IMG/VR virus record: IMGVR_UViG_3300029787_003156
Length of the DNA: 64,000 nt
Source: an uncultured virus (IMG/VR IMGVR_UViG_3300029787_003156)
Lineage: Duplodnaviria > Heunggongvirae > Uroviricota > Caudoviricetes
Direction: 5' to 3' (one strand)
Numbering within the stretch: position 1 is the stretch's first letter; each line of letters starts with the position of its first letter. A program made the position numbers and the translations under genes. Shown here one piece after another: positions 1 to 64,000 of this stretch. The notes under the pieces were generated by a model. The model saw nothing but the letters and a program-made list of their open reading frames with translations. It was not told the DNA's origin and did not search any database.

Positions 1-764
1 ATATCAAATCCCATCTCTCCTACAGGTTGCATCAACACCTGTGCTAGAGGATCTACAATAGCAATCTTCATACACTTATATACTTCTGCACATCTAAGTA
101 AACCATCAGGATGTTTTATCTTACCATGATTATTAGGTAACTGAACTACAAGACCAAATGCATTATCAAAATCTTCTAGTTCAAATTTATCTAAATCTAT
201 TGGAAGAACTTTTATACCTAAAGGTTTTGCTCTTGTTCTTAGTATATCTAACGTCTGAGAAAATATATTATTATCAACTAGAAAAACATTCTTATTAGAT
301 GTTGCATTATATGCTAACGTCATAGCTTCTGCTGCTGCAGTTGCTTCATCTAATAAAGATGCATTTGCTACTGGTAGTCCAGTAAGTTCTGTTACTAGTG
401 TCTGAAAATTAAATAATGCTTCTAATCTACCCTGTGATATCTCTGCCTGATAAGGTGTGTATGATGTATACCATGAAGGATTCTCTAATACATTCCTTTG
501 TATTACTGGTGGTGTGATTGTACCGTAATACCCTTTACCAATCAATGATCTTTTAACTTGATTCTTTTTAACTATTTCTTTTAGTTCTTCTAATGCTTCA
601 TACTCACTACAACCTTCTGGTAATTTATAATCACCACGAAGTAAAATAGAATCAGGAACTATTTCTCTAACAAGTTCATCCAAAGTAGAAAGACCCAAAT
701 CCTCTAGCATCTGGGTCTGTTGATCCTTAGAAGGACCGATATGTCTTGTGACAAATTCACTCAT
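1..764 (-). CDS. gcvP: Glycine dehydrogenase (glycine cleavage system P protein), N-terminal part; runs off the window; auxiliary metabolic gene
   Basis: Not in the ORF track. Manual translation from ATG at 764: MSEFVTRHIGPSKDQQTQMLEDLG...SLIGKGYYGTITPPVIQRNVLENPSWYTSYTPYQAEISQGRLEALFNFQTLVTELTGLPVANASLLDEATAAAEAM... These are the hallmark GcvP N-terminal motifs. The frame stays open to the window edge. Confidence 0.95.
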   Translation of the reverse strand, partial: MSEFVTRHIGPSKDQQTQMLEDLGLSTLDELVREIVPDSILLRGDYKLPEGCSEYEALEELKEIVKKNQVKRSLIGKGYYGTITPPVIQRNVLENPSWYTSYTPYQAEISQGRLEALFNFQTLVTELTGLPVANASLLDEATAAAEAMTLAYNATSNKNVFLVDNNIFSQTLDILRTRAKPLGIKVLPIDLDKFELEDFDNAFGLVVQLPNNHGKIKHPDGLLRCAEVYKCMKIAIVDPLAQVLMQPVGEMGFD

Positions 765-770
765 ATTTTT

Positions 771-2492
771 TTAGGTATCTTCAGACATCTTTGAGAAATC
801 ATTTACTTTTTCAAACTCTAGTGTCCTCTTAAACTTATCTATGAGGATTTCACCTTTGTGTGATATGACAAATAAATTAGTATCTTGACCTAACTTTAAA
901 AGTATACTAATCAAATCATTCACAGCAGATGCATCAAGAGAACTATCGAATACTTCATCAAGTATAAGAAGATTAGTTGCTGCTGAGTTTTTCATACGAG
1001 CAATCTCTCTCCATGTAAAGAGAAGTGCTAAATCAATCTTCTGTTTCTCTCCTTCAGAGAAAGATGAATAAGTAAACTCGTCTCTAAATCTACTCTTAAT
1101 GACTTCATTGAATTCTTCATCAAGAGTAAAATTAAAGAAGGTGTCCATGTTATGCAGATATTTATTAATCAATGTATTGAAAACAGGAATATATTTTTTA
1201 ATAATTTTTGCTTTGATTCCTGAGTCTCTTAATAAATTAGATACTACTTTATATTCATCTAACTCAGCAGACACCTTACCACACTTGTCTCTAGTATTTT
1301 CTAGATCCATTGTTAGACCATTTAGAATATGATTCTCTTTATCAATATTAGGAGTATCACGTCCTAGTTTATCCAACTCCTGTTCAATAGTCAGTGTGTC
1401 CTTTTCCAAACGAATAATATCTCTATCATAAGATGAGATTTGACTACGAAGTTGATACACCTCTTCAGATATAGATTCTAGTTCTTCAATAGTTTTTACA
1501 ACAACAGTAATCTGATCTTTAAATTCATTTGTTTTCTTTGTAAGAGATACACCATCTTTAGTTAGAACATCTATCTTATCCTTTTTAAACTCTGGATTTA
1601 TAACTTGTGTACATGTAGGACATGAATCATTATTCTTAAAGAATTTTGTTTCTTTAGTAACTCTTCTTAGTTCTGATTTAAGATCAGATTCTGTAGACCG
1701 TAAATCTTGTAATGATTTTTTATGTTCATCAAATCCTTTTAACTCTCCTTCAGAAGTAGATAGTTCATGTTCACTTTCTTCTTTATCCTTACATAACTGT
1801 AAGATCTGTAGATTCTTTTTATTTAATTTTTTTAGTTGTACTTCTTTCAATTCTGAATTGACTTCTTTAAGAGAATCAATTAATTTTTCTTGTGATGATA
1901 CTTTCTCTTCTGCTAGTGATACTAGGTGTGTGCAGTCTTTATCTTTCTGTGATGCTGATCGAACTCGGTCTTTCAGCAGTTGATTCATTTGTGAGAAGAT
2001 ATTGATGTCCAATAAATCTTCGATAACTTCTCTCCTGTGAGGAGCTTTGAGTTGCATGAAGGGGACAAATGTGGATGAACCCAAGATGACGACTTGTGTG
2101 AAAGACTTGTAGTTGAGTTTGAGAATGCTTTGTTCGAGATATTTCTGCATGTCTTTGGTTGCAGCATCCTTATCAAGTGGCTTATTGTTCCTATAAACCT
2201 CGAACATAGTTGGTTTAATTCCTCTGAATACACGGTACTCATCCCTCCCTATAGTAAATACCAGTTCGACTTTAGTTCCTTTTTCGTTAATACTATTAAC
2301 TAATTGACCTTTACTTATTTTACGAAAAGGTTTATTAAATAAAGCAAAAGTAAGTGCATCCAACATAGTGGATTTACCTGCTCCATTTGCACCAACTATT
2401 AAAGTTGATGTAGTTGTATTTAGATTTATTTCAATCCATTGGTCACCAGTGGAAAGAAAGTTTTTCCACTTTAAAGTTTCAAAGGTAATCAT
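771..2492 (-). CDS. g46: Recombination endonuclease subunit, Rad50/SbcC-like ATPase (T4 gp46)
   Basis: Walker A GANGAGKS, coiled coil with CPTC zinc hook, ABC signature FSEGE, Walker B LILDEVFD; next to g47. Confidence 0.96.
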   Translation of the reverse strand: MITFETLKWKNFLSTGDQWIEINLNTTTSTLIVGANGAGKSTMLDALTFALFNKPFRKISKGQLVNSINEKGTKVELVFTIGRDEYRVFRGIKPTMFEVYRNNKPLDKDAATKDMQKYLEQSILKLNYKSFTQVVILGSSTFVPFMQLKAPHRREVIEDLLDINIFSQMNQLLKDRVRSASQKDKDCTHLVSLAEEKVSSQEKLIDSLKEVNSELKEVQLKKLNKKNLQILQLCKDKEESEHELSTSEGELKGFDEHKKSLQDLRSTESDLKSELRRVTKETKFFKNNDSCPTCTQVINPEFKKDKIDVLTKDGVSLTKKTNEFKDQITVVVKTIEELESISEEVYQLRSQISSYDRDIIRLEKDTLTIEQELDKLGRDTPNIDKENHILNGLTMDLENTRDKCGKVSAELDEYKVVSNLLRDSGIKAKIIKKYIPVFNTLINKYLHNMDTFFNFTLDEEFNEVIKSRFRDEFTYSSFSEGEKQKIDLALLFTWREIARMKNSAATNLLILDEVFDSSLDASAVNDLISILLKLGQDTNLFVISHKGEILIDKFKRTLEFEKVNDFSKMSEDT

Positions 2493-2746
2493 TTAATAGG
2501 GGGAATCACAAAGTCATCAGGTGTTACAACGGTATAATTATATCCGTAGTTACTACAGTTAAGAGCAACGATATCTGGGTCTACTTCCATAACTTCTAAA
2601 CCTACTTGGAAATCAGGTTCAGCTTGAAGTAATGTGAGATATCTATCAGCATCATCTTTTTCTTCAAAACATTGTACAGTTTTTTTCTTGTCATTATTCA
2701 TGACATGATAAACTCCACCTTGTTTAGAAGTAGTTAAAATAAACAT
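2489..2746 (-). CDS. Small conserved protein, DUF3110-like (cyanobacterial/cyanophage family)
   Basis: 85 aa with FEEKDDADRY..LL.A and C-terminal C...GY....V.P....IPP, a pattern I recall for DUF3110. Translationally coupled between g47 and g46. Confidence 0.65.
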   Translation of the reverse strand: MFILTTSKQGGVYHVMNNDKKKTVQCFEEKDDADRYLTLLQAEPDFQVGLEVMEVDPDIVALNCSNYGYNYTVVTPDDFVIPPIK

Positions 2747-3780
2747 TATAACTCTGATGCCTCCATATAAAGTGATCTCATAACTGATTTAACATTATCT
2801 TTGTTTACTTTTACTTCAATTTCATCTATGTAGTTATCCAATAAGGTCAAAGTATCTTCGGTCTCTACTGTAGTATCACCTTCTTCAAGGTTAACACTAA
2901 GGTCTTCTACAATTTTAAGATCTGCAAGACCTATCTCTTGTAGTTTTCTAACGTTATAATCAAACTTAGCATAGTCACCTTTATCTTCTACAATTAATTT
3001 TACGAATGTTCCTTCCAGTTCGCCTTCACTCGGTGCCACAAGTTTATTATTATAATAAAGCTTATGAAAAGTGTTATAGGGATTCCTGTAAAAAGTAGTT
3101 CGTAAAGTTTCTGTGTCGAAGACATGGAATCCTCTTCTTTGTCCATAATCACCCCAGTATAATTGGTATGGATTGCCAAGATAATAGCAATTCTCCATAT
3201 TAGATTTAGTATGATAGTGTCCAGAGAACACTTTCTTAAATTTTTGGAACACATACATGTCGGTTCCATTCTGCATTACATGACCAGGATGTGCTTCAAA
3301 ACCATTCAGTTCTAAGTGTCCCATGCATACTTCTGCATCAGTCTCAGTAATTACCCTAAGAGTTTTGTCATAGTTGTCATCACATATCCAAGGTAACATA
3401 AGAATATCCAACCCATCATAGTTGATAGTAGTTGGTTTGTCTACTGTATCAAAGTTTTCATACTCTCCTAACAGTTCTGTTGGAGCATTTATCCTAAGTG
3501 TATTCTTATAATATATGTCATGGTTACCTACTAGACTAGTCATATGACATCCTAGATCTGTAATAGGATCAAACCACATCTTCTTTGCCTCATCCAGAGA
3601 CATATAATTTATTGATCTACGTTTATCGAAGGTATCACCTAGATTAATTATTTCTTTTATGCCTAACTTCTCTATAAAAGGTATGACAACATTACCATAG
3701 AACTTTTTATAGTGTTCTATAAAGTACACGTTATCATTACGAACACCAAAGTGTTGATCAGTAATTAGAAGGATCTTCAT
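2746..3780 (-). CDS. g47: Recombination endonuclease subunit, Mre11/SbcD-like nuclease (T4 gp47)
   Basis: Metallophosphoesterase motifs TDQHFG, LGDTFD, GNHD, GHLE, SGHYH. Confidence 0.96.
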   Translation of the reverse strand: MKILLITDQHFGVRNDNVYFIEHYKKFYGNVVIPFIEKLGIKEIINLGDTFDKRRSINYMSLDEAKKMWFDPITDLGCHMTSLVGNHDIYYKNTLRINAPTELLGEYENFDTVDKPTTINYDGLDILMLPWICDDNYDKTLRVITETDAEVCMGHLELNGFEAHPGHVMQNGTDMYVFQKFKKVFSGHYHTKSNMENCYYLGNPYQLYWGDYGQRRGFHVFDTETLRTTFYRNPYNTFHKLYYNNKLVAPSEGELEGTFVKLIVEDKGDYAKFDYNVRKLQEIGLADLKIVEDLSVNLEEGDTTVETEDTLTLLDNYIDEIEVKVNKDNVKSVMRSLYMEASEL

Positions 3781-4250
3781 CGTTTAGTGTTCATCTCAAC
3801 ACGACTTTTAATCTGATTATAGTCGGGATTTGCGTCTCCGTCAACTGAAAATACATGATCGTAGCCTGATTTCTCTAAAATTTTATCTTTAATATCCATT
3901 TGACGTTTCTCTTTTGCAATTCTTCTAAGGAAAGCGTAGTATACTATTTGTGTAAAGTATGCAAAAGGATTTCTTGACTTCTCTGGATCAAAATTATCAA
4001 TATATTGAATACAATTTTCTATTCCATCACATACCATGTCATCTTTATACATGTAATTGATGAAATTAGGTCTGTACGACAAGTGAGTAGCGATTTTAAG
4101 GAAACAACTTCCTATATAATTGCTCACGCGGGGTTTGGACTTGCCAGATTCCTCCGCTTCCTTGACTTTTCTTTTATATTTGATAATGTGATTTAAAAAT
4201 TCAGCATTGTCAACGTAATGTGGCTTCTTTTTGGGGTTCGCCTTCCTCAT
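3777..4250 (-). CDS. g55: Late-transcription sigma factor (T4 gp55)
   Basis: HYVDNAEF, IGSCFLKIATHLSYRPNFINY, NPFAYFTQIVYYAFLRRIAKEKRQ; GGAGG RBS 6 nt upstream. Confidence 0.95.
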   Translation of the reverse strand: MRKANPKKKPHYVDNAEFLNHIIKYKRKVKEAEESGKSKPRVSNYIGSCFLKIATHLSYRPNFINYMYKDDMVCDGIENCIQYIDNFDPEKSRNPFAYFTQIVYYAFLRRIAKEKRQMDIKDKILEKSGYDHVFSVDGDANPDYNQIKSRVEMNTKR

Positions 4251-4273
4251 ATTTGTCCTCCGACAATAGTTTT

Positions 4274-4302
4274 ATTATAGCAGGGCTTGACAAAGGTGTC
4301 AA
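4274..4302 (-). promoter_or_regulatory. Consensus sigma70-type (early/middle) promoter of the g55-g47-g46-gcvP operon
   Basis: Minus strand TTGACA (4302-4297), 17-nt spacer, TATAAT (4279-4274), with extended -10 TGn. Confidence 0.9.
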
Positions 4303-4315
4303 ATCACTATACAAT
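4287..4315 (+). promoter_or_regulatory. Overlapping divergent sigma70-type promoter, firing antisense to the 4330-4797 gene and uvsW
   Basis: Plus strand TTGACA (4287-4292), 17-nt spacer, TACAAT (4310-4315). The two -35 boxes form the palindrome TTGACA-AAGG-TGTCAA. Confidence 0.65.
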
Positions 4316-4329
4316 AACCATGTAAGGGT

Positions 4330-4797
4330 TCAAGGGGATTTTGGATCTTCTTTAAAGAGTTTTTCAAACCTCTTTCTTGCTTCATCTATCTTCCCTATAA
4401 AACCTCTAGTTTTATTGAGTTCAGTTCTCATCTTAGATTTCTTTTCGCCCAACCCGTCGGCACCGTGGATGAATGCTTCATACATGAATATGACTTCTTT
4501 GTTCATAGATGAAATAGTAACTATATCTTTCTCTCTTATAATATAAAAATCTTCATCTGATAGTTGTTGCCATTTGGTAAATCCTATAGCACGTGCTATT
4601 TTATATTCTCCTGTCGGAGATACTTTCTGATCTTCAACTGGTTTATCAATAAGTTGAACTACAACTGGGTCTTGAATAAAAACTAATGACTCACCTTGAT
4701 CTTCTGTAAGTACTGATCGACCAAGCACCTCTTCCCCACTTATGAGTTTGAAAACTCCATAGAACTCTTCTTCATGTTTAGCGTAGTTTATTGACAT
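4330..4797 (-). CDS. Conserved cyanomyophage hypothetical protein between uvsW and g55 (possible Sm-like N-terminal fold)
   Basis: 155 aa; FYGVFKLISGEEVLG N-terminal motif; syntenic position typical of cyanomyophages. Confidence 0.75.
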   Translation of the reverse strand: MSINYAKHEEEFYGVFKLISGEEVLGRSVLTEDQGESLVFIQDPVVVQLIDKPVEDQKVSPTGEYKIARAIGFTKWQQLSDEDFYIIREKDIVTISSMNKEVIFMYEAFIHGADGLGEKKSKMRTELNKTRGFIGKIDEARKRFEKLFKEDPKSP

Positions 4798-4801
4798 TAG
4801 G

Positions 4802-6262
4802 TTAGAGGGTTACTTCTACAATTTCATACTTAAAATTTTCTTCCTTATAAATTTTTATCCTTTCATACAAATGTCGGAGAGTATAATTCTTTCCTGTATC
4901 TGTAGATATATCGTCAGCTATATCATATAGAGTAGCTTTGGATTTGTTTTCTCCTTTCCTTAATACACGTCCTATAGATTGTAGGTTGCGTATCCTTGAT
5001 TTGGAGGGCGATGCAAAAATAACATTATGTAGATTTTTAATATTGATACCTGTAGAGAACGTTCCTAGAGATGCTACTATAATAGATTCTCCATCAACAG
5101 ATCTCTCAACAAGGAAACGGATATCTTCCCTATCTTCTGTCTCAACTCCACCATGAACCAAATACACAGACTTATCTGTATAATTATTTATCATCTCATA
5201 TAAAGGGACTCCATGCTTTTCTACGTAGTTGAATAGCACTAAAGTATTACCTTGTAGATCAGACGCTAGGTTTCGGATAAACTTATTACGGTTTTCATGT
5301 TCGGTCAGGTACTCTATCTCTTCCTGATATCCTTCAAATATTTTTTCGTTGTGCTTCAATAATATAATATTAATCTTTAACTTAGCAAGATGTCCTTTCT
5401 GCATTAGACTTTCTGTCTTAGTTACCTTAGAACATCTACCAAATACACCTTCTAATACTAGTTGATTTACATTAGTTCCATCTAATGTTCCAGTAAATCC
5501 ATACCTATACTTACAGTCATGTAACTTAGACATCAATCTTGTCAGTGACTTAGCCTTGAATAAATGTGCTTCATCGCCTATAATAACATCATAGCGTTCA
5601 AACCATTTACGTGGTTCTTTGTATATGGATTGCCAAGTAGTAATAGTTACTGGATGATCTGTATACTTATCTTCTCCACCGTATATCTTATGACAGTATG
5701 CAGATGCTTTCCATCCATACTCCTCAAAGTCCTTATACATTTGTTCTACAAGAGAAGTTGTGGGAACTACAATTAGAACCTGTCTCTTTACATTTACATG
5801 AAACCTAACCAATGAATAGATCATTAAGGATTTCCCACTGGCAGTTGGCGACAATAGGACTCGTCTGTTGTATCTCAGGCATTCGTATATTGCTTTCAGT
5901 TGGTAGTCGCGTACCTTTACAGGAAGAGAAAGTGCCTTCACAAACCCCGCAACAGCCTCAGGAGTTATTAGATCGTTCTCATCAGATGGAAGACCAAAGT
6001 GTTCGTGCTGTTGAATCTCGTATGAATATCCCTTCTTCTTTGCCCAGTCAATTAGATATGAATATAGACCACAATAAATCTCTCCAGTAGCAGGAGAATA
6101 TAATCTTACTTTTCCATCCCATCCTTTATACCTTCGATTCTTCTGCATATACTTTGCATTATCGACATCGAAAGTAAAGAAGTCTGCTAGTTCTTGATGG
6201 GTGGAGGGTTCTGCGTCAACTTTTAAATATACTTCATTCTTCTTTTTGATCGTAAGATCCAT
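4802..6262 (-). CDS. uvsW: SF2 RNA-DNA/DNA-DNA helicase UvsW
   Basis: WDGKVRLY N-domain, Walker A SPTASGKS, DEAH box, TGT motif III, QSIGRVLR motif VI. Confidence 0.96.
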   Translation of the reverse strand: MDLTIKKKNEVYLKVDAEPSTHQELADFFTFDVDNAKYMQKNRRYKGWDGKVRLYSPATGEIYCGLYSYLIDWAKKKGYSYEIQQHEHFGLPSDENDLITPEAVAGFVKALSLPVKVRDYQLKAIYECLRYNRRVLLSPTASGKSLMIYSLVRFHVNVKRQVLIVVPTTSLVEQMYKDFEEYGWKASAYCHKIYGGEDKYTDHPVTITTWQSIYKEPRKWFERYDVIIGDEAHLFKAKSLTRLMSKLHDCKYRYGFTGTLDGTNVNQLVLEGVFGRCSKVTKTESLMQKGHLAKLKINIILLKHNEKIFEGYQEEIEYLTEHENRNKFIRNLASDLQGNTLVLFNYVEKHGVPLYEMINNYTDKSVYLVHGGVETEDREDIRFLVERSVDGESIIVASLGTFSTGINIKNLHNVIFASPSKSRIRNLQSIGRVLRKGENKSKATLYDIADDISTDTGKNYTLRHLYERIKIYKEENFKYEIVEVTL

Positions 6263-6265
6263 GAA

Positions 6266-6694
6266 TTACATACCACTTTGAAACCTCTCCCACTCGATAG
6301 CATTTTTGATTTGAAAGTTTCTACTTCCAATTTGCTTCAAGACTCCATCTAAAAAGAAGAGGACTTGATCTATATAGTCGATCTTTAATTGAAGTTTTTG
6401 TATGTCATCATCAGACTCGATGAACATATTAATTTCTTCTTTAGTTGTTAATTTAAAATCAAATGGCAGTTCTTTATATACTGCAGCAGTTGCTTTACCC
6501 TTATAGTATATCCATTTTTGTCTTACAAGTTTTCTATATTCAGAATTTCTTTCTTTCTTCATCAAAGCATAGGTGTTATATATTTCCATGTACCTTAAGT
6601 GAAGTTGAGGAATTCTTGTAGACTCCTCACCATACTTATCAGGATCAATAACAGAGTCAGTTCTCCACTGATCCTGTAATGCTTCCAAATTCAT
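6266..6694 (-). CDS. uvsY: Recombination mediator UvsY
   Basis: 142 aa helical protein: D..ID...GEESTRIPQLH.RY, YY.GKA, RNFQIKNAIEW.RF; immediately upstream of uvsW. Confidence 0.92.
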   Translation of the reverse strand: MNLEALQDQWRTDSVIDPDKYGEESTRIPQLHLRYMEIYNTYALMKKERNSEYRKLVRQKWIYYKGKATAAVYKELPFDFKLTTKEEINMFIESDDDIQKLQLKIDYIDQVLFFLDGVLKQIGSRNFQIKNAIEWERFQSGM

Positions 6695-6696
6695 AA

Positions 6697-6960
6697 TTAA
6701 ATACCCATGTCTTTTTCTTGTCTTAGGAAATCTTTCAATGAAGATTGTAATTGTCCTTTGTTTTCAGATGGATGGTCTTCCTTAATCCCTTTGCTCTTCT
6801 TCCACTCCGAGTGCATCGCTCCCAGTATCCAAGCTTGACTCAGACCCTTGGGTCCTTCTTTCAACAATTGGATTTGAAATTTCGATAGACCAGTCGGGTT
6901 CTCCAAAAGTTCCTGTCTCCACCCGCTTAACCATTGATTGTTTTCGTTGGGTTCTGTCAT
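6697..6960 (-). CDS. Hypothetical protein (87 aa), overlaps the upstream gene by 179 nt
   Basis: Ends 2 nt before the uvsY start; natural-looking composition (LSKFQIQLLKEGPKGLSQAWILGAM). Confidence 0.6.
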   Translation of the reverse strand: MTEPNENNQWLSGWRQELLENPTGLSKFQIQLLKEGPKGLSQAWILGAMHSEWKKSKGIKEDHPSENKGQLQSSLKDFLRQEKDMGI

Positions 6961-7189
6961 TTTCTTCCCACTGTTTGAGTAGTTGTTGTGATTGTGAATC
7001 TACGTTCAACATGACATTACCTATCTTAACACGGATCCATTCTTTTTTCAAGTATTCGATCATACCTAATAAAAGATGCTGAGTAAAAGGGTTCTTAATT
7101 TTCCTTTTTACCCACCTTTCTGCTTTCATATACCAAGTAATTTTGCCTGATCCGATCAGTAATGTCTTCTCAAACTTTATTTTTGGCAT
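6782..7189 (-). CDS. Hypothetical protein (135 aa)
   Basis: Start overlaps the g3 stop (TAATG); basic amphipathic N-half and acidic tail. Confidence 0.65.
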   Translation of the reverse strand: MPKIKFEKTLLIGSGKITWYMKAERWVKRKIKNPFTQHLLLGMIEYLKKEWIRVKIGNVMLNVDSQSQQLLKQWEENDRTQRKQSMVKRVETGTFGEPDWSIEISNPIVERRTQGSESSLDTGSDALGVEEEQRD

Positions 7190-7746
7190 TAACGTTTGAT
7201 AGTAGAGTTGACGTTTCTTATTTCATATAGTATATATCGAAAAGTAGCTGAAGCAGTTAGGTAGTTATTGTCACCAGATGTGACATCGAATGGTAGAGCA
7301 CTCAATTCTACTGGAAAACATTCTTTAAATACAATATCAAAGTTAGCCAAGTTATTATTATTCAGTACCTGTAGAGTAGCATCTGAAAATCTAGTATCTC
7401 TAGAGATCGGCATCCTCTTTTCATTCCACTGATCGTGCCATTCATTTCTTTCTTGTTGATCTTGAGGTGTTCCTAATGCTCTCATCCAGTTATGGAGTTC
7501 CATATAATTTCTTAAATCTTCATCAACTATAAACTCAATACTTAAATCTTGATATCTCATGTTTCCTTCTATGGGAATAGGAGCAAAACCACGTGTAGGT
7601 ATATCAATATCACCCAACACCATTGTAGGGACGGTTGCTTTCTGACATAGAAAAGCAGTCTTTCTTGCTTTTTCTATCAGAAAAACAAATCCTATCGGTG
7701 ATAAGAAGTTCTTGTTTGTAAGTTGGTCTTTATACCAATTAGCCAT
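7189..7746 (-). CDS. g3: Tail tube terminator / head-proximal tail tip protein (T4 gp3)
   Basis: NFLSPIGF, F.VDEDLRNY.E.HNW, SDATL.VLNN, FP..LS.L.FD motifs; follows g23 and has its own late promoter. Confidence 0.88.
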   Translation of the reverse strand: MANWYKDQLTNKNFLSPIGFVFLIEKARKTAFLCQKATVPTMVLGDIDIPTRGFAPIPIEGNMRYQDLSIEFIVDEDLRNYMELHNWMRALGTPQDQQERNEWHDQWNEKRMPISRDTRFSDATLQVLNNNNLANFDIVFKECFPVELSALPFDVTSGDNNYLTASATFRYILYEIRNVNSTIKR

Positions 7747-7760
7747 TAAACTTTTTTAAG

Positions 7761-7767
7761 TATTTAT
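7761..7767 (-). promoter_or_regulatory. gp55-dependent late promoter (ATAAATA) for g3-uvsY-uvsW
   Basis: ATAAATA 14 nt upstream of the g3 ATG, directly after the g23 terminator. Confidence 0.75.
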
Positions 7768-7774
7768 GTGACAT

Positions 7775-7800
7775 AAAAAAAAGAGACCCGAAGGTCTCTT
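7775..7800 (-). terminator. Rho-independent terminator after g23 with C(UUCG)G tetraloop
   Basis: Minus strand AAGAGACC-TTCG-GGTCTCTT followed by a T run. Confidence 0.9.
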
Positions 7801-7822
7801 AGTAAGATATGTAATATCTGAA

Positions 7823-9217
7823 TTACATTATGTTCGCAACTTGAACTCTTCTGTAGTACTTATTGCTGTTAGCTGTAAGTGCTCCAGATCCTTGTGTAAG
7901 TCCCTGTGAGAATGGGTTAGAAACCATACCGTAACGAGTCTTGAAACCAATTTTTGGTTGGAAGGTGTTAGGGTTGATTGCTCTAACTTGCTGTAACGGA
8001 ACGTAAGGACAGTAGAATAATCCTGCGTCGTAAGGAGATGTTCCTTTGTATCCTGCAACATAGAAGTGCTTGTCTGCTACGTTTGCTGAGAAAGGATCAA
8101 CATAAACCTTGATTCTTCCGTTTAATGTTCCAACAAGAGTTGAAGATGTATCGTCTACACCAGTCAAAGCGTTGTTACCATTAAGAGCAGGAGAGTAATC
8201 AAGAACTCCAGCCATTCCAAGAGCAGATGCTACGTCTGCAGAGCAGATTAGTATGTTGCCCTTCCCTCTACGAGTTTGCTGCCCGATAGCGTTTGAATCT
8301 CTTTCTATTTGGAATAGAAGTCCTTTGAATTTCTCAACTGACCATCTACCATTTGAGTCAACGTCAAGGTCAAAGATACCTGCATCAGCAACGTTATTCT
8401 GTGCACCTTCTACTGCGTTAACGTAGATAGTACGAACAACTTCTCTGTTTATTTCAGCAAGTATTTCTGTTGAAAGAATGTTAGACAATTCTTGCTCGGC
8501 ATCAAGACCATGAATTGCTTTCAAGTCTTGTGCGAGTTCGATTGAATACTCTGCCTTTAGTGCTCTAGACTTCGCAGTAACTGTGACCTTCTCGATTGAG
8601 AAACCCATTTCTCTGAAAGCAGTTGATGCAGAAGCATCGTCTAGTCCTTCAGCAGTTGTTGTTGCCATTCCTTGAGCATCACCTGTTAACTCGTAAGTTC
8701 CTGGTGAAGAATCATTAAGAACGCCTGGGTTTGCACCTTGTGCATCGTTAGTAGCGTCAGAAGCATTAGTATCATAGTTACTAAGACCTGTTCCTGGACC
8801 ACCAGAGAAACCTGCGTTTGGCTCGTTGAACATTGCCTCACGGAAGTCAGAAGAAGCAGGGCTTCTCTCGCTACCATAAGCTGTTCTCATTGCAAAGATA
8901 AGTCCTGTAGGACCTGTCATTGGTTGAACACCTGCGATATCGTAAGCGATCAACTGAGGCATTGATCTTCTGATCAATGAAATTAGAACTGGGTCGAAAC
9001 CTGCGACTGGACCTGTTGCGGTTGAACCGCCACCGAATCCACCTGTTCCAACTGTTTGAAGAGTTTCGTTTAAAGCATTCCCTTCTTCTTTTAATGCTAT
9101 TTCTTGGTTCTCAAGAAGTTGTGCGACTACGCCTTTCTTATATGTGTCCTCGATCTCTGGAAGAGCGTCGTGGTTTAGAACGGGTGCCCACTTTTCTTGG
9201 AGTGATTGTAGTGACAT
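7823..9217 (-). CDS. g23: Major capsid protein (T4 gp23)
   Basis: FDPVLISLIRRSMPQLIAYDIAGVQPMTGPTGLIFAMR, KSRALKAEYSIELAQDLKAIHGLDAE, FQPKIGFKTRYG. Confidence 0.99.
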   Translation of the reverse strand: MSLQSLQEKWAPVLNHDALPEIEDTYKKGVVAQLLENQEIALKEEGNALNETLQTVGTGGFGGGSTATGPVAGFDPVLISLIRRSMPQLIAYDIAGVQPMTGPTGLIFAMRTAYGSERSPASSDFREAMFNEPNAGFSGGPGTGLSNYDTNASDATNDAQGANPGVLNDSSPGTYELTGDAQGMATTTAEGLDDASASTAFREMGFSIEKVTVTAKSRALKAEYSIELAQDLKAIHGLDAEQELSNILSTEILAEINREVVRTIYVNAVEGAQNNVADAGIFDLDVDSNGRWSVEKFKGLLFQIERDSNAIGQQTRRGKGNILICSADVASALGMAGVLDYSPALNGNNALTGVDDTSSTLVGTLNGRIKVYVDPFSANVADKHFYVAGYKGTSPYDAGLFYCPYVPLQQVRAINPNTFQPKIGFKTRYGMVSNPFSQGLTQGSGALTANSNKYYRRVQVANIM

Positions 9218-9246
9218 TATGTCTCCTAGTAAGTAGTTTTATACAA

Positions 9247-10329
9247 TTATTTGGACCAACGAGCGATTGCATCGACGTATTTACCCATCGTACCGCTTGC
9301 TGTGCTTTCAACTAAGGGTTCTGAACTTTCTTCGGTGGGGTCAGTTTTTGCAGATTCTGCAGCAACTTCAGCCTTCCTAGTGAAATATGATTCCTTAATT
9401 GTCTCGACTTTAGATTTAAAGTCTTCTTCATTTTCAAACTCAACACCCTCTGCTAAAGAAGCAAGCTTCTCTTTTTGAGTCTCTGCGAGACCTGCAGCAC
9501 ATTCGTTCACGATTTCCATTTTAACAAACTCTCCAATCCTCTTGTTCAAAGATACATTAGAGTCGATTTGCTCATTGAGTTTCTTTTCCATATCATCTAG
9601 TTCCCCTGCCATACCATCAAGCAGGTTATATTTGTCTTCGGGAACATTAAAGTTATGTTCTACGAAGAGACCTTTTAGACCGTTAAAGAATGACTCTGCC
9701 ATCTCAGTCTTTATACCGTGCTCAACAGCGAGTGAATTCTCTTTGATCCACTGTTCAGCAGCATAAGATAGATAGTCATCGACTTTTTCAGCCAATTCTG
9801 TTTTGATCTTCTCGACTTCTTCAGTCAGAGTAGATTCAAATGCTTCGGTTAACGCTTTGGATTCCTCGTTAACACGAGAAGTAACTGCAGCTTCAAAGAT
9901 TGTTGCGGCTTTTACTCTGAACTCTTCTGTGAGTTCTTCACCTGCGACAAGAGCGTTAACATCCTCAGTAAAGTCGTACTTGGTTTCAGACTCTGGTTCT
10001 TCTTGGATTGTTTCGCCATCTTTCTTCTCCACGTCATCGAAGATTTTATTTGAAAGTCCACCAGGCATGGAACTTGATGCACCACTAGGTTTCGTCTTGA
10101 TTGAGGAATCCTTAGTAGCACCGACAGGTGATGCAGCTTTAGCTCCTAGATTTTCTGTTCCTTCTGGTTTACCCTTACTATCGGATCCACCGATATCTGT
10201 GTAATTACCTTGGGAAGTATCTATTTTTTCTCCAGACGTTGCACCTTTTGTTATAGCTGCGGTTCCAGTTGCTGCGTCTTCTTTCACTTGTTCCATGTTA
10301 TCTAACTCTTTAGTAGAGGTCTCAGACAT
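9247..10329 (-). CDS. g22: Prohead core scaffolding protein (T4 gp22)
   Basis: Acidic coiled coil, ELTEEFRVKAATIFEAAV, KVDDYLSY..EQW, K.ETIKESYF; between g21 and g23. Confidence 0.95.
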   Translation of the reverse strand: MSETSTKELDNMEQVKEDAATGTAAITKGATSGEKIDTSQGNYTDIGGSDSKGKPEGTENLGAKAASPVGATKDSSIKTKPSGASSSMPGGLSNKIFDDVEKKDGETIQEEPESETKYDFTEDVNALVAGEELTEEFRVKAATIFEAAVTSRVNEESKALTEAFESTLTEEVEKIKTELAEKVDDYLSYAAEQWIKENSLAVEHGIKTEMAESFFNGLKGLFVEHNFNVPEDKYNLLDGMAGELDDMEKKLNEQIDSNVSLNKRIGEFVKMEIVNECAAGLAETQKEKLASLAEGVEFENEEDFKSKVETIKESYFTRKAEVAAESAKTDPTEESSEPLVESTASGTMGKYVDAIARWSK

Positions 10330-10365
10330 TGTTTAACTCCGATTTCTTAGCGTTATATACAGTTT

Positions 10366-10373
10366 TATTTATA
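10366..10373 (-). promoter_or_regulatory. Late promoter TATAAATA for g22-g23
   Basis: Exact T4 late consensus in the g21-g22 spacer, followed by a GGAG RBS. Confidence 0.85.
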
Positions 10374-10375
10374 AA

Positions 10376-11020
10376 CTACAGACTCTTAAGAAACTTTTCA
10401 AATGCGGAAAGCTTCTTTTCCTGTATGTTTATAAGAGTTGCATGGTCAATTTCTCTCTTAATTTCCGCAATTGCTGCTTCTTTTAAGATGCCATTATCCC
10501 AAACCCACTCCTTTCCTTCCATGATTCCATCCACAAAAGCGTCTGGAGCAGAAGGGTCTGCTACTATATCAGCAGCAGTAGCAAGCATAAAGTCATCTTG
10601 GACTATGCTGCTATTGTTTTCTTTCTTCAGAGAACCCATTCCTCTTGAAGAAACACCTAGTCTTACACCTTCACCTAGTAGTGAGGACGCTATGTTACCC
10701 ATAGGTGTATCAAGTATCTTTGCTCTTCCAACGAAATTGTTTCCGTCTTCTCTCAAAGATTCGATCTTATGTGATACTCTATCTAGGTTGATTGAAGGAC
10801 CATCAGGATGTCCAAGTTCTCCAAGTGCACGACCTTTTTGGATCTGTGCCTCATCGTACTTAGCAACTTCTCTCTGAAGTGTCTTGAAAGGATACATCCT
10901 TCCATTCTTGTTTGTTATCTCAGATTGTAAAAATATACCTTCGATAAAGTGTGATTTTTTACCACCCTTTTCTTCAGTAATAAATTCTACTGCTTCGATT
11001 TCTTCAGCTATTAGTCTCAT
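10376..11020 (-). CDS. g21: Prohead protease (T4 gp21)
   Basis: IEGIFLQ, NKNGRMYP, RALGELGHP, GVSSRGMGSL, DIVADPSAPDAFV. Confidence 0.97.
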   Translation of the reverse strand: MRLIAEEIEAVEFITEEKGGKKSHFIEGIFLQSEITNKNGRMYPFKTLQREVAKYDEAQIQKGRALGELGHPDGPSINLDRVSHKIESLREDGNNFVGRAKILDTPMGNIASSLLGEGVRLGVSSRGMGSLKKENNSSIVQDDFMLATAADIVADPSAPDAFVDGIMEGKEWVWDNGILKEAAIAEIKREIDHATLINIQEKKLSAFEKFLKSL

Positions 11021-11342
11021 TGTTGGGTTCCTCTACGGGTTCTTCGGCAGGTGGTTCTGTTTGAACCTCACCTTCTGGTGCTTCATGAGGCATTCTACCT
11101 ACTACAGGTTCTACCTTTGTTTCACCAGATCCATCATCAACAAGTTTATCTTCTAGATCATCCGCAACAGCTTGTGCAGTTTGATCCATATCAAAACCCA
11201 TTGATTTTGCAAACTCAGCCTTCTGAGCTTGTATTGCATCATAAGCTGTAGCACTCAATGCATCATTCATTGCATCAACTGCTTTTGCTTTTTCATCTCC
11301 AAATATATGGTCGATGATTGTATTTGCTATTTCGCTTGCCAT
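11004..11342 (-). CDS. Acidic small protein in the g67/g68 position; probable prohead core protein
   Basis: 112 aa, very acidic C-terminus, between g20 and g21, with a CTAAATA late promoter at 11364-11370. Confidence 0.65.
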   Translation of the reverse strand: MASEIANTIIDHIFGDEKAKAVDAMNDALSATAYDAIQAQKAEFAKSMGFDMDQTAQAVADDLEDKLVDDGSGETKVEPVVGRMPHEAPEGEVQTEPPAEEPVEEPNNETNS

Positions 11343-11363
11343 AAATTAGTTACCTTCATTATC

Positions 11364-11370
11364 TATTTAG
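11364..11370 (-). promoter_or_regulatory. Late promoter (CTAAATA variant)
   Basis: Just after the g20 stop, upstream of the 112-aa gene. Confidence 0.6.
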
Positions 11371-11373
11371 TAA

Positions 11374-12990
11374 TTAGAACTCCCCTCGTTTCTGGTCGGC
11401 AGGGTCAATCGCGGACTTTGGGTCTTGGGGTACTCCATTATCGGGTGGAACTCCACCCTCTTCACCTGGCATCATTCCCATTTCTGCTGCCATTTGATCT
11501 TCTGGAGACATAATTAATCCTGCCTCTGTTTCTGCCTCTATCTGTTTATCGATCTCTTGCATTTCAACGTCAGTCTGTTTAAGGATTTGACGACGTATGT
11601 GTTCGATAGAGAAGTATTTACCGACATAAGGATCCATCTGATTAACTTCATTCATCCTTTCGTTACGGATTTCAATCTCTTTGAGTTCAGTAAAGTAGTT
11701 ATCAGCGATATAATCAAACTGAATATGCTCTTTATACTCTTCCCAATCTTCAATAGATATAATTCCTTTTAGAATTAATTGAGTCTTGAGGAGATCTGTA
11801 AACAACTCTCCGAAACGTTTGCGTAAACGTGCAACAAACTTTTGGAATTTAACTTCATCACGTGTGATTTCAGCAGCACGTCCTATGTTAAATGTAGTTT
11901 CTGTTTCTAACCTTGAGTTCGGAACGTTTAGTGATTTGTATAATTTTTTCTGGAAGTACTTGACATCCTCAAGTTCTCCAAGATTTTGTCCACCTGGTAA
12001 CGTAGTGATCTCAGTGCCTCGTCCCCCTTCTCGTCTGGGTAACCAGAAGTCTTCGAGCATTGACATGAACTTCTTGTCATCTTTAATTTCTCCTGTATTT
12101 GCATCATAAACAAGTTTGTTTCTATAACGACCCATAACTTCACGAAGGTATTGCTCCGCTTTGTTCTTAGGTAAGTTACCAACATCAATGTAAAATATTC
12201 TTCTTTCTGGTGCTCTTGATAGTCTGTATATAACTAAACTATCTTCAATCATTCTTAACTGATTGACTGCCTTAATTGCTTTGTGTAAATGCGACAAGAC
12301 CATATTCTTATTAAGATCCTGTATACCAGAGTGACAATATGTAATTGAATCTGGTGCAATTTTTAATCCTTGATTGGTAGAATTTCTAAGACCTTTAGGA
12401 TTGTATAAGAAATAATCAGCACTCTTCTGAGTTAATTGACTATTCAGATCTTGAGCTCTTAATTCACCAGGTTTCTTTTGATCATACTCGGTAACCTTGC
12501 GGATCTTACGAGGATCAATATAGCGTAATTCTATTAAACCGTTGCGTGGTTTATTTGGGTCTATAACTTTATGATAATATAATCTACCGTCAACATACCA
12601 TCTACGGAAGATCTCATAAGATCTATTATCAAAATCTAATAAGCGAAGAATCTCTTGGAATTCTTCCCTCATTAATTTCTTAATTTTTTCAGATACCTTG
12701 AGGTTAGATAGTTCTAACTCTACAGGTACATCGTCAAAGTTACCACATATAGTTTCGTTAACTACATCGTCAACTGCACTATCACATTCTGGTTGGAGAA
12801 CCATCTCCCTGTAACGAGTGATGAGTTCATGTTCATTACGAACAGTCCCATCCATATCGATTGAGTAACCATAGTACCCACCACCAACTACGGGTTGTGA
12901 CCCGTCTAAGCTATCCTTTTGAACAAAAGAAGGTCCCTTGGGAACCTTCTTTGCTCTCTGCAGTGAAAAACCGAAGAGCTGTTGTGCCAT
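11374..12990 (-). CDS. g20: Portal vertex protein (T4 gp20)
   Basis: YRLSRAPERRIFYIDVGNLPKNKAEQYL, MLEDFWLPRREGGRGTEITTLPGGQNLGE, ITRDEVKF. Confidence 0.99.
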   Translation of the reverse strand: MAQQLFGFSLQRAKKVPKGPSFVQKDSLDGSQPVVGGGYYGYSIDMDGTVRNEHELITRYREMVLQPECDSAVDDVVNETICGNFDDVPVELELSNLKVSEKIKKLMREEFQEILRLLDFDNRSYEIFRRWYVDGRLYYHKVIDPNKPRNGLIELRYIDPRKIRKVTEYDQKKPGELRAQDLNSQLTQKSADYFLYNPKGLRNSTNQGLKIAPDSITYCHSGIQDLNKNMVLSHLHKAIKAVNQLRMIEDSLVIYRLSRAPERRIFYIDVGNLPKNKAEQYLREVMGRYRNKLVYDANTGEIKDDKKFMSMLEDFWLPRREGGRGTEITTLPGGQNLGELEDVKYFQKKLYKSLNVPNSRLETETTFNIGRAAEITRDEVKFQKFVARLRKRFGELFTDLLKTQLILKGIISIEDWEEYKEHIQFDYIADNYFTELKEIEIRNERMNEVNQMDPYVGKYFSIEHIRRQILKQTDVEMQEIDKQIEAETEAGLIMSPEDQMAAEMGMMPGEEGGVPPDNGVPQDPKSAIDPADQKRGEF

Positions 12991-13015
12991 TATATTTTAA
13001 GATTTGTTCCTACTA

Positions 13016-13022
13016 TATTTAG
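13016..13022 (-). promoter_or_regulatory. Late promoter (CTAAATA variant) for g20
   Basis: In the g19-g20 spacer. Confidence 0.6.
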
Positions 13023-13026
13023 GGGG

Positions 13027-13608
13027 TTACTGAGAAGTCAATTCTGGCATCCAGTATTGTACTTGTAACTCCACTGTGAACTCTTCAACTGCGTCGTTAT
13101 TACCGAAGTCAAGATCGATTGCAGCGATATTACTTGGGAATACGTTGTAGAACTTATAAGATTTAAGAATCTTAGGTTGCTCACCTGCCTTAAGATCTCT
13201 TGCCAACTGATGAACTTTCATATCAGCGAAGTAACCAGTACTATCAGACTTGTCACCAAGACCTGCAGCTGATGTAAAGTTCTCATTATATGCTTGAATG
13301 CTACTTGCCCACAATTCAAATGCGGTTCTGACTTTGAATCCACTGTCATTCATAACAGTAATTGTCCAAGGTTCAAATGTCCTGTCTCCTGCAATCTTTA
13401 ATACTCTTCCTCTGAAAGGAACTTCTATAACACCAACCTGAGATGAAGGTAGATTTGCTGCTCTCACAGTAAACTTCCCTAAATCAATAAGGTCTGCTCC
13501 TTGAAGTATATCAGTAGGGAAAGCAAGATCAACTTGGAATAGATTAGGACGTGCGAAGTCTGAGGTCACCTTCGCTTTAAAATCATCAATAGTTCCTCTT
13601 TCTGCCAT
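13027..13608 (-). CDS. g19: Tail tube protein (T4 gp19)
   Basis: ARPNLFQV, VPFRGRVLKIAGDRTFEPWTITV.ND, VEEFTVELQVQYW. Confidence 0.97.
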   Translation of the reverse strand: MAERGTIDDFKAKVTSDFARPNLFQVDLAFPTDILQGADLIDLGKFTVRAANLPSSQVGVIEVPFRGRVLKIAGDRTFEPWTITVMNDSGFKVRTAFELWASSIQAYNENFTSAAGLGDKSDSTGYFADMKVHQLARDLKAGEQPKILKSYKFYNVFPSNIAAIDLDFGNNDAVEEFTVELQVQYWMPELTSQ

Positions 13609-13642
13609 TGGTTCCTTTATATAAAAAAATTTCCGTCAGTAG

Positions 13643-13649
13643 TATTTAG
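13643..13649 (-). promoter_or_regulatory. Late promoter (CTAAATA variant) for g19
   Basis: Downstream of the g18 terminator, upstream of g19. Confidence 0.6.
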
Positions 13650-13671
13650 ACAAAATAAAATTTTTAAGCAT

Positions 13672-13697
13672 AAAAAAAGACTCCCGAAGGAGTCTTT
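13672..13697 (-). terminator. Rho-independent terminator after g18 with C(UUCG)G tetraloop
   Basis: Minus strand AAAGACTCC-TTCG-GGAGTCTTT plus a T run. Confidence 0.9.
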
Positions 13698-13713
13698 CTT
13701 TAATATTTCAGTG

Positions 13714-15966
13714 CTAGCTTGCTACTTCACCGAAACTTACACCTGTCCGTGTTGCAACGAATGTTAGTGTAATGTAGTTAATTGTGCGTGTTGGCTTCAA
13801 GTATACTTCCGCATAGAATTCTCCACGGTCAACTGCCTCTGGAGTATTGTTAGAAGAATCACACTTAACAATAAAGTCTGTAACACCTCTACGTCCTTGA
13901 ACATCCCTTAGATAAGGTTCAACGATATTAACAAAGAGTGATCTTTGTGACTCATCGTTCTGTTCAAATAGTTGTGCTTTAGCAGCACCAGAGATAACTC
14001 TCTCAACAACCAAGAACAAACGACGAATGTTAATTCTGTCAAATGCACTTGCAAATCCAAGAGCAGTTTTATCACCGAATAGTACCACACCCTGACCAGG
14101 GAAGGATACGATTGGGTTAACCCTGTTAGCGTATAAGTTATCACGTTGTGACTTAGTTGGTGTATATGCTAGTTTAATAGCATTTCTTAGAACACCACGT
14201 TGGAAACCTGCAGGTGAGAACCATGCCTCAGCAGTTTCTGTTGCTTGTAAACATAGACCTGCTACGTCACCATTACAAGGAACGTATCTATAAACATCAT
14301 TATACTTATCGTAGATATATTTGTATCCAGAATCAAATACCATGTATGATGAACTTGGTAATTGCTTGAAGAAGTCAATTATATTTGAAGTAACGGTTGT
14401 TCCACTACTTACACCAACAACGTTTGCACGTCTAGGTGATACGAATAACATACAGTCTCTACGCTCTTCTATGATATTTGTTAGCGAAGTAATCTTAGCG
14501 ATTGCACTTGAATCATCAGCACCAGAAGGACCAGCGAGAATAAAGTCGATTGTCTGTGACTCAGGATCTTCTACTAATTGATATGCAGTAGCGACATCAG
14601 TATTTGAAACTGTATAGTTACCACCAGATGCTGCATAGTCTGCACCACTGGAAAGTCTGTAGTAATATGTTGAGTTATTTTTAGAACCTATAGTTGTTCT
14701 TCCTGCAGGATAATCTGTTGAACCTGCTGCAGAACGTAGTAAGTTATACTGCTTGTTCTGAGCACTTCCACCAAATACACCATCAGAAGGTGTTCCAGTA
14801 GCAGCGAATGTTGTATCTTCGTGCTCACCCCAATAAACATATTGTGATTTTTGCTTAAGAACTTCTGGATAGTAGTTAGTTTCTCCTACAGAAGTTTTAG
14901 CGTCAACTGCTTTTGATAAACCGACAAATCTTTCAAGTAATGCACCAACAGTACCTGTGATTTTACCGTCTATATCAATAACAAGAACGTGTAGTTCATC
15001 TCTAAATCCACCGTTTGAACTTGCAAACTGTGAAGTCTCAGGACGTGGAGCCACGTTAATCCACTTTACGCCAGGTAGATACTCACGCTCTGCATACTCA
15101 TTTCTTACAGAAGTAATAGCGAATGCTGTAGAGTTTGTATCTTGGATACTATCAGCAGCAGCAAAAGCAACAGTGCCTTTGTTAGATGCGATATATAATT
15201 TTCTTTCAATACCACCTGTAGCGATATCGCAAGTATTTGATCCTTGAGTTATTGTTTGAGCATCAGCAATGATACCAGTAACTCCACCACCAGGTAATCC
15301 AATCTCTAATTTAAGATTTGTTGGATCCCATGCTAATACATTAACTGTTTCGTTAGAACCAGAAATACTAATAGTAGTTGTTGTACCAGGTGTAAAATCT
15401 CCGACAACGTTTGTGACTGTTAAGACAATAGAGTATTTGAATACTTTACCTGCAGCACCAGATGCAGCAGATACAGCAGCGTCTGCAACGAACTCAGGAT
15501 CGTTACCAGAACCAGGAGCAGGGATAACAGCAATTTGATCAGCACCTGCGTCAGTTACAAATACACCAACTGAGTTACCTTTAGAACCTGCAGTTCTAGC
15601 AGCCCATGTCCAGTTGTTATTTGCTTCTTCGTAAGTTGTTTCGTAAGATTGTAAATTCTTAATTAATGGAGCAGTTCCTGTATCAACAGCATTTTTCAAT
15701 GATGAAGAGGATACGCGGATTGTTTTTAATGTTCCACCATATGCAAGATACTGTGCTGCAGTAAACCAATACTCATAGTTGTTATCATTTGGTTCACCAA
15801 ACACTTCTGCAAGTTGTCTCTCACTTGAGACCTCGATGATTTCTTCTACAGGTCCCAACTCAAAGGGGGCTGCAATTACACCAATATTAGCAGTCGATAC
15901 AGTTGAGACTGTTGTCAGATCTCTCTCTTGTACTACTACACCTGGCGATGACTGATTCGCTGCCAT
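13714..15966 (-). CDS. g18: Tail sheath protein (T4 gp18)
   Basis: SPGVVVQERDLT, WFSPAGFQRG, GDKTAL...SAFDRINIRRLF, LFEQND, KP.RTINYITL.FVATRTGVSF. Confidence 0.98.
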   Translation of the reverse strand: MAANQSSPGVVVQERDLTTVSTVSTANIGVIAAPFELGPVEEIIEVSSERQLAEVFGEPNDNNYEYWFTAAQYLAYGGTLKTIRVSSSSLKNAVDTGTAPLIKNLQSYETTYEEANNNWTWAARTAGSKGNSVGVFVTDAGADQIAVIPAPGSGNDPEFVADAAVSAASGAAGKVFKYSIVLTVTNVVGDFTPGTTTTISISGSNETVNVLAWDPTNLKLEIGLPGGGVTGIIADAQTITQGSNTCDIATGGIERKLYIASNKGTVAFAAADSIQDTNSTAFAITSVRNEYAEREYLPGVKWINVAPRPETSQFASSNGGFRDELHVLVIDIDGKITGTVGALLERFVGLSKAVDAKTSVGETNYYPEVLKQKSQYVYWGEHEDTTFAATGTPSDGVFGGSAQNKQYNLLRSAAGSTDYPAGRTTIGSKNNSTYYYRLSSGADYAASGGNYTVSNTDVATAYQLVEDPESQTIDFILAGPSGADDSSAIAKITSLTNIIEERRDCMLFVSPRRANVVGVSSGTTVTSNIIDFFKQLPSSSYMVFDSGYKYIYDKYNDVYRYVPCNGDVAGLCLQATETAEAWFSPAGFQRGVLRNAIKLAYTPTKSQRDNLYANRVNPIVSFPGQGVVLFGDKTALGFASAFDRINIRRLFLVVERVISGAAKAQLFEQNDESQRSLFVNIVEPYLRDVQGRRGVTDFIVKCDSSNNTPEAVDRGEFYAEVYLKPTRTINYITLTFVATRTGVSFGEVAS

Positions 15967-16006
15967 GTTTATATACTCCTAGAATGCCTTAGCGGTTGTC
16001 TAAGAT

Positions 16007-16014
16007 TATTTATA
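16007..16014 (-). promoter_or_regulatory. Late promoter TATAAATA for g18
   Basis: Exact consensus in the g17-g18 spacer, followed by an AGGAG RBS. Confidence 0.85.
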
Positions 16015-16025
16015 TTTTTGAAACG

Positions 16026-17675
16026 TCACCTAAAATCAAGCATGTGTTGGACATCCCCATATTCCGCGAGTTGCCATCTTTCCCCTTGAGCATCCACAAT
16101 AACTTCATCTTCTAAACCATCACTTACAAATCCAAATGGTGCCATATCTTGTTCTATTGATTCTCTTTGATCTGCATATATCCTTGCCCTCACATCATTG
16201 TCATTCATTTCTTTAAAGTATTCTTGCATTGCCATCCATGCAAAAATAACAAGACACATAGCAAGGTCATCATGACATCCGTCTTCCGCTTGAAATGAAT
16301 TACCTTTCTGAATAAACGTAGTTAGTTCTGCAATAGTATCGTAATCTGGGACTAATAATTTATCATCCTCTATCAATGCTTTAAGATTAGAACAACCAAC
16401 TTGTTTAACTGCAGTGCTCATCTTTACACCTAGTTGTGTTTTCTTACCAGAAAAACCTTGTCCTAGTTGTTGACCTGCTCTACCACGCATAGCAGCCATT
16501 AATAGATTCTCATATTCCAAATCATATTGAATGATGTCTGCTACCTGTCCACCTATGTCATTTACTTCACAAAGAATATACGCATTGTTATAATTCTTCG
16601 CTACACTTACAATTATATCTGGAAAGATAATAGGTTTAATTTCATTGTTCTTGTACCGTGCAACCATTTGATATGGAACGGTTGTAGAATCCATCACTAC
16701 AAATGCTGAATAGTCTCCTCCGATACCACGAGAGACATCAACAGTAAGTATATAATTATGTCCTTCCTTGCGATCTTCATAGACTGCTAACCCCCTATTC
16801 TGTGTTAATGGATCTTTATATGGCATTACTCCTAACTTACTAGGAGATATAAGGGTATCAACAGAACCTAAGAATTCACAATCAAATTCAACTCTGAACT
16901 GTGATTCAGAGGTATTTTCGATAGTCTGTTGTTTCCACTTGGCATCTCTGCCAGGTACCTGAGACCAGTGTACCTCAGTGGTTTTATAATTGTTTGCTCC
17001 TCTCTCTGCATCGTGCCAAATCTTATAGTAAAGATTCATCCCGTGAGGAGTGGAGATAATAATAACTTTAGTTGACTTACCAGATGAAATTGTAGGATAC
17101 ACACTAGCAAAAAACTGTTCAGCAATATGATTCGGAACAAACGCGAATTCGTCCAGAAAAATAATGTTAAAGGACATACCGCGAACAGCAGAAGCACTAG
17201 TACTTGAAGCGAGGATCTTACTTCCGTTCTCCAACTCCAAGCTTCCTTTGTTCCACCCCAAGATACCTTGTTGCATCCATTTAGGAAGATTCTCGTAAGA
17301 TAACTGTAAGCGTCCCAACATCTCTCTTGCAGTTGGTGCTTTGTTTGCGAGGATTGCGACATTTACATTAGCATTAAAAAGAACATACCATAATAGATAT
17401 GCTGTAACGATTGTTGACTTACCAGACTGTCTAGGTAACTTTGCAATATTGAATCTGTGTTCATGGAATTTTGTTACCATGTCTTCTTGGAAGTCGTACA
17501 TGTCAAATGGCACAACACCTTCATCAAGAGAAACAATTTTAATATACTTTCGTATAAAGTAAATTGGATCTTCAGCACATTTCAAATACTCAGCAACTTG
17601 TTTCTTAGTAAAGTTCTGAGGAACATTTGCTTTTTTAAGATTAGGATTACCTAGGTATACACCTTGCTCTGACAT
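16026..17675 (-). CDS. g17: Terminase large subunit (T4 gp17)
   Basis: YLGNPNLKK, Walker A PRQSGKST, Walker B IIFLDEFAF, STPHG coupling motif, nuclease DVSRG..GDYS and HDDL. Confidence 0.98.
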   Translation of the reverse strand: MSEQGVYLGNPNLKKANVPQNFTKKQVAEYLKCAEDPIYFIRKYIKIVSLDEGVVPFDMYDFQEDMVTKFHEHRFNIAKLPRQSGKSTIVTAYLLWYVLFNANVNVAILANKAPTAREMLGRLQLSYENLPKWMQQGILGWNKGSLELENGSKILASSTSASAVRGMSFNIIFLDEFAFVPNHIAEQFFASVYPTISSGKSTKVIIISTPHGMNLYYKIWHDAERGANNYKTTEVHWSQVPGRDAKWKQQTIENTSESQFRVEFDCEFLGSVDTLISPSKLGVMPYKDPLTQNRGLAVYEDRKEGHNYILTVDVSRGIGGDYSAFVVMDSTTVPYQMVARYKNNEIKPIIFPDIIVSVAKNYNNAYILCEVNDIGGQVADIIQYDLEYENLLMAAMRGRAGQQLGQGFSGKKTQLGVKMSTAVKQVGCSNLKALIEDDKLLVPDYDTIAELTTFIQKGNSFQAEDGCHDDLAMCLVIFAWMAMQEYFKEMNDNDVRARIYADQRESIEQDMAPFGFVSDGLEDEVIVDAQGERWQLAEYGDVQHMLDFR

Positions 17676-18139
17676 TAACCCTCCTGTAAAGTTCCGAATG
17701 ATCTACGTATTTCTCTCAACTCTTCAAAGTTTTTCTGCTTCGTTCCACCATCATACTCCCACGCATACCCTTCCTTTATCATAACTTCGTTCACGGAAAG
17801 AGTATCCTCGCCAATATACAACCACCCAAGAAGACGACCATACTTACCCATCCCCCCTTTAAGTTCGGTTCTGATTGTGAGTTCTTCATCTCCTGCTATT
17901 GTATCCTCTAATTTTTTCTTTAAGTAATTAGTTGCGTCTATACCTAATGCCTTCTCTTCTAAGTCTCTTGTTCTCTTCTCAGGAGTATCAATTCCAGCTA
18001 CACGCACTCTTTCAGATTTGTAAAGATCAAATCCTAAGTCGATTGTCACATCAATCGTATCGCCATCCACTACTCTGTCTATCGACACTACTCGGAAGTT
18101 GTAACAACTCTTCCTGCTCGGTGGCACCATTGCTCCCAT
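17675..18139 (-). CDS. Thermonuclease (SNase-like) family nuclease
   Basis: RVVDGDTIDV, RVRVAGIDTPE, GKYGRLLG, N..MI.EGYAW. Start moved to 18139 (GGAG RBS 7 nt upstream; the ORF track starts at 18145). Stop overlaps the g17 start (TAATG). Confidence 0.9.
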   Translation of the reverse strand: MGAMVPPSRKSCYNFRVVSIDRVVDGDTIDVTIDLGFDLYKSERVRVAGIDTPEKRTRDLEEKALGIDATNYLKKKLEDTIAGDEELTIRTELKGGMGKYGRLLGWLYIGEDTLSVNEVMIKEGYAWEYDGGTKQKNFEELREIRRSFGTLQEG

Positions 18140-18356
18140 AATCATTCTCCAAAAATTCTGCTAGTGCACTATTTATAGTATCTGCAGGATTGGACTGATT
18201 CTGTTGTATTTGATATTGTCTTGCGTCTTCTAATGCTTCGTATAAGTCATCGTAAAATTGATCTCTATCATCAATGGGATTCGCTGTTACTGGTGCTGTC
18301 CCGCACATGGTCAGACTCATCAGTAGTGGTAGTGATAGGATTCGGATACCATTCAT
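18051..18356 (-). CDS. Hypothetical protein with hydrophobic signal-like N-terminus followed by Cys; overlaps both neighbours
   Basis: MNGIRILSLPLLMSLTMCGTAPVTA then an acidic domain; start uncertain (18356, 18320 or 18308). Confidence 0.55.
   Translation of the reverse strand: MNGIRILSLPLLMSLTMCGTAPVTANPIDDRDQFYDDLYEALEDARQYQIQQNQSNPADTINSALAEFLENDYGSNGATEQEELLQLPSSVDRQSSGWRYD
18170..18177 (-). promoter_or_regulatory. Internal late promoter TATAAATA driving the nuclease and g17
   Basis: Exact consensus inside the 18051-18356 ORF, about 30 nt upstream of the nuclease start. Confidence 0.7.
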
Positions 18357-18444
18357 CGTACTTGAAGATCCAGTAAATTACTATGCCAACTATAATTAAT
18401 AGTATAGCACACATTATATTTATTGACCAGACGACTTCTCCCAC
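18271..18444 (-). CDS. Small single-pass membrane protein (57 aa)
   Basis: Not in the ORF track. GTG start overlaps the upstream TAG (TAGTG): MGEVVWSINIMCAILLIIVGIVIYWIFKYDEWYPNPITTTTDESDHVRDSTSNSESH; clear transmembrane helix. Confidence 0.7.
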   Translation of the reverse strand: MGEVVWSINIMCAILLIIVGIVIYWIFKYDEWYPNPITTTTDESDHVRDSTSNSESH

Positions 18445-18602
18445 TAGTCCTCTCTAATACAATACTCTGCTGCGTGTGGATTACTAAAACCTTTTAGGTC
18501 TTCTCTTGCTTGCCTTATTGCATTGTATGCATCGTCTGCATACTCACAAATTTCATAATGATGATTTAGGTTATCGTGATAACCAACTGTATAATGGGAC
18601 AT
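18444..18602 (-). CDS. Small His/Cys-rich protein (52 aa)
   Basis: Not in the ORF track. MSHYTVGYHDNLNHHYEICEYADDAYNAIRQAREDLKGFSNPHAAEYCIRED, preceded by a GGAG RBS and an ATAAATA late promoter. Confidence 0.75.
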   Translation of the reverse strand: MSHYTVGYHDNLNHHYEICEYADDAYNAIRQAREDLKGFSNPHAAEYCIRED

Positions 18603-18626
18603 GATCTTTCAACTCCATATAAGAAG

Positions 18627-18633
18627 TATTTAT
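18627..18633 (-). promoter_or_regulatory. Late promoter ATAAATA
   Basis: In the spacer upstream of the 52-aa gene. Confidence 0.65.
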
Positions 18634-18642
18634 TGATACTAT

Positions 18643-18777
18643 TCAGTCTTTGGAAATCTCATCAGGGTTTGAAGACGGTATCTTTACTGTCTTCATATCA
18701 TGATCTCTTTGAAGGTTTAATAGTTTTTTTATAGAGGCAAGTTCCTTCTCTACCTCTTTAAGTCTTTTGCTATCCAT
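18643..18777 (-). CDS. Small hypothetical protein (44 aa)
   Basis: Not in the ORF track. MDSKRLKEVEKELASIKKLLNLQRDHDMKTVKIPSSNPDEISKD; fills the gap between neighbours. Confidence 0.5.
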   Translation of the reverse strand: MDSKRLKEVEKELASIKKLLNLQRDHDMKTVKIPSSNPDEISKD

Positions 18778-18791
18778 AGTGGGTATCTTAC

Positions 18792-19478
18792 TTAGTTGTA
18801 ATGATACGCTGGCTTAGTAGTTTTCTTTGGCAACTTACCACTTCTTACTTTAGTTCCTGTAGTCTCTCCTGCACCACTTGGGTTCTTACCCCCTTTTGAT
18901 TTTCCTATGCTGACTGACTTATCAGGTTTTTTCTTTTGTGTGTCATGTAACTTAGCGGGTTTGTCTTTGTCTTTTGTTATGACGGATTCTTGTCCATGTT
19001 TACGACCTAAACGACGCATTGTTTTTCCAAAACGACGTTTGCTCATTTTATCTGGTTTAGATGTTTGGTAAGAAACTTCCTTTCCAGTCCCTTCCTTTCC
19101 ATCATCTGATTTGTACTTGTACTCACCGACACCTTTTTTATATCCGATACCTTTTTTCTTTAAATCTTTTTCAAGACCCTTCCGCTTTTTTCTATTAGAT
19201 CCTTCATCTGAACCACGATCAGCCGAGATGTTTCCAGTTACATTTTTCTTGGATTTTGTAAGCATCCTTGTTGTAGGATTGCCTTCGACTAATTGGATGA
19301 AGTCTGAATAGTACATAACTTTAAGTTGTTCCTTTTGTGCTAGTTTGTTTGCAGTGGCATACATCACTTCTTTGTCACGTTTTCCATAGAGTTTCTTGAA
19401 CCTGTGTTGGTTCTTTTTCATTCCACGAACTATACGTTCTGCCTCTTGATTAACCGTTGGCATGCTAGCCTCCGACAA
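18792..19478 (-). CDS. Highly basic protein, probable internal head (capsid-packaged) protein
   Basis: 228 aa, very Lys-rich; internal MYYSDFIQLVE resembles the T4 capsid-targeting sequence; true start may be 19463. Confidence 0.7.
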   Translation of the reverse strand: MSEASMPTVNQEAERIVRGMKKNQHRFKKLYGKRDKEVMYATANKLAQKEQLKVMYYSDFIQLVEGNPTTRMLTKSKKNVTGNISADRGSDEGSNRKKRKGLEKDLKKKGIGYKKGVGEYKYKSDDGKEGTGKEVSYQTSKPDKMSKRRFGKTMRRLGRKHGQESVITKDKDKPAKLHDTQKKKPDKSVSIGKSKGGKNPSGAGETTGTKVRSGKLPKKTTKPAYHYN

Positions 19479-20001
19479 CTTGCACTTCTTCTACTATTAC
19501 TGCACTTGTTGCTGCAGCAATTTTTACACAGCGTTGAACTAGTGCTTTAGGACCTGATGAATGTGTGTAATCAGCAGATGCACTAGATGAATCTATATCT
19601 GTACTTAACATATTAGTTAGACTTGCTGCAGTTATTTTCTTTCCTGCTGTTCCTGCAGATAGAAAGTTACTGTCTATGGTAGGACTTGTACTGTTATCTA
19701 CAACAGCAATGAAATCTCCTACAGAAAATGGATGGTTGGCTGAAGTATCTGAAAGATGCTGTCCAACAAAGTAATCTGCTGTAGAATCGTCTACTGCTTT
19801 TATAATCTGTGCTTGACCTGGCTTACCACCTTTGACAAGAATGAATTCATTCTGAACAAGTGTGATTGCAGGACCACTACCGAAGGTTACAGTTGCTGCA
19901 CCTGCAGTAGATCCAACTCTATAAAACCCAGTTTTTACAACCTGATATTCGGTTGCACCTGCTGCAATAGTGTTGGTGCTTAATACATTAAGGACTGTCA
20001 T
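19465..20001 (-). CDS. Putative virion structural protein
   Basis: 178 aa, beta-rich Ala/Thr/Ser composition; ATAAATA at 20030-20036 inside the end of g16. Confidence 0.65.
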   Translation of the reverse strand: MTVLNVLSTNTIAAGATEYQVVKTGFYRVGSTAGAATVTFGSGPAITLVQNEFILVKGGKPGQAQIIKAVDDSTADYFVGQHLSDTSANHPFSVGDFIAVVDNSTSPTIDSNFLSAGTAGKKITAASLTNMLSTDIDSSSASADYTHSSGPKALVQRCVKIAAATSAVIVEEVQVVGG

Positions 20002-20009
20002 TGTCGTGT

Positions 20010-20447
20010 CTATGTTGTTTCTGTATCTTTATTTATCTGTTTTTGTTGCTTCAACATCTTCTGTAGATCAGATGTGCTCCCTACAAACATAGCATTAGTT
20101 ACATTTGTAGGACCTTTTTTATCTTCTTTATCAAGGTCTTTCATCTTACCTTGCAAGTCAATTAACTTATCTGCTACATCTCCCACAGATTTGATGAGTT
20201 GCCCTGCCACCTCATAAGCACGAGGATGATCTGACGCTCGTGCCACATCAAGTATTCCATCTACTGCCTCCTGTCCTTTCATTACTAAGTTATGTAGTTG
20301 AGCACGAGATATCTCGTAATCCTGTTGTACATCAGCAGTTTCACTCTTCTTAAGAGAAGGTTTAACTTTATCTACATGCTTTTTAAGGTCTGATGGTTCA
20401 GCACCAAAAGCATTATCTAGTCCGTCAAATGGATTCATCGGCACCAC
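20010..20447 (-). CDS. g16: Terminase small subunit (T4 gp16)
   Basis: DYEISRAQLHNLV.KGQEA, SDHPRAYEVAGQLIK, NAMFVGSTSDLQKML; true start may be 20438. Confidence 0.93.
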   Translation of the reverse strand: MVPMNPFDGLDNAFGAEPSDLKKHVDKVKPSLKKSETADVQQDYEISRAQLHNLVMKGQEAVDGILDVARASDHPRAYEVAGQLIKSVGDVADKLIDLQGKMKDLDKEDKKGPTNVTNAMFVGSTSDLQKMLKQQKQINKDTETT

Positions 20448-21456
20448 TTACAGGATTAAACTTCTTCTGATCTTGGAAGAATGAAGTAGTTTCATTAAAT
20501 CCAAAATCGTCCTCAGAATCAACCAATACATCATCAGCAGCATCAAGTTTGAATACTTGTGCACCACCTACAGCAGTTGCTGCAGTAGTTCCATTTCTTC
20601 CTCTTTGTACATGAACTGTGTTACCTGTCTTATTAGTAACTTTCATAACCTCACTACCAATATAAAGATCATCCCATTTAACAATAGTAGATGCGTCTAC
20701 CATATCGATACTAGTAGTTGATGCTGTAATGTTACCTGATAGTGTAGTAACTACAACTCCATCCTTATCTGACCATGCTTCTGGTGTAGCAGTGTAACGA
20801 ACCTGTCTTGGTGCAACACTTGTATTTGCAGATGAATAGTAATCGACTTGTGCCTTTTTGATAACTTTCTGTTCTGTAACAGGACCGTATAGGTAAGTCT
20901 TTGCAGTGAATCTTAGAGTATAAATGATTGCTCTACGAGTAGAAAAATCTGATTCATAATCATCTTCATAGTCTATAGATTGTAGAACTACAGGCACATC
21001 CTTTATCTCTTTCATTTGAGTTATCAACTTCACAGGTAAATTATAATGAGGTTGAAATATAGGTAGTATCTGTTCTAAAATTTGTAGACCATCATCTTGG
21101 TTCTTAGAAATAATTGCTAGTTCAAAATCCAAATTGTATGGAACTGGCATGTAAGTATTATAATTTTTATCTACGTCTTTTGTAATTTTTATCTTCTGAG
21201 TAGGAGAAACTTTTCTAGCAGGATCATAGGTAACACCTGCAATCTCAAAAGAAATTCTAGGTAAAGTAATCTGAACTCTTTTATTTGTAGGATCAGGATT
21301 CTGATCTAAACGTGCTAAGAATTTTTGCTTAGGACCATAAGCAAGAGGAACTTTCATAACCTCTGTGCTTCTTCTCAACTCAATATTATTGAATAGAGTT
21401 CCAAAACCAACGATGGTCTTTCTGAATATTTCGTGATAAGAATAAGTGCCTAGCAT
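20425..21456 (-). CDS. g15: Tail sheath stabiliser / tail completion protein (T4 gp15), with an inserted C-terminal beta domain
   Basis: YHEIFRKTIVGFGTLFNNI, KVPLAYGPKQKFLARL, LPRISFE, PVPYN, QILEQILP.FQP, YLYGPV. Confidence 0.95.
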   Translation of the reverse strand: MLGTYSYHEIFRKTIVGFGTLFNNIELRRSTEVMKVPLAYGPKQKFLARLDQNPDPTNKRVQITLPRISFEIAGVTYDPARKVSPTQKIKITKDVDKNYNTYMPVPYNLDFELAIISKNQDDGLQILEQILPIFQPHYNLPVKLITQMKEIKDVPVVLQSIDYEDDYESDFSTRRAIIYTLRFTAKTYLYGPVTEQKVIKKAQVDYYSSANTSVAPRQVRYTATPEAWSDKDGVVVTTLSGNITASTTSIDMVDASTIVKWDDLYIGSEVMKVTNKTGNTVHVQRGRNGTTAATAVGGAQVFKLDAADDVLVDSEDDFGFNETTSFFQDQKKFNPVSGADESI

Positions 21457-22382
21457 TAGATTGTCAAGTCATTAGTGGATCCGACTGATCCGAATGGATT
21501 AGTTTCGGAGAAGTCAATAATATCATCATCAGCAGTTTCAAACTCAGAGTTTTGATCGTACTCGATGTTCTTATTATCTATGGTGTTATAAGATGCGGTT
21601 GTCCAAGATGCACTAGATGTGCCTCCTGTAAGTGTTTCGGGAACTGTGAATGTTCCAGAACGATTTATAACGATAAGAGTTCTAGTAGCAGAATCCCAAG
21701 ACTTAACTTCAGCAGTAACATTAGATGTTCCACCTGTTACAATCTCACCTACAGTAAAGTCACCACTACCACCAGTAGCAAGACCAACTGTAATAGCATT
21801 TGCAAATGCAGTCTCGATAGCATCTAGTTCTGCAAGACCAGTATCGATTGACTCATCACTGTACTCGAAGAGTTCACACTGACATTCCCATACAAAATTT
21901 CTACCTAACTGATAGAAAGGTCTTTCTACTTCTACAAATTGTATTTCAAATAAATGTTTAGTTATAGGAAACCAAATTAGATCCCCTTCGTTTGGTCTTC
22001 CTTCGACATTAAGGACTGTAGAGTCGTCAATTTTTTCTTTAAACTTTTCACGGGAGAATATAAACGTCGTTTTATCTTCGATACGTATTCCAAATTTTGT
22101 AAGTAACTCACCTTGTCCTTCCCATCCTTCGACATTATTGATATATGCTCTGATTGGTTTTGCAGACTCGAACTTACCGTCTGAATCTTCTCCGAAAACC
22201 GTGTCACGATTGACGATAGTTCTCGGAACATAATAGATGTCTTGTCCATAAATTTCAATACTTTCTACTACTAAGTTTTCAATAAATTTTTGTTCCTGTT
22301 CAGAACCATTTGCTCTTAAACGACCACTATTACTGTAGTCTGATTGAACATAATCTTGAGCAGGGGTATTAGAAATTGCCAT
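21456..22382 (-). CDS. g14: Neck protein (T4 gp14)
   Basis: E.IEIYGQDIYYVPR, RPNEGDLIWFP, LFEIQFVE...PFYQLG, CELFEYSDE, DFSETNPFG. Confidence 0.95.
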   Translation of the reverse strand: MAISNTPAQDYVQSDYSNSGRLRANGSEQEQKFIENLVVESIEIYGQDIYYVPRTIVNRDTVFGEDSDGKFESAKPIRAYINNVEGWEGQGELLTKFGIRIEDKTTFIFSREKFKEKIDDSTVLNVEGRPNEGDLIWFPITKHLFEIQFVEVERPFYQLGRNFVWECQCELFEYSDESIDTGLAELDAIETAFANAITVGLATGGSGDFTVGEIVTGGTSNVTAEVKSWDSATRTLIVINRSGTFTVPETLTGGTSSASWTTASYNTIDNKNIEYDQNSEFETADDDIIDFSETNPFGSVGSTNDLTI

Positions 22383-22383
22383 G

Positions 22384-23190
22384 TTAACCTATCAAATCTA
22401 AAGGTGGAAGTTCATAACGATTACGAAGTTCTTCTTCAAGATCTTTTTTAAACGTAGAACCATCTTCTAGGATTTGCCTACCGTTTAAAGTAACACCGCC
22501 TAGCATTTGAATACCATCATACTTACTTAGGTTGCGACCCCATTGCTGTTGAAATAATGACTCAACATAATCTTTTAACCAGTTATCATTATACATGGCA
22601 GTGTACGTATCTGGGTCTTGACGCATATTACAATCAACCATAATATAATCACCTACTTCTATATCTTTCCAATCAAAGTCCATATAAAGTTTGCCTTGCA
22701 ATTCATTCCATTTAACTCTACGATTTGCTTGAGAATTGGTTACCCAATCTAAAGTCTCAAGATATTGAGAAGTCATAAAGTAATGTAAGATACGACCATG
22801 TGTCATATTATGAATATCATTCAAGAAAAGTTGATATTTAATATTGAATATATTACCACTCGACATCTTTGACATACCAATATTGGTATAAACATGATTG
22901 ATACCTAACATTCCTGGAGGTGTGTCGATATAATTATCTAAACCATACCAAGGAGTTGAACCTTCTTGTGTAGTTCCCCTTCCCGAATCTAACATTGCCT
23001 GTGTAACTTCAACTCTCATGAAAGTTTTAAAACTTCCATTGTAATGATATTCTTGATAGTAATCAATTGCTTCTTCGACTAGATCATCTAGTTGCTCAGT
23101 AGCAACGTTAATGTCTATCGTAGGATATCCTAATCTACGAAGAGCATAGTTTTTTATTTCAGTTTTACTAGCGGGTCTTGTTGCAGACAT
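22384..23190 (-). CDS. g13: Neck protein (T4 gp13)
   Basis: YALRRLGYPTIDINV..EQLDD, WLKDY, QWGRNL.KYDGIQM.GGVTLNG. Confidence 0.95.
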   Translation of the reverse strand: MSATRPASKTEIKNYALRRLGYPTIDINVATEQLDDLVEEAIDYYQEYHYNGSFKTFMRVEVTQAMLDSGRGTTQEGSTPWYGLDNYIDTPPGMLGINHVYTNIGMSKMSSGNIFNIKYQLFLNDIHNMTHGRILHYFMTSQYLETLDWVTNSQANRRVKWNELQGKLYMDFDWKDIEVGDYIMVDCNMRQDPDTYTAMYNDNWLKDYVESLFQQQWGRNLSKYDGIQMLGGVTLNGRQILEDGSTFKKDLEEELRNRYELPPLDLIG

Positions 23191-23196
23191 TTTTTA

Positions 23197-26100
23197 TTAT
23201 CCGAATGAACTTATAGTCAAGTTAGTAACATCATTAGCACCAACAGTTTCTCCAGATTTGAAGAATCCGTCTACATTATCAACAGTAACAGAACTGCTAT
23301 CCATAGCAGTTATAACTCCAGTTGTACCAGAAGTTGCTCCTATTACCATTCCACCGATTTCCATTGCAGTAATGTCACCCAGTGCGAAGGTTGCATCTGT
23401 GAATACAGTAGCAAGGTTAACTGTTGCATCAACAAATACGCTTGCAACATCGAACGTTGCGTTGTTGTCAAACACTGCTGATATAGGAATTGTGCAACCA
23501 TTACCATGTATTGCTGACACAGTAAATTGAGCAGTTCCACTACCCCCTGCAATAGTTATAACTTCAGATGCTGCATAACCAGATCCATCATCATTGATTG
23601 TAACAGCAGTTATTGCTCCATCTCCATCAACTGTAGTATCAACTGTCAATCCAGTTCCTGATCCAGATGAAGTTGTAGCAACTCCACTTCCAGCTGTGTA
23701 TCCTGTTCCTGCAGTCGTAATAGAACCAAGAGTTTTAGCACCTGTTCCATTAGCATTTACAATAGTAACAACATCAGATACTGCATAACCAGATCCATCT
23801 GCATTGATTGCAACTCCAGTAACTACTCCTGCTGATGTAGTGAGATCAACTGTTAGTCCAGATCCATTTCCTCCAACAACTGCAATACCAGATCCATTAG
23901 CGTATCCTGTTCCTGCAGTAGCAATAGTTCCTAGTGTTTGTACTCCACCACCGTTAGGGTTAGTAATAGTAATAGTGTCATCAACAGCGTATCCAGTTCC
24001 TGCAGCATTTACTGCAACCCCAGTTACTTGACCACCTGATGTAGTAACATCTACTGTTAAACCGCTTCCCCCACCACCAGTCGTTGCAACTGCAGTTCCA
24101 TTAATGTAACCAGTTCCAACAACAAGAGTATCTGTTGTAGCTACTCCACCTGCATTAGGATTTGTAAGTGTAATTGTTTCACCATTTGCATAACCAGTTC
24201 CTGCAGCATTAACTACAAGGTTTGTAATTGCTCCAGATGCATCTACTGTAGTATCAAGAGTTAATCCAGTTCCTGATCCACCAGTTGTTGCAACAGCAGT
24301 TGCATTGCTGAATCCACCAGTTCCAGTTACTAATGATCCAAGGTTCAATGTAGATACACCACCTGCATTAGCATTTGTGAGTGTTAAAGTATCGCTTATT
24401 AAGTATCCAGTACCTGCAGCATTTAATGTGATTCCAGTTATAGCACCATTTGTTACAGTCGTATCAACTGTTAATCCAACTCCAGTTCCACCATTTGTTG
24501 CGACTCCTGTTGCTCCTGTAAATCCTCCTAGACCACTTGCTGTAATAGATCCAAGTGATACAACATTACCAGGTGTAGGATCTCCAGATAGATTTATTTT
24601 TAATGTTGTTGTAGTAGCAAGATTAGTTAACATTGCTTTTAGTTGATCATAAGCATTGTCAATTTTTGCTTGAACTCTTGCTTCTGTATAGTATTGATTA
24701 GATGTTCCTTCTGATAGTTGATCAGTATCATGGTTATCAAGATTTGTTGCCTGTGTTGCAGTAGCAGGAGTAATATCAACAGTTCCATCAAAGGTTGTTC
24801 CACCAATAGTTCTTGCAGTTTGTAATCTTGTTGCAGTATCAGCATTACCTGTTAGAGCACCAGTTACATTAGCATTAATATTATTGGTAACGTTGAGAGT
24901 ATTGGCATATACATATGCCCATCTGTGTGTATTAGATCCTAGATTCCAAGTAGCATCAGCAACAGGAACAATTGATTTTGCAGTACTTGTTGCGTTAGTT
25001 AAATTACCACCTAAATCACCAGTTACGTTAGTTATAGTTGCTGAGCTACCAGTGAAATTATCTGAGTATGTGTATGCATATCTCTGTGTGCTTGATCCTA
25101 AGTTCCAAGTGGAATCAGCTTGTGGTATTATATTTCTTGATACTGTGCTTGCATTAGTTAAGTTACCACCTAAATCACCAGTTATATTGGTAATAGTTGC
25201 CGAAGTAGCAGTTACATTACCAGAATATACGTAAGCCCATCTAACTGTGTTTGAACCTAAGTTCCAAGTAGCGGTAGCTTGTGGTATTATATTTTTTGAT
25301 ACTGTGCTTGCATTAGTTAAGTTACCACCTAAATCACCAGTTATATTGGTAATAGTTGCTGATTGAGCAACGACGGTATCTGAATAAGAATAAGCCCATC
25401 TGACAGTATTAGATCCTAAGTTCCAAGTGGAATCAGCTTCTGGAATAAAGTTCCTTGCAGTACTTGTTGTGTTAGTTAAGTTTCCACCTAGATCACCAGT
25501 TATATTGGTTATAGTTGCTGAAGTAGAAGTTACATTACCAAAATATCCATAAGCCCATCTGACAGTATTAGATCCTAAGTTCCAAGTAGCAGTAGCTTGT
25601 GGAATAAAGTTCTTTGCAGTAGTTGTTGTGTTAGTTAAGTTTCCACCTAGATCTGCAGTTATATTTCCTGCAGAGAAGTTACCAGATCCATCACGTAAGA
25701 CTAAGTTGTCAGATGCATTGTTAGATGTAGAAGCAACGTTGATTGTAGTAGCACCAGAAACACCATCAGCATTTGTTAGTGTAATACCTGAGTTTCCTGT
25801 AACTTGGAAAGTTCTTTGTGCGAAAGTATTAGCAGCAGTTCTTACAACATAACCTGTGCCAGTCATTCCTGATAATCCAGTTATATCAGGATCATCAAAT
25901 GTTGTTGTAAGTGTAATATCTGAACCACCATTAATGCTTATAGTTCCATTTACAACACCGTCAACAGTTAATGTTCTAGCAGTCTTCCATTCGTCAGCAG
26001 TAATTGCGTTACCTTGAATACCTGCACCAGATCCAGTTCCAGTTGCGACAGTAATAATATTAGCAGCAAAGTCTCCAGATGAGTCACGATTAACAACCGT

Positions 26101-29100
26101 AGATGCGGTTGCTGCAACAGCAGTTGTCATACTGTCTAGTAAGTCTGCGTTTAGATTATTAATCTTATCAGTTGTTGGAATAACAAGAGCAGGTCCTGAT
26201 GTTACCTGAGATGTAATTTGACCATCTACAGTTAAGGTTCCATCTATATTTGCATTTGCATCAATGTCAACAGATTGTCCTGCACCTGTAACATGAAGAG
26301 AACCAACTCTTAAAGGAGCATCAGTTCCTGTAAAGATTTCTGAATTATTAGTAGCGTCTGTTAAGAATGTAAATTCTAAGGATGATCTATCTAATCCGAA
26401 GTACCCAATTTTAGCAGAGCCGTCGTAGTAACGGAACTCAACACCGCGATCCTTAGCATCGTTAGACGATGGTGCTGTGTCACCACCCAAAGTAATAACA
26501 GGGTCATCGAGAGTTGTGACCGTGCTGTTGACAGTAGTTGTTGCTCCATTGACTATTAAGTTACCTCCAACTGTAAGATCATTATGGAATTCTCCATCTC
26601 CTGTTAAATTAGTAACAGTAAATGCAGCTCTTGTGTTATTGTTATCATAAACAATAAAGTCACCACCAATGTAAGTATTTTTAGTAATCCTTGCACCACC
26701 ATCATTAGTAAATGCTACAGAATTATCTGCAAAACTTGTGGCATCCTGAGTATTGCTAATGTTAAACTTACCAGATACATCAGTATTGTTATCAATATCT
26801 ACAGTTCCAGATAGTGTAGTATTACCATATACTCTTGCATCAGTTCCTACAGCAAGTCTCTTAGTAATTCCAACACCACCACTAATTCTTACACCACCAT
26901 CTACACCGAATGATCCAGTAATAGTTTGATCACTAGCATTTGTTAGACTTGTTATTCCAGTAACACCAAGAGTAGAATTAATTTGTGATGTGCTACCAAC
27001 AGTTAATGTTCCAACAATATTACTATTACCATTGTCAGTATCAACTGTAAACTTATTAACACCAGAACCATTCTGAATTAAGAAGTTCTCATTAGAAGCA
27101 TTGATTACAAGTGAATCAATGATATTTGTTTGACCTTGTACTGTTAATGTTCCTTGTGTTTCTGTATTACCATTATCAGAATCAACTGTAAATTTATCTA
27201 CAGAACTATTATTCTGTATCTTGAACATCTTATTGTCAGCGTTCAAGATGATATTGTCTTGGAAGGTTGCTTGTCCATCAACATTTAGAGTTGAATCAAA
27301 GTCAACAGTTGCATTTACTGTGAGATCATCTGTAAATGTTGCGTCCGCATTAACAGTTAAAACATCAGTATTAGCATTACCAATAGTTGTCTGAGATCCG
27401 TTAACTGTAAAGTTGTCAGTAAGAGTTGTAACTCCGACTATATCAACTGTTCCTTGTATAGTTGTATTTCCATTATCTGTATCAACTGTAAATTTATTGC
27501 TGTTTGAGTTGTTCTGTATTTTGAACATCTTATTGTCAGCATTGATAGTCACGTTATCTTGGAACGTTGCACCTGCATCAACATTTAAGGTTGAATCAAA
27601 ATCAACAGCTGAGTTTACATTTAGTAAACCTGCAATAACTGTATTACCATTATCACTATCTACTGTAAACTTATCAACAGATCCATTTGTCTGGATCTTA
27701 AACATCTTATTATCTGCGTTAAGTGTTACATTGTCTTGGAATGTAGCACCACCATCTACGTTTAATGTTGTATCAAGATCGACAGCTGAGTTTACATTTA
27801 ATTCACCTGATATAACTGTGTTACCGTTATCTGTATCAACTGTAAACTTATCTGCAGCTGCAGCAGTTTGAATCTTGAAGAACTTGTTGTCTGCTTTTAT
27901 AGTAGTCGCATCACTTACTACTAGAGTACCTGCAATAGCAGTGTTACCAGAAGATGCTGTAATATTAAATTTGTCAGTGTTTACATCTACATTGCCTGTA
28001 ACAGCAAGGATGCCTTCCATAGTAATATTACCAGTTGTAGATCCTGCAGTAATTTTTGCAGTTCCACTTCCGTTCTTCATTATGAAGTTCTTAGAAGCAC
28101 CTTGAACAACTACTTCATCATCAAATCTAGTAGTTCCACGAGTTCTTAAGTTAGTATCAATATCAACTGTTCCACCAATATTAACATCTTGTCCTATACC
28201 TACACCACCTGCAACTACTAAGTCTCCAGTTGTGTTAGATGTTGAGTTAGTATTTGTTGTGAGTTTGATATTACCCGTGATGATCCCTGCATCTGTTCCC
28301 GCAAATACTTCCGAGGTATTTGTGGCATCGTAGAGGAATCTGAATCCTCCACTGTGTCCTCCGAGATCCGTGTAAGAATCGTCGTAACCAAAGAATCCCA
28401 CTCTTGCTTGAGTGTCATAGTATCTGAACTCAACTCCACGATCTTTACCGTCATCACTAGCTGGAGCAGTATCACCACCAAGAGTAATAATGGGATCATC
28501 CAACGTTGTAACTGTTGAATTAATTGTTGTAGTCGTTCCATCTACTTGTAAGTTTCCTCTAATAGTTACTAAACCACTAACATCTCTATCATCATTAGGG
28601 TCAATTAATATATTTCCAACAGCACCAATATGGTCTGCTTGGAACCTCATAGTTTCTATATGTACCTTTCCAGTTGCAGCAGTGGCATCAATATCTACTA
28701 CATCTTCTGCAGATAATGTTAATGTGCTAGTTCCAGAGCCTGCGTTAGTAGAAGTTACAGTTAGGTTTCTATCTACTGCAGTGTTTTGTGTGAGTTCTAT
28801 GTTGAAATCACCATCTCCAGTCTTATCAATCTGTTGTGTAGTTGCACCATCCAGAATAAAATCTGGATCACTGAATAATGTTTTTACATTTATATCTACT
28901 TCACCTGCTCCACCATCTCCTGTGTTGTTAGCACCGAAAAGTAAATTACCTGATGTGTCATTTACTTTAACGTAGTTAAGATAGTTAAATCCTCTGTATC
29001 CGCTTGTTGCAGTTAATTCCTGATCTAGTTCAAAATTCTCTAATGTATTACCATCAGCAAATCCAATTCTATTATTCTGTAGTTGACTATTATCAACTCC

Positions 29101-30234
29101 TACTGCAGCAATAGTAACATGACCATTTGAATCTACGTCAAAATCTTCTTGAGCAAATGATGCTAAACCTTTTTGTTCTACTGCAGCAGCAGCGAGGTAT
29201 CTCCAACCATTAGTATCAGATGAATCTGTATGTGTTGGTGCAATTCCTCCAGAACTAATATCTTGAATCGCTTGATATACCTTACTTCCTGTTTCAATTA
29301 TATTATCTCTTACATAATTAGTAGCACCATTGAATGCACCATACTTACTACCTTCAGTAGCAGTTGCTATAGGAAGATTAGTAGCTGATGTTATTCTTCC
29401 ATCTTCATTAACAGTGAACTTAACTGCGTTTACAGTTTCAGTTCCAAATGGTTCGTTACTACCTCCTACTGCATTAACAGAAGTTAAAGACTCTGTATTA
29501 TAATTACCTTGAGTTACAGCAGTTGTTATAAGGTTAATAGTAGGATTACCATTAACACCTGCACCATTATTAATTTGTATTTTTCCTGCAGTACCAGTAA
29601 TCGTTCTGGTTGCCATAGCACCACCAGACGTTCTAGCGATCATACCAGTCGTTGTGAGACCTGCAATAGCAACTAGGTCTAAATCATAAGGTTGAGCAGA
29701 AGCACCCTCTGTAGTCCCGTCTAGACCGTAATCAGCAAGCGTTCCATTATTACCTGTAGTATAGTCTATCGCTGCGGTAATTCTACCTTTTGCGTCTACA
29801 GTTACTTTGTTATAAGTTCCAGATGAAGAAGCTGTTCCATCGTAATGAGGAAGAGTTGCAACTAAAGAAAGTTCTGCAGCAAGGTTTAAGTTCTGTGATC
29901 CATCAAATGTTCCTGTGGCACTTAGGTCATCAGATAGAGTTATTTGTCGAGTTGAAGAAAGTCTAGCAGCAGTTGAAGAGTTACCAATTAGAGTCGCAGT
30001 TATAACACCCGCAGCAAAATTACCGTCAGCATCCCTTTGTACAAGAGTGTTTGCAGTATTAGATATGGATTCAACAGGTCTTTCGTATCGCAAGGTATTC
30101 CATGCTGATACTCCATCACCAATCTTAAATCGACCAGTATCTAATTCTATACCCAATTCACCTTGTGCAAGAGTCGGGTTGGAGTTTGCCCATTCCTGTG
30201 CACCACCCCTTCTTAATTGTAATCTATTTGCCAT
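23197..30234 (-). CDS. Long repeat-rich fibre protein (2345 aa) with an Mtd-N/hyaluronidase-like N-terminal anchor
   Basis: N-terminus RLQLRRG.A.EW...NPTLAQGELGIELDTGRFKIGDG..AW..L; Gly/Thr/Asn-rich shaft repeats; lies upstream of g13, where T4 has wac. Confidence 0.85.
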   Translation of the reverse strand: MANRLQLRRGGAQEWANSNPTLAQGELGIELDTGRFKIGDGVSAWNTLRYERPVESISNTANTLVQRDADGNFAAGVITATLIGNSSTAARLSSTRQITLSDDLSATGTFDGSQNLNLAAELSLVATLPHYDGTASSSGTYNKVTVDAKGRITAAIDYTTGNNGTLADYGLDGTTEGASAQPYDLDLVAIAGLTTTGMIARTSGGAMATRTITGTAGKIQINNGAGVNGNPTINLITTAVTQGNYNTESLTSVNAVGGSNEPFGTETVNAVKFTVNEDGRITSATNLPIATATEGSKYGAFNGATNYVRDNIIETGSKVYQAIQDISSGGIAPTHTDSSDTNGWRYLAAAAVEQKGLASFAQEDFDVDSNGHVTIAAVGVDNSQLQNNRIGFADGNTLENFELDQELTATSGYRGFNYLNYVKVNDTSGNLLFGANNTGDGGAGEVDINVKTLFSDPDFILDGATTQQIDKTGDGDFNIELTQNTAVDRNLTVTSTNAGSGTSTLTLSAEDVVDIDATAATGKVHIETMRFQADHIGAVGNILIDPNDDRDVSGLVTIRGNLQVDGTTTTINSTVTTLDDPIITLGGDTAPASDDGKDRGVEFRYYDTQARVGFFGYDDSYTDLGGHSGGFRFLYDATNTSEVFAGTDAGIITGNIKLTTNTNSTSNTTGDLVVAGGVGIGQDVNIGGTVDIDTNLRTRGTTRFDDEVVVQGASKNFIMKNGSGTAKITAGSTTGNITMEGILAVTGNVDVNTDKFNITASSGNTAIAGTLVVSDATTIKADNKFFKIQTAAAADKFTVDTDNGNTVISGELNVNSAVDLDTTLNVDGGATFQDNVTLNADNKMFKIQTNGSVDKFTVDSDNGNTVIAGLLNVNSAVDFDSTLNVDAGATFQDNVTINADNKMFKIQNNSNSNKFTVDTDNGNTTIQGTVDIVGVTTLTDNFTVNGSQTTIGNANTDVLTVNADATFTDDLTVNATVDFDSTLNVDGQATFQDNIILNADNKMFKIQNNSSVDKFTVDSDNGNTETQGTLTVQGQTNIIDSLVINASNENFLIQNGSGVNKFTVDTDNGNSNIVGTLTVGSTSQINSTLGVTGITSLTNASDQTITGSFGVDGGVRISGGVGITKRLAVGTDARVYGNTTLSGTVDIDNNTDVSGKFNISNTQDATSFADNSVAFTNDGGARITKNTYIGGDFIVYDNNNTRAAFTVTNLTGDGEFHNDLTVGGNLIVNGATTTVNSTVTTLDDPVITLGGDTAPSSNDAKDRGVEFRYYDGSAKIGYFGLDRSSLEFTFLTDATNNSEIFTGTDAPLRVGSLHVTGAGQSVDIDANANIDGTLTVDGQITSQVTSGPALVIPTTDKINNLNADLLDSMTTAVAATASTVVNRDSSGDFAANIITVATGTGSGAGIQGNAITADEWKTARTLTVDGVVNGTISINGGSDITLTTTFDDPDITGLSGMTGTGYVVRTAANTFAQRTFQVTGNSGITLTNADGVSGATTINVASTSNNASDNLVLRDGSGNFSAGNITADLGGNLTNTTTTAKNFIPQATATWNLGSNTVRWAYGYFGNVTSTSATITNITGDLGGNLTNTTSTARNFIPEADSTWNLGSNTVRWAYSYSDTVVAQSATITNITGDLGGNLTNASTVSKNIIPQATATWNLGSNTVRWAYVYSGNVTATSATITNITGDLGGNLTNASTVSRNIIPQADSTWNLGSSTQRYAYTYSDNFTGSSATITNVTGDLGGNLTNATSTAKSIVPVADATWNLGSNTHRWAYVYANTLNVTNNINANVTGALTGNADTATRLQTARTIGGTTFDGTVDITPATATQATNLDNHDTDQLSEGTSNQYYTEARVQAKIDNAYDQLKAMLTNLATTTTLKINLSGDPTPGNVVSLGSITASGLGGFTGATGVATNGGTGVGLTVDTTVTNGAITGITLNAAGTGYLISDTLTLTNANAGGVSTLNLGSLVTGTGGFSNATAVATTGGSGTGLTLDTTVDASGAITNLVVNAAGTGYANGETITLTNPNAGGVATTDTLVVGTGYINGTAVATTGGGGSGLTVDVTTSGGQVTGVAVNAAGTGYAVDDTITITNPNGGGVQTLGTIATAGTGYANGSGIAVVGGNGSGLTVDLTTSAGVVTGVAINADGSGYAVSDVVTIVNANGTGAKTLGSITTAGTGYTAGSGVATTSSGSGTGLTVDTTVDGDGAITAVTINDDGSGYAASEVITIAGGSGTAQFTVSAIHGNGCTIPISAVFDNNATFDVASVFVDATVNLATVFTDATFALGDITAMEIGGMVIGATSGTTGVITAMDSSSVTVDNVDGFFKSGETVGANDVTNLTISSFG
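24868..25662 (-). repeat. Five tandem 159-nt (53-aa) coding repeats in the fibre gene
   Basis: Unit ITGDLGGNLTN..T...N.IP.A..TWNLGS.T.RWAY.Y...; the DNA motif ccacctagatc/ccacctaaatc recurs at 159-nt spacing (about 25007, 25166, 25325, 25484, 25643). Confidence 0.9.
26990..27900 (-). repeat. Degenerate coding repeats (ADNKMFKIQ....DKFTVD.DNGNT) in the fibre gene
   Basis: Five recognisable copies in the translation, the first three about 59 aa apart; boundaries approximate. Confidence 0.8.
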
Positions 30235-30273
30235 TTCTTTTTAGGACAACTCTATGAGAACATGCTTCCAAGT

Positions 30274-30280
30274 TATTTAT
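30274..30280 (-). promoter_or_regulatory. Late promoter ATAAATA for the fibre-g13-g16 operon
   Basis: Directly downstream of a terminator, the same layout as at g23/g3. Confidence 0.7.
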
Positions 30281-30286
30281 GTCACT

Positions 30287-30310
30287 AAAAAAGGGGAACT
30301 CCTGTCCCCC
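30287..30310 (-). terminator. Rho-independent terminator
   Basis: Minus strand GGGGA-CAGGAGT-TCCCC followed by TTTTTT. Confidence 0.75.
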
Positions 30311-30321
30311 CTTAAAATGAT

Positions 30322-30561
30322 TTATTCAGTTAACTCAGGAGACTCGGAAGTTACATCATCCTCTTCAATAATTGGAGGGGATTCTGTGTCGCCTGGTGGA
30401 GAATAATACTCCAATGCTTCTATAGCACCTTGAAGTTTCAATGCTTGAACTTCATTTTGTTTGATTTTACCAGCTAGTTCCTGGTTTTCTTTGATCAACC
30501 CACTGTATCTCTCTTTAAATTGGGAGAGCATTTGATCTTGACCGATCTTTTCCATTGTCAT
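30322..30561 (-). CDS. Small coiled-coil hypothetical protein (79 aa)
   Basis: Heptad pattern ...LKLQGAIEALEY and acidic tail; ATGA overlap with the upstream gene. Confidence 0.7.
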   Translation of the reverse strand: MTMEKIGQDQMLSQFKERYSGLIKENQELAGKIKQNEVQALKLQGAIEALEYYSPPGDTESPPIIEEDDVTSESPELTE

Positions 30562-30779
30562 GAATTTTTTGCTAACGTTAACAAGAGAGATTTTATCTCA
30601 CTCATATCTGATTTTAGGCTATAAACATCATTTTGTAAAGCCTTAAAATCTTCTTTCTCCTTCAGATCTGCTCTATATGCAGCCATGTATTGTTCATACT
30701 TAGCGGAATCAGAACACGAAACTGCTCCTGTTATATCATCTTTGTACCAATTTTCAATGTCTTTAATTGGAACTTTCAT
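30558..30779 (-). CDS. Small hypothetical protein (73 aa) with C-terminal coiled coil
   Basis: Coupled to the DUF4815 gene stop; ...LKSDMSEIKSLLLTL tail. Confidence 0.7.
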   Translation of the reverse strand: MKVPIKDIENWYKDDITGAVSCSDSAKYEQYMAAYRADLKEKEDFKALQNDVYSLKSDMSEIKSLLLTLAKNS

Positions 30780-33700
30780 TATACAGCAAGAGCGATAGCT
30801 CGTAAATCTTTAACGATTGGTGCGTATGCTTGGTTTGGAGATACAAACACAAGTTTAACTTGGTATTGTGAGAAATCTAAACCTGCAACCTCATACTCAT
30901 AATCGTAGTATTGTAACTCATCAGAAGTTTGAGGAATCTTAGCATCACCAGTAGGGAAGAATTCCCATCCTAGAGTCTCTATAGAATCAGTAGATCCCGA
31001 AGGTAGTACTCTATATAGAGGTTTAATTTCAGTGTTAGCTGGGCGATAACCCGCAAACATTAATTTAATAGAAGACGATGGATTACTTAAGTCAGCAACC
31101 TTAGTAATATAGACTCCATTATGTCCGTCACCAACTGGTAACTGAGCAGTATTAGGATCTGCAGGAGCGTTGATTCTATGACTGATTGTAGTAATAGACA
31201 TTCTGTCAGTATCAACAACAGGAGTTACATTATCAGATTCACTGAATAGTGTTAGATCCAGTCTAAATGACTTAGCACCACTTAATTCTGCAGACTCGTT
31301 TTGAGCAGAGCATATTAACTGTGGAGCAACAAAGTAATTATCTTCACCTAGGTTTACATCATAGAACTCTCCAGTATTACTGAATGAGTTTTGTGATAAT
31401 GACTGTCCATCATTAATTGATGTTCCAGTAATAGTATTAACTCTTGCTGTGATCAAAGTCTTAGGAAGAGTCATTCTCTGAATTTGTGGTGAGAGAATTT
31501 CATACTGTATGTTCTGAGATGCAATAACATTAGTAGCACCAGATCTAATACCTAATCTACCAATAGATGAAGTTGCAAGATCGTAACTGTCTAAAGTAGG
31601 ACTTTGTATATTAGTATGAGTCTTATTGATTTCAGTTAGAGGAATACCATCTAAGTTATAACATTCCACATTTGTTTCATCAGCATGACTTACTGCTGTA
31701 GTTCCAGCTAGTCCTCTTTCATTAACAGTAATAGTTTTACCAGTTCCACTAATTCCAGTATAGGACATGATTTCATCTTCTATCTTGATATAACCAAGAT
31801 TTAATGTACCAACATTAGCACCGTTAATAACGGTATGGAATGCTGTTGCATCATTAACCTGTATGGTTGTATCAGATGCTGATATAGATGATGTTAAGTA
31901 TGTTGGTGATACCTCAGATGTAACACCTTCGATAACAACATTATTATCTGTATCATGCATACCGTGGTGTGAATGCTGTATAGTTACTCTTCTTTGAGAA
32001 GTAGTATATGTTGGAGTGCTACTTGGGAATGCATCTTGAACAGTTGAAGATGAAACGTTATCTCCAGAGTAAGTTATAGAACCAACAGTTGCAGTCTTAG
32101 TAGAAGTTCCACCAGTAATTTGTTCAGTAGAAGATGTGAATGTAGTTGAAACATATTTAAGTGTTAATGTTCCTGCACCACCGCCACCATCTGTCCAACT
32201 AACAACCTCTGCAGTTGGAGCAGAAGCACTGTTACCAGTTATAGTTTCACCAACAGTAAAGTCACCTGATGCACTTGTTACTGCCATAGTAGCAAGAGTC
32301 TTAGAAGAAACTATTCTGTTAATAATAGTTCCACCAGTTGATGAACCTGACTGCCATGTTCCTGATATATCATTGATAGTTAACAGAACTCCTGCATTAC
32401 TATCTGTAATTTCTTTAATTGTTCCTTGAGCAAGAGTCGTCTTTTGATAAACACGAGCACCAACTGTATAAGGAAGGGTTGCATTGACAGCATTCATTAC
32501 TAACTGTAACTCTGGTTGATATGTTTGAACTGGATCAGTTCTTAATACAATCTTACCACCGTTACCTATGTCTAAAGGAGCATTGTTTAATGTTAACTGA
32601 GAAGCAACACTGGTATTAAATACCGCTTTATAAACAACGAACTTAAGATCTTCGTACTGGTCTGCAGTCCATGTAGTTGCGTTCTGTGATTTGAATAGAA
32701 CACCTGCATATGGTTGTTCAGATATAGTTCTGTCTCCAGTAATATCTAACTCACCCATTCTAGAGATCCAAACCTGATATTCATTAGAGTCTGAGAATAG
32801 AACAAAACAATGTTCAATAGACTGAGGAATATAAACAGGTGCTTGGAATGTAAACTTAGTCGCAATAGCACCAGTTTCAGATGTCTGAATAGTATCTGGA
32901 GTTACAGTAACGTCAGAGAATGGAAGAATACTTGTTGTTGGATATCCATTTGACATAGTTCTGATCTGCATAGAGATCGGAATATTACTATCTTTAGCGT
33001 TGAAGTAAACATCAACAGAAGTAATAAACACACCACCAGTTTCATCAACTAAGAATGATTGTGCAAGTGGATCCCACCAACCAACCTGACGTGTTTCAGT
33101 TCTAGTTGTTTGGACAGTTCTATCTTGAGTTACAGTATCTTGAACAATATCAGCATTTCTAATTGATAATACATTTTCTTGTAATGTATTCAATGTACCT
33201 GTTGCTGCATATTCTGTTTGTGCAGCAGATGCAACTGTTCCAAATGTTCTAGAATCATCTGAATTAGTTGTTAATCTTAGTAGTCTACTACCAGTTGCCC
33301 AACGTGGATTTGTATTGACTTGAGGTTGTGGTATAAAGAATGAACCTTTCCACTGTCCTAATCTATCAGTCATCAATCTACGATCACGAACAACTGCTCT
33401 TGCACCAGATGTTCCAACTAAAACTTCACCTACTTGTATATTACCGTAGTATTGTCCAACTGCCTGAGCAGCAAGTGATTCAGTATCAACGTTGATAAAG
33501 TTAGTAGTTGAAGAATATGATGATGGCATATCAGTATCATCATAAGGATTCCATGTAAAGAAGTTGTTTGGAGCAGAAACTCTAAATCTAGCACCACTTA
33601 CTAAACCTCTAACTGTCTCACCAATTACAAATGGTGTTGAGTTTGTTCTACTATCTGTAGAAGGATTTTTAATAACTTCAAGAACTTTTGGCATCATGTA

Positions 33701-36700
33701 ATCACCAACTTTAGTTCCATCGAAGAATGCATAGAATGTTGTTCTTGGTTTCATTCTAGCAACAGTTACATCAATATTTCTAGAACGTATCCAAGGAATA
33801 GATGTTGAAGATACAGTTCTATCTCCCATTGACTGACGATCAATTCTGGGAACTACTCTACTTCTAATACCTCTTCTTGTTTGATTATTTGTAGCCGTAA
33901 TGGTTCTTGATCCCATAACACGACGACCTCTACCACGGACATAGTTAGCAAATGTATGTTCTCTCCATGTACTCCATGCACCAGTAGATTCTCCAGACCA
34001 TGTAGTATTCCATGAACCCCATTGGATAGGAGCAAAACCAGATTGATCTACATTCATCTCTCTGCTAGTTGCTTCAAAATCACCCTCAACATCAATAACA
34101 TTAACAGGAAGACGATTAGTATCTACCCAGTCATCTGAAGCAGGTACAAGATCAATACGTCCAATGTAAGCAAATACGTTGAATGGGTTTACATTTTCAA
34201 CTCTAGAAGCATATGATTGAGTAATTAATGCTATCTCAGTATAAGGTAGTGTAATTAAAGGACCAGTCTTTTGATAATTTGTAGACAGTGATTCATTAAT
34301 TAATAATGATGTATTAGTAGTGTAGTGTGAAGACTGACAAGTTCCATCAGAATAACTTAATGCAGCAGCATAGTCTGGATTTGTTGTACTAGATTTAGAA
34401 TGATCTGTAAAATCATCAACCATAAATCCATTCTTCAGACGATTCTTACCAGATGCATCAGTAATTTCAACGTTGAATGTATCACTTTCTAACATGTTAA
34501 GTGATGTATAATATTCAACTTGGTCAATACGTTTTTCTAAAGTACCAATATCACGCATAGTATAACGTCTGTTATCAGATTTCTGAATAACGACATCACT
34601 AGAAGGATCAAAACCATATGGTGCATGTAGCAATGTTGCTAGTAGCATACCATCTTGTAGATCATCTGGAGGAGAAGGTCTCTGTTCTGACTTACCTTTA
34701 ACAACTTGAAATTCTCCAGTAGGTAGTAAGAATACTTTATCAACTCTAGGAAGATACCAATCAAAATCACATCTAAAGTCACTAGCAACTTTAGGAATAT
34801 CAAATAGAGTTGCAGATGGACTACCTGCAGTTGGGAATGTTCTATGTTTAAAGTCTAATGTAGCAGCATTTACATATGCAGGAGAAGCAACTGATCCAGT
34901 TCCTGTAAATAAGTTTCTAACACCTGGTCTAAAGTCTAAGAAATCAGGTAAGAATTTTTCTTGATAATAAGGAACATCAGCATATGCAGTATCCAAATAT
35001 GATTGACCTGCAAAGTAATCTCCAGTAGCAGCATGAGAATAGTAATCTAAAACAATTTTTACTTTTCTAATTGGTCTAGCAACACCTTTCTTTCTTACTA
35101 ATTTTGATATACCATATATAAATCCAGTTTGACCAGTCTCTAATTCATAACGATCTGTGATAACTTTAGATCCTTCAATAATAGATCCTACAGAGTCATT
35201 AATAATACCTTGAATAGCAATATTACTACTATTAAATCCATCAACTGTTTCACCTGATATGAACTTACCACTTAAATAAACTAGTGATAGTTTTAAAGTA
35301 CTTGAGTTAAAGTCAACAACTCTTGCTCTTGCACCAGATGTTTTACCTGTAACAATACTCTTAGTCTCAAAGAATGTTGGTTCAACTAAAGTTATAGAAG
35401 GTATTATTGGATCAGCATCGTCCATTGATTCATATACAGCATGTATATTAAATACGTCTGTTATACCTAATGATAAATCTACGTCTTCAATTCTAGTTCC
35501 ATATACTCCAGAATATGTAAGTTGATAGTTTTGCTTATCTAAATTCTGAACAGTTTGATTCACCTTTAACACAAACATGTTAGTAGGTGATTTTGTTTTC
35601 TTAGTTGTAACGTTCTTAGAAACAGATGCTGTAACTTTAACAGATGTAATTGCACCTGAGTCACCTGTCACATCTAAGTTTGTTATCTGAATTGTAGTTC
35701 TATCAGCCGATGTAAATGTAGTATAACCAATAGCACCAGTATTTACAGTGTCAATGGGTATCTGTGCACCTGCAGGATATGCAGATGATGTACTGCCCAT
35801 AACAGTAAATGAATATGAAGTATTCGTAATTGCTTGGAACTGCTCGTTCTCAGGAAGAGTAATTGATATAGCGTTTGCAGCAACAGTTTGAGAGTCAAAA
35901 GTTCTTCTAACAACCATAGACTCGTCAGAAATAGTCTTGACATATGGTTTAGGCATTTCTTTAAGAAGAGTTGCCTTTTCTGTTTCCCAAAGTTTTGATC
36001 TATAACGTAGTAATGTATTATAAGTTCCTGCTGCAGGATAGTTAGAACCAGGAGGTGTTACTTTAACTACTTGAGTAGAGTAAGTAAATATAGATCCAGT
36101 ATTAGATGATGCTAAGTTTGTAGGATCAACATAATCTACATCAACATATTTTGTTTCAGAGAAATATATTCTATCGCCAGGTCTTAAGTCAGAAGCAAAG
36201 TTTGAATTTAAACCAGTAATTTTTTCATTACTACTAGTTGCATCATAAGTGAATGTAGCACCTTGAAGGAATTTTAAATCTTCTAATATAATATCTGCTG
36301 TAAATTCTACTGCTGATGTAGACTCATCTTTAGCACAAACTTGTCTACTATCAGAATATTTGTAAGTATGGACATTAGTAATAGTATCTAAATTTAAACC
36401 ATCTAATGTTACCATCTCACCTTGTTGGAAAGTTCCTTCAACTTGATAAATGCTCAAGTGAGTTGCAGCAGAAACGTTATCAATTAAATATCCTTTTGCA
36501 CCAGATGATTTACCAACAACAAGAGATCCTCTCTGATCAGCAGCACCAGTACTAATAGTTTGTGCAGATGCTAAATGTAATACAGTAAACATTTGAACAT
36601 CAAACAGATGCATATTATATTTGTCATCTGCATTACCAAAACTATTATCTGGATCTTGTAAGAATTCAAGAGATGCTACACGTGCATATCCAATTACATT

Positions 36701-38005
36701 ACCAACTGCAGTACCAGGTGTAGATGTAAATCTATCACGCAATTCTACTGTCTGGTATGCTTGAGAAATAGTAGAACCAGCTGTATTTAAAAATCCGTTA
36801 ATATTACCTACTTTAGAATAGTTTCCTAATGTGAAAGGTATAATTGTGTTTTGAGAAGCATCTGTATCTCTTGGTTTTGCTATATCAACATAAGTTGGAG
36901 ATAATGTTTTAAGTCTATAACCTCTAACATATGCAGTACCAGGACCAAACTCAACAGCATACATGCTTTCTGCAGCACTATTACCTTGAGCAGTTGTGTC
37001 TCCTACCTCATAAACACCATTATTAAATCCATCATTTAGTCCATCTCTCATAGTGACTTGGAAATCACTAACAACATAATCACCAGACTCTTCATAAGTT
37101 CTGGTTGCCATTGTTTTTTCTAACTCATCATATGCACTACGATCAACTAGTTTCTCAATCTTATTACCATTGATACGTAGTAATTCAATAAAGTCTTTAT
37201 CTGCTTCGTCTGTAAGTAATTTCTTAACTAGGTTAGTTGTTATTCTGAACCTGTGAGAACCAGGAGCAGCATAATTAGATGTTCCTGCAGCGTTATCATT
37301 GAGTGATAAGTCATCTTCGGGGGTGATGATCGACTCAAGAATTTCGAGTCCGATTCTGTATTTGGGGTTACTTCCATATTGATCAAGGAGAATGTACTGA
37401 TAAGGAACGTCTACAAAGAAACCTCTGATGAAGTAAACACCTTCCTGCACATATGCTACAGATCCAACTTGTGTTGCTGCTGTAGGTAGTAACTGTGCAA
37501 ATGGTGATCCAACTTCAATAAGAGTGGTTCCAAAAGTAATTTCAGTATCAGTGATTAACTGTTCATTATTAGTAAATGTATCTTGATTATTATCTACTCC
37601 ACCTGATTCAATGTATTTAATATAGAGTGTAATATATCCTTTATCTGAATCAGTTGATGAAATACTATAGAGAACTTTAGCTTTAACACCAGATGTTAAA
37701 CCTGTAATTATTTTTCCTGTAATCTGACTTCTATAACTTTCTACATCTGCACCCAAGAATGATTCTTGGATCATAATAGCACTAACGTTTAGATCATAAC
37801 CTATTTGACCAGGTATAACCATTGAACCATCTTTGAATAGATGGGTTCCCATATTCTCAATTTGATTTTGAAGAATTGATTGAGACTGTGTTAATTCTCT
37901 TGCCTGTATTGGAAAACCAGGTCTAAACAGCACTCGATAAAAGTTCTTCGCTTTATCAAAGTCGTCGTAATACGGTGTTACGTTTAGATTAGTATTTTGT
38001 GCCAT
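30779..38005 (-). CDS. Large virion structural protein, DUF4815/VrlC-like
   Basis: N-terminal NLNVTPYYDDFD..KNFYRVLFRPG.PIQARELTQ, RTYEESGDY, NRRYTMRDIG.LEKRI..VEYYTSL, DPLAQSF. Confidence 0.88.
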   Translation of the reverse strand: MAQNTNLNVTPYYDDFDKAKNFYRVLFRPGFPIQARELTQSQSILQNQIENMGTHLFKDGSMVIPGQIGYDLNVSAIMIQESFLGADVESYRSQITGKIITGLTSGVKAKVLYSISSTDSDKGYITLYIKYIESGGVDNNQDTFTNNEQLITDTEITFGTTLIEVGSPFAQLLPTAATQVGSVAYVQEGVYFIRGFFVDVPYQYILLDQYGSNPKYRIGLEILESIITPEDDLSLNDNAAGTSNYAAPGSHRFRITTNLVKKLLTDEADKDFIELLRINGNKIEKLVDRSAYDELEKTMATRTYEESGDYVVSDFQVTMRDGLNDGFNNGVYEVGDTTAQGNSAAESMYAVEFGPGTAYVRGYRLKTLSPTYVDIAKPRDTDASQNTIIPFTLGNYSKVGNINGFLNTAGSTISQAYQTVELRDRFTSTPGTAVGNVIGYARVASLEFLQDPDNSFGNADDKYNMHLFDVQMFTVLHLASAQTISTGAADQRGSLVVGKSSGAKGYLIDNVSAATHLSIYQVEGTFQQGEMVTLDGLNLDTITNVHTYKYSDSRQVCAKDESTSAVEFTADIILEDLKFLQGATFTYDATSSNEKITGLNSNFASDLRPGDRIYFSETKYVDVDYVDPTNLASSNTGSIFTYSTQVVKVTPPGSNYPAAGTYNTLLRYRSKLWETEKATLLKEMPKPYVKTISDESMVVRRTFDSQTVAANAISITLPENEQFQAITNTSYSFTVMGSTSSAYPAGAQIPIDTVNTGAIGYTTFTSADRTTIQITNLDVTGDSGAITSVKVTASVSKNVTTKKTKSPTNMFVLKVNQTVQNLDKQNYQLTYSGVYGTRIEDVDLSLGITDVFNIHAVYESMDDADPIIPSITLVEPTFFETKSIVTGKTSGARARVVDFNSSTLKLSLVYLSGKFISGETVDGFNSSNIAIQGIINDSVGSIIEGSKVITDRYELETGQTGFIYGISKLVRKKGVARPIRKVKIVLDYYSHAATGDYFAGQSYLDTAYADVPYYQEKFLPDFLDFRPGVRNLFTGTGSVASPAYVNAATLDFKHRTFPTAGSPSATLFDIPKVASDFRCDFDWYLPRVDKVFLLPTGEFQVVKGKSEQRPSPPDDLQDGMLLATLLHAPYGFDPSSDVVIQKSDNRRYTMRDIGTLEKRIDQVEYYTSLNMLESDTFNVEITDASGKNRLKNGFMVDDFTDHSKSSTTNPDYAAALSYSDGTCQSSHYTTNTSLLINESLSTNYQKTGPLITLPYTEIALITQSYASRVENVNPFNVFAYIGRIDLVPASDDWVDTNRLPVNVIDVEGDFEATSREMNVDQSGFAPIQWGSWNTTWSGESTGAWSTWREHTFANYVRGRGRRVMGSRTITATNNQTRRGIRSRVVPRIDRQSMGDRTVSSTSIPWIRSRNIDVTVARMKPRTTFYAFFDGTKVGDYMMPKVLEVIKNPSTDSRTNSTPFVIGETVRGLVSGARFRVSAPNNFFTWNPYDDTDMPSSYSSTTNFINVDTESLAAQAVGQYYGNIQVGEVLVGTSGARAVVRDRRLMTDRLGQWKGSFFIPQPQVNTNPRWATGSRLLRLTTNSDDSRTFGTVASAAQTEYAATGTLNTLQENVLSIRNADIVQDTVTQDRTVQTTRTETRQVGWWDPLAQSFLVDETGGVFITSVDVYFNAKDSNIPISMQIRTMSNGYPTTSILPFSDVTVTPDTIQTSETGAIATKFTFQAPVYIPQSIEHCFVLFSDSNEYQVWISRMGELDITGDRTISEQPYAGVLFKSQNATTWTADQYEDLKFVVYKAVFNTSVASQLTLNNAPLDIGNGGKIVLRTDPVQTYQPELQLVMNAVNATLPYTVGARVYQKTTLAQGTIKEITDSNAGVLLTINDISGTWQSGSSTGGTIINRIVSSKTLATMAVTSASGDFTVGETITGNSASAPTAEVVSWTDGGGGAGTLTLKYVSTTFTSSTEQITGGTSTKTATVGSITYSGDNVSSSTVQDAFPSSTPTYTTSQRRVTIQHSHHGMHDTDNNVVIEGVTSEVSPTYLTSSISASDTTIQVNDATAFHTVINGANVGTLNLGYIKIEDEIMSYTGISGTGKTITVNERGLAGTTAVSHADETNVECYNLDGIPLTEINKTHTNIQSPTLDSYDLATSSIGRLGIRSGATNVIASQNIQYEILSPQIQRMTLPKTLITARVNTITGTSINDGQSLSQNSFSNTGEFYDVNLGEDNYFVAPQLICSAQNESAELSGAKSFRLDLTLFSESDNVTPVVDTDRMSITTISHRINAPADPNTAQLPVGDGHNGVYITKVADLSNPSSSIKLMFAGYRPANTEIKPLYRVLPSGSTDSIETLGWEFFPTGDAKIPQTSDELQYYDYEYEVAGLDFSQYQVKLVFVSPNQAYAPIVKDLRAIALAV

Positions 38006-39537
38006 TAGAACTCGATTACGATTTTAATATCTTCTACTTGGTCGTTTGCACGACTGATGGATCTTCTATTATCTATGTAAACTACGTCACCGCTACTTGA
38101 GGAAACTTCGGGTTTAGCATAACCATTGTTAAACTTCATACCTAAGTCATACTCAGTATTGTTGATAGTTCTAGAAGAAGAGTTTGGGATGGCAGGAAAG
38201 TTAACATCGGGTTGTCCTGCAGCACCAGATGTAGCACCATTAATCACGTTTGAACCATCAAATTCATTCTGTGTTCCTGTAACTTCTGGGAAGATACCAT
38301 CTACAGCATTCTGATAGTACTTTAATAATTTTGTTATTGGGTTCCAAGAAACAACACGAGCACGAGCAGTAACGTTGGTTCCACCAACAACTCTTGTTTG
38401 TGTAATGATTTCATCAGGAACATAGTTACCTTGGAATGTAGGTGCGAATATAACTGCCTTAGTAGCAGATACAGTCAAGTCTGAAATTAATTCCTCAGTT
38501 CCATATTTTAAAGGATTGGTAATAAGACCAATACGACGATAGTCGTTATCAACTGGGAAGTCACCTGCACCCTCATCATATGAGAGTTTAGCGTTGATCA
38601 TAACTCGGAAAGCACCAAGTTCTACAACAGAGTCAGCACCGTGACCACCTGGCGGTGGAACGATAACATCGACTTGTGCACCAGTTCCTGTTCCAATACC
38701 AGTAACGTTATCAACAGAAATTTTACCAAAGGTATATCCTGTTCCTCCAGAAGTAACAGTAGCAGATATAATCTTACCACCATCTACAACAATAGAAACA
38801 CGACCACCAGTTCCATCTCCATTAATAGCAACGTTGTCATAGGTTCCGTTATTATAACCTGATCCTGCTGCGTTAATAACAACAGTATCAATCTCTCCTG
38901 CAACAGCGTTTGTTTTTACCGCATCATTGGTAAAGACAGGCATGTAGTCATTGGAGAAGAATTTAAGAACTGATGCAACGGGAATAGTATACATATACTT
39001 CCAACGATAAGAATCACCAGTGGTGATGATAGAAGTAGATGTTCCAGTCGGTTCAACAGTTGAAGGTTTTCCGTTAGGGTCTGAAGGAGATGTACCATTA
39101 TAGATGCACTTATATACTTGATACTGTGAGTTTACAACGTAAAAATCAGAATCATATAGTTTAGTAGCACCAGATGCAGCAGTTTTACTAGGAGAATAAT
39201 CATGACGATACATGTCATAAGTAAATCCTAATCCACCAGTAGTTTGTTCTGGGGAAACCCAGTCAATTCTACGCACAACTTGAACAGTATCAGAAGCCAG
39301 CACACGCTTCATTGAAACCATATCATCATAAGAACCAGAAAATTCGGCAAATGAATCAACCGCTTGTGGCGGTGAGTTTTCATTATCCCAAGTTTGTGGT
39401 CTACCTATGAAAAGATATAACCTGTCTCTTGTAGCCCCTGCAACATCATCACTTTGAGTTGCAACGGGACCTTCAAGAGCCTTAATAAATTTTTGTGCTG
39501 AAAAAATTCTAAATTGATCAGTTAATAGAGCTGCCAT
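38005..39537 (-). CDS. g8: Baseplate wedge subunit (T4 gp8-like)
   Basis: LYLFIGRPQTW, YDMYRHDYS, FYVVNSQYQVYKC..N, D.YRWKYMYT, G...YIDNR.SI.RA.DQ.EDIKIVIEF. Confidence 0.9.
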   Translation of the reverse strand: MAALLTDQFRIFSAQKFIKALEGPVATQSDDVAGATRDRLYLFIGRPQTWDNENSPPQAVDSFAEFSGSYDDMVSMKRVLASDTVQVVRRIDWVSPEQTTGGLGFTYDMYRHDYSPSKTAASGATKLYDSDFYVVNSQYQVYKCIYNGTSPSDPNGKPSTVEPTGTSTSIITTGDSYRWKYMYTIPVASVLKFFSNDYMPVFTNDAVKTNAVAGEIDTVVINAAGSGYNNGTYDNVAINGDGTGGRVSIVVDGGKIISATVTSGGTGYTFGKISVDNVTGIGTGTGAQVDVIVPPPGGHGADSVVELGAFRVMINAKLSYDEGAGDFPVDNDYRRIGLITNPLKYGTEELISDLTVSATKAVIFAPTFQGNYVPDEIITQTRVVGGTNVTARARVVSWNPITKLLKYYQNAVDGIFPEVTGTQNEFDGSNVINGATSGAAGQPDVNFPAIPNSSSRTINNTEYDLGMKFNNGYAKPEVSSSSGDVVYIDNRRSISRANDQVEDIKIVIEF

Positions 39538-39562
39538 TTCCTAAGACTAGTGTCCTCCTGTT

Positions 39563-39569
39563 TATTTAT
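39563..39569 (-). promoter_or_regulatory. Late promoter ATAAATA for g8 and the DUF4815 gene
   Basis: In the spacer, followed by an AGGAGG RBS. Confidence 0.7.
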
Positions 39570-39580
39570 GTCCTTTCCGA

Positions 39581-42500
39581 CTACTCCTTAGACTGGAGTT
39601 GTGCTTGATATTCAATTCTTTTAATCCTATAACTCGCACCAGTATTACCTGCAATACGTTCACCACCGAGAACGGCTTGAACAACCGCACCAGATCCTGT
39701 GCTATCACTAGCATTGTTAGTAAATGTAACTGTCGGATGTGTTACAAAACTCTCATCAATGTTCTGGGCAATACCATAACCACCATTTGTGATTGTTAGT
39801 GAAGCAACTTGGTCACCTGCTGCGGTCATGTTAACAGTTGCTGTTGCTTGTATATCACCAATGTTCTCTACTGTCACCGCAGGTGGTGCAGTATAGTTAG
39901 TACCTGGATTTTGAACAATAAAGTCAATAACTGTTTCTCTAGCAGAGAACTCATAGAAGTAACCTGCAATACCTACATTGATATTACCAGTATTATAAGG
40001 AACTACGTTACCAACTTCTAAAAGACCAGTAGTAGGATCCCATCCTAGAACTGTTCCTCTTACACCAGATATATCACCTGTAACAAGATCATTAACAACA
40101 TAGTTCTGACCGTTACCTTGATTTAGATCAACATATACATTTAATTTTGCAACATGATCTACACCATCAGTCAATGTTCCTGCAACTTCTACAGTTGCAT
40201 ATTTAAACGGAATAGAACCATCTTTAATTTGATCTGCAACTGCAAACAGAGTTGTGTTAGTTCCACCTTGAGTTTCTTCAATACCATATAATGAATTGTA
40301 AATACCACCATCAAGTGATATTTGACTTTCATAATCAGTACCTGTATTAAACAAGTCTGGGATTCCATCACCAGCTCCTGCATTTTCTGCAGTATCAACA
40401 AATTTAGTATCTAGAATTTGACTAATAGGATCAGTCAAAGTTATAATAGTTGCGTTTGCTTCAAATGTAATTTGATGAGGATCGTAAGCATTAGATGCAC
40501 TAGCAGCAACACCACCATCAAATTGAACAATAGCATCTAAAGTAGATGGAAGACCACCATCAATGAATGCTAGTTCATCAACTTCAAATGTTACTAAAAG
40601 TTCTCTAGTATTTGGATTCCAGTCATATACTTTTGCAATTTTATTATTTGCATTATCTATTCTACGGATTACTCTATCACCAACATTGAAACTGTATGTG
40701 GATATATCTTGTTGGTTATTCTGAGTAGCATCTAATATGATTCTCTGATCATAGTTAAAGTTTACACCTCTTGTTAAACCAAAGAATTTACCTACTGCTT
40801 TACCAGTGTAAGTAATGGTTTCAGTATTAACAATAAGAGATCCAGAACCAGGAAAACCTGTAGTTGTGTCAGTAAATATTTCTGTGTCTGACGCTGCTAA
40901 ATCTTTTACAAGACCTGTTAAATAAATTGCGGTAGAGTTGTAAGACTGTCTTGCTCTTGTCTTACGTTTTAAGTTTACAAGTTTAGTAAATACAATATTT
41001 GGTGGATTAATATAACCAGAACCAGAATCTGTAATATCAATACCAACTATTACACCTTGATCAATTCTAGCAACTGCTTTAGCACCAATACCACCACCAC
41101 CTGTGATTAAAATATAAGGAGGTTCCTGATAGAATTCACCTTCGTCAACAATATTAATTCCAGTAACTTTACCAAAGGTATCAATTTCAGCAGCACCTTC
41201 AGCACCTACACCACCACCTCCACCTTCAAATATAAGTGTTGGAGGAGTAGCATACTCTCTACCTGTTGCTAGTAATGATAAACCAGTAACTGTTTGTACA
41301 ATCGGACTTGCTAATGCACCTGTTCCTTGACCACCTAAAATCTTTGCTTGTGCAGGACCAAAATAATTATCACCAAACTGACTCATTCTAACGTATGATA
41401 TTTGACCGTTAGCATTTAAAACAACATCGCCAGTAGCACCGCTTGGGAATATTTCTACTTGATCAGGAACGGTATCACCTTCAAATAAAGGAGTTCCATA
41501 GAATGCATCTCCTATAGCATAAGGATAAGTTGGAACCGAAGAACTATCCTCAGTCATATAATATGCATAAGTTCCATTAGGATACTCTGGAGTAGGACTA
41601 AACTTACCATTATAAGCATCAAGAGTTCCAACAGTTGAATCAGGAATATAATCATCAGTCAAATCTCCAAGTACATATCCCTCAACAACACATCTTATTC
41701 CTACACCTGATTGTGAATATGCAAAGAGGTATAATGCTATAGGAGCATTTACAGGAACATGGAATCTAACTTCTCTTTGTGATGCTGTATTGAAAGCAGA
41801 AATATAAGTATTGTAAGTAGTCTCAGCACCATCAATATAATACTTAACATGATTACCTGATAAAAGATATGTGGTATCTCCAATAACAGGAGGTGCACCT
41901 ACATGCCATCCATCATCAGATGTTCCAACAAATAAGAATAGACTATCATTTGAAGAATCATCTTGATTAAAGATATATGTCTTACCTCTATCTAATGTTA
42001 AAAATGCAGGTCTACTACCATCAAAATTAAATAAATTATTTGATACAGTAACTGTATATGTTACATTAGAAACTGTATTAACTTGAGGACGATTACCTGA
42101 TAACTCAGCAGTAGTTTTTAATCTATGTCCTGATACTTCTCTAGCAACTGCACCACTAGAATTATAACCCCAAGGACCGTAGATAGGATATCCATCAAAG
42201 GACATACCTAAGATTTTAGAATGACCATCTACATGTCTACTATAATCAATGGTATTTGGATCATTAGCATTTGATTGATAATAATCTTTAAAGTAATATG
42301 TATTGACCATTGGGTCAGGATCTACATCTGACGCAAGTTCCATATAACCTTCATCGCCCTGATACCCAGACATGTAACGATGATTAGCACAGAAATAATA
42401 TATTCTATTATTCTCATCAGCATTCATCAAGAATAATGGTTGATATTCATTTTCATAGTCAGTAGCAGGTGCTTGTGTAACACCAGTACTATTGTAATAA

Positions 42501-43750
42501 AGAGTTCCACCATTCAAAGTTCCATCAGCAGTTGTGCTGAATCTCATTGGATGCTGCATTCCACCACTATTATTTGTTGGATCACTTTGATCCCAAATTA
42601 TTAAATAATTTCTTTGAACTTTAATTCCTTCTGGAGCAAAATAAAATTGACCAGGTGTAAATGCACCAAACTCATGTGCTTCCTCTCCAAATTCAATATA
42701 GAATATTCCATTGGGGAATAGAGTTGGGATACCTGATACTTTAAATTGGAATCCATTAGCACCTAGACAAACATCATTTTCTTGGAAAGCAACACCAGTA
42801 AGAGTTCTTAAATATATTTTTGTTGGATTACCTAAACTATCTTTAACAATTTTTGCTACTTCACCTTTTGCAGTAGATGAAATACAGTCAACAATTCTAC
42901 CGACTTCAATTGAACCTATGGTTTGATCTAAATTACTTAATTCAATTAAAATATTATCATGCTCTGTTTTAACTTGCCAAACAAACTGTCTTATTCTACC
43001 CCAATCAAATACTCCGTTATCTAAAGACCACTCGTCTGTAAGTTTATTTGTTTGATAGTAGTAAACTTGATTGTCAATTACTGCATCATATGCATTATTG
43101 TTTTTAATATAAGGATACTTTACAGCATCAATAGCAAATCCTGGTGGTGGACTTCCATCTTGTCCCCACTCAGGTGTATGAAGCAAAACACCATTTGCCA
43201 TGATACCCATGGCTTTATCACCTTGATATTGTCTATTATCAGCATCTGGATGAGGTACATCTTTACCACCTCTATAGATAAATGTCTGATCAAAAGATCT
43301 ATCTACAACTGTTGAAGAACCACTAGGTTCTCTTTCTGATAAAATATGCTGAGAAGGTTTAGGATGATTATCTGATACTAATCTTAGTCTATCACTTGTA
43401 AATGTTGCTGTAGTAGGACTATTAGGATGTGCTTGAAATATTCTTTTAAAATCAAATGAAGTTACAACATTAGGAGTTTCTTGTTCTGGAATGATCTGAA
43501 GTCTTAACGGATCATATCCTCTACCTCTAGTAAGAACTCTAACATGTATTATTTTTCCTGATTCAGAATCAATAATAGGATATAATAACGCTTCTACATC
43601 TGGGGTTCCACAACCAGATATTACCAAACGAGGTGGATCTGCTTGAGAGTATCCACTTCCACCGTTTGTGACTTCTACCGCACGAACTCCAAAGATCTCA
43701 TCGAAAATTGGTTCAATGACAGCACCAGAACCAGGAACCGTTCTTGCCAT
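39581..43750 (-). CDS. Virion structural protein with a split YHYH-like domain, cupredoxin-like module and GSGY repeats
   Basis: GIMANGV, HSKILGMSFDGYPIYGPWGY, LDAYNG....TPEYPNGTYAYY (YHYH-family motifs); HPMRF...YYFCANHRYM; repeated I...G.GY..PP units. Confidence 0.75.
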   Translation of the reverse strand: MARTVPGSGAVIEPIFDEIFGVRAVEVTNGGSGYSQADPPRLVISGCGTPDVEALLYPIIDSESGKIIHVRVLTRGRGYDPLRLQIIPEQETPNVVTSFDFKRIFQAHPNSPTTATFTSDRLRLVSDNHPKPSQHILSEREPSGSSTVVDRSFDQTFIYRGGKDVPHPDADNRQYQGDKAMGIMANGVLLHTPEWGQDGSPPPGFAIDAVKYPYIKNNNAYDAVIDNQVYYYQTNKLTDEWSLDNGVFDWGRIRQFVWQVKTEHDNILIELSNLDQTIGSIEVGRIVDCISSTAKGEVAKIVKDSLGNPTKIYLRTLTGVAFQENDVCLGANGFQFKVSGIPTLFPNGIFYIEFGEEAHEFGAFTPGQFYFAPEGIKVQRNYLIIWDQSDPTNNSGGMQHPMRFSTTADGTLNGGTLYYNSTGVTQAPATDYENEYQPLFLMNADENNRIYYFCANHRYMSGYQGDEGYMELASDVDPDPMVNTYYFKDYYQSNANDPNTIDYSRHVDGHSKILGMSFDGYPIYGPWGYNSSGAVAREVSGHRLKTTAELSGNRPQVNTVSNVTYTVTVSNNLFNFDGSRPAFLTLDRGKTYIFNQDDSSNDSLFLFVGTSDDGWHVGAPPVIGDTTYLLSGNHVKYYIDGAETTYNTYISAFNTASQREVRFHVPVNAPIALYLFAYSQSGVGIRCVVEGYVLGDLTDDYIPDSTVGTLDAYNGKFSPTPEYPNGTYAYYMTEDSSSVPTYPYAIGDAFYGTPLFEGDTVPDQVEIFPSGATGDVVLNANGQISYVRMSQFGDNYFGPAQAKILGGQGTGALASPIVQTVTGLSLLATGREYATPPTLIFEGGGGGVGAEGAAEIDTFGKVTGINIVDEGEFYQEPPYILITGGGGIGAKAVARIDQGVIVGIDITDSGSGYINPPNIVFTKLVNLKRKTRARQSYNSTAIYLTGLVKDLAASDTEIFTDTTTGFPGSGSLIVNTETITYTGKAVGKFFGLTRGVNFNYDQRIILDATQNNQQDISTYSFNVGDRVIRRIDNANNKIAKVYDWNPNTRELLVTFEVDELAFIDGGLPSTLDAIVQFDGGVAASASNAYDPHQITFEANATIITLTDPISQILDTKFVDTAENAGAGDGIPDLFNTGTDYESQISLDGGIYNSLYGIEETQGGTNTTLFAVADQIKDGSIPFKYATVEVAGTLTDGVDHVAKLNVYVDLNQGNGQNYVVNDLVTGDISGVRGTVLGWDPTTGLLEVGNVVPYNTGNINVGIAGYFYEFSARETVIDFIVQNPGTNYTAPPAVTVENIGDIQATATVNMTAAGDQVASLTITNGGYGIAQNIDESFVTHPTVTFTNNASDSTGSGAVVQAVLGGERIAGNTGASYRIKRIEYQAQLQSKE

Positions 43751-43755
43751 TTATT

Positions 43756-44982
43756 CTATACCGCTACGTTGATTGTGCCTTGCATGGCAGAATGAAGTGT
43801 ACATTGATAATAAAGAGTTGCAGGAGCATCTAACGGAACCGTCCAATAAAGAATATTAGATCCACTACCTGACTGACCTGCCACATATGGAGTTCCAGTT
43901 AAACCCTGTGTACTTTGAATTCTGAATGGATGAGCACCACCTTGAACTGAGTTATCAAAGATGTAAGTAAACCCTCTATAAACATAAAGAGTTGGGTCAT
44001 TTACAGCACCAGTAAAACCAGGACCAGAGAAGGTGTAATCAGATGCACCACTAGAGTTCAAGTTCCACCAAATAACTGGACTTCTAGATACAACCCAGTC
44101 AGTATTATTCCAATAAATTGAATCACCTTTAACTATTCCTGATAAATCAGAATCAGTTAAAGCAGCAAATGTTGTTACAGGAGTTCCAGTATAATTGATT
44201 GTTACTGTATCACCCGTAATAGTAGTTGCGATATCTGTTCCACCAGATATTGTTAAAGAATCAGTGTCAGAATCAGCAGTAGTTGTTCCTGTATCAGCAA
44301 CAATAGACTCCCATATATTCTGTGATCCTGCACCTGCTATATCATCAGCAGGTAACCACTTACTACTTGAAGTATTCCATTTTAAAACTTGTCCATTAGT
44401 AGGAGCACTTGATACTACATCTACATCACTAACTAAACCAAGAGTAGAATACTCTGTTAATACTTTTGCTCTAGCATCACCAACACCACCTGCAGTTATA
44501 TTAATGTTTACATATGGATTATCATCACCATCTACAGTAAAGAAATAACCAGGATATGTTGCAGGTAGAGGAGATGCACCAAGAGAAGTATATTCGTTTT
44601 TATATTTTATTATTGTTGGAAGATCTATAGTTCCATCTGTGCCATTAAATGTATTAGTAACACTTCCGTTAGATATAGATACATTTCCAGTGCCATTAGG
44701 AGCAATAGATATATTACCGTTTGAAGAAGAAATTATAGAATTACTATTTACGTCAAGAGCAGAAGTTAATTGTGTGTAGTCAGAAGGAATAAAGGTTGTA
44801 CCATTATAACGCAACACCTGATTAACAGCAGGGTTTGCAAGAGTTACCGTCAGGTTACTTCCGTTCCCAAGAGCAGTGTATATCTCACTAAAATTGTCGT
44901 TTACCTTGTCACCACCTGCTCGAAGAGTGTCACCTGTATTATCGTTAGCAGCAGATCCAAGACCTATCGTTTGTTTAGCCAT
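43756..44982 (-). CDS. Virion structural protein: gp9/gp10-like N-terminal anchor plus C-terminal cupredoxin-like domain
   Basis: MAKQTIGLGSAANDNTGDTLRAGGDKVNDNFSEIY (T4 gp9/gp10-type N-terminus); C-terminal HPF...LYYQCTLHSAMQGTINV. Confidence 0.75.
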   Translation of the reverse strand: MAKQTIGLGSAANDNTGDTLRAGGDKVNDNFSEIYTALGNGSNLTVTLANPAVNQVLRYNGTTFIPSDYTQLTSALDVNSNSIISSSNGNISIAPNGTGNVSISNGSVTNTFNGTDGTIDLPTIIKYKNEYTSLGASPLPATYPGYFFTVDGDDNPYVNINITAGGVGDARAKVLTEYSTLGLVSDVDVVSSAPTNGQVLKWNTSSSKWLPADDIAGAGSQNIWESIVADTGTTTADSDTDSLTISGGTDIATTITGDTVTINYTGTPVTTFAALTDSDLSGIVKGDSIYWNNTDWVVSRSPVIWWNLNSSGASDYTFSGPGFTGAVNDPTLYVYRGFTYIFDNSVQGGAHPFRIQSTQGLTGTPYVAGQSGSGSNILYWTVPLDAPATLYYQCTLHSAMQGTINVAV

Positions 44983-45004
44983 TACTCGCTATTTTCTGTG
45001 TAGT

Positions 45005-45011
45005 TATTTAT
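45005..45011 (-). promoter_or_regulatory. Late promoter ATAAATA overlapping the g7 stop codon
   Basis: ccATAAATAac on the minus strand, about 22 nt upstream of the 408-aa gene. Confidence 0.6.
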
Positions 45012-48000
45012 GGGGTTTCGGGGTCAACTCCCTCTTCCCCGTATAGACTTAAGTCTGGAGCAGTCCAGTCATCTGGGACTGAAGTCTCAACATTGATTAT
45101 AGGATTTTGATATCCAGAACCAACGTTACTAATTTCAACACCTGCTACACCAATTAGTGCACGAATGTTTCCATCAAATCCAGATATGGAGTCAACTCTT
45201 ACATTTGGTCTAGTTGTGTAACCAGATCCACCAGATGTAACTTGAACTTTATCAATAGTTCCAGATGTGAGAGTAGCAGATGCCTGAGCATTCTGTCCAA
45301 ATACAGATCCAAGATAATCAAATGTAATTAAGGAGTTTGAAGATTCGATAACAGCAACCTGTCTATCTTCAGTCTCACCTTGTATATCAATGAAGTCACC
45401 CACTTCTATTGGTGGTACAACTTCTGCAGCATCAACGTCCGCTTCAGAACCAACGTATGAGAATGCAACGAATGTTGATCCAACACGAGGAATTTCAGAG
45501 AAGATTATTCTAGAACCAACCAATTCAAAACCAACGCCTGGTTCCTGTATAACACCGTTCAATGAACAAATGATATTGTTCTCTGGTAATATTGTAGATG
45601 ATTGAACACCATCAGTTAGTGTCAATGAGTAGAATACATCATCACGCTTAAGGTTGAATGACTGACGTAATGAATCAAACTCGAAAGATATATCATCTAA
45701 TTGTCTTAGTTTACCAACATAGAATCCTGTGAATGATGCTCCAAGATCAGGTGCTTCAGTAAACTGGATGTTATCTGAGAATGCTGTATAAGCATTTGCT
45801 GAACCTGGTGGTTGTAGAACACCGTTGATGAAGATCAACATATGTCCTGCAGGATCTGGGAAGTACTTGGTTCCGTTTGAGATGGTTAACTTAAAGTTAG
45901 TTTGTGTTCCATCAAATCCTCTGAATGCACGTTCAACACGTCCTCTAAGATCAGTCTTAGTTATGACTGCTGCCTTGTAATTATCCTTACCAAAGATTCC
46001 ATCTCTACCACTAAATGTTCCTGTTACATTTGTTAGATAGAATCGTTTGTTAACACCAACATCTTTGATGTCTTGAATTACTGCACTAGCAGCTCCTGCA
46101 ATATCTAACTTAGTATTAATTACTGCATATCCTAATGGATTGAGTGGATCAGGAGCAACACCAAAATCACCAACTTGATCACCATTAGTAATATTTCCTG
46201 CTGCTAAGATGTAGTATAGAATGTTATTATCAAGATCAACTTCAGTAATATAACCATAGTTGTTTATATCAATGATGCCATTAGTAATCTTATTAAGTTT
46301 ATTACCTACTACAAATACATTTTTATTATTCTGAATTGTAATACCAATTCTTGTATGTCCTGCAGAAGAAATTCTATAACCGATTAATACATCTAACCCT
46401 TCATATCTGGCAACATCCATGAATAACTTAGATTGCTCAGGATATATTACAGCAGATGTTTCAAAACTACCTATTAGAGACTCAGTATCAACAGTTAATT
46501 TACCACCACTATTGTCAAGAACAGCAGCTTGTGCTTTTAAGAATCCAGTTGGAATTGCAGTTTCACCTGTGTCATATCCCTTGAATGGAATATTATTAAC
46601 AAATTCTCCTTCAAGACCAGTGATTTGTATTCTATCTTCAATAGCATTAATCTGTGCAGTTGTTGAGTTAGTTGCACCAACAACATAATCTAATACTGTC
46701 CATGTTCCACCAGTAACTGCAACATCAAGATACTTAAAGTTTTCATCTTCATAGAATGCATAAACAACACCTGTGACTGTTGAATCTCCTTGTTTTTGAA
46801 CAACTTCATTCATGAAGTAAGGACCATCAACAATATTAGCATCAATACGGAATCTTTGATATACTTGAACAATTTCACCTTCGTTCATAGTAACTTTTTC
46901 TAGTTCAGCATATGATCCACTTTCTAAACCATACAAGTAGTCAGCACCTGCAAGACCACCTGCAAGAGCAACAGGGAAATCAAATGTTCCATAATCTTTA
47001 GTTGGAAGACCTATTGCATTTTGAACAACAATGTCAGTATAGTAAGTGCTATTTAATAATTGATTACGAATTATTTCTAAACTATATCTTACCAATCTTT
47101 GAATTGAATCTGGATGATAATAAGTAGATGCACTATCACTGAAGAACGGTACAAAACCTGACTCAGGAGAAGGATTAAGAAGTTGATCTTTCAATGCATC
47201 ATATATCCATTCTTCCAATCTATCGATTGTATATGACTTAATATTATATTCTGTATCAGCGTAGAATACATCTCCAGTTGTAGCAGCATAAGGATCGATA
47301 GTTCCTTTAGTAAGTTTTAGACCCCATGCATAAAGACCATCAGATGCATTACCTGCAAAACTAGTTTGACCAGTAGCATTCTTAATTTGAATTTGTTGAC
47401 GGAGTTGAGAGAAACCGAATGAACATGTAATTGTTCCGTATGCTCTATACCATCCTCCACCATAAGGAATTACTCCAGTTCCATCTACTGTAAGACCACC
47501 TTGAGGTTGGAAGATACTACCTACACTTCCATCTGTTAAATCAATATCATAGAACAATTGCTGTTTCTCAGTAGTATCTCTATCAAGAGCCATCTCGAAA
47601 CGAACTTTACTATACTCACCTGCCTTTAAGAATACAGAATAAGTAAATTGCTGTGATTCAGTAGTTCCTACTTGTCCAGTATCAAATGTCTCTGTTGATG
47701 AGTCAAACTTAACTGTGCCACCGTCAAATGTTTCAAATGCATTTAAACTATAATTTCTGTGTATTAAATGTTCACCAACAGTAGATGAAGCAATAATCTT
47801 ATCAGCACTAATTGCGTTATCAGGTGCAACAGCACTATCAGCACCTATGGTTATTTCGGTAAGTGTATTACCACTACTTAAATCTTCTGGATAATTATAA
47901 CCAACGTTTTCACCTATTAATTGATCTTGAACAGTAGAACTAATTAATCTTGCATTTCTAAGAATTTCAACGTTTGATGGTTGTGTATACCAATCAAATG

Positions 48001-51000
48001 CAATACCAACTCCTCCAGTTGGAATAGTTCCACCACCTTGAGTTCCACCAGTAAGAGTCTCACCTGCAGAAATTGTACCACTAAGGAAAGGTCCGACATA
48101 TAGATGTCTGTCTTTACTATCCCATTCAAGAATCTGAGCGTATCCACCACCATTAGCAGTTACAACTTCACCAACTATAAATTCTCCACTCACACTTGTA
48201 ACAGTTATTCTTCTTGCTGTAGTCTTATGATCTATAGGAGTTGTGATGGAGTCTTGAACTATATTTCCAACTAACTCATCAACGAAATCATTATAGACCC
48301 AAGCACCATTACCAAACTGAGTATTAACAAGGTTGTTTAGTTCATTCTTATAATAGTTTACATTATAAAGAATATTCTTCATACCATTTCTAGCCTCTTT
48401 CTTGCCAGGTGAGAAGAATTCAATTACATGATCAAGAAGATTATTCCAATCTCCAATTACTTGATCAATATCTACAGTCTCTAAATCATCTCTAAATGCT
48501 GCTTGAGCAGCGTTTGTTACATATCCACCGAAAGGAATATTTTCTGATGAATTGAATACGTTATTTCTAATTGCTTCTCTACCTGCTTCCTTAAGAACTT
48601 CCATACCATAAACAGTTGGCATAAGCATATCTTCAATTCTATGAAGAGTTCCATCAGAATTAAGATACACTTCTTGAAGTGCTCTAATAGAACTATTATT
48701 ACCACCTGTTTGTAAATCAGATATTAGATTTTGAATCAATACCTCAACATCTGCTTGGAAGTCTGCTGCTGATATATTATTTCCATCAAATTGGAATGCA
48801 AAGTATGTTGTAGGACCTGCTTGATATGTAAACTCAGTTAACATTCTAGAAGTTACATCTGATGCAAGAAGTTCTCTGTTAAAGTAAAGTCTGTTACCTG
48901 CAGTATCATAATCTAGACCTGTAGGTGCGATAATATCATTAACTGTATTGATTAATGATTCGATATTACTCTTAACATCTGCACAATCACCGATAACACT
49001 AACTGCATCTGTAGCAGTACCACCTGCCCATACGTGAGTATATTCACCACCAGCAATTATAGATTCTGTATCTGCAGAATGGAATGTATGAACATAATCA
49101 CCACCAGATCTTACAGCACCTGCATTAGCAGAAACAAATGTATGTGCTGATGTATCAGATATAGCACCTTGTCCACCATTTACGTTGATAGTAATAGTTC
49201 CTGCTGCGGTATCTGCAGAATCAATATTGATTGCAGTATCGTATGCATAGTCAGCACCAGTTCCTGTATTAGCAGTAGTAGCACGAGGATATGATTTCTG
49301 AATTGTATTACCATCTAATGTGCAAGTAAAGACTAATGACTCAGTAGCAAGTTTAATGCTAGTACCAGCAGTCAAAGTGTGAGATCCTATTGTCAATACC
49401 ATTACACCTGTAGTAGGATCGTAAGTAGCATTAGAAACTGTATGTAAAACTATTGGACTCTGCCCAACGTTTAACTGAATAGTATCTGCTGTAGTTGCAG
49501 TAATATCAATAGGTTTGTTGTAGAATGGATCACTAGTTCTTGGATAAGGTTTAATAGACTCATTTCCATCCATTGCACAAGTAAACTTCAATGCACCTTG
49601 ATTAATCTTAACTGGTTGACCAACCTCTAAATTGTGGTTGCCAATAGTAAGAACTAACACACCAGTTGTAGCAGTGTATGTTGCGAATGTTGGAGTATAC
49701 TTAACTTCTGGAGTAGTTCCTACATTAACAGTTACAGTTGTTGTAGTAGCACTTGTAATTGTAAGTGCCTTACCATATGCAGGATCTGTTGCACGAGGAT
49801 ATGTCTTATTAGAAACGTTACCATCCATTGAACATGTGAATGTCAATGCTTCATTACCAATTTGTAAACTATCTCCTGCAGTAAATCCATGACCAACAGT
49901 AACTGCATTTGTAGCAGATGGAGTAACAACAAAGTTATGAGTTGTGGTATCTGTAATTGCACCCTGACCACCGTTAACGTTAACAGTGATTGTTCCACCA
50001 CTCTGATTTACCTGAGTAATATCAAGGAATTGATTATATGCATAGTCAGCACCATTTGTTGTACCAGCACCAAATGATCTAGGATATCTCTTCTGAGTTT
50101 GATTACCATTACCATTATAATCACAAGTGAATACTAATGATTCCTCAGCAATTCCAACCTTATCATTAGTTGTTAAAGTATGGGTTCCGATTGTAAGTGT
50201 TAGATCACCTGATGTTGGATTATAAACTGCACCACTAACACTAAATGTTCCAGTGTTTGATGCAAGAGTCATTACCAAATCACCAGTTCCTGCGTCATAA
50301 GATGCATTGTATACATCATAAGTTGTTACACTATCATCATTGGTTATACCCCAATCTCCAACGATAAGATTTTCTGTATTATCAGTAGTTAAACTTCCAT
50401 CTATTGCTTGCTTTAAGTAGAATACTAAACGATTATGAACGTAAATTGATTGTAGTAACTGTAATCTAATATGTTGTATTTCATTAAATTGACCAATGTA
50501 GAATCCTGCAGCAGCAACAACGTTCTTATTACCACCATTTTCAATATCATTAGCAAGTCCACCACAAACCTGTGTAAGGTCAGTCTTACAACGCTCAATT
50601 CCATCTGTAGATGCACCATTATTGTTTCTAGGCATATCCTGATAAAGAGCAGGGTAGCGAATTAACATATCATAGGATGCTTTATCTACAATAGCACCTG
50701 TGTTCTGACGAATTAAATTAGCAGCATCACGGAATCTGTAACGACTGAATACATCGATTCTATCTGTGTATACCATTTCCTGAGCATCATCTTCGTATGT
50801 AACTTTGAATGGTACTTCTAGATATGAATGAATTGTTCCACCAACAAATTCATCTACTGGAAGAAGATCAGTAATAGATGCAAGATGATCTACAGGAGAT
50901 GGTAAAGCAGCCTGAGTGATTGTATCTCTAAGAATATCAATTAAGTTGTTTGTAGTTGTATAAACGTCAGAACAATTTGTAATTACATACTTAGACTTAG

Positions 51001-54000
51001 TAATAGAATTAGCATCACCACTAACAAATAAGTGATCATAACGTTTGTCTTGTGGAGACTTGCCAACGTTAACTACGAATCTATTATCATCCTTAGTCTT
51101 AACTTCCATTACATGCTTAGCTGCAGGATCAGTGGCACGTGGATAATCATGTTGTGTTTCATGATTATCTTGAGAACAAGTAAATCTTAGTGAATTATTA
51201 TCAATGTAAATTGAATCACCTGCAACATGTATACCGTTAGAAGTAGCAGAAACAAATGTATGAGTATAGTCACCACCAGTTCTAACACCATTTGTAAGAC
51301 CAGATATAAACTTATGCTTATAGTTACCACCAGTTGAAACTATTGCTCTTGTAATCGCATTAGTTGTAGCAGAAACAAATGTATGAGTTGTAGTATTTGT
51401 AGAAGGAATTTCATCTAATACTTGAACATCGAAAGTAGTATTCGTGACGTTATGAACATCTAACCATCTACCACTAGCAGGATCAGTTACTCTTGGATAT
51501 GGATGGTTTGTAGCATTACTATCATGAGTACAAGTAAATGTAATACCATTATCAGCAATCTTAATTTTTTCACCGTTCTTCATTCCATGTGAAACACTGA
51601 CTGCATCTGCTAATGCTGATACAAATACATGGTTGGTTGTATCAGTAATTGCTCCACCGCCACCGTTAACATTAACAGTAATAGTGGTGTTGGTTGTGTC
51701 TGTAATTACTAATTGATTATTGTAAGCAAAGTCTGCACCGCTAGGAGTTGCAGCACCTGTTGCTCTAGGATATGTCTTATTTGTAGTATTTCCATCTCCA
51801 TTATAATCACAAGTAAATGTTAGTGAATTAGGAGCGATTAATATTTCTTCTCCAACTGCCAAACTATGAGTTCCAATAGTCATTTGCATCTCACCAGTTA
51901 TCGCATTATAAGCAACAGTAGAAGGTTGGAAGTTAGCAGTTAAAACTGTTATGGTCATTAGACCTGTAGTTCCATTATAAACTGCATTAGTTGGTGTAAA
52001 CTGAGATGTTGCTACAGAATCTAAAGTATGATTTGGTGTGAATGAAGGCGTATATCCATCTAAAGCATTGATAGTAATAGTATTTCCTGTTACTGCATCA
52101 ATAGGAATTGCCTGAGCAACAAGTGGATCTCCTTGAATGATACAATTATCAAGAGAACCTGCATAGGTATGAGTTGTTGTATTTGTAGGAGTTGTTCCTT
52201 GTAAAATATCAACTTCAAACTGAGTATCAGATACATTCTTGATAAACAACCACTTATCACTTGCAGGGTCAGTAGACCTTGGATATGGATGTAAAGTAGC
52301 ATTATTATCATGTGCACATCTGAATGTTACGCCACCATCTTTGATTTTAATAGGTGTACCAGCAACCATACCATGTCCAAGGGTAATACCATTTGTAGTA
52401 GCTGAAACGAATGTATGTGCTGATGTATCTGAGATAGCACCTTGACCACCATTCAAGTTAACAGTTATAGTATTGTCACCAACATCCATAACTCTGAGCC
52501 ACTTATCATAAGCATAGTCAGCACCACTTGTTGTATTAGCACCTGTTGATCTAGGATAAGATTTCTGTGCAGTGTTGCCATCTAATGTGCAAGTAAATGT
52601 TAGTGAGTTAGGAGCAAGTTTAACTTTGTTGCCAGGTACTATACCATGACCAACTTGAACTGCACCATCAAGTGCACCAACAAATGTATGATTACTAATG
52701 TCAGTAATAGCACCTTGACCACCGTTAACGTTAACAGTGATTGTTGTTCCTGTAACTGCACTAATGTCTAACCATGTATCATAAGCATAATCTGCTTTTG
52801 AATTTGTTGAGTTGTAAGCACCTGCAGCACGAGGATAAGGGTGAATTGTTGTATTATTATCGTTATTATAATCACAAGTAAACTTAAGTGATTCTGGAGT
52901 AATTTTAATTCTGTCACTAGTTGTTAGACTATGAGTTCCAAGTGTAAGAACTAAAGTTCCAACAGAAGGTGAGTAAGTTGCACCAGTAACATTATATGAT
53001 CCTGCATTCTGTGATATTGTTAATACACATGCACCTGATGTGACATTATAATTTGCAGCAGAAGCAGTAAATGATTCAGTAGGAATTGAAACTGTAAGAG
53101 CACCTGTTACTGGGTTGTAACTTGTACCTGTAGATGGAGTATGAGTAGCAACATTAGATCTTGGATATACATGCTTAGTAGCATTGGTATCCATATCACA
53201 TGTCATTAGTAATGAATCAGGAGCAAGTTTAACAGTGTAATTTGCCTTGCTAACACAGTTATTAACTGCACTTACAAATGTATGAGTATCAACGTTAGTA
53301 GAAGGAATTGAATCTAAAACTTGAACATCAAAAGTATCTGTAGTTACGTTGAATATTGGAATCCATTTGTTGCTAACTGGGTCAGTTGAACGTGGATAAT
53401 CTTTCTGTGCAGCAGTTCCAGTTGCACCACCGTAAGGACAACTTAATTTAATACCATTATCAGCAATCTTAATTTTCTCACCATTAGAGAAGTTATGACC
53501 TGCAATAGTCAGAGTCATTACACCACTAACAGGGTTATAAGCAACATCAGTTGGTGTATGTTGTGTTGGAGCAGGATAACTATGTGTTCCGACATTTAAT
53601 TCTAAAGCACCAGTACTAGCATTATAAGTTGCAGCAGATGGAGTATATGCCTTAGTTGGAGTAGCACCAACGTTAACAGTAACAGTATTATCACGCTTAA
53701 CAATACCATCCTTAACTGCTCTTACAAATGTATGTGCATACTGACCTGTAGAACTTGCTTCACCAACAAATACTGTAAATGTATGATCACTAACTGCTTT
53801 AATTCTTAACCATCTAGCAGCGTATGGATCTTTACGTCTTGGATATGAATGCTCTGTTTTATTACCATCTTTAGCACAAGTAAAGACAAGAGAATTATTT
53901 TCTAATCTAAGTTCTGTGCCAACTGTTAAACCATGATTTAGTATATTAATAGTCAATAGTCCAGTTGCAGTATTATAACTTGCACCTTCAGCAGTCATTC

Positions 54001-57000
54001 TAGTGTTACCATTACTCCAAATTGGAATAGCGGTATTATAAACTGAATCATCGACTCTAGGATAAGAATGAACTGTAGAATCATTATCCTGTGAGCATGT
54101 AAATGATAGAGCGTCTTTAGCAAGTTTTAGTGTTTCACCAGATCTTGTTAGACCATTAACTTTAGCACGAACAAATGTGTGAGCAGTTTGGTTAGTAGAA
54201 GGTGTAGAACTTAGTACTTGAACATCGAATGTTGTATGAGTTACATTAGAAATAGGTAACCACTTATTATAGTAAGGATCTGTAATTCTTGGGTATGTGT
54301 GTTCAGTAGCACCACTATCTTCAAGACATGTAAATGTTAGAGAGTCTCTATCGAACATGACTCTATCACCAACATATAAGCCATGCTCTACTGTTATAGC
54401 GTTATCAAGTGCAGATCTAAACTTATGCTTATAATTACCACCAGTAATTACAGCACCTGCTTTAGAAGTTGAATATGTATGAGTTGTTGTATTACTTGAA
54501 ACACCAACATTAATAGTAATAGTTGTTCCAGTTGTAGCAGTAATTGGAATAGATTGTTCAAATGACTTATCACGTTTCTGTGATATAACATCTGTAAAAC
54601 TTACAAAAGTATGAGTAGATGTATTTGTGGAAGGAGCAGTATCTAATACTTGAACATCGATTGATGTTGTTTGAACATTACTTATTTCAATCCATTTATC
54701 ACTAATAGGATCATAAGGTCTAGGATATCTGTGAGTAGTTGCATTATTATCTTTATCACATGTGAATGAAAGTGAGTAATCAGGAATCTTAACCTTATCA
54801 CCATTCTTCATTCCATGTCCCTGATTAACAGTGAATGTTACTACACCTGTTGTTGGATTATATGATGCATCAGTTGGAACATGCACATCAATTAGAGGTC
54901 TTGGGTAGTAGTGAACACCTGCACCATATGTGCATGTAAATCCAATACTTTGAGTTGCTATTCTAATAGAAGTACCTGAAGACAAACTATGATTTCCAAT
55001 AGTCAACTCCATATCACCTGTATTAGGATTGAATGTTGCATTGGAAACATCAAATTCAACTATAGGAGATTTACCAACGTTTACTGTGAATGATTCATCA
55101 GTTACATGAAGAACTTCTAATGCTGTATTACGTGCAGGGTCAGTTGCTCTTGGATATGGGTGATCAGTAGCATAGTCATCTTGAGAACATCTGAATGTAA
55201 GACCATCATTAGCAATCTTAACTTTCTGTCCTGTTTTTAAGTTATGTGAACTAACAAAGATTTCTAAATCTCCACTTGTAGGACTATAATCAGCATCAAT
55301 AACATTATACTGATCGTTACCAATACCTACTGTCATTACACCACTAGTAGGATTATATGCTGCACTTTCAACAGTGTATTTACTTCCTGGTCTTAGATCA
55401 TTGTCACCAATGTCCATAGTTAAGAAACCAGTATTACTATTATAATCTGCTGAAGTTGCAGTAAAGTTTACTGTAGGAGATGTTCCAACATTTACACTAA
55501 AGTTATCATTATCAATCTTCGATACTTCTAACCAGCCTTGATTTGCTGGATCATCATCTCTAGGATAACTCTGTGATACTACATTACCATCACAAGTACA
55601 AGTCATGGTAATAGAATTAGGCTCAAACTTAATTCTGTCCCCAGTTTCTAGTGAGTGCCCAACAGATTCAATAGTCAAAACACCAGTGGTAGCAGTGTAT
55701 CCCGACCCTGATGCTGTTATAGTTCTAGGGGCCGCGAGTCCATGACTTGCAGCTGTTATTTCCATGTCACCCATTGATGGATGATAGTCGATTGCTGTTG
55801 GTGTAAACTTAGTTAATGTTTGAGATGTGTAACCATCAAATGTAATAGTAGTGTCATACTTCTGAGTTAAACCATGATCACCTTGAGTACTCCAAGGAAC
55901 ATTATTAACAATATACTTAGCAATTTTATCTAATATTTCATAAACATAGACTGTCATAGAGACATCATCTTCTACGTTTACAATTTGAATTGGATTAACT
56001 TCTCTATTAACATAGTATGAAGCTGCTTTCCACATATGATGATTACTACCATTACGTAAATCTTCTACTATAGAATCGACAACATCTCTTACATCATCTT
56101 CACAATCAACTTCACTACCCTTAACACTATGAGCAGGGAATACTTCCTTCATAATATAAACTGTTTCTTGAGCAAGATATTCCTTGTTCATTAACATTAA
56201 ATCTGCAGCGTTAATATATCTGTGACTCTTAATATTAAATCCTGCAGGTGCAGCAGTTGGATTAGAACTATTTGTTGTTAATATAGAATCGTTATTAACA
56301 TATTCACCCTTAGTAAATGATTCACCACCAGACCAATCTTCAGTCTTAGTTGCTCCATCAGCACCATCAAAGTGGCATAATACTTTAGTATCAGTATCTC
56401 CTTGGAAAATACCATTAGGAGAAGTAAATGGAATTGTTGCATAACGTGCAACAGTAGAATATCTAAACTCATCAATATGAGCAGTTATAGAATTAAGACC
56501 AGATAAATCTGCACCAATTCTAATTGGTCTATCTAAGGTATAATTACCACTATCTGTTCCAGTTCCAATCTCAACTCCATTAGATATAATCTTAACAGTA
56601 GTTCCAGTTCTTTGAATTACAAGATGATACCAAACATTATTGTTTAGAGCATTTCCACCAGAGGTTGCTATATCTGAACCATTAACATTAACACGAACTT
56701 GTGCTGCTTCTAAGTAAATTCTAAGTGCAACTTCAGTAGCACTTGTTCTCATATCAACTAAAGTCTTAGTATCTGCTAAAGATACTGCATCTAGACGAAT
56801 CCAGAATTCAATAGTGTAATCACCTGTACCACGAGTAAATTCAGATGATGCAGGAATTTGAATATAATCACTTGTTGCTAGATCAAGTTGTAATGAAGAA
56901 TCTCCAAATTTCTTAATTGAAGTATCTAATTGAGCACTACCAGAGAAGTTGAATACATGATAATCACCACCACCTCTTAATGATCTACCAATCTTACCAA

Positions 57001-60000
57001 GATATATTGTATTACCTGAGAAATTAAATCCAATTACTTCTGCTTTAGTATCTCTAGTTCTTATTGTATCGCCTGTGGAGAATAGACCAGTTCCTATCTT
57101 ATCTTTAAATGATAGTTTTCTAGACTTACCAGCTTCACCACTATTAAATGTTCCAACATTATTACCATAATCAAATTTATAGTTCCTAATCTTCTCACCT
57201 ATAGATAATGATCCAGAAGCATTATCGTAAGGAATTACAATTTGACTTATAAATTCGTTAGCAGGGAATTGAGAATCAATATCTGTTACGTAGTCTGTAT
57301 AGTCAACAACACTAATTGTTGATAATGAAATATCATCTAGAACAATATTTGGGTATGTAATTGATGTAACTCTGTTGAATAGTAATCCAAAGAATGAAGA
57401 TCCTTCTGAAATATTAACCTGACCGATAAACTCATTAGTTGTAGGATCTTGATATGTTGATGTAGCAGTCAATCTTGCAACTACACCAGACTGAGCACCA
57501 ATAATAACATCATCAAGAGCAAGATCAAATAAACCAGGTGTAGACTGATATGTTCCAGTAGTTTTACTTAAAGTTAACTTGTCATTAACAAGAACTGTTG
57601 TTGCATATACAGGACCATCTTCTGCCTGTGTTGCTGCTGTAGTACCTAATTCACCTCTAGTTATTTCTAATACAACTGAATCATTGTTAGTAGTAACGTT
57701 AGTTACATTTACAATTTCAGAACCAATCTGATAGTTACCACCTACAGTAAATGTTCCTGCTGCAGGAGGTGTATCAGCATCTGTAGAAAGTATCTTTGCT
57801 GCTACAATTTCAACTGATGCAGTTGAAGGACCTATACCATAACGTAATTGACCAAGTGGAGCTTCAGAACCACCTGCTAAGTTAATTGCTTCAACTTTAG
57901 CAGTCTCTCCAGTAAGGTTTGAAACCTGCTCTCCAAATACAAACAATCCAAGATTTGAAACAGTTGATACTGAAGCATAGTTTGCAATAAATCCAGTAGC
58001 ACTGTTACTTACCAATTCACCAACTGTAAATGCAGTTCCTTCTACAAAGAAACCGAAAATTGAATTACCAACAACAGCTGTAACAGTAAATCTTGCTAAA
58101 GAAGTCTGTCCAGCCATTGTATTTCCCTTGAGTGGGAATATTCCACTGATATTAGTAAATTCAAGAGTAGATATAGTAATCTCTTGAATAGTAACGTTTA
58201 CATACTTAATACTTGCAGGTGGTTGTGGTGGTTGACTGAATACAATAGAATCACCTTGAATATTAAATGATGTCTCAGGAGTTTGAGCAACACCATTTAA
58301 GATGATCATTAACTGATTAGCATTAGCAACTACGTTGTCACCATTAACTTTTAATTGGAACTGTGTTTTAACACCATCAAATTGATTTGATATATCATCA
58401 ATACGCTGAACAACAGAAGTCAAAATGTTCTCAGAAGATGTCAATCTCTTCTGTCTGAATAATACTTCTGAGTTATTAAACTGTGAGTAGACTGGTTCAA
58501 CTAGAGAGAAACTCTGAATGTTAGGTACAATTGCTTCTCTTGCTAATTCAACAGCTTTGGTTATCTGGAAATCAGTTTCTTTGTTAGGAATTTGACCATA
58601 TTCAGCCAGATTTAATTCACCGAATACTTTGAATGATGCAGGGTGAACGTTCTTAAGTAATATCTCTTTCCACTCACCAATAGAAACAGCAGACTTAACA
58701 GCATATGAGAAGTCCTGATAATAGTAACTATCTTGAATTTTCTGAATAATTTCAGATGGTTTACCAATATCATCAATGAACTGACCAGTTGTTTTAGTGA
58801 TAGAACCAATTTCAAGAACACCACGAGCAATCTTAAGATCACTTATAATACCAGAAGACTTAGAAATAACACCTGTTATTCTTTCGTTAGCATTAAAGTT
58901 TCCAGTGTAATCAACAATCTTAATAATTCTAGGTCCTACCTGCCAACCTTGGTTAGTAGAAACATATCCACTAGCAGTTGCAGCATCTAAAGTATCTCCT
59001 TGATAAACAAGTTCACCTTCTAAGAATGTAGAAGTAATAACGTTAGCAGTTGCTGCACCACCGAATGATTCAGTTAATATTGTTTGACGACCTGTTCCTG
59101 CGTTAACAAATGATAAAGAGTCACCTAATGCAGCGTTAGCAGCAGTAATAGCAATCTTTAATTGGTTTTCTTCTAGTGAGTTTGCAGTACCAGCAATAGC
59201 ATAATATGTGTTAGTAGAATTCAAACGACCAACAGCACCTGCTGATAATGGGAACTCAGCACCATCACCAGTATCAGTAACTGTTAATGTAACCTCAGAA
59301 CCATTCACAATACCATGTGGGAAAGCAAATTGTAGTAATCCTAAGTCAAGGTTAACAACATAGTTGAAAGAAGATCTTAATGCAACAGTAGGAGCAGAAG
59401 AGTAACCTGATCCTGGATCTTTAACAAGAATATCATCTAAACGACCATTCTTAATGAATGCTTCAGCAGTTGCATTTTGTCCACCACCACCTGTGATAAC
59501 AACGGTTGGTGCTTGTGAATATCCAGAACCTGGATCTGTAACTGTAATACTATCAAGTATACTTGTGGATGTTAACTGTGCGTTAATTGGGAATGAAATC
59601 TCAGGACGTAAAGTATAGTCATGAGGATAATCATATCCAAAGTTGTTGTTCTGTAATTTCTTAATCTTACCAACTTTAGTTCCTTTGGTAAAGATAGAAG
59701 CACCAGTTCCTGCAGGAGGAATAACAACATTCAAATCAACACCAGAACCTGTTAAACCTGCTCCAAGAATACCCGATATAGATTCAACATCAATACTTGC
59801 AGTAGTATATCCTTTACCTGGTGATGTAACAACAACAGACTGTATTTGACCAGGAATCGTTACTCCATCATCATCAGTTCCGTCTGCTACAGTAATAGAA
59901 ACAAATCCACCTTCTCCATCACCTGCAATAGGAACACTATTGTAAACACCTACAGCATATTCAGTACCTGGTGCATCAATTTGAATTCTTTCTATTTGTC

Positions 60001-63000
60001 TAGATGACTGAATAGATGTAACAACTGGAAGTCTAGTATAGAAACCTCCTCCATTAACAATACGAATATCACTTATAGAACCAACTGCTTTCAATGAACT
60101 AGTGCTATAAGATGTATTGATAACATCAGCATTACCCTCTGGTTCGTTAGCAAGAACAAATTTAAAGGTATCTGCACCACGAGTAATAGTTGCACCAGAT
60201 GTAGAAGTAATTGCGAAATTACCTACGTAAGGTGAATTAACAACATCTAAGTAACTAGATGCAATAACTGGAGAATCAGCACCTGTTCTAGATGGGTCAA
60301 AGTAGTAAGAAATATTAGTAACAATGTCAGTATCAACTTTTAACTTAACAGTAGGGTTAGGAACACCTTGACCAGTAATACCAGGTGTACCTACTCTTTC
60401 AATAGAGTTGAATGAATATTCCAGTTTATAAAGATTATCTTTAGAGAATGATAAGTTACCACCCGCCATAGAAGAATGACCAACATCAAAGAGATATTGA
60501 TGTCCATAATACATTTTAAGAACAGGTGACTTAACGTAGATATTAACACTTCCAGAACTTGTAGCTGGTGAAGTTATTGCAGCAGAAGGTAATTTATATG
60601 TAAATTCAACAGGACTTACAATAGTGTGAACTGGGAAAGCACCATCATATTCATCATAAACGACACTATCAACAGTTTGTGATGGGTTACCATCAATACT
60701 AACCATTTCACCTTGAGTAAGGTAATGACTATTTGCAGTAACAATATAAACTTCATCACTATTAGCAACAGCAGTTACTTGTATAATTTTCTTAAGTGTT
60801 GCTACTAAAGTAATCTTAAGAACACCAGTTAAATTGATAATTGATGCAGTTGTATATGCAGCATTGAAACTAATATCACCAGAGTTAATATTAACAACAG
60901 ATCCAGGAATAAAAGGTGAACCACCAGCTACTTCATCAATTCTTATAGAGTAATCATCATCAGTATAAGGTTTAAAGTTAGTTAATTCATCAAGATTATT
61001 TGAACCTCCTTCTGGGTGATTAAAATTGTTTAGATCTATATCAAATGTACCAGGTGTAGTGTTGTTTAGTAGTGGGAAGGTGTATATTAATTCATTAACA
61101 TCTGCGGGTATAGGACCTACAATTCCATAAGTGCTTTGCTCATTAAACTGTTCTGTAGTTAATTCACCAGTATTAAGATCATTTGCCCAAGCATTATTAT
61201 TAACAGCAAGATATATCTTATTACCTACACTATTTTGTCTAATAATGTATCCACTATTAATGAATGATCCTGATGAACTACTTAATACTAATTTTGAACC
61301 TGTAGTAAATACAAATTGCTGATTTAGAGTAAGTTCTTGAATATTATCAATCTTGACTGTAGGTGTAACTTTAAAGAAGTATCTGTCTTTAACAACTGCA
61401 GTAACTCTTAATTTTTTAGAACCTGGTGAAGGAACAGTAGCAGTTCTAGAACTCCAAACGTCTTGAGTATAAGATAATGAATCAGAGTCCTGAGTCATTG
61501 ATGTATCAGCATCATCAAAGTCTAAGTTTTGGAATCCTGCTTCTGCTAATCCAAATCCAGTATTATTAACAGTTAATGGTAAACCTGTTTGTAATACAAT
61601 AGCAGTTCTAGTAAATCCAACTTGTGTGTTAGTTTGAACAGTTTGAGTTCCAATTCTTGCAGCATCAGAGTTCTTATCAACTTTTAAACCCCAACCAACA
61701 TAATCGATATAATCATATTTGTTAGTGTAAGTAGAGAACCATGATGTATCAGTCCATGTAAATCCTTCACTAAACTCACCTGCAATAGGATAGTTAGTAA
61801 CATCATTAGGAACTGTAGGAACAACTGCTCTGTTTCTAATACGAAGATTATCAACAAAGTATTGACCTTGTTCATTAGAACGGAATTGATTTAAAGTTCC
61901 ACTCTTACCAGGAATATTACCAATGTATAGATTTTGATTCTGGAATGCAGTATTATCAATAGTTCCTTGAAGAACTTGTATACCGTTGACATATGCTGTA
62001 TACTGACCTGCAGATTTAGTAAGTGCAACAAATTGCCAAGTATTATCGGCAAACATTGTTGTAACTGTAGATTGTAGTGAACCTGATGCAGAGTTGAGTG
62101 CAGTTCCATTTGCAGTAACAACTAACTGCATCTCTCCAGATGAAATATCATAATACAACCATAGACCACCAGTAGATAATGTTGCATCACCTATTGCTAT
62201 TAGGGTTTGTTGTGTTTGAGAGTGTGTATTATTGTTATTAGCAGCATCTTTAAACAACATGAACTCAATAGTCCAGTCGCCAGTCATTTTAGTTGTTAAA
62301 TCTGATCCATTAACTTGTATAACTGAATTTACCCAAGTACTAGGAGTAGTAGAGTCTTTTCCTAGTAATTTTGCAAATCCATTAGTAGTATCATATTGAA
62401 GTGAGTTACCGTCTCCTACAAAGGTTGCTGTATAGTGTCCTGTAACATCTGTAGTTGCACCACTGGTAAATGGTATTAGAAGTTCATTTCTATTCCAAGA
62501 AGTTTGACCAAATACATGAATATCACCAGAACTATCAGGATATAAACTATGTGCAGTTACACCTTCAATATTATTAAGATCAAATTTATTATTTGTCTGA
62601 TTCTTAATAATACCGTTATAACCAACTTTAACTACGTCTACAGTTAATTCTCCATTTGTATTGAGATATTTGTTGACAGCAATATTAAGATCACCAAAGA
62701 TATCAATATGAGTTCTTTTAGCAACATTAATAGTGTATCCACCAGCTACTGCATAACGATAGTTCCAAAGGAAAGCACCATCTGAATCTAATTTACCAAT
62801 CCAGAAACCATCTTTTGTTGTATTGTCTGATTTAAGTCTTGTTGTAGCAGTAATGTATAATTCACTAAATTCATCGATAGTAAGACTTGTATCCATGAAT
62901 GAATACAGTGTATTAGTTAATTGCTTAGTCCAAACAAGACTAATTGCACTAGTACCTACAGTTGCTTTACCAATACCTGTATCAACGCTTGTTGCATTAG

Positions 63001-64000
63001 GACTTGTAGCAATTTCTAATGTATAGTATATGTCAGTTCCATTTACAAGTAAATCTGTAACTTTTTCAGAAACATTTACAGAAGTAATCTTTCTCTTAAC
63101 AGCAAAGTTACCAAGTGTGTCTACAACAGCAATATAAGCATCAAATGGATTACCAGAGTTAGTATTAGTGAAACCACCTAAAACAAATCTAGTATCAGAG
63201 TATTTTGCAATAGCACTAATATTGTCGGAACGAGTAGAACCAGATATACCTGCATATGCCTTTTGATACTGTAAAGTAGCACTTAATCCATTTTCTGCCT
63301 GTGTATACTTACAAAGAACAACATCAGGGTTATATGCCTCTAAGATACTTGCATTTGGTTTATTATGACCTGCAACGTAAATATCTTGTCCATCAATTAA
63401 TAATCTCTCAAATTCTACTTCTTGTTGTCCATCAGTACTCTTAATTGTCTTTTCCCAGTCTTTTACACCAGTAGCAGATAGTTTTGCTAAGAATCCAATA
63501 GTATATCCAAAAGAGTCTTTTGTTTTACCACAAATGAATATTTCTTTAGCATCATTTACAAATACGTCATTAACCTTAACATAATTCTCATTTGCAATCT
63601 TAGAAACATAATAATCTGCTTTCTTATAGATTTGAGGGTGTGATAATATAACTCTTGGGTTTGTAGTATAGTTTTGACCAGAGTTAGTAATATTAACTGT
63701 AGAAATAGATCCTACAGATGTTACAACCGCTTCTAATGCTGCAGCAGTTCCATCACCATCAAGAATGATTGTTGGAGGTAATTCACTATTATATCCAGAA
63801 CCTTGCTGATCAATAACAATTTCTTCAACACCTTTAATTTGTTTAACAACAAAAGTTTTATTAGTGTTGTTCATTATAGGTGTGTAATCTATAACAACCT
63901 GATCATCAACAGTTAAGTTGTGAGGAGTTGAAGTCTTTAAAACACCGTAGTTAATACCACCAATACTTTCATAACTGTAAGTTGAAACTGCCTCTCCTTT
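45008..64000 (-). CDS. g7: Giant baseplate wedge initiator (gp7-like), >6330 aa; 5' end outside the window
   Basis: Frame stays open from 63874 to 64000 (KGEAVSTYSYESIGG...DYTPIM). gp7-type core IQDSYYYQDFSYAVKS...W...L...VHPASFKVFGE at about 58620-58760. Also beta-propeller-like repeats, two LamG-like domains and Cys/His repeat arrays; lies upstream of g8. Confidence 0.85.
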   Translation of the reverse strand, partial: KGEAVSTYSYESIGGINYGVLKTSTPHNLTVDDQVVIDYTPIMNNTNKTFVVKQIKGVEEIVIDQQGSGYNSELPPTIILDGDGTAAALEAVVTSVGSISTVNITNSGQNYTTNPRVILSHPQIYKKADYYVSKIANENYVKVNDVFVNDAKEIFICGKTKDSFGYTIGFLAKLSATGVKDWEKTIKSTDGQQEVEFERLLIDGQDIYVAGHNKPNASILEAYNPDVVLCKYTQAENGLSATLQYQKAYAGISGSTRSDNISAIAKYSDTRFVLGGFTNTNSGNPFDAYIAVVDTLGNFAVKRKITSVNVSEKVTDLLVNGTDIYYTLEIATSPNATSVDTGIGKATVGTSAISLVWTKQLTNTLYSFMDTSLTIDEFSELYITATTRLKSDNTTKDGFWIGKLDSDGAFLWNYRYAVAGGYTINVAKRTHIDIFGDLNIAVNKYLNTNGELTVDVVKVGYNGIIKNQTNNKFDLNNIEGVTAHSLYPDSSGDIHVFGQTSWNRNELLIPFTSGATTDVTGHYTATFVGDGNSLQYDTTNGFAKLLGKDSTTPSTWVNSVIQVNGSDLTTKMTGDWTIEFMLFKDAANNNNTHSQTQQTLIAIGDATLSTGGLWLYYDISSGEMQLVVTANGTALNSASGSLQSTVTTMFADNTWQFVALTKSAGQYTAYVNGIQVLQGTIDNTAFQNQNLYIGNIPGKSGTLNQFRSNEQGQYFVDNLRIRNRAVVPTVPNDVTNYPIAGEFSEGFTWTDTSWFSTYTNKYDYIDYVGWGLKVDKNSDAARIGTQTVQTNTQVGFTRTAIVLQTGLPLTVNNTGFGLAEAGFQNLDFDDADTSMTQDSDSLSYTQDVWSSRTATVPSPGSKKLRVTAVVKDRYFFKVTPTVKIDNIQELTLNQQFVFTTGSKLVLSSSSGSFINSGYIIRQNSVGNKIYLAVNNNAWANDLNTGELTTEQFNEQSTYGIVGPIPADVNELIYTFPLLNNTTPGTFDIDLNNFNHPEGGSNNLDELTNFKPYTDDDYSIRIDEVAGGSPFIPGSVVNINSGDISFNAAYTTASIINLTGVLKITLVATLKKIIQVTAVANSDEVYIVTANSHYLTQGEMVSIDGNPSQTVDSVVYDEYDGAFPVHTIVSPVEFTYKLPSAAITSPATSSGSVNIYVKSPVLKMYYGHQYLFDVGHSSMAGGNLSFSKDNLYKLEYSFNSIERVGTPGITGQGVPNPTVKLKVDTDIVTNISYYFDPSRTGADSPVIASSYLDVVNSPYVGNFAITSTSGATITRGADTFKFVLANEPEGNADVINTSYSTSSLKAVGSISDIRIVNGGGFYTRLPVVTSIQSSRQIERIQIDAPGTEYAVGVYNSVPIAGDGEGGFVSITVADGTDDDGVTIPGQIQSVVVTSPGKGYTTASIDVESISGILGAGLTGSGVDLNVVIPPAGTGASIFTKGTKVGKIKKLQNNNFGYDYPHDYTLRPEISFPINAQLTSTSILDSITVTDPGSGYSQAPTVVITGGGGQNATAEAFIKNGRLDDILVKDPGSGYSSAPTVALRSSFNYVVNLDLGLLQFAFPHGIVNGSEVTLTVTDTGDGAEFPLSAGAVGRLNSTNTYYAIAGTANSLEENQLKIAITAANAALGDSLSFVNAGTGRQTILTESFGGAATANVITSTFLEGELVYQGDTLDAATASGYVSTNQGWQVGPRIIKIVDYTGNFNANERITGVISKSSGIISDLKIARGVLEIGSITKTTGQFIDDIGKPSEIIQKIQDSYYYQDFSYAVKSAVSIGEWKEILLKNVHPASFKVFGELNLAEYGQIPNKETDFQITKAVELAREAIVPNIQSFSLVEPVYSQFNNSEVLFRQKRLTSSENILTSVVQRIDDISNQFDGVKTQFQLKVNGDNVVANANQLMIILNGVAQTPETSFNIQGDSIVFSQPPQPPASIKYVNVTIQEITISTLEFTNISGIFPLKGNTMAGQTSLARFTVTAVVGNSIFGFFVEGTAFTVGELVSNSATGFIANYASVSTVSNLGLFVFGEQVSNLTGETAKVEAINLAGGSEAPLGQLRYGIGPSTASVEIVAAKILSTDADTPPAAGTFTVGGNYQIGSEIVNVTNVTTNNDSVVLEITRGELGTTAATQAEDGPVYATTVLVNDKLTLSKTTGTYQSTPGLFDLALDDVIIGAQSGVVARLTATSTYQDPTTNEFIGQVNISEGSSFFGLLFNRVTSITYPNIVLDDISLSTISVVDYTDYVTDIDSQFPANEFISQIVIPYDNASGSLSIGEKIRNYKFDYGNNVGTFNSGEAGKSRKLSFKDKIGTGLFSTGDTIRTRDTKAEVIGFNFSGNTIYLGKIGRSLRGGGDYHVFNFSGSAQLDTSIKKFGDSSLQLDLATSDYIQIPASSEFTRGTGDYTIEFWIRLDAVSLADTKTLVDMRTSATEVALRIYLEAAQVRVNVNGSDIATSGGNALNNNVWYHLVIQRTGTTVKIISNGVEIGTGTDSGNYTLDRPIRIGADLSGLNSITAHIDEFRYSTVARYATIPFTSPNGIFQGDTDTKVLCHFDGADGATKTEDWSGGESFTKGEYVNNDSILTTNSSNPTAAPAGFNIKSHRYINAADLMLMNKEYLAQETVYIMKEVFPAHSVKGSEVDCEDDVRDVVDSIVEDLRNGSNHHMWKAASYYVNREVNPIQIVNVEDDVSMTVYVYEILDKIAKYIVNNVPWSTQGDHGLTQKYDTTITFDGYTSQTLTKFTPTAIDYHPSMGDMEITAASHGLAAPRTITASGSGYTATTGVLTIESVGHSLETGDRIKFEPNSITMTCTCDGNVVSQSYPRDDDPANQGWLEVSKIDNDNFSVNVGTSPTVNFTATSADYNSNTGFLTMDIGDNDLRPGSKYTVESAAYNPTSGVMTVGIGNDQYNVIDADYSPTSGDLEIFVSSHNLKTGQKVKIANDGLTFRCSQDDYATDHPYPRATDPARNTALEVLHVTDESFTVNVGKSPIVEFDVSNATFNPNTGDMELTIGNHSLSSGTSIRIATQSIGFTCTYGAGVHYYPRPLIDVHVPTDASYNPTTGVVTFTVNQGHGMKNGDKVKIPDYSLSFTCDKDNNATTHRYPRPYDPISDKWIEISNVQTTSIDVQVLDTAPSTNTSTHTFVSFTDVISQKRDKSFEQSIPITATTGTTITINVGVSSNTTTHTYSTSKAGAVITGGNYKHKFRSALDNAITVEHGLYVGDRVMFDRDSLTFTCLEDSGATEHTYPRITDPYYNKWLPISNVTHTTFDVQVLSSTPSTNQTAHTFVRAKVNGLTRSGETLKLAKDALSFTCSQDNDSTVHSYPRVDDSVYNTAIPIWSNGNTRMTAEGASYNTATGLLTINILNHGLTVGTELRLENNSLVFTCAKDGNKTEHSYPRRKDPYAARWLRIKAVSDHTFTVFVGEASSTGQYAHTFVRAVKDGIVKRDNTVTVNVGATPTKAYTPSAATYNASTGALELNVGTHSYPAPTQHTPTDVAYNPVSGVMTLTIAGHNFSNGEKIKIADNGIKLSCPYGGATGTAAQKDYPRSTDPVSNKWIPIFNVTTDTFDVQVLDSIPSTNVDTHTFVSAVNNCVSKANYTVKLAPDSLLMTCDMDTNATKHVYPRSNVATHTPSTGTSYNPVTGALTVSIPTESFTASAANYNVTSGACVLTISQNAGSYNVTGATYSPSVGTLVLTLGTHSLTTSDRIKITPESLKFTCDYNNDNNTTIHPYPRAAGAYNSTNSKADYAYDTWLDISAVTGTTITVNVNGGQGAITDISNHTFVGALDGAVQVGHGIVPGNKVKLAPNSLTFTCTLDGNTAQKSYPRSTGANTTSGADYAYDKWLRVMDVGDNTITVNLNGGQGAISDTSAHTFVSATTNGITLGHGMVAGTPIKIKDGGVTFRCAHDNNATLHPYPRSTDPASDKWLFIKNVSDTQFEVDILQGTTPTNTTTHTYAGSLDNCIIQGDPLVAQAIPIDAVTGNTITINALDGYTPSFTPNHTLDSVATSQFTPTNAVYNGTTGLMTITVLTANFQPSTVAYNAITGEMQMTIGTHSLAVGEEILIAPNSLTFTCDYNGDGNTTNKTYPRATGAATPSGADFAYNNQLVITDTTNTTITVNVNGGGGAITDTTNHVFVSALADAVSVSHGMKNGEKIKIADNGITFTCTHDSNATNHPYPRVTDPASGRWLDVHNVTNTTFDVQVLDEIPSTNTTTHTFVSATTNAITRAIVSTGGNYKHKFISGLTNGVRTGGDYTHTFVSATSNGIHVAGDSIYIDNNSLRFTCSQDNHETQHDYPRATDPAAKHVMEVKTKDDNRFVVNVGKSPQDKRYDHLFVSGDANSITKSKYVITNCSDVYTTTNNLIDILRDTITQAALPSPVDHLASITDLLPVDEFVGGTIHSYLEVPFKVTYEDDAQEMVYTDRIDVFSRYRFRDAANLIRQNTGAIVDKASYDMLIRYPALYQDMPRNNNGASTDGIERCKTDLTQVCGGLANDIENGGNKNVVAAAGFYIGQFNEIQHIRLQLLQSIYVHNRLVFYLKQAIDGSLTTDNTENLIVGDWGITNDDSVTTYDVYNASYDAGTGDLVMTLASNTGTFSVSGAVYNPTSGDLTLTIGTHTLTTNDKVGIAEESLVFTCDYNGNGNQTQKRYPRSFGAGTTNGADYAYNQFLDITQVNQSGGTITVNVNGGQGAITDTTTHNFVVTPSATNAVTVGHGFTAGDSLQIGNEALTFTCSMDGNVSNKTYPRATDPAYGKALTITSATTTTVTVNVGTTPEVKYTPTFATYTATTGVLVLTIGNHNLEVGQPVKINQGALKFTCAMDGNESIKPYPRTSDPFYNKPIDITATTADTIQLNVGQSPIVLHTVSNATYDPTTGVMVLTIGSHTLTAGTSIKLATESLVFTCTLDGNTIQKSYPRATTANTGTGADYAYDTAINIDSADTAAGTITINVNGGQGAISDTSAHTFVSANAGAVRSGGDYVHTFHSADTESIIAGGEYTHVWAGGTATDAVSVIGDCADVKSNIESLINTVNDIIAPTGLDYDTAGNRLYFNRELLASDVTSRMLTEFTYQAGPTTYFAFQFDGNNISAADFQADVEVLIQNLISDLQTGGNNSSIRALQEVYLNSDGTLHRIEDMLMPTVYGMEVLKEAGREAIRNNVFNSSENIPFGGYVTNAAQAAFRDDLETVDIDQVIGDWNNLLDHVIEFFSPGKKEARNGMKNILYNVNYYKNELNNLVNTQFGNGAWVYNDFVDELVGNIVQDSITTPIDHKTTARRITVTSVSGEFIVGEVVTANGGGYAQILEWDSKDRHLYVGPFLSGTISAGETLTGGTQGGGTIPTGGVGIAFDWYTQPSNVEILRNARLISSTVQDQLIGENVGYNYPEDLSSGNTLTEITIGADSAVAPDNAISADKIIASSTVGEHLIHRNYSLNAFETFDGGTVKFDSSTETFDTGQVGTTESQQFTYSVFLKAGEYSKVRFEMALDRDTTEKQQLFYDIDLTDGSVGSIFQPQGGLTVDGTGVIPYGGGWYRAYGTITCSFGFSQLRQQIQIKNATGQTSFAGNASDGLYAWGLKLTKGTIDPYAATTGDVFYADTEYNIKSYTIDRLEEWIYDALKDQLLNPSPESGFVPFFSDSASTYYHPDSIQRLVRYSLEIIRNQLLNSTYYTDIVVQNAIGLPTKDYGTFDFPVALAGGLAGADYLYGLESGSYAELEKVTMNEGEIVQVYQRFRIDANIVDGPYFMNEVVQKQGDSTVTGVVYAFYEDENFKYLDVAVTGGTWTVLDYVVGATNSTTAQINAIEDRIQITGLEGEFVNNIPFKGYDTGETAIPTGFLKAQAAVLDNSGGKLTVDTESLIGSFETSAVIYPEQSKLFMDVARYEGLDVLIGYRISSAGHTRIGITIQNNKNVFVVGNKLNKITNGIIDINNYGYITEVDLDNNILYYILAAGNITNGDQVGDFGVAPDPLNPLGYAVINTKLDIAGAASAVIQDIKDVGVNKRFYLTNVTGTFSGRDGIFGKDNYKAAVITKTDLRGRVERAFRGFDGTQTNFKLTISNGTKYFPDPAGHMLIFINGVLQPPGSANAYTAFSDNIQFTEAPDLGASFTGFYVGKLRQLDDISFEFDSLRQSFNLKRDDVFYSLTLTDGVQSSTILPENNIICSLNGVIQEPGVGFELVGSRIIFSEIPRVGSTFVAFSYVGSEADVDAAEVVPPIEVGDFIDIQGETEDRQVAVIESSNSLITFDYLGSVFGQNAQASATLTSGTIDKVQVTSGGSGYTTRPNVRVDSISGFDGNIRALIGVAGVEISNVGSGYQNPIINVETSVPDDWTAPDLSLYGEEGVDPETP
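48990..55815 (-). repeat. Two arrays of ~100-aa Cys/His repeat domains (15 + 4 units) within g7
   Basis: Recurring motifs Y.P.TG.L, H.L..G, FTC..D, YPR..DP, HTFVSA; arrays at about 50990-55815 and 48990-50330. Confidence 0.9.

Follow-up and report, generated by a model that had tools for sequence, protein, structure and literature searches.

A fibre protein of a marine cyanophage probably ends in a rod of small β-barrels nested within one another

The C-terminal block of a giant fibre protein from a marine T4-like cyanophage, lying in its final 460 residues, very probably forms a self-nested rod of five small β-barrels, each closed, in reverse order, by a short strand on the returning chain. 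The gene was identified on the minus strand of the window, a 64,000-nucleotide stretch of DNA from an uncultured virus (IMG/VR IMGVR_UViG_3300029787_003156). In the proposed arrangement, the chain would lay down five copies of the barrel, each left incomplete with five strands, make a turn at its distal end and, while returning, donate a sixth strand to each of them. The order along the chain would thus read U1 U2 U3 U4 U5 S5 S4 S3 S2 S1 (U, unit; S, strand), with each barrel as an insertion in the last loop of the preceding one. The U5/S5 hairpin, rather than the protein C-terminus, would form the distal tip, the true C-terminal domain would come back to the base of the rod, and rod length would step by whole barrels between phages (n = 1–8). 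An out-and-back chain with completion in reverse order had been put forward in a preliminary description made from the sequence; it is now supported by the equal numbers of units and strands in orthologues, by the tandem relative P0012, by a two-level structural model and by mirrored insertions and deletions.

The fibre gene and its surroundings

Orthologues of the fibre gene are annotated in cyanomyoviruses as "YadA domain-containing structural protein / fiber" (T4-GC 402), and the gene belongs among them. The phrog_697 profile matches the protein over its full length in 7 stretches (E = 0, 2684.6 bits), and residues 6–43 correspond to an Mtd_N domain (E = 1.1e-12). The gene is located directly upstream of the neck genes gp13 and gp14, and the same order (fibre, gp13, gp14) is observed in Syn19, P-RSM4, P-SSM4 and S-SSM6b.

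23197..30234, minus strand: whole fibre gene, 2345 residues, from the list of open reading frames
22384-23190: head-tail adaptor Ad2, adjoining the fibre gene
21456-22382: head closure Hc2, next after Ad2

A plus-strand reading of 23371..24570 was rejected, the frame being full of stops. On the minus strand, these positions correspond exactly to fibre residues 1889–2288.

Layout of the C-terminal block

Five units of about 68 residues followed by five short strands of about 11 residues, as reported in the preliminary description, were recovered on the minus strand within residues 1889–2288. The flanks that it quoted are found as well: the block is preceded by a T-rich strand whose end is SGDP and followed by a 57-residue domain containing MEIGG.

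24616..24684, minus strand: helix before the block, residues 1851–1873; the sole helix in the low-confidence model of the whole C-terminus (construct residues 10–33, pLDDT 59–65)
24571..24615, minus strand: N-flank strand ending ...LSGDPTP, residues 1874–1888, with the motif L[SDN]GDP
24355..24570, minus strand: unit 1, outermost, residues 1889–1960 (unit HMM 90.8 bits)
24142..24354, minus strand: unit 2, residues 1961–2031 (unit HMM 91.0 bits)
23941..24141, minus strand: unit 3, of a short-start type, residues 2032–2098 (unit HMM 92.3 bits)
23737..23940, minus strand: unit 4, residues 2099–2166 (unit HMM 97.4 bits; model residues 1–68, pLDDT 85–93)
23530..23736, minus strand: unit 5, innermost and the presumed distal tip, residues 2167–2235 (unit HMM 88.9 bits; model residues 69–137, pLDDT 90–96)
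23497..23529, minus strand: strand S5, residues 2236–2246, contiguous with unit 5; β-strand at model residues 138–144
23461..23496, minus strand: strand S4, residues 2247–2258, given to unit 4; β-strand at model residues 149–155
23428..23460, minus strand: strand S3, residues 2259–2269, given to unit 3 by mirrored order
23395..23427, minus strand: strand S2, residues 2270–2280, given to unit 2 by mirrored order
23371..23394, minus strand: strand S1, residues 2281–2288, given to unit 1 by mirrored order; a strand type that is always last in orthologues
23200..23370, minus strand: C-terminal domain (...MEIGG...), 57 residues, residues 2289–2345, conserved across all orthologues

The five units share pairwise identities of 40–61% over 66–70 aligned positions, and Tandem Repeats Finder detected no repeat in the block at the DNA level. 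None of 5000 composition-preserving shuffles of the 54-residue strand block contained five spaced strand-core motifs, for a motif that was defined after the strands had been seen. All 191 parsed loci have the L[SDN]GDP motif of the N-flank; the strand that bears it is proposed, as in the preliminary description, as a candidate first strand of a split terminal domain. The helix ahead of the block may be a coiled-coil segment. No Pfam family matched the fibre C-terminus, or the 57-residue terminal domain in particular, and a search of the ESM Atlas with the innermost domain and the 57-residue domain returned unnamed viral clusters only.

Predicted structure of the two innermost levels

Residues 2099–2258 (U4, U5, S5 and S4) were modelled by AlphaFold2 from a 78-row alignment with a mean pLDDT of 91.4 and a pTM of 0.75. 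The model is free of helices and contains 5 + 6 + 1 strands, with six strands in model residues 68–144. For model residues 69–145 (U5 and S5), the best among the structure matches listed is domain I of the T4 sheath protein gp18 (3fo8_D: Z 5.5, rmsd of 2.8 Å, 73 aligned residues, 25% identity; 3foa_A: Z 5.1), together with the KP1 sheath (9ev2_S1: Z 4.9, 30% identity); the gp18 Z values are moderate, a best Z of 7–8 being typical even for models without clear relatives. In 9 of the 50 matches listed, the matched range of the model runs from residue 1, 2, 9 or 10 to residues 157–160, yet only 54–77 residues are aligned, as expected for a predicted outer barrel that is split into U4 and S4. We infer the putative pairing of S4 and S5 with their respective barrels from these alignment ranges. 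Predicted structures of orthologues from BFVD superpose with a TMq of 0.67–0.72 over 170–175 columns. A Foldseek search of the PDB with the two-level model gave no match at E ≤ 0.001, and a profile search of PDB sequences gave a best E of 0.063, which is not credible; matches to spike and filamin in the PDB sequence profile search (E 0.02–0.13) were dismissed as chance.

Relatives of the barrel in other proteins

The same domain occurs outside the nested fibre. P0012 contains three tandem copies of it, with its own strand right after each unit. Because each of these tandem units carries an attached strand, the strand is part of the domain, and a unit that lacks it is an incomplete domain. P0006, P0023, P0025 and 12 more representatives also contain the domain, as identified by profile search (E 1e-32 to 1e-53), and their first and second halves are equal in number (5+5, 3+3, and 1+1 then 2+2). 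These relatives are divided at a second split point, after the third strand, whereas the fibre nest is split before the last strand. A PA domain accompanied by a type IX secretion sorting domain occurs in some of them; the sorting domain, found in P0006 and P0009, implies that P0006-type proteins are not phage fibres. Strings of half-domain HMM matches were unbalanced in 68 of 150 representatives; such HMMs are blind to 11-residue strands, so that fibre-type nests appear as "ABAB".

It is quite possible, although we lean slightly the other way, that recursive self-insertion is a general and evolvable route to rod building in this barrel family. Architectures in phage fibres and secreted bacterial proteins would then be written as balanced brackets (AB, AABB, AAABBB, AABABB, ABAABB), with two split points. 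In this phage, such nesting may also be a design principle of further appendages, as the preliminary description suggested.

In T4, the long tail fibre protein gp37 likewise has a tip built from an out-and-back chain, whose turn forms the distal end and whose C-terminus returns toward the base; three chains are intertwined in it, and it has H-x-H metal sites. The cyanophage block could be a needle of this kind, in which the returning strands of three chains form a central core, with His/Phe on its axis, and the units decorate it. The equal numbers of units and strands would then reflect matched length rather than domain completion. A fibre protein with a helix just ahead of the block is likely to be a trimer, and we consider this fibre probably trimeric. 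Most of the returning strands share a conserved I-H-G-N-G ending, with F, A, Y or W in the corresponding position of the rest, which would suit such a core, and folding the entire C-terminus as a monomer failed (AlphaFold2, residues 1842–2345, 504 residues, 10-row alignment, pLDDT 37.2). A trimer prediction with three copies of a two-level orthologue (47-row alignment, run without controls) scored 0.02, a value that favours neither reading. We nevertheless regard a needle as unlikely, given that the two-level fragment is predicted with confidence as a monomer, with each strand within a barrel-sized alignment, and that the domain occurs both as a simple tandem array in which each copy has its own strand (P0012) and nested in non-fibre proteins that bear the type IX secretion sorting domain (P0006, P0009). 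Furthermore, gp37 is intertwined and has H-x-H sites, whereas the fibre nest appears as discrete barrels that model as a monomer, with a single His per strand; the H-x-H motif of the gp37 type was looked for in residues 1889–2288, and none was found.

Unit and strand numbers in orthologues

The orthologue set consisted of 207 fetched loci and the window; 191 loci and the window were parsed, resulting in 112 unique C-termini. The check suggested in the preliminary description, that orthologues with n units should have n closing strands, holds for all 112 unique sequences, over n = 2–8. Two units are present in 57 of them, three in 6, four in 19, five in 13, six in 13, seven in 2 and eight in 2. 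Inspection by eye of P0092 and P0096, which are outside the 112, additionally showed a single unit accompanied by one strand. The parser of units and strands was revised by adding a minimum spacing, after a first regular expression had over-counted strands in 12 of 103 sequences (artefacts on inspection by eye). Independently of this parser, regression of strand-block length on unit number gives a slope of 11.15 residues per unit (r = 0.985). In 2000 label shuffles, the numbers of units and strands matched in at most 49 of the 112. Because orthologues share ancestry, the 112 sequences cannot be counted as so many independent trials; the number of levels has changed at least 6 times (seven states), and a tree of the flanking ~100 columns, which is noisy, has 18 changes.

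In 15 of 16 close pairs of orthologues whose depth differs by one level, the additional unit and the additional strand mirror each other in position, corresponding to 5 of 6 distinct patterns; the one non-mirrored pair has margins of 0.02. Among the sequences read for this purpose, the type of unit 3 co-occurs with the type of the third-from-last strand. The mutual information between unit and strand types is 3.12 for the mirrored pairing and 3.02–3.10 for other fixed pairings; the clusters are too fine for this test to tell the pairing schemes apart.

This lack of a clear separation is compatible with two independent tandem arrays, one of complete five-stranded domains and one of 11-residue repeats forming a separate sheet or solenoid, whose numbers agree by ancestry or by a constraint on length. 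Terminal repeats that diverge while inner ones homogenise could mimic the mirrored pattern of types, and recombination between repeats inside the gene is reported for its S-TIM4 version in the accessible part of PMC6224464. Two independent arrays are, however, very improbable when every one of the 112 sequences has as many strands as units over seven values of n and at least six changes of n, when 15 of 16 one-level pairs are mirrored, when tandem relatives have the strand as a part of the domain, and when S5 lies, in the model, inside a barrel resembling gp18 domain I. We likewise give little credence to a parallel order of completion, with the first strand closing the first unit, or to strand swapping within a trimer. 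Of the five levels, the folded construct covers the two innermost, and an exchange of strands between chains would be invisible in a monomer model, but the first strand follows directly on the innermost unit and forms one barrel with it in the alignment, the positions of insertions and deletions are mirrored, and, in a parallel arrangement, the chain would have to cross over in long connections that the 11-residue spacing should make impossible.

Completion in mirrored order within one chain is thus the preferred reading. We also infer the pairing of S3–S1, the rod shape and a host-facing tip.

Comparison with other nested domains

According to the accessible part of PMC3004832, domain I of gp18 (residues 98–188) is a six-stranded barrel with an added α-helix; it is inserted in domain II (residues 88–97 and 189–345), which is itself inserted in domain III (residues 24–87 plus 346–510). 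gp18 is therefore nested too, and its domain I is the best structural match of U5+S5 (23–25% identity over 69–73 residues). The six-stranded barrel of gp18-like domain I (PF22639), some 80–90 residues in size, is seen in the predicted model, with Z values that are moderate. However, gp18 nests domains of different folds to a fixed depth, whereas the fibre would insert one fold in itself, 1–8 levels deep, and a helix packs on the gp18 barrel, whereas the fibre model is helix-free. At the sequence level, 5 of 78 members match the Pfam family Gp18_dom_I (PF22639) with a best E of 0.032, under its gathering cut-off, and P0012 reaches 19.5 bits against a cut-off of 27. A comparison of the fibre domain with the phage's own sheath by hhalign gave a probability of 0.15, and thus no match.

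In a "Russian doll" arrangement, a domain is made of two chain segments that flank a complete domain, as the model suggests for U4 and S4 around U5 and S5. The opening and closing segments are equal in number and mirrored in the orthologues (112/112 and 15/16, respectively).

Si3 of the cyanobacterial RNA polymerase β′ subunit is described, in the accessible part of PMC10895346, as an elongated body of eight sandwich-barrel hybrid motifs, of which SBHM-2 to -5 are assembled from distant parts of the chain. Both Si3 and the fibre block contain copies of one small β-fold that are not arranged in a simple tandem row. Si3 differs probably in its fold, and also in the irregular order of its copies (4 of 8 are continuous) and in being a fixed insertion in the trigger loop of an enzyme; the fibre nest, in contrast, is strictly regular and varies in depth among relatives. 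No Si3 or RNA polymerase chain is among the 50 structure matches listed.

Nested insertions known so far, such as those of gp18 and Si3, mainly go one or a few levels deep and are irregular, whereas here one barrel would be inserted in itself up to eight deep. Eight levels, if true, would make this the deepest regular domain-in-domain nest that we found described. A published description of the nest was not found in the literature searched, subscription journals being outside its coverage. The fibre block is a new, deep and regular form of nested domain insertion.

Implications for the fibre

The accessible part of PMC6224464 reports that, in a relative, this gene acquires mutations as the phage adapts to new hosts; ORF108 is not named among the 14 in that part. 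Because the protein belongs to the virion and its gene mutates in the course of host adaptation in a relative, the rod most likely sets the reach of the fibre and presents the end that contacts the host. If depth changes in whole steps, the phage could tune the reach of its fibre and swap the tip barrel with both chain ends untouched. The distal end of the fibre is probably a hairpin in the middle of the sequence, and host-range determinants should therefore be sought elsewhere than before. The carriers of the gene are abundant marine cyanophages.

The strict rule of one strand per unit, together with natural length variants, provides a clean system for studying the folding of discontinuous domains, because the outer barrels cannot close before the whole inner chain has been made. 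The same system could address how a nest acquires or sheds a level, and how host recognition responds to the length of the rod and the identity of its tip; a divergent tip barrel occurs in some relatives.

The proposed nested block and its gene

The fibre ORF (23197..30234, minus strand, 2345 aa) contains the nested block, and 23371-24570 corresponds exactly to fibre residues 1889-2288. The plus-strand frame of 23371-24570 was rejected as coding, with stops throughout. The preliminary description of five units followed by five short strands and then a terminal domain is borne out.

Units and strands of the nested block (residues of the fibre protein)
Unit 1: residues 1889-1960, minus strand
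Unit 2: residues 1961-2031, minus strand
Unit 3: residues 2032-2098, minus strand
Unit 4: residues 2099-2166, minus strand
Unit 5: residues 2167-2235, minus strand
Five short strands, 8-12 residues each: residues 2236-2288, minus strand, then a conserved 57-aa domain

The five units (U1–U5) are pairwise 40-61% identical, and no DNA-level repeat corresponding to them was found in the window sequence. When the strand block was shuffled, the five spaced strand cores (S5–S1, in chain order) never reappeared (0 of 5000), with a motif that was defined after the strands had been inspected.

The ORF matches phrog_697 ("structural protein") with E=0 and has an N-terminal Mtd_N domain (E 1.1e-12); orthologues are annotated as "YadA domain-containing structural protein" or "fiber". 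A megablast search with 20000-32000 returned 273 phage records at 60-90% identity, all Synechococcus/Prochlorococcus phages or cyanophages. The window belongs to a T4-like marine cyanomyovirus. The neck genes gp13 and gp14 directly follow the fibre gene in orthologues, with the same arrangement in the window, where an ORF of 2408 aa lies upstream, along with two baseplate wedge genes.

Unit and strand numbers in orthologues

We fetched 207 loci (4 named phages and 203 from IMG/VR), of which 191 contained both anchors and the other 16 were truncated at the end of a contig or flank; adding the window to the 191 gave 112 unique C-termini. For three loci added later (L198, L177 and L203) the anchors had to be widened. 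To count units we used an HMM made from U1–U5 of the window, supplemented by a regular expression that recognises a divergent tip unit; strands were counted by a core motif with a minimum spacing of 9. The strand parser was tightened, as its first version had over-counted in 12 of 103 sequences through overlapping motif matches, judged by eye.

The check proposed earlier, that orthologues with n units have n closing strands, holds throughout: the counts are equal in 112/112 unique C-termini, which are related and hence not independent trials, over n=2 (57), n=3 (6), n=4 (19), n=5 (13), n=6 (13), n=7 (2) and n=8 (2). When strand counts were shuffled among sequences, at best 49/112 were equal in 2000 trials. 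Independently of the parser, the strand block lengthens by 11.15 aa per unit (r = 0.985). At least six changes of n are needed to account for the seven states, and 18 are placed on a flank tree of only ~100 columns. The case n=1, one unit with one strand, was read by eye in two proteins from a profile search (P0092 and P0096).

The divergent tip unit occurs in 23 of the 112 C-termini (L002, L003, L032, L038, L042, L043, L048, L056, L198 and others; the window is without it). It is longer, ends in D-A-Q-L-G-G-G-G, has its own distinct strand type and takes the place of the innermost barrel; it is a candidate exchangeable distal tip. The two-level L177 and L203 have a last strand and terminal-domain start unlike all others (K-T-M-T-V-G vs T-T-M-E-V-G), and both of their strands are His-type.

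Order of pairing and structural model

The innermost unit runs directly into the first strand, and the last strand type is always at the end of the strand block. A third unit of a short-start type co-occurs with a distinct third-from-last strand, although these may represent one clade. Sixteen close pairs of sequences are one level apart. Taking the extra unit and strand as those whose removal best restores the alignment, the two are mirrored in 15 of the 16 pairs. These make up 5 of the 6 distinct patterns, including three internal ones; in the one exception the margins are 0.02. A cruder unit-strand association test did not separate the pairing schemes.

The AlphaFold2 model of the whole C-terminus was unusable (pLDDT 37.2). 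We folded residues 2099-2258 (U4 U5 S5 S4), two complete levels with no joining, using an alignment of the corresponding innermost segment of 77 orthologues that cover all depths. The model has a mean pLDDT of 91.4 (80.0-91.4 for the five models) and a pTM of 0.75, with five strands in U4, five in U5, S5 at 138-144 and S4 at 149-155. Predicted structures of orthologues in BFVD, from the same prediction method with different alignments, superpose on it with TMq of 0.67-0.72.

Foldseek returned nothing at E <= 0.001 with the two-level model. In an exhaustive structure comparison, the three top matches are to sheath proteins and cover model residues 69-145 (U5+S5): T4 gp18 3fo8_D (Z 5.5, rmsd 2.8 Å for 73 aligned residues, 25% identity, chain 99-188), 3foa_A (Z 5.1) and KP1 sheath 9ev2_S1 (Z 4.9, 30% identity), moderate values where the tool gives 7-8 as the typical best. 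Nine of the 50 matches listed start at model residue 1, 2, 9 or 10 and end at 157-160, yet align only 54-77 residues; their chains are barrels of the kinds (EF-Tu domains, baseplate proteins) that align to 62-147 in other matches. A split outer barrel, U4+S4, would give this pattern of a long span with few aligned residues.

The preliminary description had each domain completed by a returning strand, in reverse order. The model and its matches point indirectly to such completion for U5+S5 and, through the range pattern, U4+S4, and the mirrored pairs are consistent with it; the pairing of S3–S1, the rod shape and the rod orientation we infer.

Relatives with other architectures

A profile built from the innermost unit together with the first strand, which adjoins it (78 rows), matched 3070 representative proteins at E <= 0.001, 527 of them at E <= 1e-10. 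P0012 has three tandem copies, each unit directly followed by its own strand; a unit lacking its strand is therefore incomplete as a domain. Unlike the fibre, P0006, P0023 and P0025 have the domain split after the third strand, and first halves are followed by as many second halves (5+5, 3+3, and 1+1 then 2+2). Half-domain HMMs run on 150 representatives gave 15 clean nested strings of depth >= 2, 19 tandem strings, 47 with second halves only and 68 unbalanced. P0006 and P0009 contain a type IX secretion sorting domain, and nesting in this barrel family is therefore not confined to fibres.

Proteins nested 3-5 deep and split after the third strand (P0006, P0009, P0014, P0015, P0018, P0023 and P0044) are 538-982 aa long; P0006 also has a PA domain. 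The giant P0004, P0005, P0011, P0021 and P0087 (2838-3526 aa) have 21-36 matched stretches, nearly all second halves, perhaps reflecting another way of using the half-motif, without nesting.

Proposed architecture and comparison with known systems

Most likely the block forms a rod in which n barrels follow one another, each an insertion in its predecessor's last loop, with the U5/S5 hairpin at the far end and the true C-terminal domain back at the base. The gp37 tip has an out-and-back chain path resembling that proposed for the block. According to PMC3004832, the matched part of gp18 corresponds to domain I, which combines a six-stranded barrel with a helix, and domain nesting is likewise present in that protein; sequence gave no support for the block as a member of the gp18 domain I Pfam family. 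In Si3 of cyanobacterial RNA polymerase, 4 of 8 similar motifs are each assembled from segments far apart in the chain (PMC10895346). Literature searches found no published account of this nest; it is new in being strictly regular, in inserting one fold into itself, in going up to eight levels deep and in varying naturally by whole steps.

In PMC6224464, the S-TIM4 orthologue of the fibre is named as carrying mutations in every host-adaptation line, recombination is described between repeats inside the gene, and one quoted position, residue 580, is outside the nested block. Because this orthologue mutates in host-adaptation lines, we propose with moderate confidence that the rod would be the reach-setting, host-facing end of the fibre.

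Other repeats and neighbouring genes

Further repeats occur in the fibre, all on the minus strand. Two similar ~100-aa segments (28264-28566 and 26272-26574; residues ~557-657 and ~1221-1321) share an NSTVTTLDDP motif and a DRGVEFRYYD stretch and flank the central repeat region; they may be the two halves of the other nest to which the preliminary description alludes. Four repeats starting A-D-N-K-x-F-K-I-Q (27058-27894; residues ~781-1059) are spaced by 59, 59 and 100 aa, the irregular spacing suggesting an insertion in one copy. Five repeats with an exact 53-aa period, each with W-N-L-G-S (24856-25689; residues ~1516-1793), sit just upstream of a helix and the nested block, with a weak phrog_26775 match there.

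The 2408-aa ORF adjoining the fibre gene upstream (30779-38005, minus strand) matches phrog_358 (unknown function) over its whole length, and its equivalent in relatives is annotated as VrlC protein. A 156-aa endonuclease (17675-18145, minus strand; phrog_452, E 2.8e-69) adjoins the large terminase gene.

Follow-up and report, generated by a model that had tools for sequence, protein, structure and literature searches.

Small barrel domains probably nested inside one another in a giant cyanomyovirus virion protein

The window, a 64,000-nucleotide stretch of DNA from an uncultured virus (IMG/VR IMGVR_UViG_3300029787_003156), carries part of the gene for a giant virion protein on its minus strand (45008..64000). 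The ORF is open at its 5' end within the window; the complete ORF encodes 8,033 aa, starts 1,703 codons upstream of the window end and is uninterrupted across 24 kb. It matches PHROG 701, 'virion structural protein', end to end (profile positions 1-1698, 1699-4417 and on to 6134). The virus is a marine T4-like cyanomyovirus and the giant ORF is syntenic with gp7 of P-SSM4 (PSSM4_080, 7,312 aa), and the name gp7 comes from this synteny and the P-SSM4 annotation. Downstream lie gp9-like, wedge-subunit and gp8-like genes, a baseplate cluster position as in P-SSM4, with which the order gp7 / gp9-like / wedge / gp8 / VrlC is common. The P-SSM4 protein shares the gene neighbourhood and shows 36.6% tblastn identity across 93% of the region described below, but its tree topology is not alike. 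When the whole protein minus its repeat region (aa 2729-4330, window numbering) was searched with phmmer against PDB sequences, neither T4 gp7 nor any other solved chain was matched, a single-sequence query being weak at such distance. The named matches in the structure library were cyanophage baseplate, tail and fibre proteins. Sullivan 2005 described such genes, of more than 15 kb, as fusions to gp7 homologues that probably encode fibre subunits. Neither the repeat nor any nesting in P-SSM4 gp7 or PHROG 701 proteins is mentioned in the papers examined.

The region of interest (50990-55816, minus strand; aa 2729-4337) contains a unit of about 100 aa, in which an N-terminal hairpin is followed by a G-D-x-V-K-I/FTC/YPR core, then by a strand pair and finally by a closing H-x-F strand. 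Every conserved motif is present exactly once per reassembled unit, and paralogous units are 40-61% identical to one another. His27, Cys46 and His95 are near-invariant, together with Asp62, and may act as a clamp that holds hairpin, core and closing strand together, perhaps via a metal ion. Inserts occur at four loops, one following the hairpin, one following YPR, one within the strand pair and one preceding the closing strand. Because the first strand lies next to the last, a whole unit fits into the loop of another without breaking the host unit.

We built a profile from the unit and mapped fragment matches along the protein. The region has 15 YPR motifs and 15 F/L-x-C middles; the profile recovers all 15 openings, of which a strict regular expression finds 13. 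The fragments have complementary profile ranges, such as 4-30 with 25-101, 4-60 with 61-101, or 3-29 with 30-61 and 61-101. An automated stack parser closed every unit, reaching depth 7 on two branches. The preliminary description had counted 15 openings, 15 Cys middles and 15 closings in the order of balanced brackets to depth 7, and the profile map and the parse bear this out. The examples that it picked out are also real: the unit interrupted between HYYPRP and DKSFEQSIPI is unit 6 around the complete unit 7, and the stacked closings THTFVSATT, KHKFISG and THTFVSATS belong to units 14, 3 and 2. A second self-closing array of four units, with four further YPR motifs (aa 4639-4904), lies outside the region that it had noted.

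The units were assigned by the parse and, where uninterrupted, by the profile as well; all are on the minus strand, and profile positions are given in brackets. The first array (51014..55816) is one rooted tree of 15 units, 1>2>3>{4>5>6>7, 8, 9>{10, 11>12>13}, 14>15}. Unit 1 (depth 1) spans it, with halves at 55718-55816 (3-35) and 51014-51229 (29-101) that are predicted to dock. Unit 2 (depth 2, 51239..55726) runs from 55478 to 55726 (4-86), with its closing strand at 51239-51277 (90-102). Unit 3 (depth 3, 51296..55474) is in four fragments, 55385-55474 (3-32), 54002-54145 (30-77), 53663-53695 (75-85) and 51296-51334 (89-101), each of which best matches its syntenic counterpart in L013, a relative of about 50% identity. 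Unit 3 holds four branches. The first begins with unit 4 (depth 4, 54161..55384: 55304-55384 (4-30) and 54161-54391 (25-101)), followed by unit 5 (depth 5, 54407..55315: 55067-55315 (4-86), closing strand 54407-54439 (91-101)), unit 6 (depth 6, 54461..55060), which is split after YPR into 54896-55060 (4-60) and 54461-54574 (61-101), and the uninterrupted unit 7 (depth 7, 54593..54883). Unit 8 (depth 4, 53711..54007), also uninterrupted, sits inside the strand pair of unit 3. Unit 9 (depth 4, 52010..53656) is in three fragments, 53576-53656 (3-29), 53153-53248 (30-61) and 52010-52132 (61-101), which match a split orthologue in L013. It contains the uninterrupted unit 10 (depth 5, 53261..53569) and, separately, unit 11 (depth 5, 52157..53149: 53063-53149 (4-31) and 52157-52378 (26-99)), around unit 12 (depth 6, 52394..53080: 53009-53080 (3-26) and 52394-52651 (26-102)) and unit 13 (depth 7, 52670..53002), which is uninterrupted and of a long type. 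Unit 14 (depth 4, 51362..52009: 51929-52009 (3-29) and 51362-51592 (26-102)) encloses unit 15 (depth 5, 51608..51937), again uninterrupted and of the long type.

The second array (49019..50329) parses as 16>{17, 18>19}, with depth 3. Unit 16 spans it in three fragments, 50258-50329 (3-26), 49712-49900 (24-86) and 49019-49042 (93-100), assigned by profile and parse. Unit 17 (49925..50254) and unit 19 (49121..49447) are uninterrupted and of the long type, and unit 18 (49067..49708) consists of 49457-49708 (3-86) and a closing strand at 49067-49108 (89-102).

All 19 units of the two arrays thus close. Each of the 16 continuation fragments matches the top of the stack, including all 12 for which the test is informative. 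None of 100,000 random shuffles of the 35 fragments parses perfectly, which excludes chance as the explanation. In runs of openings, an uninterrupted unit and then remainders, the profile alone cannot separate last-in-first-out resumption from other pairings. Taken together, the results support a properly nested rather than a tandem arrangement. The sole orphan fragment in the window is a 0.8-bit match outside the arrays.

We parsed 120 database homologues automatically. In these, 1,577 of 1,701 opened units close, 497 of the closed ones being split, and 124 are left open. Informative continuation events fall on the stack top in 329 of 356 cases, against 3,034 of 6,644 in shuffles; the other 27 match a deeper open unit. 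A perfect parse was obtained for 33 of the 120 homologues compared with 19 of 2,400 shuffles, falling to 5 of 121 proteins when closing strands are included. Of the 825 continuation fragments, 202 are orphans, and 39 of these score at least 20 bits. We put the low rate of perfect parses down to missed weak hairpin and closing matches, on the basis of hand checks of two homologues, P0002 and P0001. One unit of P0002 seems circularly permuted. Break points cluster in the family at profile positions 29-32, 57-64, 73-77 and 85-92. Insertion at recurring loops, as described earlier, is seen in both window and family. The site at 73-77, inside the strand pair, is a fourth, beyond the three noted before.

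Fragment order is the same in the IMG/VR relatives L001-L010 (82-100% identity) and in the ENA protein P0001. Relatives of about 50% and 40% identity have contiguous units where the window has split ones, and vice versa. Single contiguous units stand in L013 in place of the window branches 4>5>6>7 and 11>12>13. The two halves of unit 4 have the same best match, the L013 unit at 2757-2849 (scores 76 and 235), and those of unit 11 share the L013 unit at 3184-3284 (77 and 209), although for the long fragments the orthology margin is narrow (235 against 230 and 209 against 193). In the converse case a unit of the relative L020 is split after the hairpin, and both its halves find their best match in the part of window unit 2 that is contiguous (scores 60 and 229). 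Tree topology, which the preliminary description had suggested comparing among relatives, differs by whole inserted units. These comparisons support the view that whole units have been gained or lost inside the loops of other units.

The predicted structures point the same way. AlphaFold2, run on two nested segments as had been proposed, gave confident models for module 14>15 (pLDDT 92.9, pTM 0.78; separated hairpin blocks 94-96) and module 5>6>7 (pLDDT 88.2, pTM 0.71). Pairing within these models was read indirectly, from aligned ranges and pLDDT. For 5>6>7, of the 50 solved chains listed, 19 align to model range 86-89..294-296 over 64-79 residues each, and nine of these align from a contiguous barrel of 85-110 residues. 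The range corresponds to split unit 6 with unit 7 enclosed in it; on this indirect reading unit 6 appears to superpose as one barrel on solved barrels that are contiguous. Some 1,490 residues separate the halves of unit 1, the outermost unit, and in ESMFold2 their predicted docking score was 0.79, compared with 0.03 for the best of three controls. Among solved complexes 116 of 157 attain this mark, and among mismatched pairs 2 of 215 do, counts that hold only roughly, as our own alignments were used. At least 95% of contacts agreed between docking runs, with partner pLDDT of at least 85. In the predicted complex, the partners of the two hairpin strands are the RFVVNV strand (for strand 2) and the closing strand (for strand 1). 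Docking shows that a hairpin completes the remainder rather than that it is specific for it: any other hairpin from the family might do as well, and split-domain halves can pass through likeness to known barrels. The models support the pairing of sequence-distant fragments into one predicted barrel.

The modelled unit appears to be a small beta-barrel domain close to the FCCH domain of E1 enzymes and the barrel of phage endosialidases. The E1 FCCH domain (PF16190; UBA1, UBA6, UBA7) gave the best structural matches listed, with Z 7.4-8.0, rmsd 2.4-3.0 and 76-81 residues aligned; these scores are at the top of the list, yet in the middling range of the structure-comparison tool. Unit 7 reached Z 8.0 to the UBA1 domain, and unit 15 reached Z 7.5 both to this domain and to the phi92 endosialidase barrel. 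The endosialidase barrels (phi92, 4hiz; K1F endoNF, 1v0e and 3ju4; PF12195) had Z 6.8-7.6 and rmsd 2.1-2.4 over 74-83 aligned residues. Among the named clusters of the ESM Atlas, one of viral FCCH is nearest (score 0.91). At the sequence level no Pfam family covers the unit. The E1_FCCH match is weak (E 0.002, 18.6 bits, below the gathering cut-off of 29.5), its profile matches 1 of 42 modules at E 0.064, and PF16190 is precomputed on 3 of 120 listed homologues. Sequence similarity to End_beta_barrel (PF12195) is negligible, with matches in 2 of 42 modules and a best E of 0.022. Within E1 the FCCH domain is itself an insertion; the ubiquitin-system context is absent for the phage unit. The endosialidase barrel resembles the window protein in its phage tail-spike context; it is inserted in a propeller, carries a sialic acid site and binds sugar, but is present there as a single copy and does not nest in itself, unlike the window units. 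The 50 matches listed per search were filled by other barrels and included no SBHM or HABAS domain (CATH 2.40.50.100) and no RNA polymerase chain.

The nested arrangement is so far known mainly from the RNA polymerase of cyanobacteria. The Si3 insert of its beta' subunit, known from a crystal structure, has eight SBHMs, of which four are discontinuous (PMC10895346), and is described as having 'HABAS domains ... inserted into other HABAS domains' (PMC11515920). Six-level nesting is reported for Prochlorococcus rpoC2 (PMC13114784). Si3 is like the window arrays in that one small beta domain family is repeatedly inserted into itself, giving discontinuous domains from distant segments. Recursive same-domain insertion has been solved in Si3, and the architecture itself is therefore not without precedent. 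Our searches found no description of it for phage proteins; the earlier remark, which concerned phage virion proteins, needs the qualification that Si3 provides. The fold appears to differ, the nearest listed solved folds of the phage unit being FCCH- and endosialidase-like barrels, and Si3 is part of a polymerase whereas the phage arrays belong to a virion protein. The phage arrays also have more units (19 here, about 30 in each of the homologues P0003 and P0004), greater depth (7), four recurrent insertion sites and a topology that shifts quickly between close relatives.

In the picture that best fits these results, units would be inserted into the loops of one another rather than strung in tandem, giving two trees that each close on themselves, one of 15 units with depth 7 and one of 4 units with depth 3. 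In either tree the N- and C-terminal ends would meet again, so that each array would be a side branch adding mass and surface with the spacing of its flanks unchanged. We suggest that the trees stand out from the region of the baseplate or fibres as an evolvable surface and most likely contact the host envelope. We give this reading, 19 barrels in two such trees, a probability of roughly 0.8.

The brackets themselves might be an illusion, the fragments being real and the hairpins and closings forming separate short repeats, or pairing in a crossed or swapped manner with neighbours as tandem or permuted domains. The ambiguity of the profile in runs of stacked openings leaves room for this, as do the permuted-looking P0002 unit, the 27 family events that match a deeper open unit and the exchange of elements between HABAS domains in Si3 (PMC11515920). 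It is nevertheless improbable given the last-in-first-out resumption in all informative window events, the contiguous L013 orthologues of units 4 and 11, the single barrel modelled for unit 6, the docking predicted for unit 1 and the high pLDDT of the separated hairpins. Still harder to credit is an assembly artefact or repeat-driven misjoining. Repeats can misassemble, and this is an uncultured virus contig estimated to be 71% complete, but the long frame is open, the fragment order recurs in independent contigs and in P0001, and the paralogous units are too divergent to misjoin. Related arrays are also found in the cultured phages P-SSM4, P-SSM3 and Syn30.

A different question is whether nested trees would be adhesive. 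They could instead be structural and play no direct part in host recognition, serving as a rigid spacer, shield or bulk element in the baseplate periphery or the fibre shaft, and Si3, the solved precedent, is described as a rigid elongated body and not as a binding array (PMC10895346). The conserved residues are core-like and identical across all units, and pTM values of 0.71-0.78 suggest a fixed interdomain geometry. We consider a purely structural role possible but rather unlikely: topology and unit number (13 to about 30 in related phages) vary strongly, which is more typical of host-range parts, and the nearest listed solved barrels include the sugar-binding endosialidase barrel. The giant genes were also taken for fibre subunits by Sullivan 2005.

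Discontinuous domains defeat ordinary domain annotation, and the genes for proteins of this kind (5,000-8,000 aa) rank with the largest in phages, while the label given to them is just 'structural protein'. The nested grammar is a way to read them: topologies can be compared between phages and branches excised for expression. Beside Si3, the arrays would be a second and much larger natural case of recursive same-domain insertion, and their many independent gain and loss events open the way to testing how such architectures evolve and fold. Tentatively, self-insertion might be the main growth mode of a host-contact organ of marine cyanomyoviruses, a tree of His/Cys-clamped barrels whose ends always meet and whose branches, as whole pieces of binding surface, could be added, dropped or swapped with the baseplate geometry kept. 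If so, it would provide a modular route to host-range change, distinct from that of tandem-repeat fibres. If the trees do contact the host, they are candidate host-range determinants of viruses that kill Prochlorococcus and Synechococcus.

The repeat region of the giant protein (aa 2729-4337, counted from the window end; full-protein numbers are 1,703 higher) contains 15 YPR motifs, with four more at aa 4639-4904. Each unit is a beta-barrel domain of about 100 aa, comprising an opening hairpin, a core with YPR, a strand pair and a closing H-x-F strand. We mapped the units with two profiles, one built from seven uninterrupted units of the window and another, of 103 positions, from 550 distinct complete units of 120 database homologues. 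With either profile the region falls into fragments whose profile ranges complement one another, such as 4-30 then 25-101, 4-60 then 61-101, or 3-29, 30-61 and then 61-101. Searching the gaps between matches added the short closing strands and a single strand-pair remnant. In the stack parser used to read this order, a fragment at the profile start opens a new unit, the top unit is extended only at its stop point and the profile end closes it.

Mapped in this way along gp7 the matches balance, with all 19 units closed and none left open. Writing '>' for 'encloses', array 1 (units 1-15) reads 1>2>3>{4>5>6>7, 8, 9>{10, 11>12>13}, 14>15}. A second array outside the region originally described (window 49019-50329, minus strand), 16>{17, 18>19}, is self-closing and lies about 230 residues downstream of array 1; its end shows the stacked closings GGDYVHTFHSA and GGEYTHVWAGG. 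All 16 real continuation fragments fitted the top of the stack, including 12 of 12 where no other open unit would fit, and the sole orphan was a 0.8-bit match beyond the array. Shuffling the 35 fragments gave no parse in 100,000 trials, and units reassembled on the profile carried each conserved motif once. The preliminary description, which had proposed 15 units nested like balanced brackets, was correct in the counts and examples it gave, in its depth and in the three insertion sites; a fourth site, which it had not listed, lies inside the strand pair.

Some units belong to a 'long' subtype, in which YPR is followed by an additional loop (…GA.T.SGADYAY…) and the end reads NVNGGQGAI.D: units 12 (52394-53080), 13 (52670-53002), 15 (51608-51937), 17 (49925-50254) and 19 (49121-49447). 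Four of the five are the innermost uninterrupted unit of their branch, the exception being unit 12, which is split by unit 13.

Structure prediction addressed the pairing of distant fragments, which was read inside the models from the aligned ranges of fold searches. Module 14>15 (219 aa, with a 42-row alignment of such modules) had a mean pLDDT of 92.9 and pTM of 0.78, its separated hairpin blocks lying at pLDDT 94-96, and module 5>6>7 (308 aa, 19 rows) had a pLDDT of 88.2 and pTM of 0.71. In the latter, contiguous unit 7 (residues ~143-252) matched the UBA1 FCCH domain with Z 8.0. The model range from 86-89 to 294-296 is unit 6 (residues 89-143 and 251-288) around unit 7, and 19 of the 50 chains listed align 64-79 residues to it. 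Nine of these supply a contiguous barrel of 85-110 residues, for example SelB 183-271 (70 aligned, rmsd 3.0) and eRF3 467-551 (64 aligned, rmsd 2.6). As contiguous barrels align across split unit 6, its two distant fragments form one barrel in the model, in keeping with the proposed nesting. For the barrel made by the hairpin and remainder of unit 14 in the 14>15 model, no spanning chain was among the matches listed, contiguous unit 15 filling the list.

The two halves of unit 1 (aa 2727-2763 and aa 4254-4336), some 1,490 residues apart, scored 0.79 when folded as separate chains, while the best of three controls scored 0.03. Of 157 solved complexes, 116 attained that mark, as did 2 of 215 mismatched pairs; these counts are rough, own alignments having been used. 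The runs shared at least 95% of contacts, with partner pLDDT of at least 85; in them hairpin strand 2 lies beside the RFVVNV strand, and strand 1 beside the closing strand. As modelled, the docking shows complementation, not specificity; the same result would probably be obtained with other hairpins of the family, and resemblance to known folds may be enough for a split barrel to pass.

Related IMG/VR loci show how the nest changes. Ten of them (L001-L010, 82-100% identity) keep the window's fragment order, the only differences being a weak closing match absent in several, an additional weak hairpin match in L002 and the fact that L008 and L010 are truncated. The more distant L013 (~50% identity) has 13 units, with one contiguous unit in place of the window's 4>5>6>7 and another in place of its 11>12>13. 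Both parts of unit 4 find their top match in the L013 unit at 2757-2849, the hairpin scoring 76 (14/22 identities; runner-up 62) and the remainder 235 (45/68; runner-up 230). Likewise both parts of unit 11 match the unit at 3184-3284, with scores of 77 for the hairpin (13/19; runner-up 58) and 209 for the remainder (40/71; runner-up 193). In L020 the counterpart of unit 2 is split after the hairpin by a complete unit, and its halves both top-match the contiguous part of window unit 2 (scores 60 and 229; runners-up 58 and 144). The L013 and L020 comparisons thus show that whole units are gained or lost inside the loops of other units. As judged by sequence similarity, the outer bracket partners are descendants of one contiguous domain, an assignment that also rests on synteny because the score margins of the long fragments are small. 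The inserted units, which are 40-61% identical to other units of the same protein, are old internal copies. Paralogue identity was rejected as a means of matching hairpins to remainders, being uninformative at just 40-61%.

The outermost hairpin (37 aa, 55718-55816) differs at 0-1 residues in all nine covering relatives of 82-100% identity, L008 being left out as cut short there. For its partner half (51014-51229), only 65-70 of 83 residues are identical in seven of nine covering relatives, L010 being left out likewise. The two halves of this one predicted domain, unit 1, evolve at very different rates.

The architecture extends to a family. A search of 1.84 billion proteins with the unit profile gave only 658 cluster representatives at E 0.001 or better. 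In 120 homologues, parsed with a grammar that disregards closing strands, 1,577 of 1,701 units closed (497 of them split) compared with 25,647 of 34,020 in shuffled order; informative continuation events matched the top of the stack in 329 of 356 cases compared with 3,034 of 6,644, and 33 of 120 proteins parsed perfectly compared with 19 of 2,400. Against the nested reading, 124 units remained open, 202 of 825 continuation fragments were orphaned (101 below 5 bits, but 39 at 20 bits or more) and only 5 of 121 proteins were perfect when closings entered the grammar. That full grammar was dropped because one missed 10-residue closing match derails all later parsing. In the parse failures checked by hand, weak hairpin or closing matches lay below threshold, and one of the database homologues, P0002 (the protein of L020), then parsed as a perfect nest. 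Interruptions concentrate in four short stretches of the profile, 29-32, 57-64, 73-77 and 85-92. At aa 3795-3905 of P0002, a closing-like strand, HTWTGG, precedes the opening hairpin of the same unit, which from its sequence looks like a circular permutation. Its host unit is interrupted between FKC...GAGVH and YPR, which adds a fifth insertion site, rarer than the other four.

The nearest solved folds were E1 FCCH domains (Z 6.0-8.0) and the beta-barrel domains of the phage endosialidases phi92 and K1F (Z 6.8-7.6, rmsd 2.1-2.4), both in a range that the search tool rates as middling, followed among the matches listed by FAD-binding and EF-Tu-domain-2-type barrels. The FCCH and endosialidase barrels are themselves inserted domains. 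Foldseek gave no PDB match at E 0.001 or better, and a PDB sequence search with the repeat region none. Pfam gave no family at its cut-off for the region or for 42 modules; E1_FCCH reached 18.6 bits on the region against a cut-off of 29.5, PF16190 was precomputed on 3 of 120 homologues, and the commonest sub-cut-off match in the modules was Cthe_2159 (11 of 42, best E 0.0002). The nearest named ESM Atlas cluster was a viral FCCH cluster (0.91). Among the 550 units, conservation is 1.00 at C46, Y57, P58 and H95, 0.99 at G18, 0.98 at H27 and D62, and 0.97 at R59. The His/Cys/His(/Asp) set links the post-hairpin loop, core and closing strand, which suggests a putative metal clamp.

A single open frame carries both arrays, on the minus strand from 45008 to the window end. 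In the source record it runs a further 1,703 codons, to an ATG just after a stop, giving a protein of 8,033 aa. Tblastn with the region matched 320 phage records, every one of them a Synechococcus, Prochlorococcus, 'Cyanophage' or 'Marine' entry; the top match was P-SSM4 gp7 (36.6% identity over 93% of the region). The giant protein covers the whole of PHROG 701, 'virion structural protein'. The genes downstream encode a gp9-like protein (408 aa), a wedge subunit (1,389 aa), a gp8-like protein (510 aa) and a protein of 2,408 aa, in the same order as behind PSSM4_080 (7,312 aa) of P-SSM4. Sullivan et al. (2005) described such genes as >15 kb, fused to gp7 homologues and likely to encode fibre subunits. 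As a PDB sequence search with the giant protein gave no match to solved gp7, 'gp7' is a positional label here. Outside the repeat, the sole PDB sequence match was a weak one (E 3.3e-06), to Rcc01080, head spike fibre of RcGTA, the gene transfer agent of Rhodobacter. It lies at window ~47300-47700 (minus strand; aa 433-567 of the piece 45011-49000), in the C-terminal part of the giant protein. Upstream of the arrays is a pair of concanavalin A-like/laminin G domains (Pfam Laminin_G_3, E 1.6e-24; aa 614-701 and 2376-2519 of window piece 55800-64000, minus strand). Two more very large minus-strand ORFs follow the baseplate genes, at 23197-30234 (2,345 aa) and 30779-38005 (2,408 aa; its P-SSM4 counterpart is annotated 'VrlC protein'), and the unit profile detects no copy in either at E 0.001 or better.

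Recursive self-insertion of one domain family is already known, from Si3, an insertion in cyanobacterial RNA polymerase. Its crystal structure is reported to contain eight small beta domains (SBHMs), four of them discontinuous (PMC10895346), and it has been described as HABAS domains inserted recursively (PMC11515920) and, in a survey of 48,551 insertion events, as having six-level nesting (PMC13114784). The phage arrays differ from Si3 in fold, protein class, unit number, depth, site number and evolutionary turnover, and no SBHM/HABAS chains were among the matches listed in our structure comparisons. The novelty first claimed for this architecture holds only in part: our search of the literature, supplements and subscription journals aside, turned up no description of virion proteins nested in this way, whether from cyanophages or from other phages, but the principle of same-family recursive insertion has its precedent in Si3.

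The trees could have arisen by repetition of a single step. In the predicted barrel a unit begins and ends with strands that lie side by side, so a unit could drop into a loop of another, and repeating this would build a tree with two linkers joining each domain to its parent. With unit 1 surrounding array 1 and unit 16 surrounding array 2, the ends of each array would meet, making the array a lateral branch off the polypeptide path. Such branches could then grow or shrink while the flanking conserved parts stay put, which fits the strong variation in topology between phages. The main rival view of their role is that the arrays are purely structural. We infer instead that the nested arrays would present a surface, exposed and able to evolve, close to the baseplate or fibres, and that this surface probably serves host contact.

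Follow-up and report, generated by a model that had tools for sequence, protein, structure and literature searches.

In cyanobacteria and algae, phycobiliproteins (PBPs) occur as soluble antenna subunits and as a domain of ApcE, and to our knowledge they are not known from virus particles. Their natural pairing is via the X/Y helices and they assemble into three-fold rings, and in the beta subunits the peripheral loop between helices G and H is the site of the second bilin cysteine. ApcE, the core-membrane linker, is a component of the host phycobilisome in which one PBP-fold domain, interrupted by a loop insertion, is found in a large multidomain protein together with REP linkers. We know of no PBP-like domains in T4 gp7 and of no report of pigmented cyanophage particles, and our literature searches found no paper on PBP-fold domains in a cyanophage baseplate protein. 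Adsorption of several cyanomyoviruses is described as requiring light independently of host photosynthesis (PMC6628666). Cyanophages are also described as having cpeT but lacking the other genes of the cpeESTR operon, and the same paper calls the role of phage cpeT "unresolved" (Sullivan 2010; PMC3037559). T-type lyases are presented in a review as acting on the beta-153 site (PMC10452541).

The window analyzed here, a stretch of 64,000 nucleotides from an uncultured virus, contains a minus-strand ORF (45008-64000) which carries all the peptides quoted in the first-pass annotation, as that annotation had claimed. The ATG at 63874 is internal, with 6288 aa downstream of it, as the frame is still open where the window ends, and in the full record the gene encodes 8033 aa (G000:C1:55826-79927). 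Its immediate upstream neighbours are homologues of gp25 and gp6 (GPW_gp25 and Gp6-like domains), and the ORF begins 6 nt beyond the stop codon of the latter. It matches PHROG 701/18802 "virion structural protein" and PHROG 2885 "baseplate wedge subunit", and its presence in the particle is taken from these PHROG labels only. From the gp25-gp6-[gene] order and the PHROG similarity, the product is a predicted gp7-position baseplate wedge protein of the T4 type. It shares both the position after gp25/gp6 and the PHROG 2885 match with the corresponding proteins of T4-like phages, but is about eight times longer.

By sequence comparison, the giant protein contains three helical domains, here called A, B and C, which are homologous to one another and stand between its lectin-like and fibre-like modules. 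Their kinship is seen by blastp for A and B (E 8e-8) and for A and C (E 8e-6), and by hhalign for B and C (98.6%, E 5e-16, 154 columns) and for A and B (A9 vs. B; 98.8%, E 1e-16), which bears out the initial description of these regions as repeats. All coordinates that follow are on the minus strand. The body of domain A (aa 2540-2676; 55847..56257), supported by blastp and hhalign, consists of PBP-like helices up to a "QGDHGLTQ" loop. It includes RYINAADLMLMNKEYLAQ, starting at aa 2552 (56219-56221), and the Cys84-like Cys2591 (56102-56104), which belongs to "DCEDDVRD" and is followed by an Asp at +3. Helix H of domain A (aa 4295-4332, "NCSDVYTTTNNLIDILRDTITQ"; 50879..50992) has Cys4301 (50972-50974) at its start, with NCSDVYTTTNNLID at aa 4300, and this Cys is invariant in 64/64 sequences. 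The body of domain B (aa 4333-4515; 50330..50878) comprises, according to profiles and model, a PBP-like X/Y region and helices A to G. Within it, RFRDAANLIRQNTGAIV starts at aa 4380 (50735-50737), and Cys4429 (50588-50590) is found in "RCKTD" together with the invariant Asp4432 (50579-50581). Helix H of domain B (aa 4961-4986, "GDCADVKSNIESLINTVNDIIAPTG"; 48917..48994) carries Cys4964 (48983-48985), with GDCADVKSNIESLIN at aa 4962. All four Cys codons are located where the first-pass annotation had placed them. Domain C (aa 4987-5174; 48353..48916), aligned to B by hhalign, is a complete and uninterrupted PBP-like domain. It corresponds to what had been described as Cys-less degenerate copies at 48240-48910 and indeed has Phe where relatives have Cys, as the Cys is replaced in the clade of this phage ("FQADV") and the majority of relatives read "T-C-Q-R-D".

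The sequence relationship to PBPs is carried by domain B. When its profiles were searched by hmmsearch against 177,635 PDB sequences (E<=10), PBP-type chains made up 20/20, 44/47 and 44/48 of the matches. The best single HMMER match was the bilin-binding fluorescent protein smURFP (E 0.0012), where "...IVDKASYDLLQRYPDL" of the phage consensus aligns with "IVDKASQDLWRRHPDL", and the single E-values for B against PBPs are marginal (0.001-0.02). In the alignment to C-phycocyanin beta, the invariant Cys of B falls on Cys82 ("AACLRD"), the Asp on Asp85 and "VSYHDAANDIIYTNQID" on "VVSQADTRGEMLSTAQID". The same pairing of Cys and Asp was obtained by hhalign of domain B against 45 CpcB sequences (P 3.1e-5, probability 73%, 90 columns, CpcB residues 4-98), while hhalign to the alpha subunit CpcA was weaker (P 8e-4 for B, 0.0016 for C). 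A profile match to PBPs, on which the first proposal depended, was obtained for domain B by these searches but not with the Pfam family: PF00502 matched neither the three pieces A, B and C at E<=10 nor any of the six frames of the 125-kb record, although it did match the Synechococcus elongatus control genome. CpcA and CpcB HMMs reached only i-E 0.05-0.15 on the giant protein. The profile of domain C alone found no PBP, and its direct hhalign comparison with PBP profiles gave P 0.0016-0.04. Domain A is weak as well, as 3/14 of its PDB matches were PBPs (E>=0.5) and the direct comparison with CpcB gave P 0.0029. On this evidence, A and C are connected to PBPs only via B.

The predicted structures agree with the profiles in pointing to PBPs. 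The AlphaFold model of the domain B in the window (pLDDT 69.9) gave listed Foldseek matches that were all PBP-type entries, and VIA aligned it to phycoerythrin beta (chain 6-163) with Z 11.8. For a B homologue which has no array and includes the following helix (pTM 0.71), the listed Foldseek matches were again all PBP-type (best E 9.6e-4), and residues 18-203 of the model superposed on phycoerythrin beta chain 1-184 (VIA-align Z 16.3, rmsd 4.0, 167/184 residues). According to the tool itself, unrelated helical models may score as high as Z about 14, and both models used here are only moderately confident (pLDDT about 70). In the VIA ranking of 48,161 chains the top 8 were all PBP or ApcE and the next family followed at Z 11.7; the ApcE entries among the top fold matches were 4xxi_A (Z 13.8, rmsd 2.0), 9wg7_N2, 7sc7_BD and 7eyd_19. 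The globin-like fold that had been suspected is therefore predicted to be of the PBP type, and for domain B the model includes both the X/Y extension and helix H. We conclude that A, B and C are very probably diverged homologues of PBP subunits that share the whole PBP globin fold, down to its N-terminal X/Y part.

Domains A and B are both interrupted before their last helix. Array 1 (aa 2677-4294; 50993..55846) places 15 YPR-bearing units, about 1620 aa, before helix H of domain A, and array 2 (aa 4516-4960; 48995..50329) places four YPR units, 445 aa, between "GDWGITND" and helix H of domain B. These are the inserts that had been called Cys/His arrays; the arrays exist, but are better described as 19 YPR-carrying units of about 75-145 aa. 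An alignment of 16 of the 19 units shows an invariant Cys, Y-P-R and Asp together with one nearly invariant His. The HMM of the contiguous domain splits at array 2, with positions 1-182 matching aa 4333-4515 and positions 181-206 matching aa 4961-4986. Array 2 is absent from 38/74 related loci, where "GDWGITND" passes straight into "GG-C-A-N/D-V...", and in relatives without array 1, among them L065, L067, L068 and L086, about 22 aa separate "HGLTQ" from the "C-A-D-V" helix. When the model of the contiguous array-less form was superposed, the alignment extended over the entire PBP chain and took in the last helix. The view of the arrays as inserts after which each domain resumes with its last helix is supported by these relatives and by the whole-chain fold alignment. 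It is likely that A and B have a PBP globin fold with a long beta-rich YPR array in the G-H loop, and the arrays would then project from a PBP-like core, with the chain returning to supply the last helix. Both ApcE and the phage domains have an interrupted PBP fold, but the ApcE insertion is short and located elsewhere, and the phage protein differs further in having three such domains, giant repeat arrays and a virion context. PBP beta subunits likewise differ in that the phage domains are covalently joined in tandem in a virion protein and contain these inserts.

The residues used for bilin attachment in PBPs are well kept in domain B, where the Cys84-like Cys is present in 75/75 domains and the Asp at +3 is invariant in 64/64. 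The earlier statement that the Arg-Asp residues are not conserved is accordingly wrong for this Asp. For Arg86 it agrees with the window, which reads "CKTD" in B, "CEDD" in A and "FQAD" in C; elsewhere in the family the Arg is present, as in copies from S-PM2 and P-HM2 with "KCRRD", "KCKRD" and "KCARD". In domain A the Cys of "CEDD" is found in 16/17 sequences, and A domains of relatives also share "P-x-L-x-x-PGGN" with PBP beta subunits. Domain C has a Cys in 51/75 loci, of which 44 show the canonical C-x-R-D, and only seven of the 51 have the helix Cys too, which indicates that the two Cys are not an obligate pair. Such a single Cys in the alpha-type "K-C-x-R-D", in domain C of relatives and in the S-PM2 and P-HM2 copies, is a likeness to PBP alpha subunits. 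Judged from sequence, the Cys84 and Asp87 attachment pair is present in A and B and absent from C, where Phe takes the place of the Cys. The second Cys, at the start of the last helix, is kept in 73/74 loci of domain B and follows a "G-I-T" loop as in beta subunits (CpcB "NGITPGDCS", phage "WGITNDGGGC"). The fold alignment covers that helix, but the profile of the C-terminal half aligned to CpcB in the wrong place (P 0.14), so the label beta-155-like is positional. Its putative equivalence to beta-153/155 is based on position and fold and not on a profile alignment.

This phage encodes a homologue of the lyase CpeT (G000:C1:12422-12874). Among 15 cultured cyanomyovirus genomes, which are classical isolates, CpeT (PF06206) was found in ten, all with PBP-like domains, and in 0/3 genomes without such domains (Fisher one-sided p 0.022, n=15, ignoring relatedness). 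As the three domain-less genomes may be one lineage, this co-occurrence is not independent evidence. P-SSM7 and S-ShM2 have PBP domains and no PF06206 match at E<=0.001. S-PM2 and Syn1 both have cpeT 0.7-1.4 kb upstream of a PBP-domain giant gene, with a 2OG-Fe(II) oxygenase gene between the two and gp12 after the giant gene. No bilin reductase or haem oxygenase gene was found in the 71%-complete record, and bilin reductase genes do not track the domain, being present in 5/12 genomes with it and 2/3 without it. S-PM2, P-HM1 and P-HM2, which show light-dependent adsorption, have both PBP domains and cpeT, and P-SSM2, which adsorbs in the dark, has neither. This match is anecdotal, as it concerns four phages from two or three independent lineages.

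The C-x-x-D and C-x-R-D motifs, cpeT in this phage, its restriction to PBP-domain phages and its proximity to the giant gene suggest that bilin may be attached to these domains. During virion assembly, host- or phage-made bilin would be joined by thioether bonds to the Cys84-like Cys2591 and Cys4429 and also to Cys4301 and Cys4964 at the start of the last helices, the latter possibly served by the phage's own CpeT as a T-type lyase homologue. The baseplate would then carry pigment, a proposal which in our judgment falls somewhat short of probable. That the pigment in turn makes fibre deployment or adsorption dependent on light is a separate step, and an unlikely one at present. A pigment-free alternative is that the PBP fold was taken over as a helical hub or oligomerisation module which anchors and spaces the arrays, with Cys, Asp and other conserved residues serving folding, metal binding or inter-subunit contacts. 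The setting in a gp7-position protein between lectin-like and fibre-like modules fits this, as do the missing Arg86 in A and B, the retention of domain C in a clade that lost its Cys, the lack of a PF00502 match and the lack of co-occurrence between the domain and bilin synthesis genes. The array units have an invariant Cys and a near-invariant His of their own, so that a structural or metal-related role of Cys may be general to the giant protein. However, a purely structural role leaves unexplained that, across 64-75 sequences of 46-100% identity, conservation falls on precisely the two PBP attachment-type positions and the Asp at +3, that many copies have the full K-C-x-R-D, and that cpeT is confined to phages carrying the domain and, in S-PM2 and Syn1, is a neighbour of such a gene. 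We regard structural exaptation alone as less likely than not.

Derivation from a host protein family would also suit mimicry without pigment in the particle, with the domains acting as receptor-binding surfaces or as decoys or docking sites for phycobilisome partners such as linkers, lyases or NblA-type factors, and the phage CpeT could bind the domain without transferring pigment. This seems improbable, as baseplate proteins do not enter the cell and would meet no phycobilisome partners outside it, interaction surfaces were not found, and the conserved Cys would be left without a reason. The model is also matched, at Z 8-11.7, by globin-coupled sensors and by RsbR-type and photocobilin globin domains, and invariant His and Arg residues on the long F/G helix might suggest a globin-type sensor for haem or another cofactor that is not PBP-derived. 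Such an origin is very improbable, as PBPs score higher (Z 12.5-16.3) than haem globins (at most 10.9), the PBP match extends from chain residue 1 through the PBP-specific X/Y part, and the sequence profiles match PBPs and no haem globin. The marginal single E-values, the unmatched Pfam model and a mean pLDDT of about 70 leave some room for a generic helical bundle with fortuitous motif matches. Against chance, profile and predicted fold are mutually independent methods, yet both single out the same small family, one from 177,635 sequences and the other from 48,161 chains, and they agree residue by residue at the attachment motif; we consider a chance resemblance highly unlikely.

Collectively, our results describe a giant protein of a marine cyanophage with three domains akin to the light-harvesting pigment proteins of the host, two of which keep the attachment residues. 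The PBP-like domain is widespread, as it is found in 12/15 of the classical isolates and, by tblastn, in 305 phage records. In its widest form, the pigment hypothesis would make most T4-like marine cyanophage virions biliproteins, with the phage's own baseplate/fibre protein and not host phycoerythrin as the substrate of CpeT, and the domains at the array roots as a particle-borne photoreceptor behind the light-dependent adsorption of S-PM2, P-HM1 and P-HM2; we hold this wider claim to be doubtful. If the domains do bind bilin, the virus particle would carry a photoactive pigment, which would be a molecular candidate for light-dependent adsorption and for the presence of cpeT without the remaining cpeESTR genes. 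Even without pigment, the protein would be a clear case of the exaptation of a host light-harvesting fold for a baseplate, one surface loop of the fold having received giant repeat arrays.

The giant open reading frame that holds the whole feature lies on the minus strand at window 45008-63874 (6288 aa from an internal Met), and its frame runs past the window edge. The full gene occupies G000:C1:55826-79927 of the full virus record (G000; 124,934 bases, 71% complete by CheckV) and encodes 8033 aa; we number residues from the internal Met at window 63874, and the full-length number is obtained by adding 1745. The gene starts 6 nt past the stop of a gp6 homologue, which is itself preceded by a gp25 homologue. 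Along its length the protein matches PHROG families 701 and 18802, both labelled 'virion structural protein', and 2885, labelled 'baseplate wedge subunit'. Its sole Pfam matches are two ConA-like lectin domains, Laminin_G_2 and Laminin_G_3, at aa 572-659 (window ~61898-62161, minus strand) and aa 2334-2477 (window 56443-56874, minus strand). By tblastn the helical region matched 305 phage records, all named Synechococcus phage, Prochlorococcus phage or Cyanophage, with a top identity of 63% (S-SM1), which identifies the source as an uncultured T4-like marine cyanomyovirus. No phage record matched window 48000-51000 by megablast.

Three phycobiliprotein (PBP)-like helical domains are found in this minus-strand protein. 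The body of domain A (aa 2540-2676) carries Cys2591, domain B (aa 4333-4515) carries Cys4429, and domain C (aa 4987-5174) is without Cys. The peptides and Cys codons quoted in the first-pass annotation were all found exactly where it had placed them. The second lectin domain ends about 70 aa ahead of domain A. The three domains are mutually related, both by blastp (A with B, E 8e-8; A with C, E 8e-6) and by hhalign (B with C, 98.6%, E 5e-16; A with B, 98.8%, E 1e-16). Neither the rest of the 8033-aa protein nor the rest of G000 yielded an extra PBP-like copy, and an HMM scan of the upstream 1745 aa outside the window (G000:C1:55826-61060) gave none. Three further large minus-strand ORFs downstream of the giant gene (2345, 2408 and 1389 aa; window 23197-30234, 30779-38005 and 39581-43750) likewise had no match to the PBP-domain HMMs.

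The first-pass annotation had proposed that these domains are globin-fold PBP homologues, and both sequence profiles and predicted folds bear this out. Profiles built from 109 related stretches out of IMG/VR were run against all 177,635 distinct sequences of the PDB with a cut-off of E<=10. For the window's domain B, a profile of 64 sequences gave 47 matches; 44 of these were chains of phycocyanin or allophycocyanin, or fluorescent proteins that bind bilin. The best were smURFP (E 0.0014) and the beta chain of C-phycocyanin (1ha7_B, E 0.0042). All 20 matches of a 17-sequence B profile were PBP-type, as were 44 of the 48 obtained with a 33-sequence profile of array-less B domains (best E 0.0012). 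In the alignment to C-phycocyanin beta, over chain residues 8-96, the invariant Cys of the profile pairs with Cys82 of 'AACLRD' and its invariant Asp with Asp85. The same correspondence of Cys and Asp was obtained when B was aligned by hhalign to CpcB (P 3.1e-5, probability 73%, 90 columns); the alignment to CpcA gave P 8.3e-4. These references comprised 45 CpcB and 30 CpcA sequences, aligned from the cpcB and cpcA genes of 80 cyanobacterial contigs.

Some search results speak against a PBP kinship. Pfam PF00502 matched none of A, B and C at E<=10, nor the whole giant protein, nor any of the six frames of G000, and our own CpcB and CpcA HMMs reached i-E values of 0.15 and 0.05 on the full protein, at aa 4382-4435. 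The B profile (lengths 113-366 aa) found no PBP at E<=1 among 5.8 billion sequences, where its 50 matches are apparently all fragments of giant phage proteins. A search of the ESM Atlas with domain B returned generic viral clusters only, with recognition under a useful level. Domain A had three PBPs among 14 PDB matches, all at E>=0.5, and aligned to CpcB by hhalign with its Cys in register (P 0.0029, 111 columns); the domain C profile had no PBP match in the PDB. Because direct matches are weak for A and absent for C, these two domains count as PBP relatives by transitivity through B.

The predicted folds point to the same family. An AlphaFold2 model of window aa 4295-4516 reached pLDDT 69.9 and pTM 0.55, and a second model, covering the X/Y region to the helix after the body in the natural array-less homologue L045 (a related phage locus with 58% identity in B), reached pTM 0.71. 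In the Foldseek check that had been suggested for the helical domain, every match listed was PBP-type for both the window's B (best E 0.021, probability 1.0) and L045 (best E 9.6e-4); among those listed for the window's B, two chains bear the title 'Bacterial fluorescent protein' only. With VIA-align, against 48,161 chain representatives, the top match of the window's model was phycoerythrin beta (5aqd_M, Z 11.8; model 55-222 on chain 6-163), without the last helix and with the upstream helix (model 4-28) unaligned. The L045 model aligned to phycoerythrin beta over 167 of 184 residues (Z 16.3, rmsd 4.0; model 18-203 on chain 1-184), its top eight matches were all PBPs or ApcE PBP domains (Z 12.5-16.3), and the next families, photocobilin, RsbR-type and globin-coupled sensor globins, reached Z <= 11.7, on a scale where helical models may attain Z ~14 through common architecture. 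The argument for a PBP fold relies on whole-chain coverage, on the return of a single family, and on agreement with the independent sequence result.

Domains A and B are interrupted by arrays of repeat units, each bearing a YPR motif: 15 units in array 1 (window 50993-55846, minus strand) and four in array 2 (window 48995-50329, minus strand). The first-pass annotation took these arrays to be inserted before the last helix, and natural array-less loci agree. Array 2 is absent in 38 of the 74 loci holding both B and C, where the chain reads '...IVGDWGITND-GGGCANVKTAIDTLIT..NDIIAPT' and then passes straight into C; the remaining loci have 1 to 4 units precisely between 'GITN/D' and '(G/D)C'. Array 1 is absent in related loci such as L065, L067, L068 and L086, in which 'GxHGLTQ' leads to 'NNCADV' in ~22 residues. 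An HMM of the contiguous form matches the window protein in two pieces, positions 1-182 at aa 4333-4515 and positions 181-206 at aa 4961-4986. With the following helix included, the fold match grows from chain residues 6-163 to 1-184; this helix is therefore best read as helix H, the last PBP helix, and the arrays as inserts of 445 aa and ~1620 aa in the G-H loop. When the body of the window's B (aa 4333-4516) and the helix behind array 2 (aa 4952-4990) were predicted as a complex, the median was 0.31 against a mark of 0.32, which counts neither for nor against this reading.

The helix after each array starts with a Cys ('NCSDV...' at Cys4301, 'GDCADV...' at Cys4964), which had been likened to the second bilin site of beta subunits. 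The position agrees, and the likeness between 'NGITPGDCSALMSEI..YFD' at the G-H position of CpcB and the phage 'WGITNDGGGCANVKTAIDTLI' is visible by eye, but the profile of the C-terminal half of B has no meaningful alignment to CpcB (P 0.14), and the label 'beta-155-like' is therefore positional. Sixteen of the 19 repeat units were aligned and show the pattern '..H.L..G..I.I....L.F.C..D.....(H/K).YPR..DP...W', with an invariant Cys, Y-P-R and Asp and a near-invariant His. The unit matches no Pfam family, and in the PDB it matches iota-carbonic anhydrase repeats weakly over several stretches, none of them significant by itself. The conserved Cys and His might form a metal site.

The residues of attachment type were compared across related loci, many of which are close relatives and not independent in these counts. 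The Cys84-like Cys is present in 75 of 75 B domains (74 loci and the window), with Asp at +3 in all 64 aligned B sequences, and 73 of 74 loci retain the helix-H Cys that follows B, the exception being Phe in L062. In domain A the Cys occurs in 16 of 17 aligned sequences, relatives read 'YPSLVIPGGNVNCEDD', which includes the PBP 'PGGN' motif, and the helix-H Cys is kept in every locus holding that region. The copies in S-PM2 and P-HM2 read 'KCRRD', 'KCKRD' and 'KCARD'. In domain C, 51 of 75 loci have the Cys, 44 with the canonical C-x-R-D ('TCQRD'), and the window's clade (9 loci and the window) has Phe in its place. Just seven Cys-bearing C domains also have a Cys on their own last helix (L059, L065, L066, L072, L076, L078 and L086). 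These seven form one clade and read 'C-K-V-D' or 'C-Q-T-D', every other Cys-bearing C domain being of the single-Cys C-x-R-D type, so that the second Cys is gained where the Arg is lost.

A disulfide that joins both Cys within a domain is unlikely, since domain C mostly has one Cys without the other, and this independent variation of the two positions argues against an obligate pair. The two bilin Cys sites of PBP structures are far apart, and the variation seen in the phage domains resembles the PBP pattern of alpha-type (one site) and beta-type (two sites) subunits.

Outside the window the phage also encodes a CpeT homologue (PF06206, E 2e-14; C1:12422-12874). Within the baseplate gene region (G000:C1:12102-15682) this cpeT stands in a row with CP12 on one side and, on the other, a 97-aa ORF and then the gp5 hub gene, and it therefore lies among structural genes in this phage too. 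We used the B profile, PF06206 and PF05996 to search 15 cultured cyanomyovirus genomes. Twelve of them have PBP-like domains; the three without are P-SSM2, S-SSM7 and S-SM2, and P-SSM2 was also negative with the domain C profile at E<=1. All 10 genomes with CpeT have the domains and none of the three domain-less genomes has CpeT (Fisher one-sided p 0.022, with kinship ignored and the three negatives maybe one lineage), while P-SSM7 and S-ShM2 have the domains and no PF06206 match at E<=0.001. The annotations of S-PM2 and Syn1 place in order a hypothetical gene, cpeT, a 2OG-Fe(II) oxygenase, the giant PBP-domain gene (S-PM2p218 and Syn1_032, respectively) and the gp12 short tail fibre, and in S-RSM4 cpeT lies ~3 kb from a PBP-domain ORF on the same strand. 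GenBank lists 16 tRNA features on the same strand within the S-PM2p218 coding region (L263, S-PM2 AJ630128:168556-173383), apparently an artefact of annotation or coordinates in that record. Also outside the window, G000:C1:27325-38339 holds a tryptophan halogenase homologue followed by short ORFs, at least five of them of 2OG-Fe(II) oxygenase or JmjC type.

Collectively, our results support well that the protein at the baseplate gp7 position carries, in tandem, three domains that descend from PBPs and have the PBP fold, and that in two of these the peripheral G-H loop has received a repeat array. The review PMC10452541 has T-type lyases acting on the beta-153 position, and Sullivan et al. 2010 (PMC3037559) call the role of phage cpeT unresolved. 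A bilin could be attached at the conserved Cys during assembly, with the phage CpeT acting at the helix-H Cys, a proposal to which we give slightly less than even credence. The main rival is a pigment-free structural hub, which we regard as a serious possibility held tentatively. Bilin reductase, haem oxygenase and psbA were all absent from the G000 record (71% complete), and bilin reductases do not track the domain: five of the 12 genomes that have the domain carry one, as do two of the three that lack it.

A full-text search of literature outside subscription journals found nothing on phycobiliprotein-like domains in cyanophage. Among cyanophage papers that mention virion, baseplate and phycobiliprotein, none mentions 'globin', and by title and opening of the abstract none reports such a domain. 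Should a bilin be attached, light absorbed by the putative pigment may gate adsorption, a speculative step that we consider improbable. Liu et al. 2019 (PMC6628666) report that P-SSM2 adsorbs in the dark, whereas P-HM1 and P-HM2 fail to. The domains and cpeT are both present in P-HM1, P-HM2 and S-PM2 and both absent from P-SSM2 (four phages, at most three independent lineages), which offers a lead, not evidence, that these genes may be linked to light-dependent adsorption of cyanophages.
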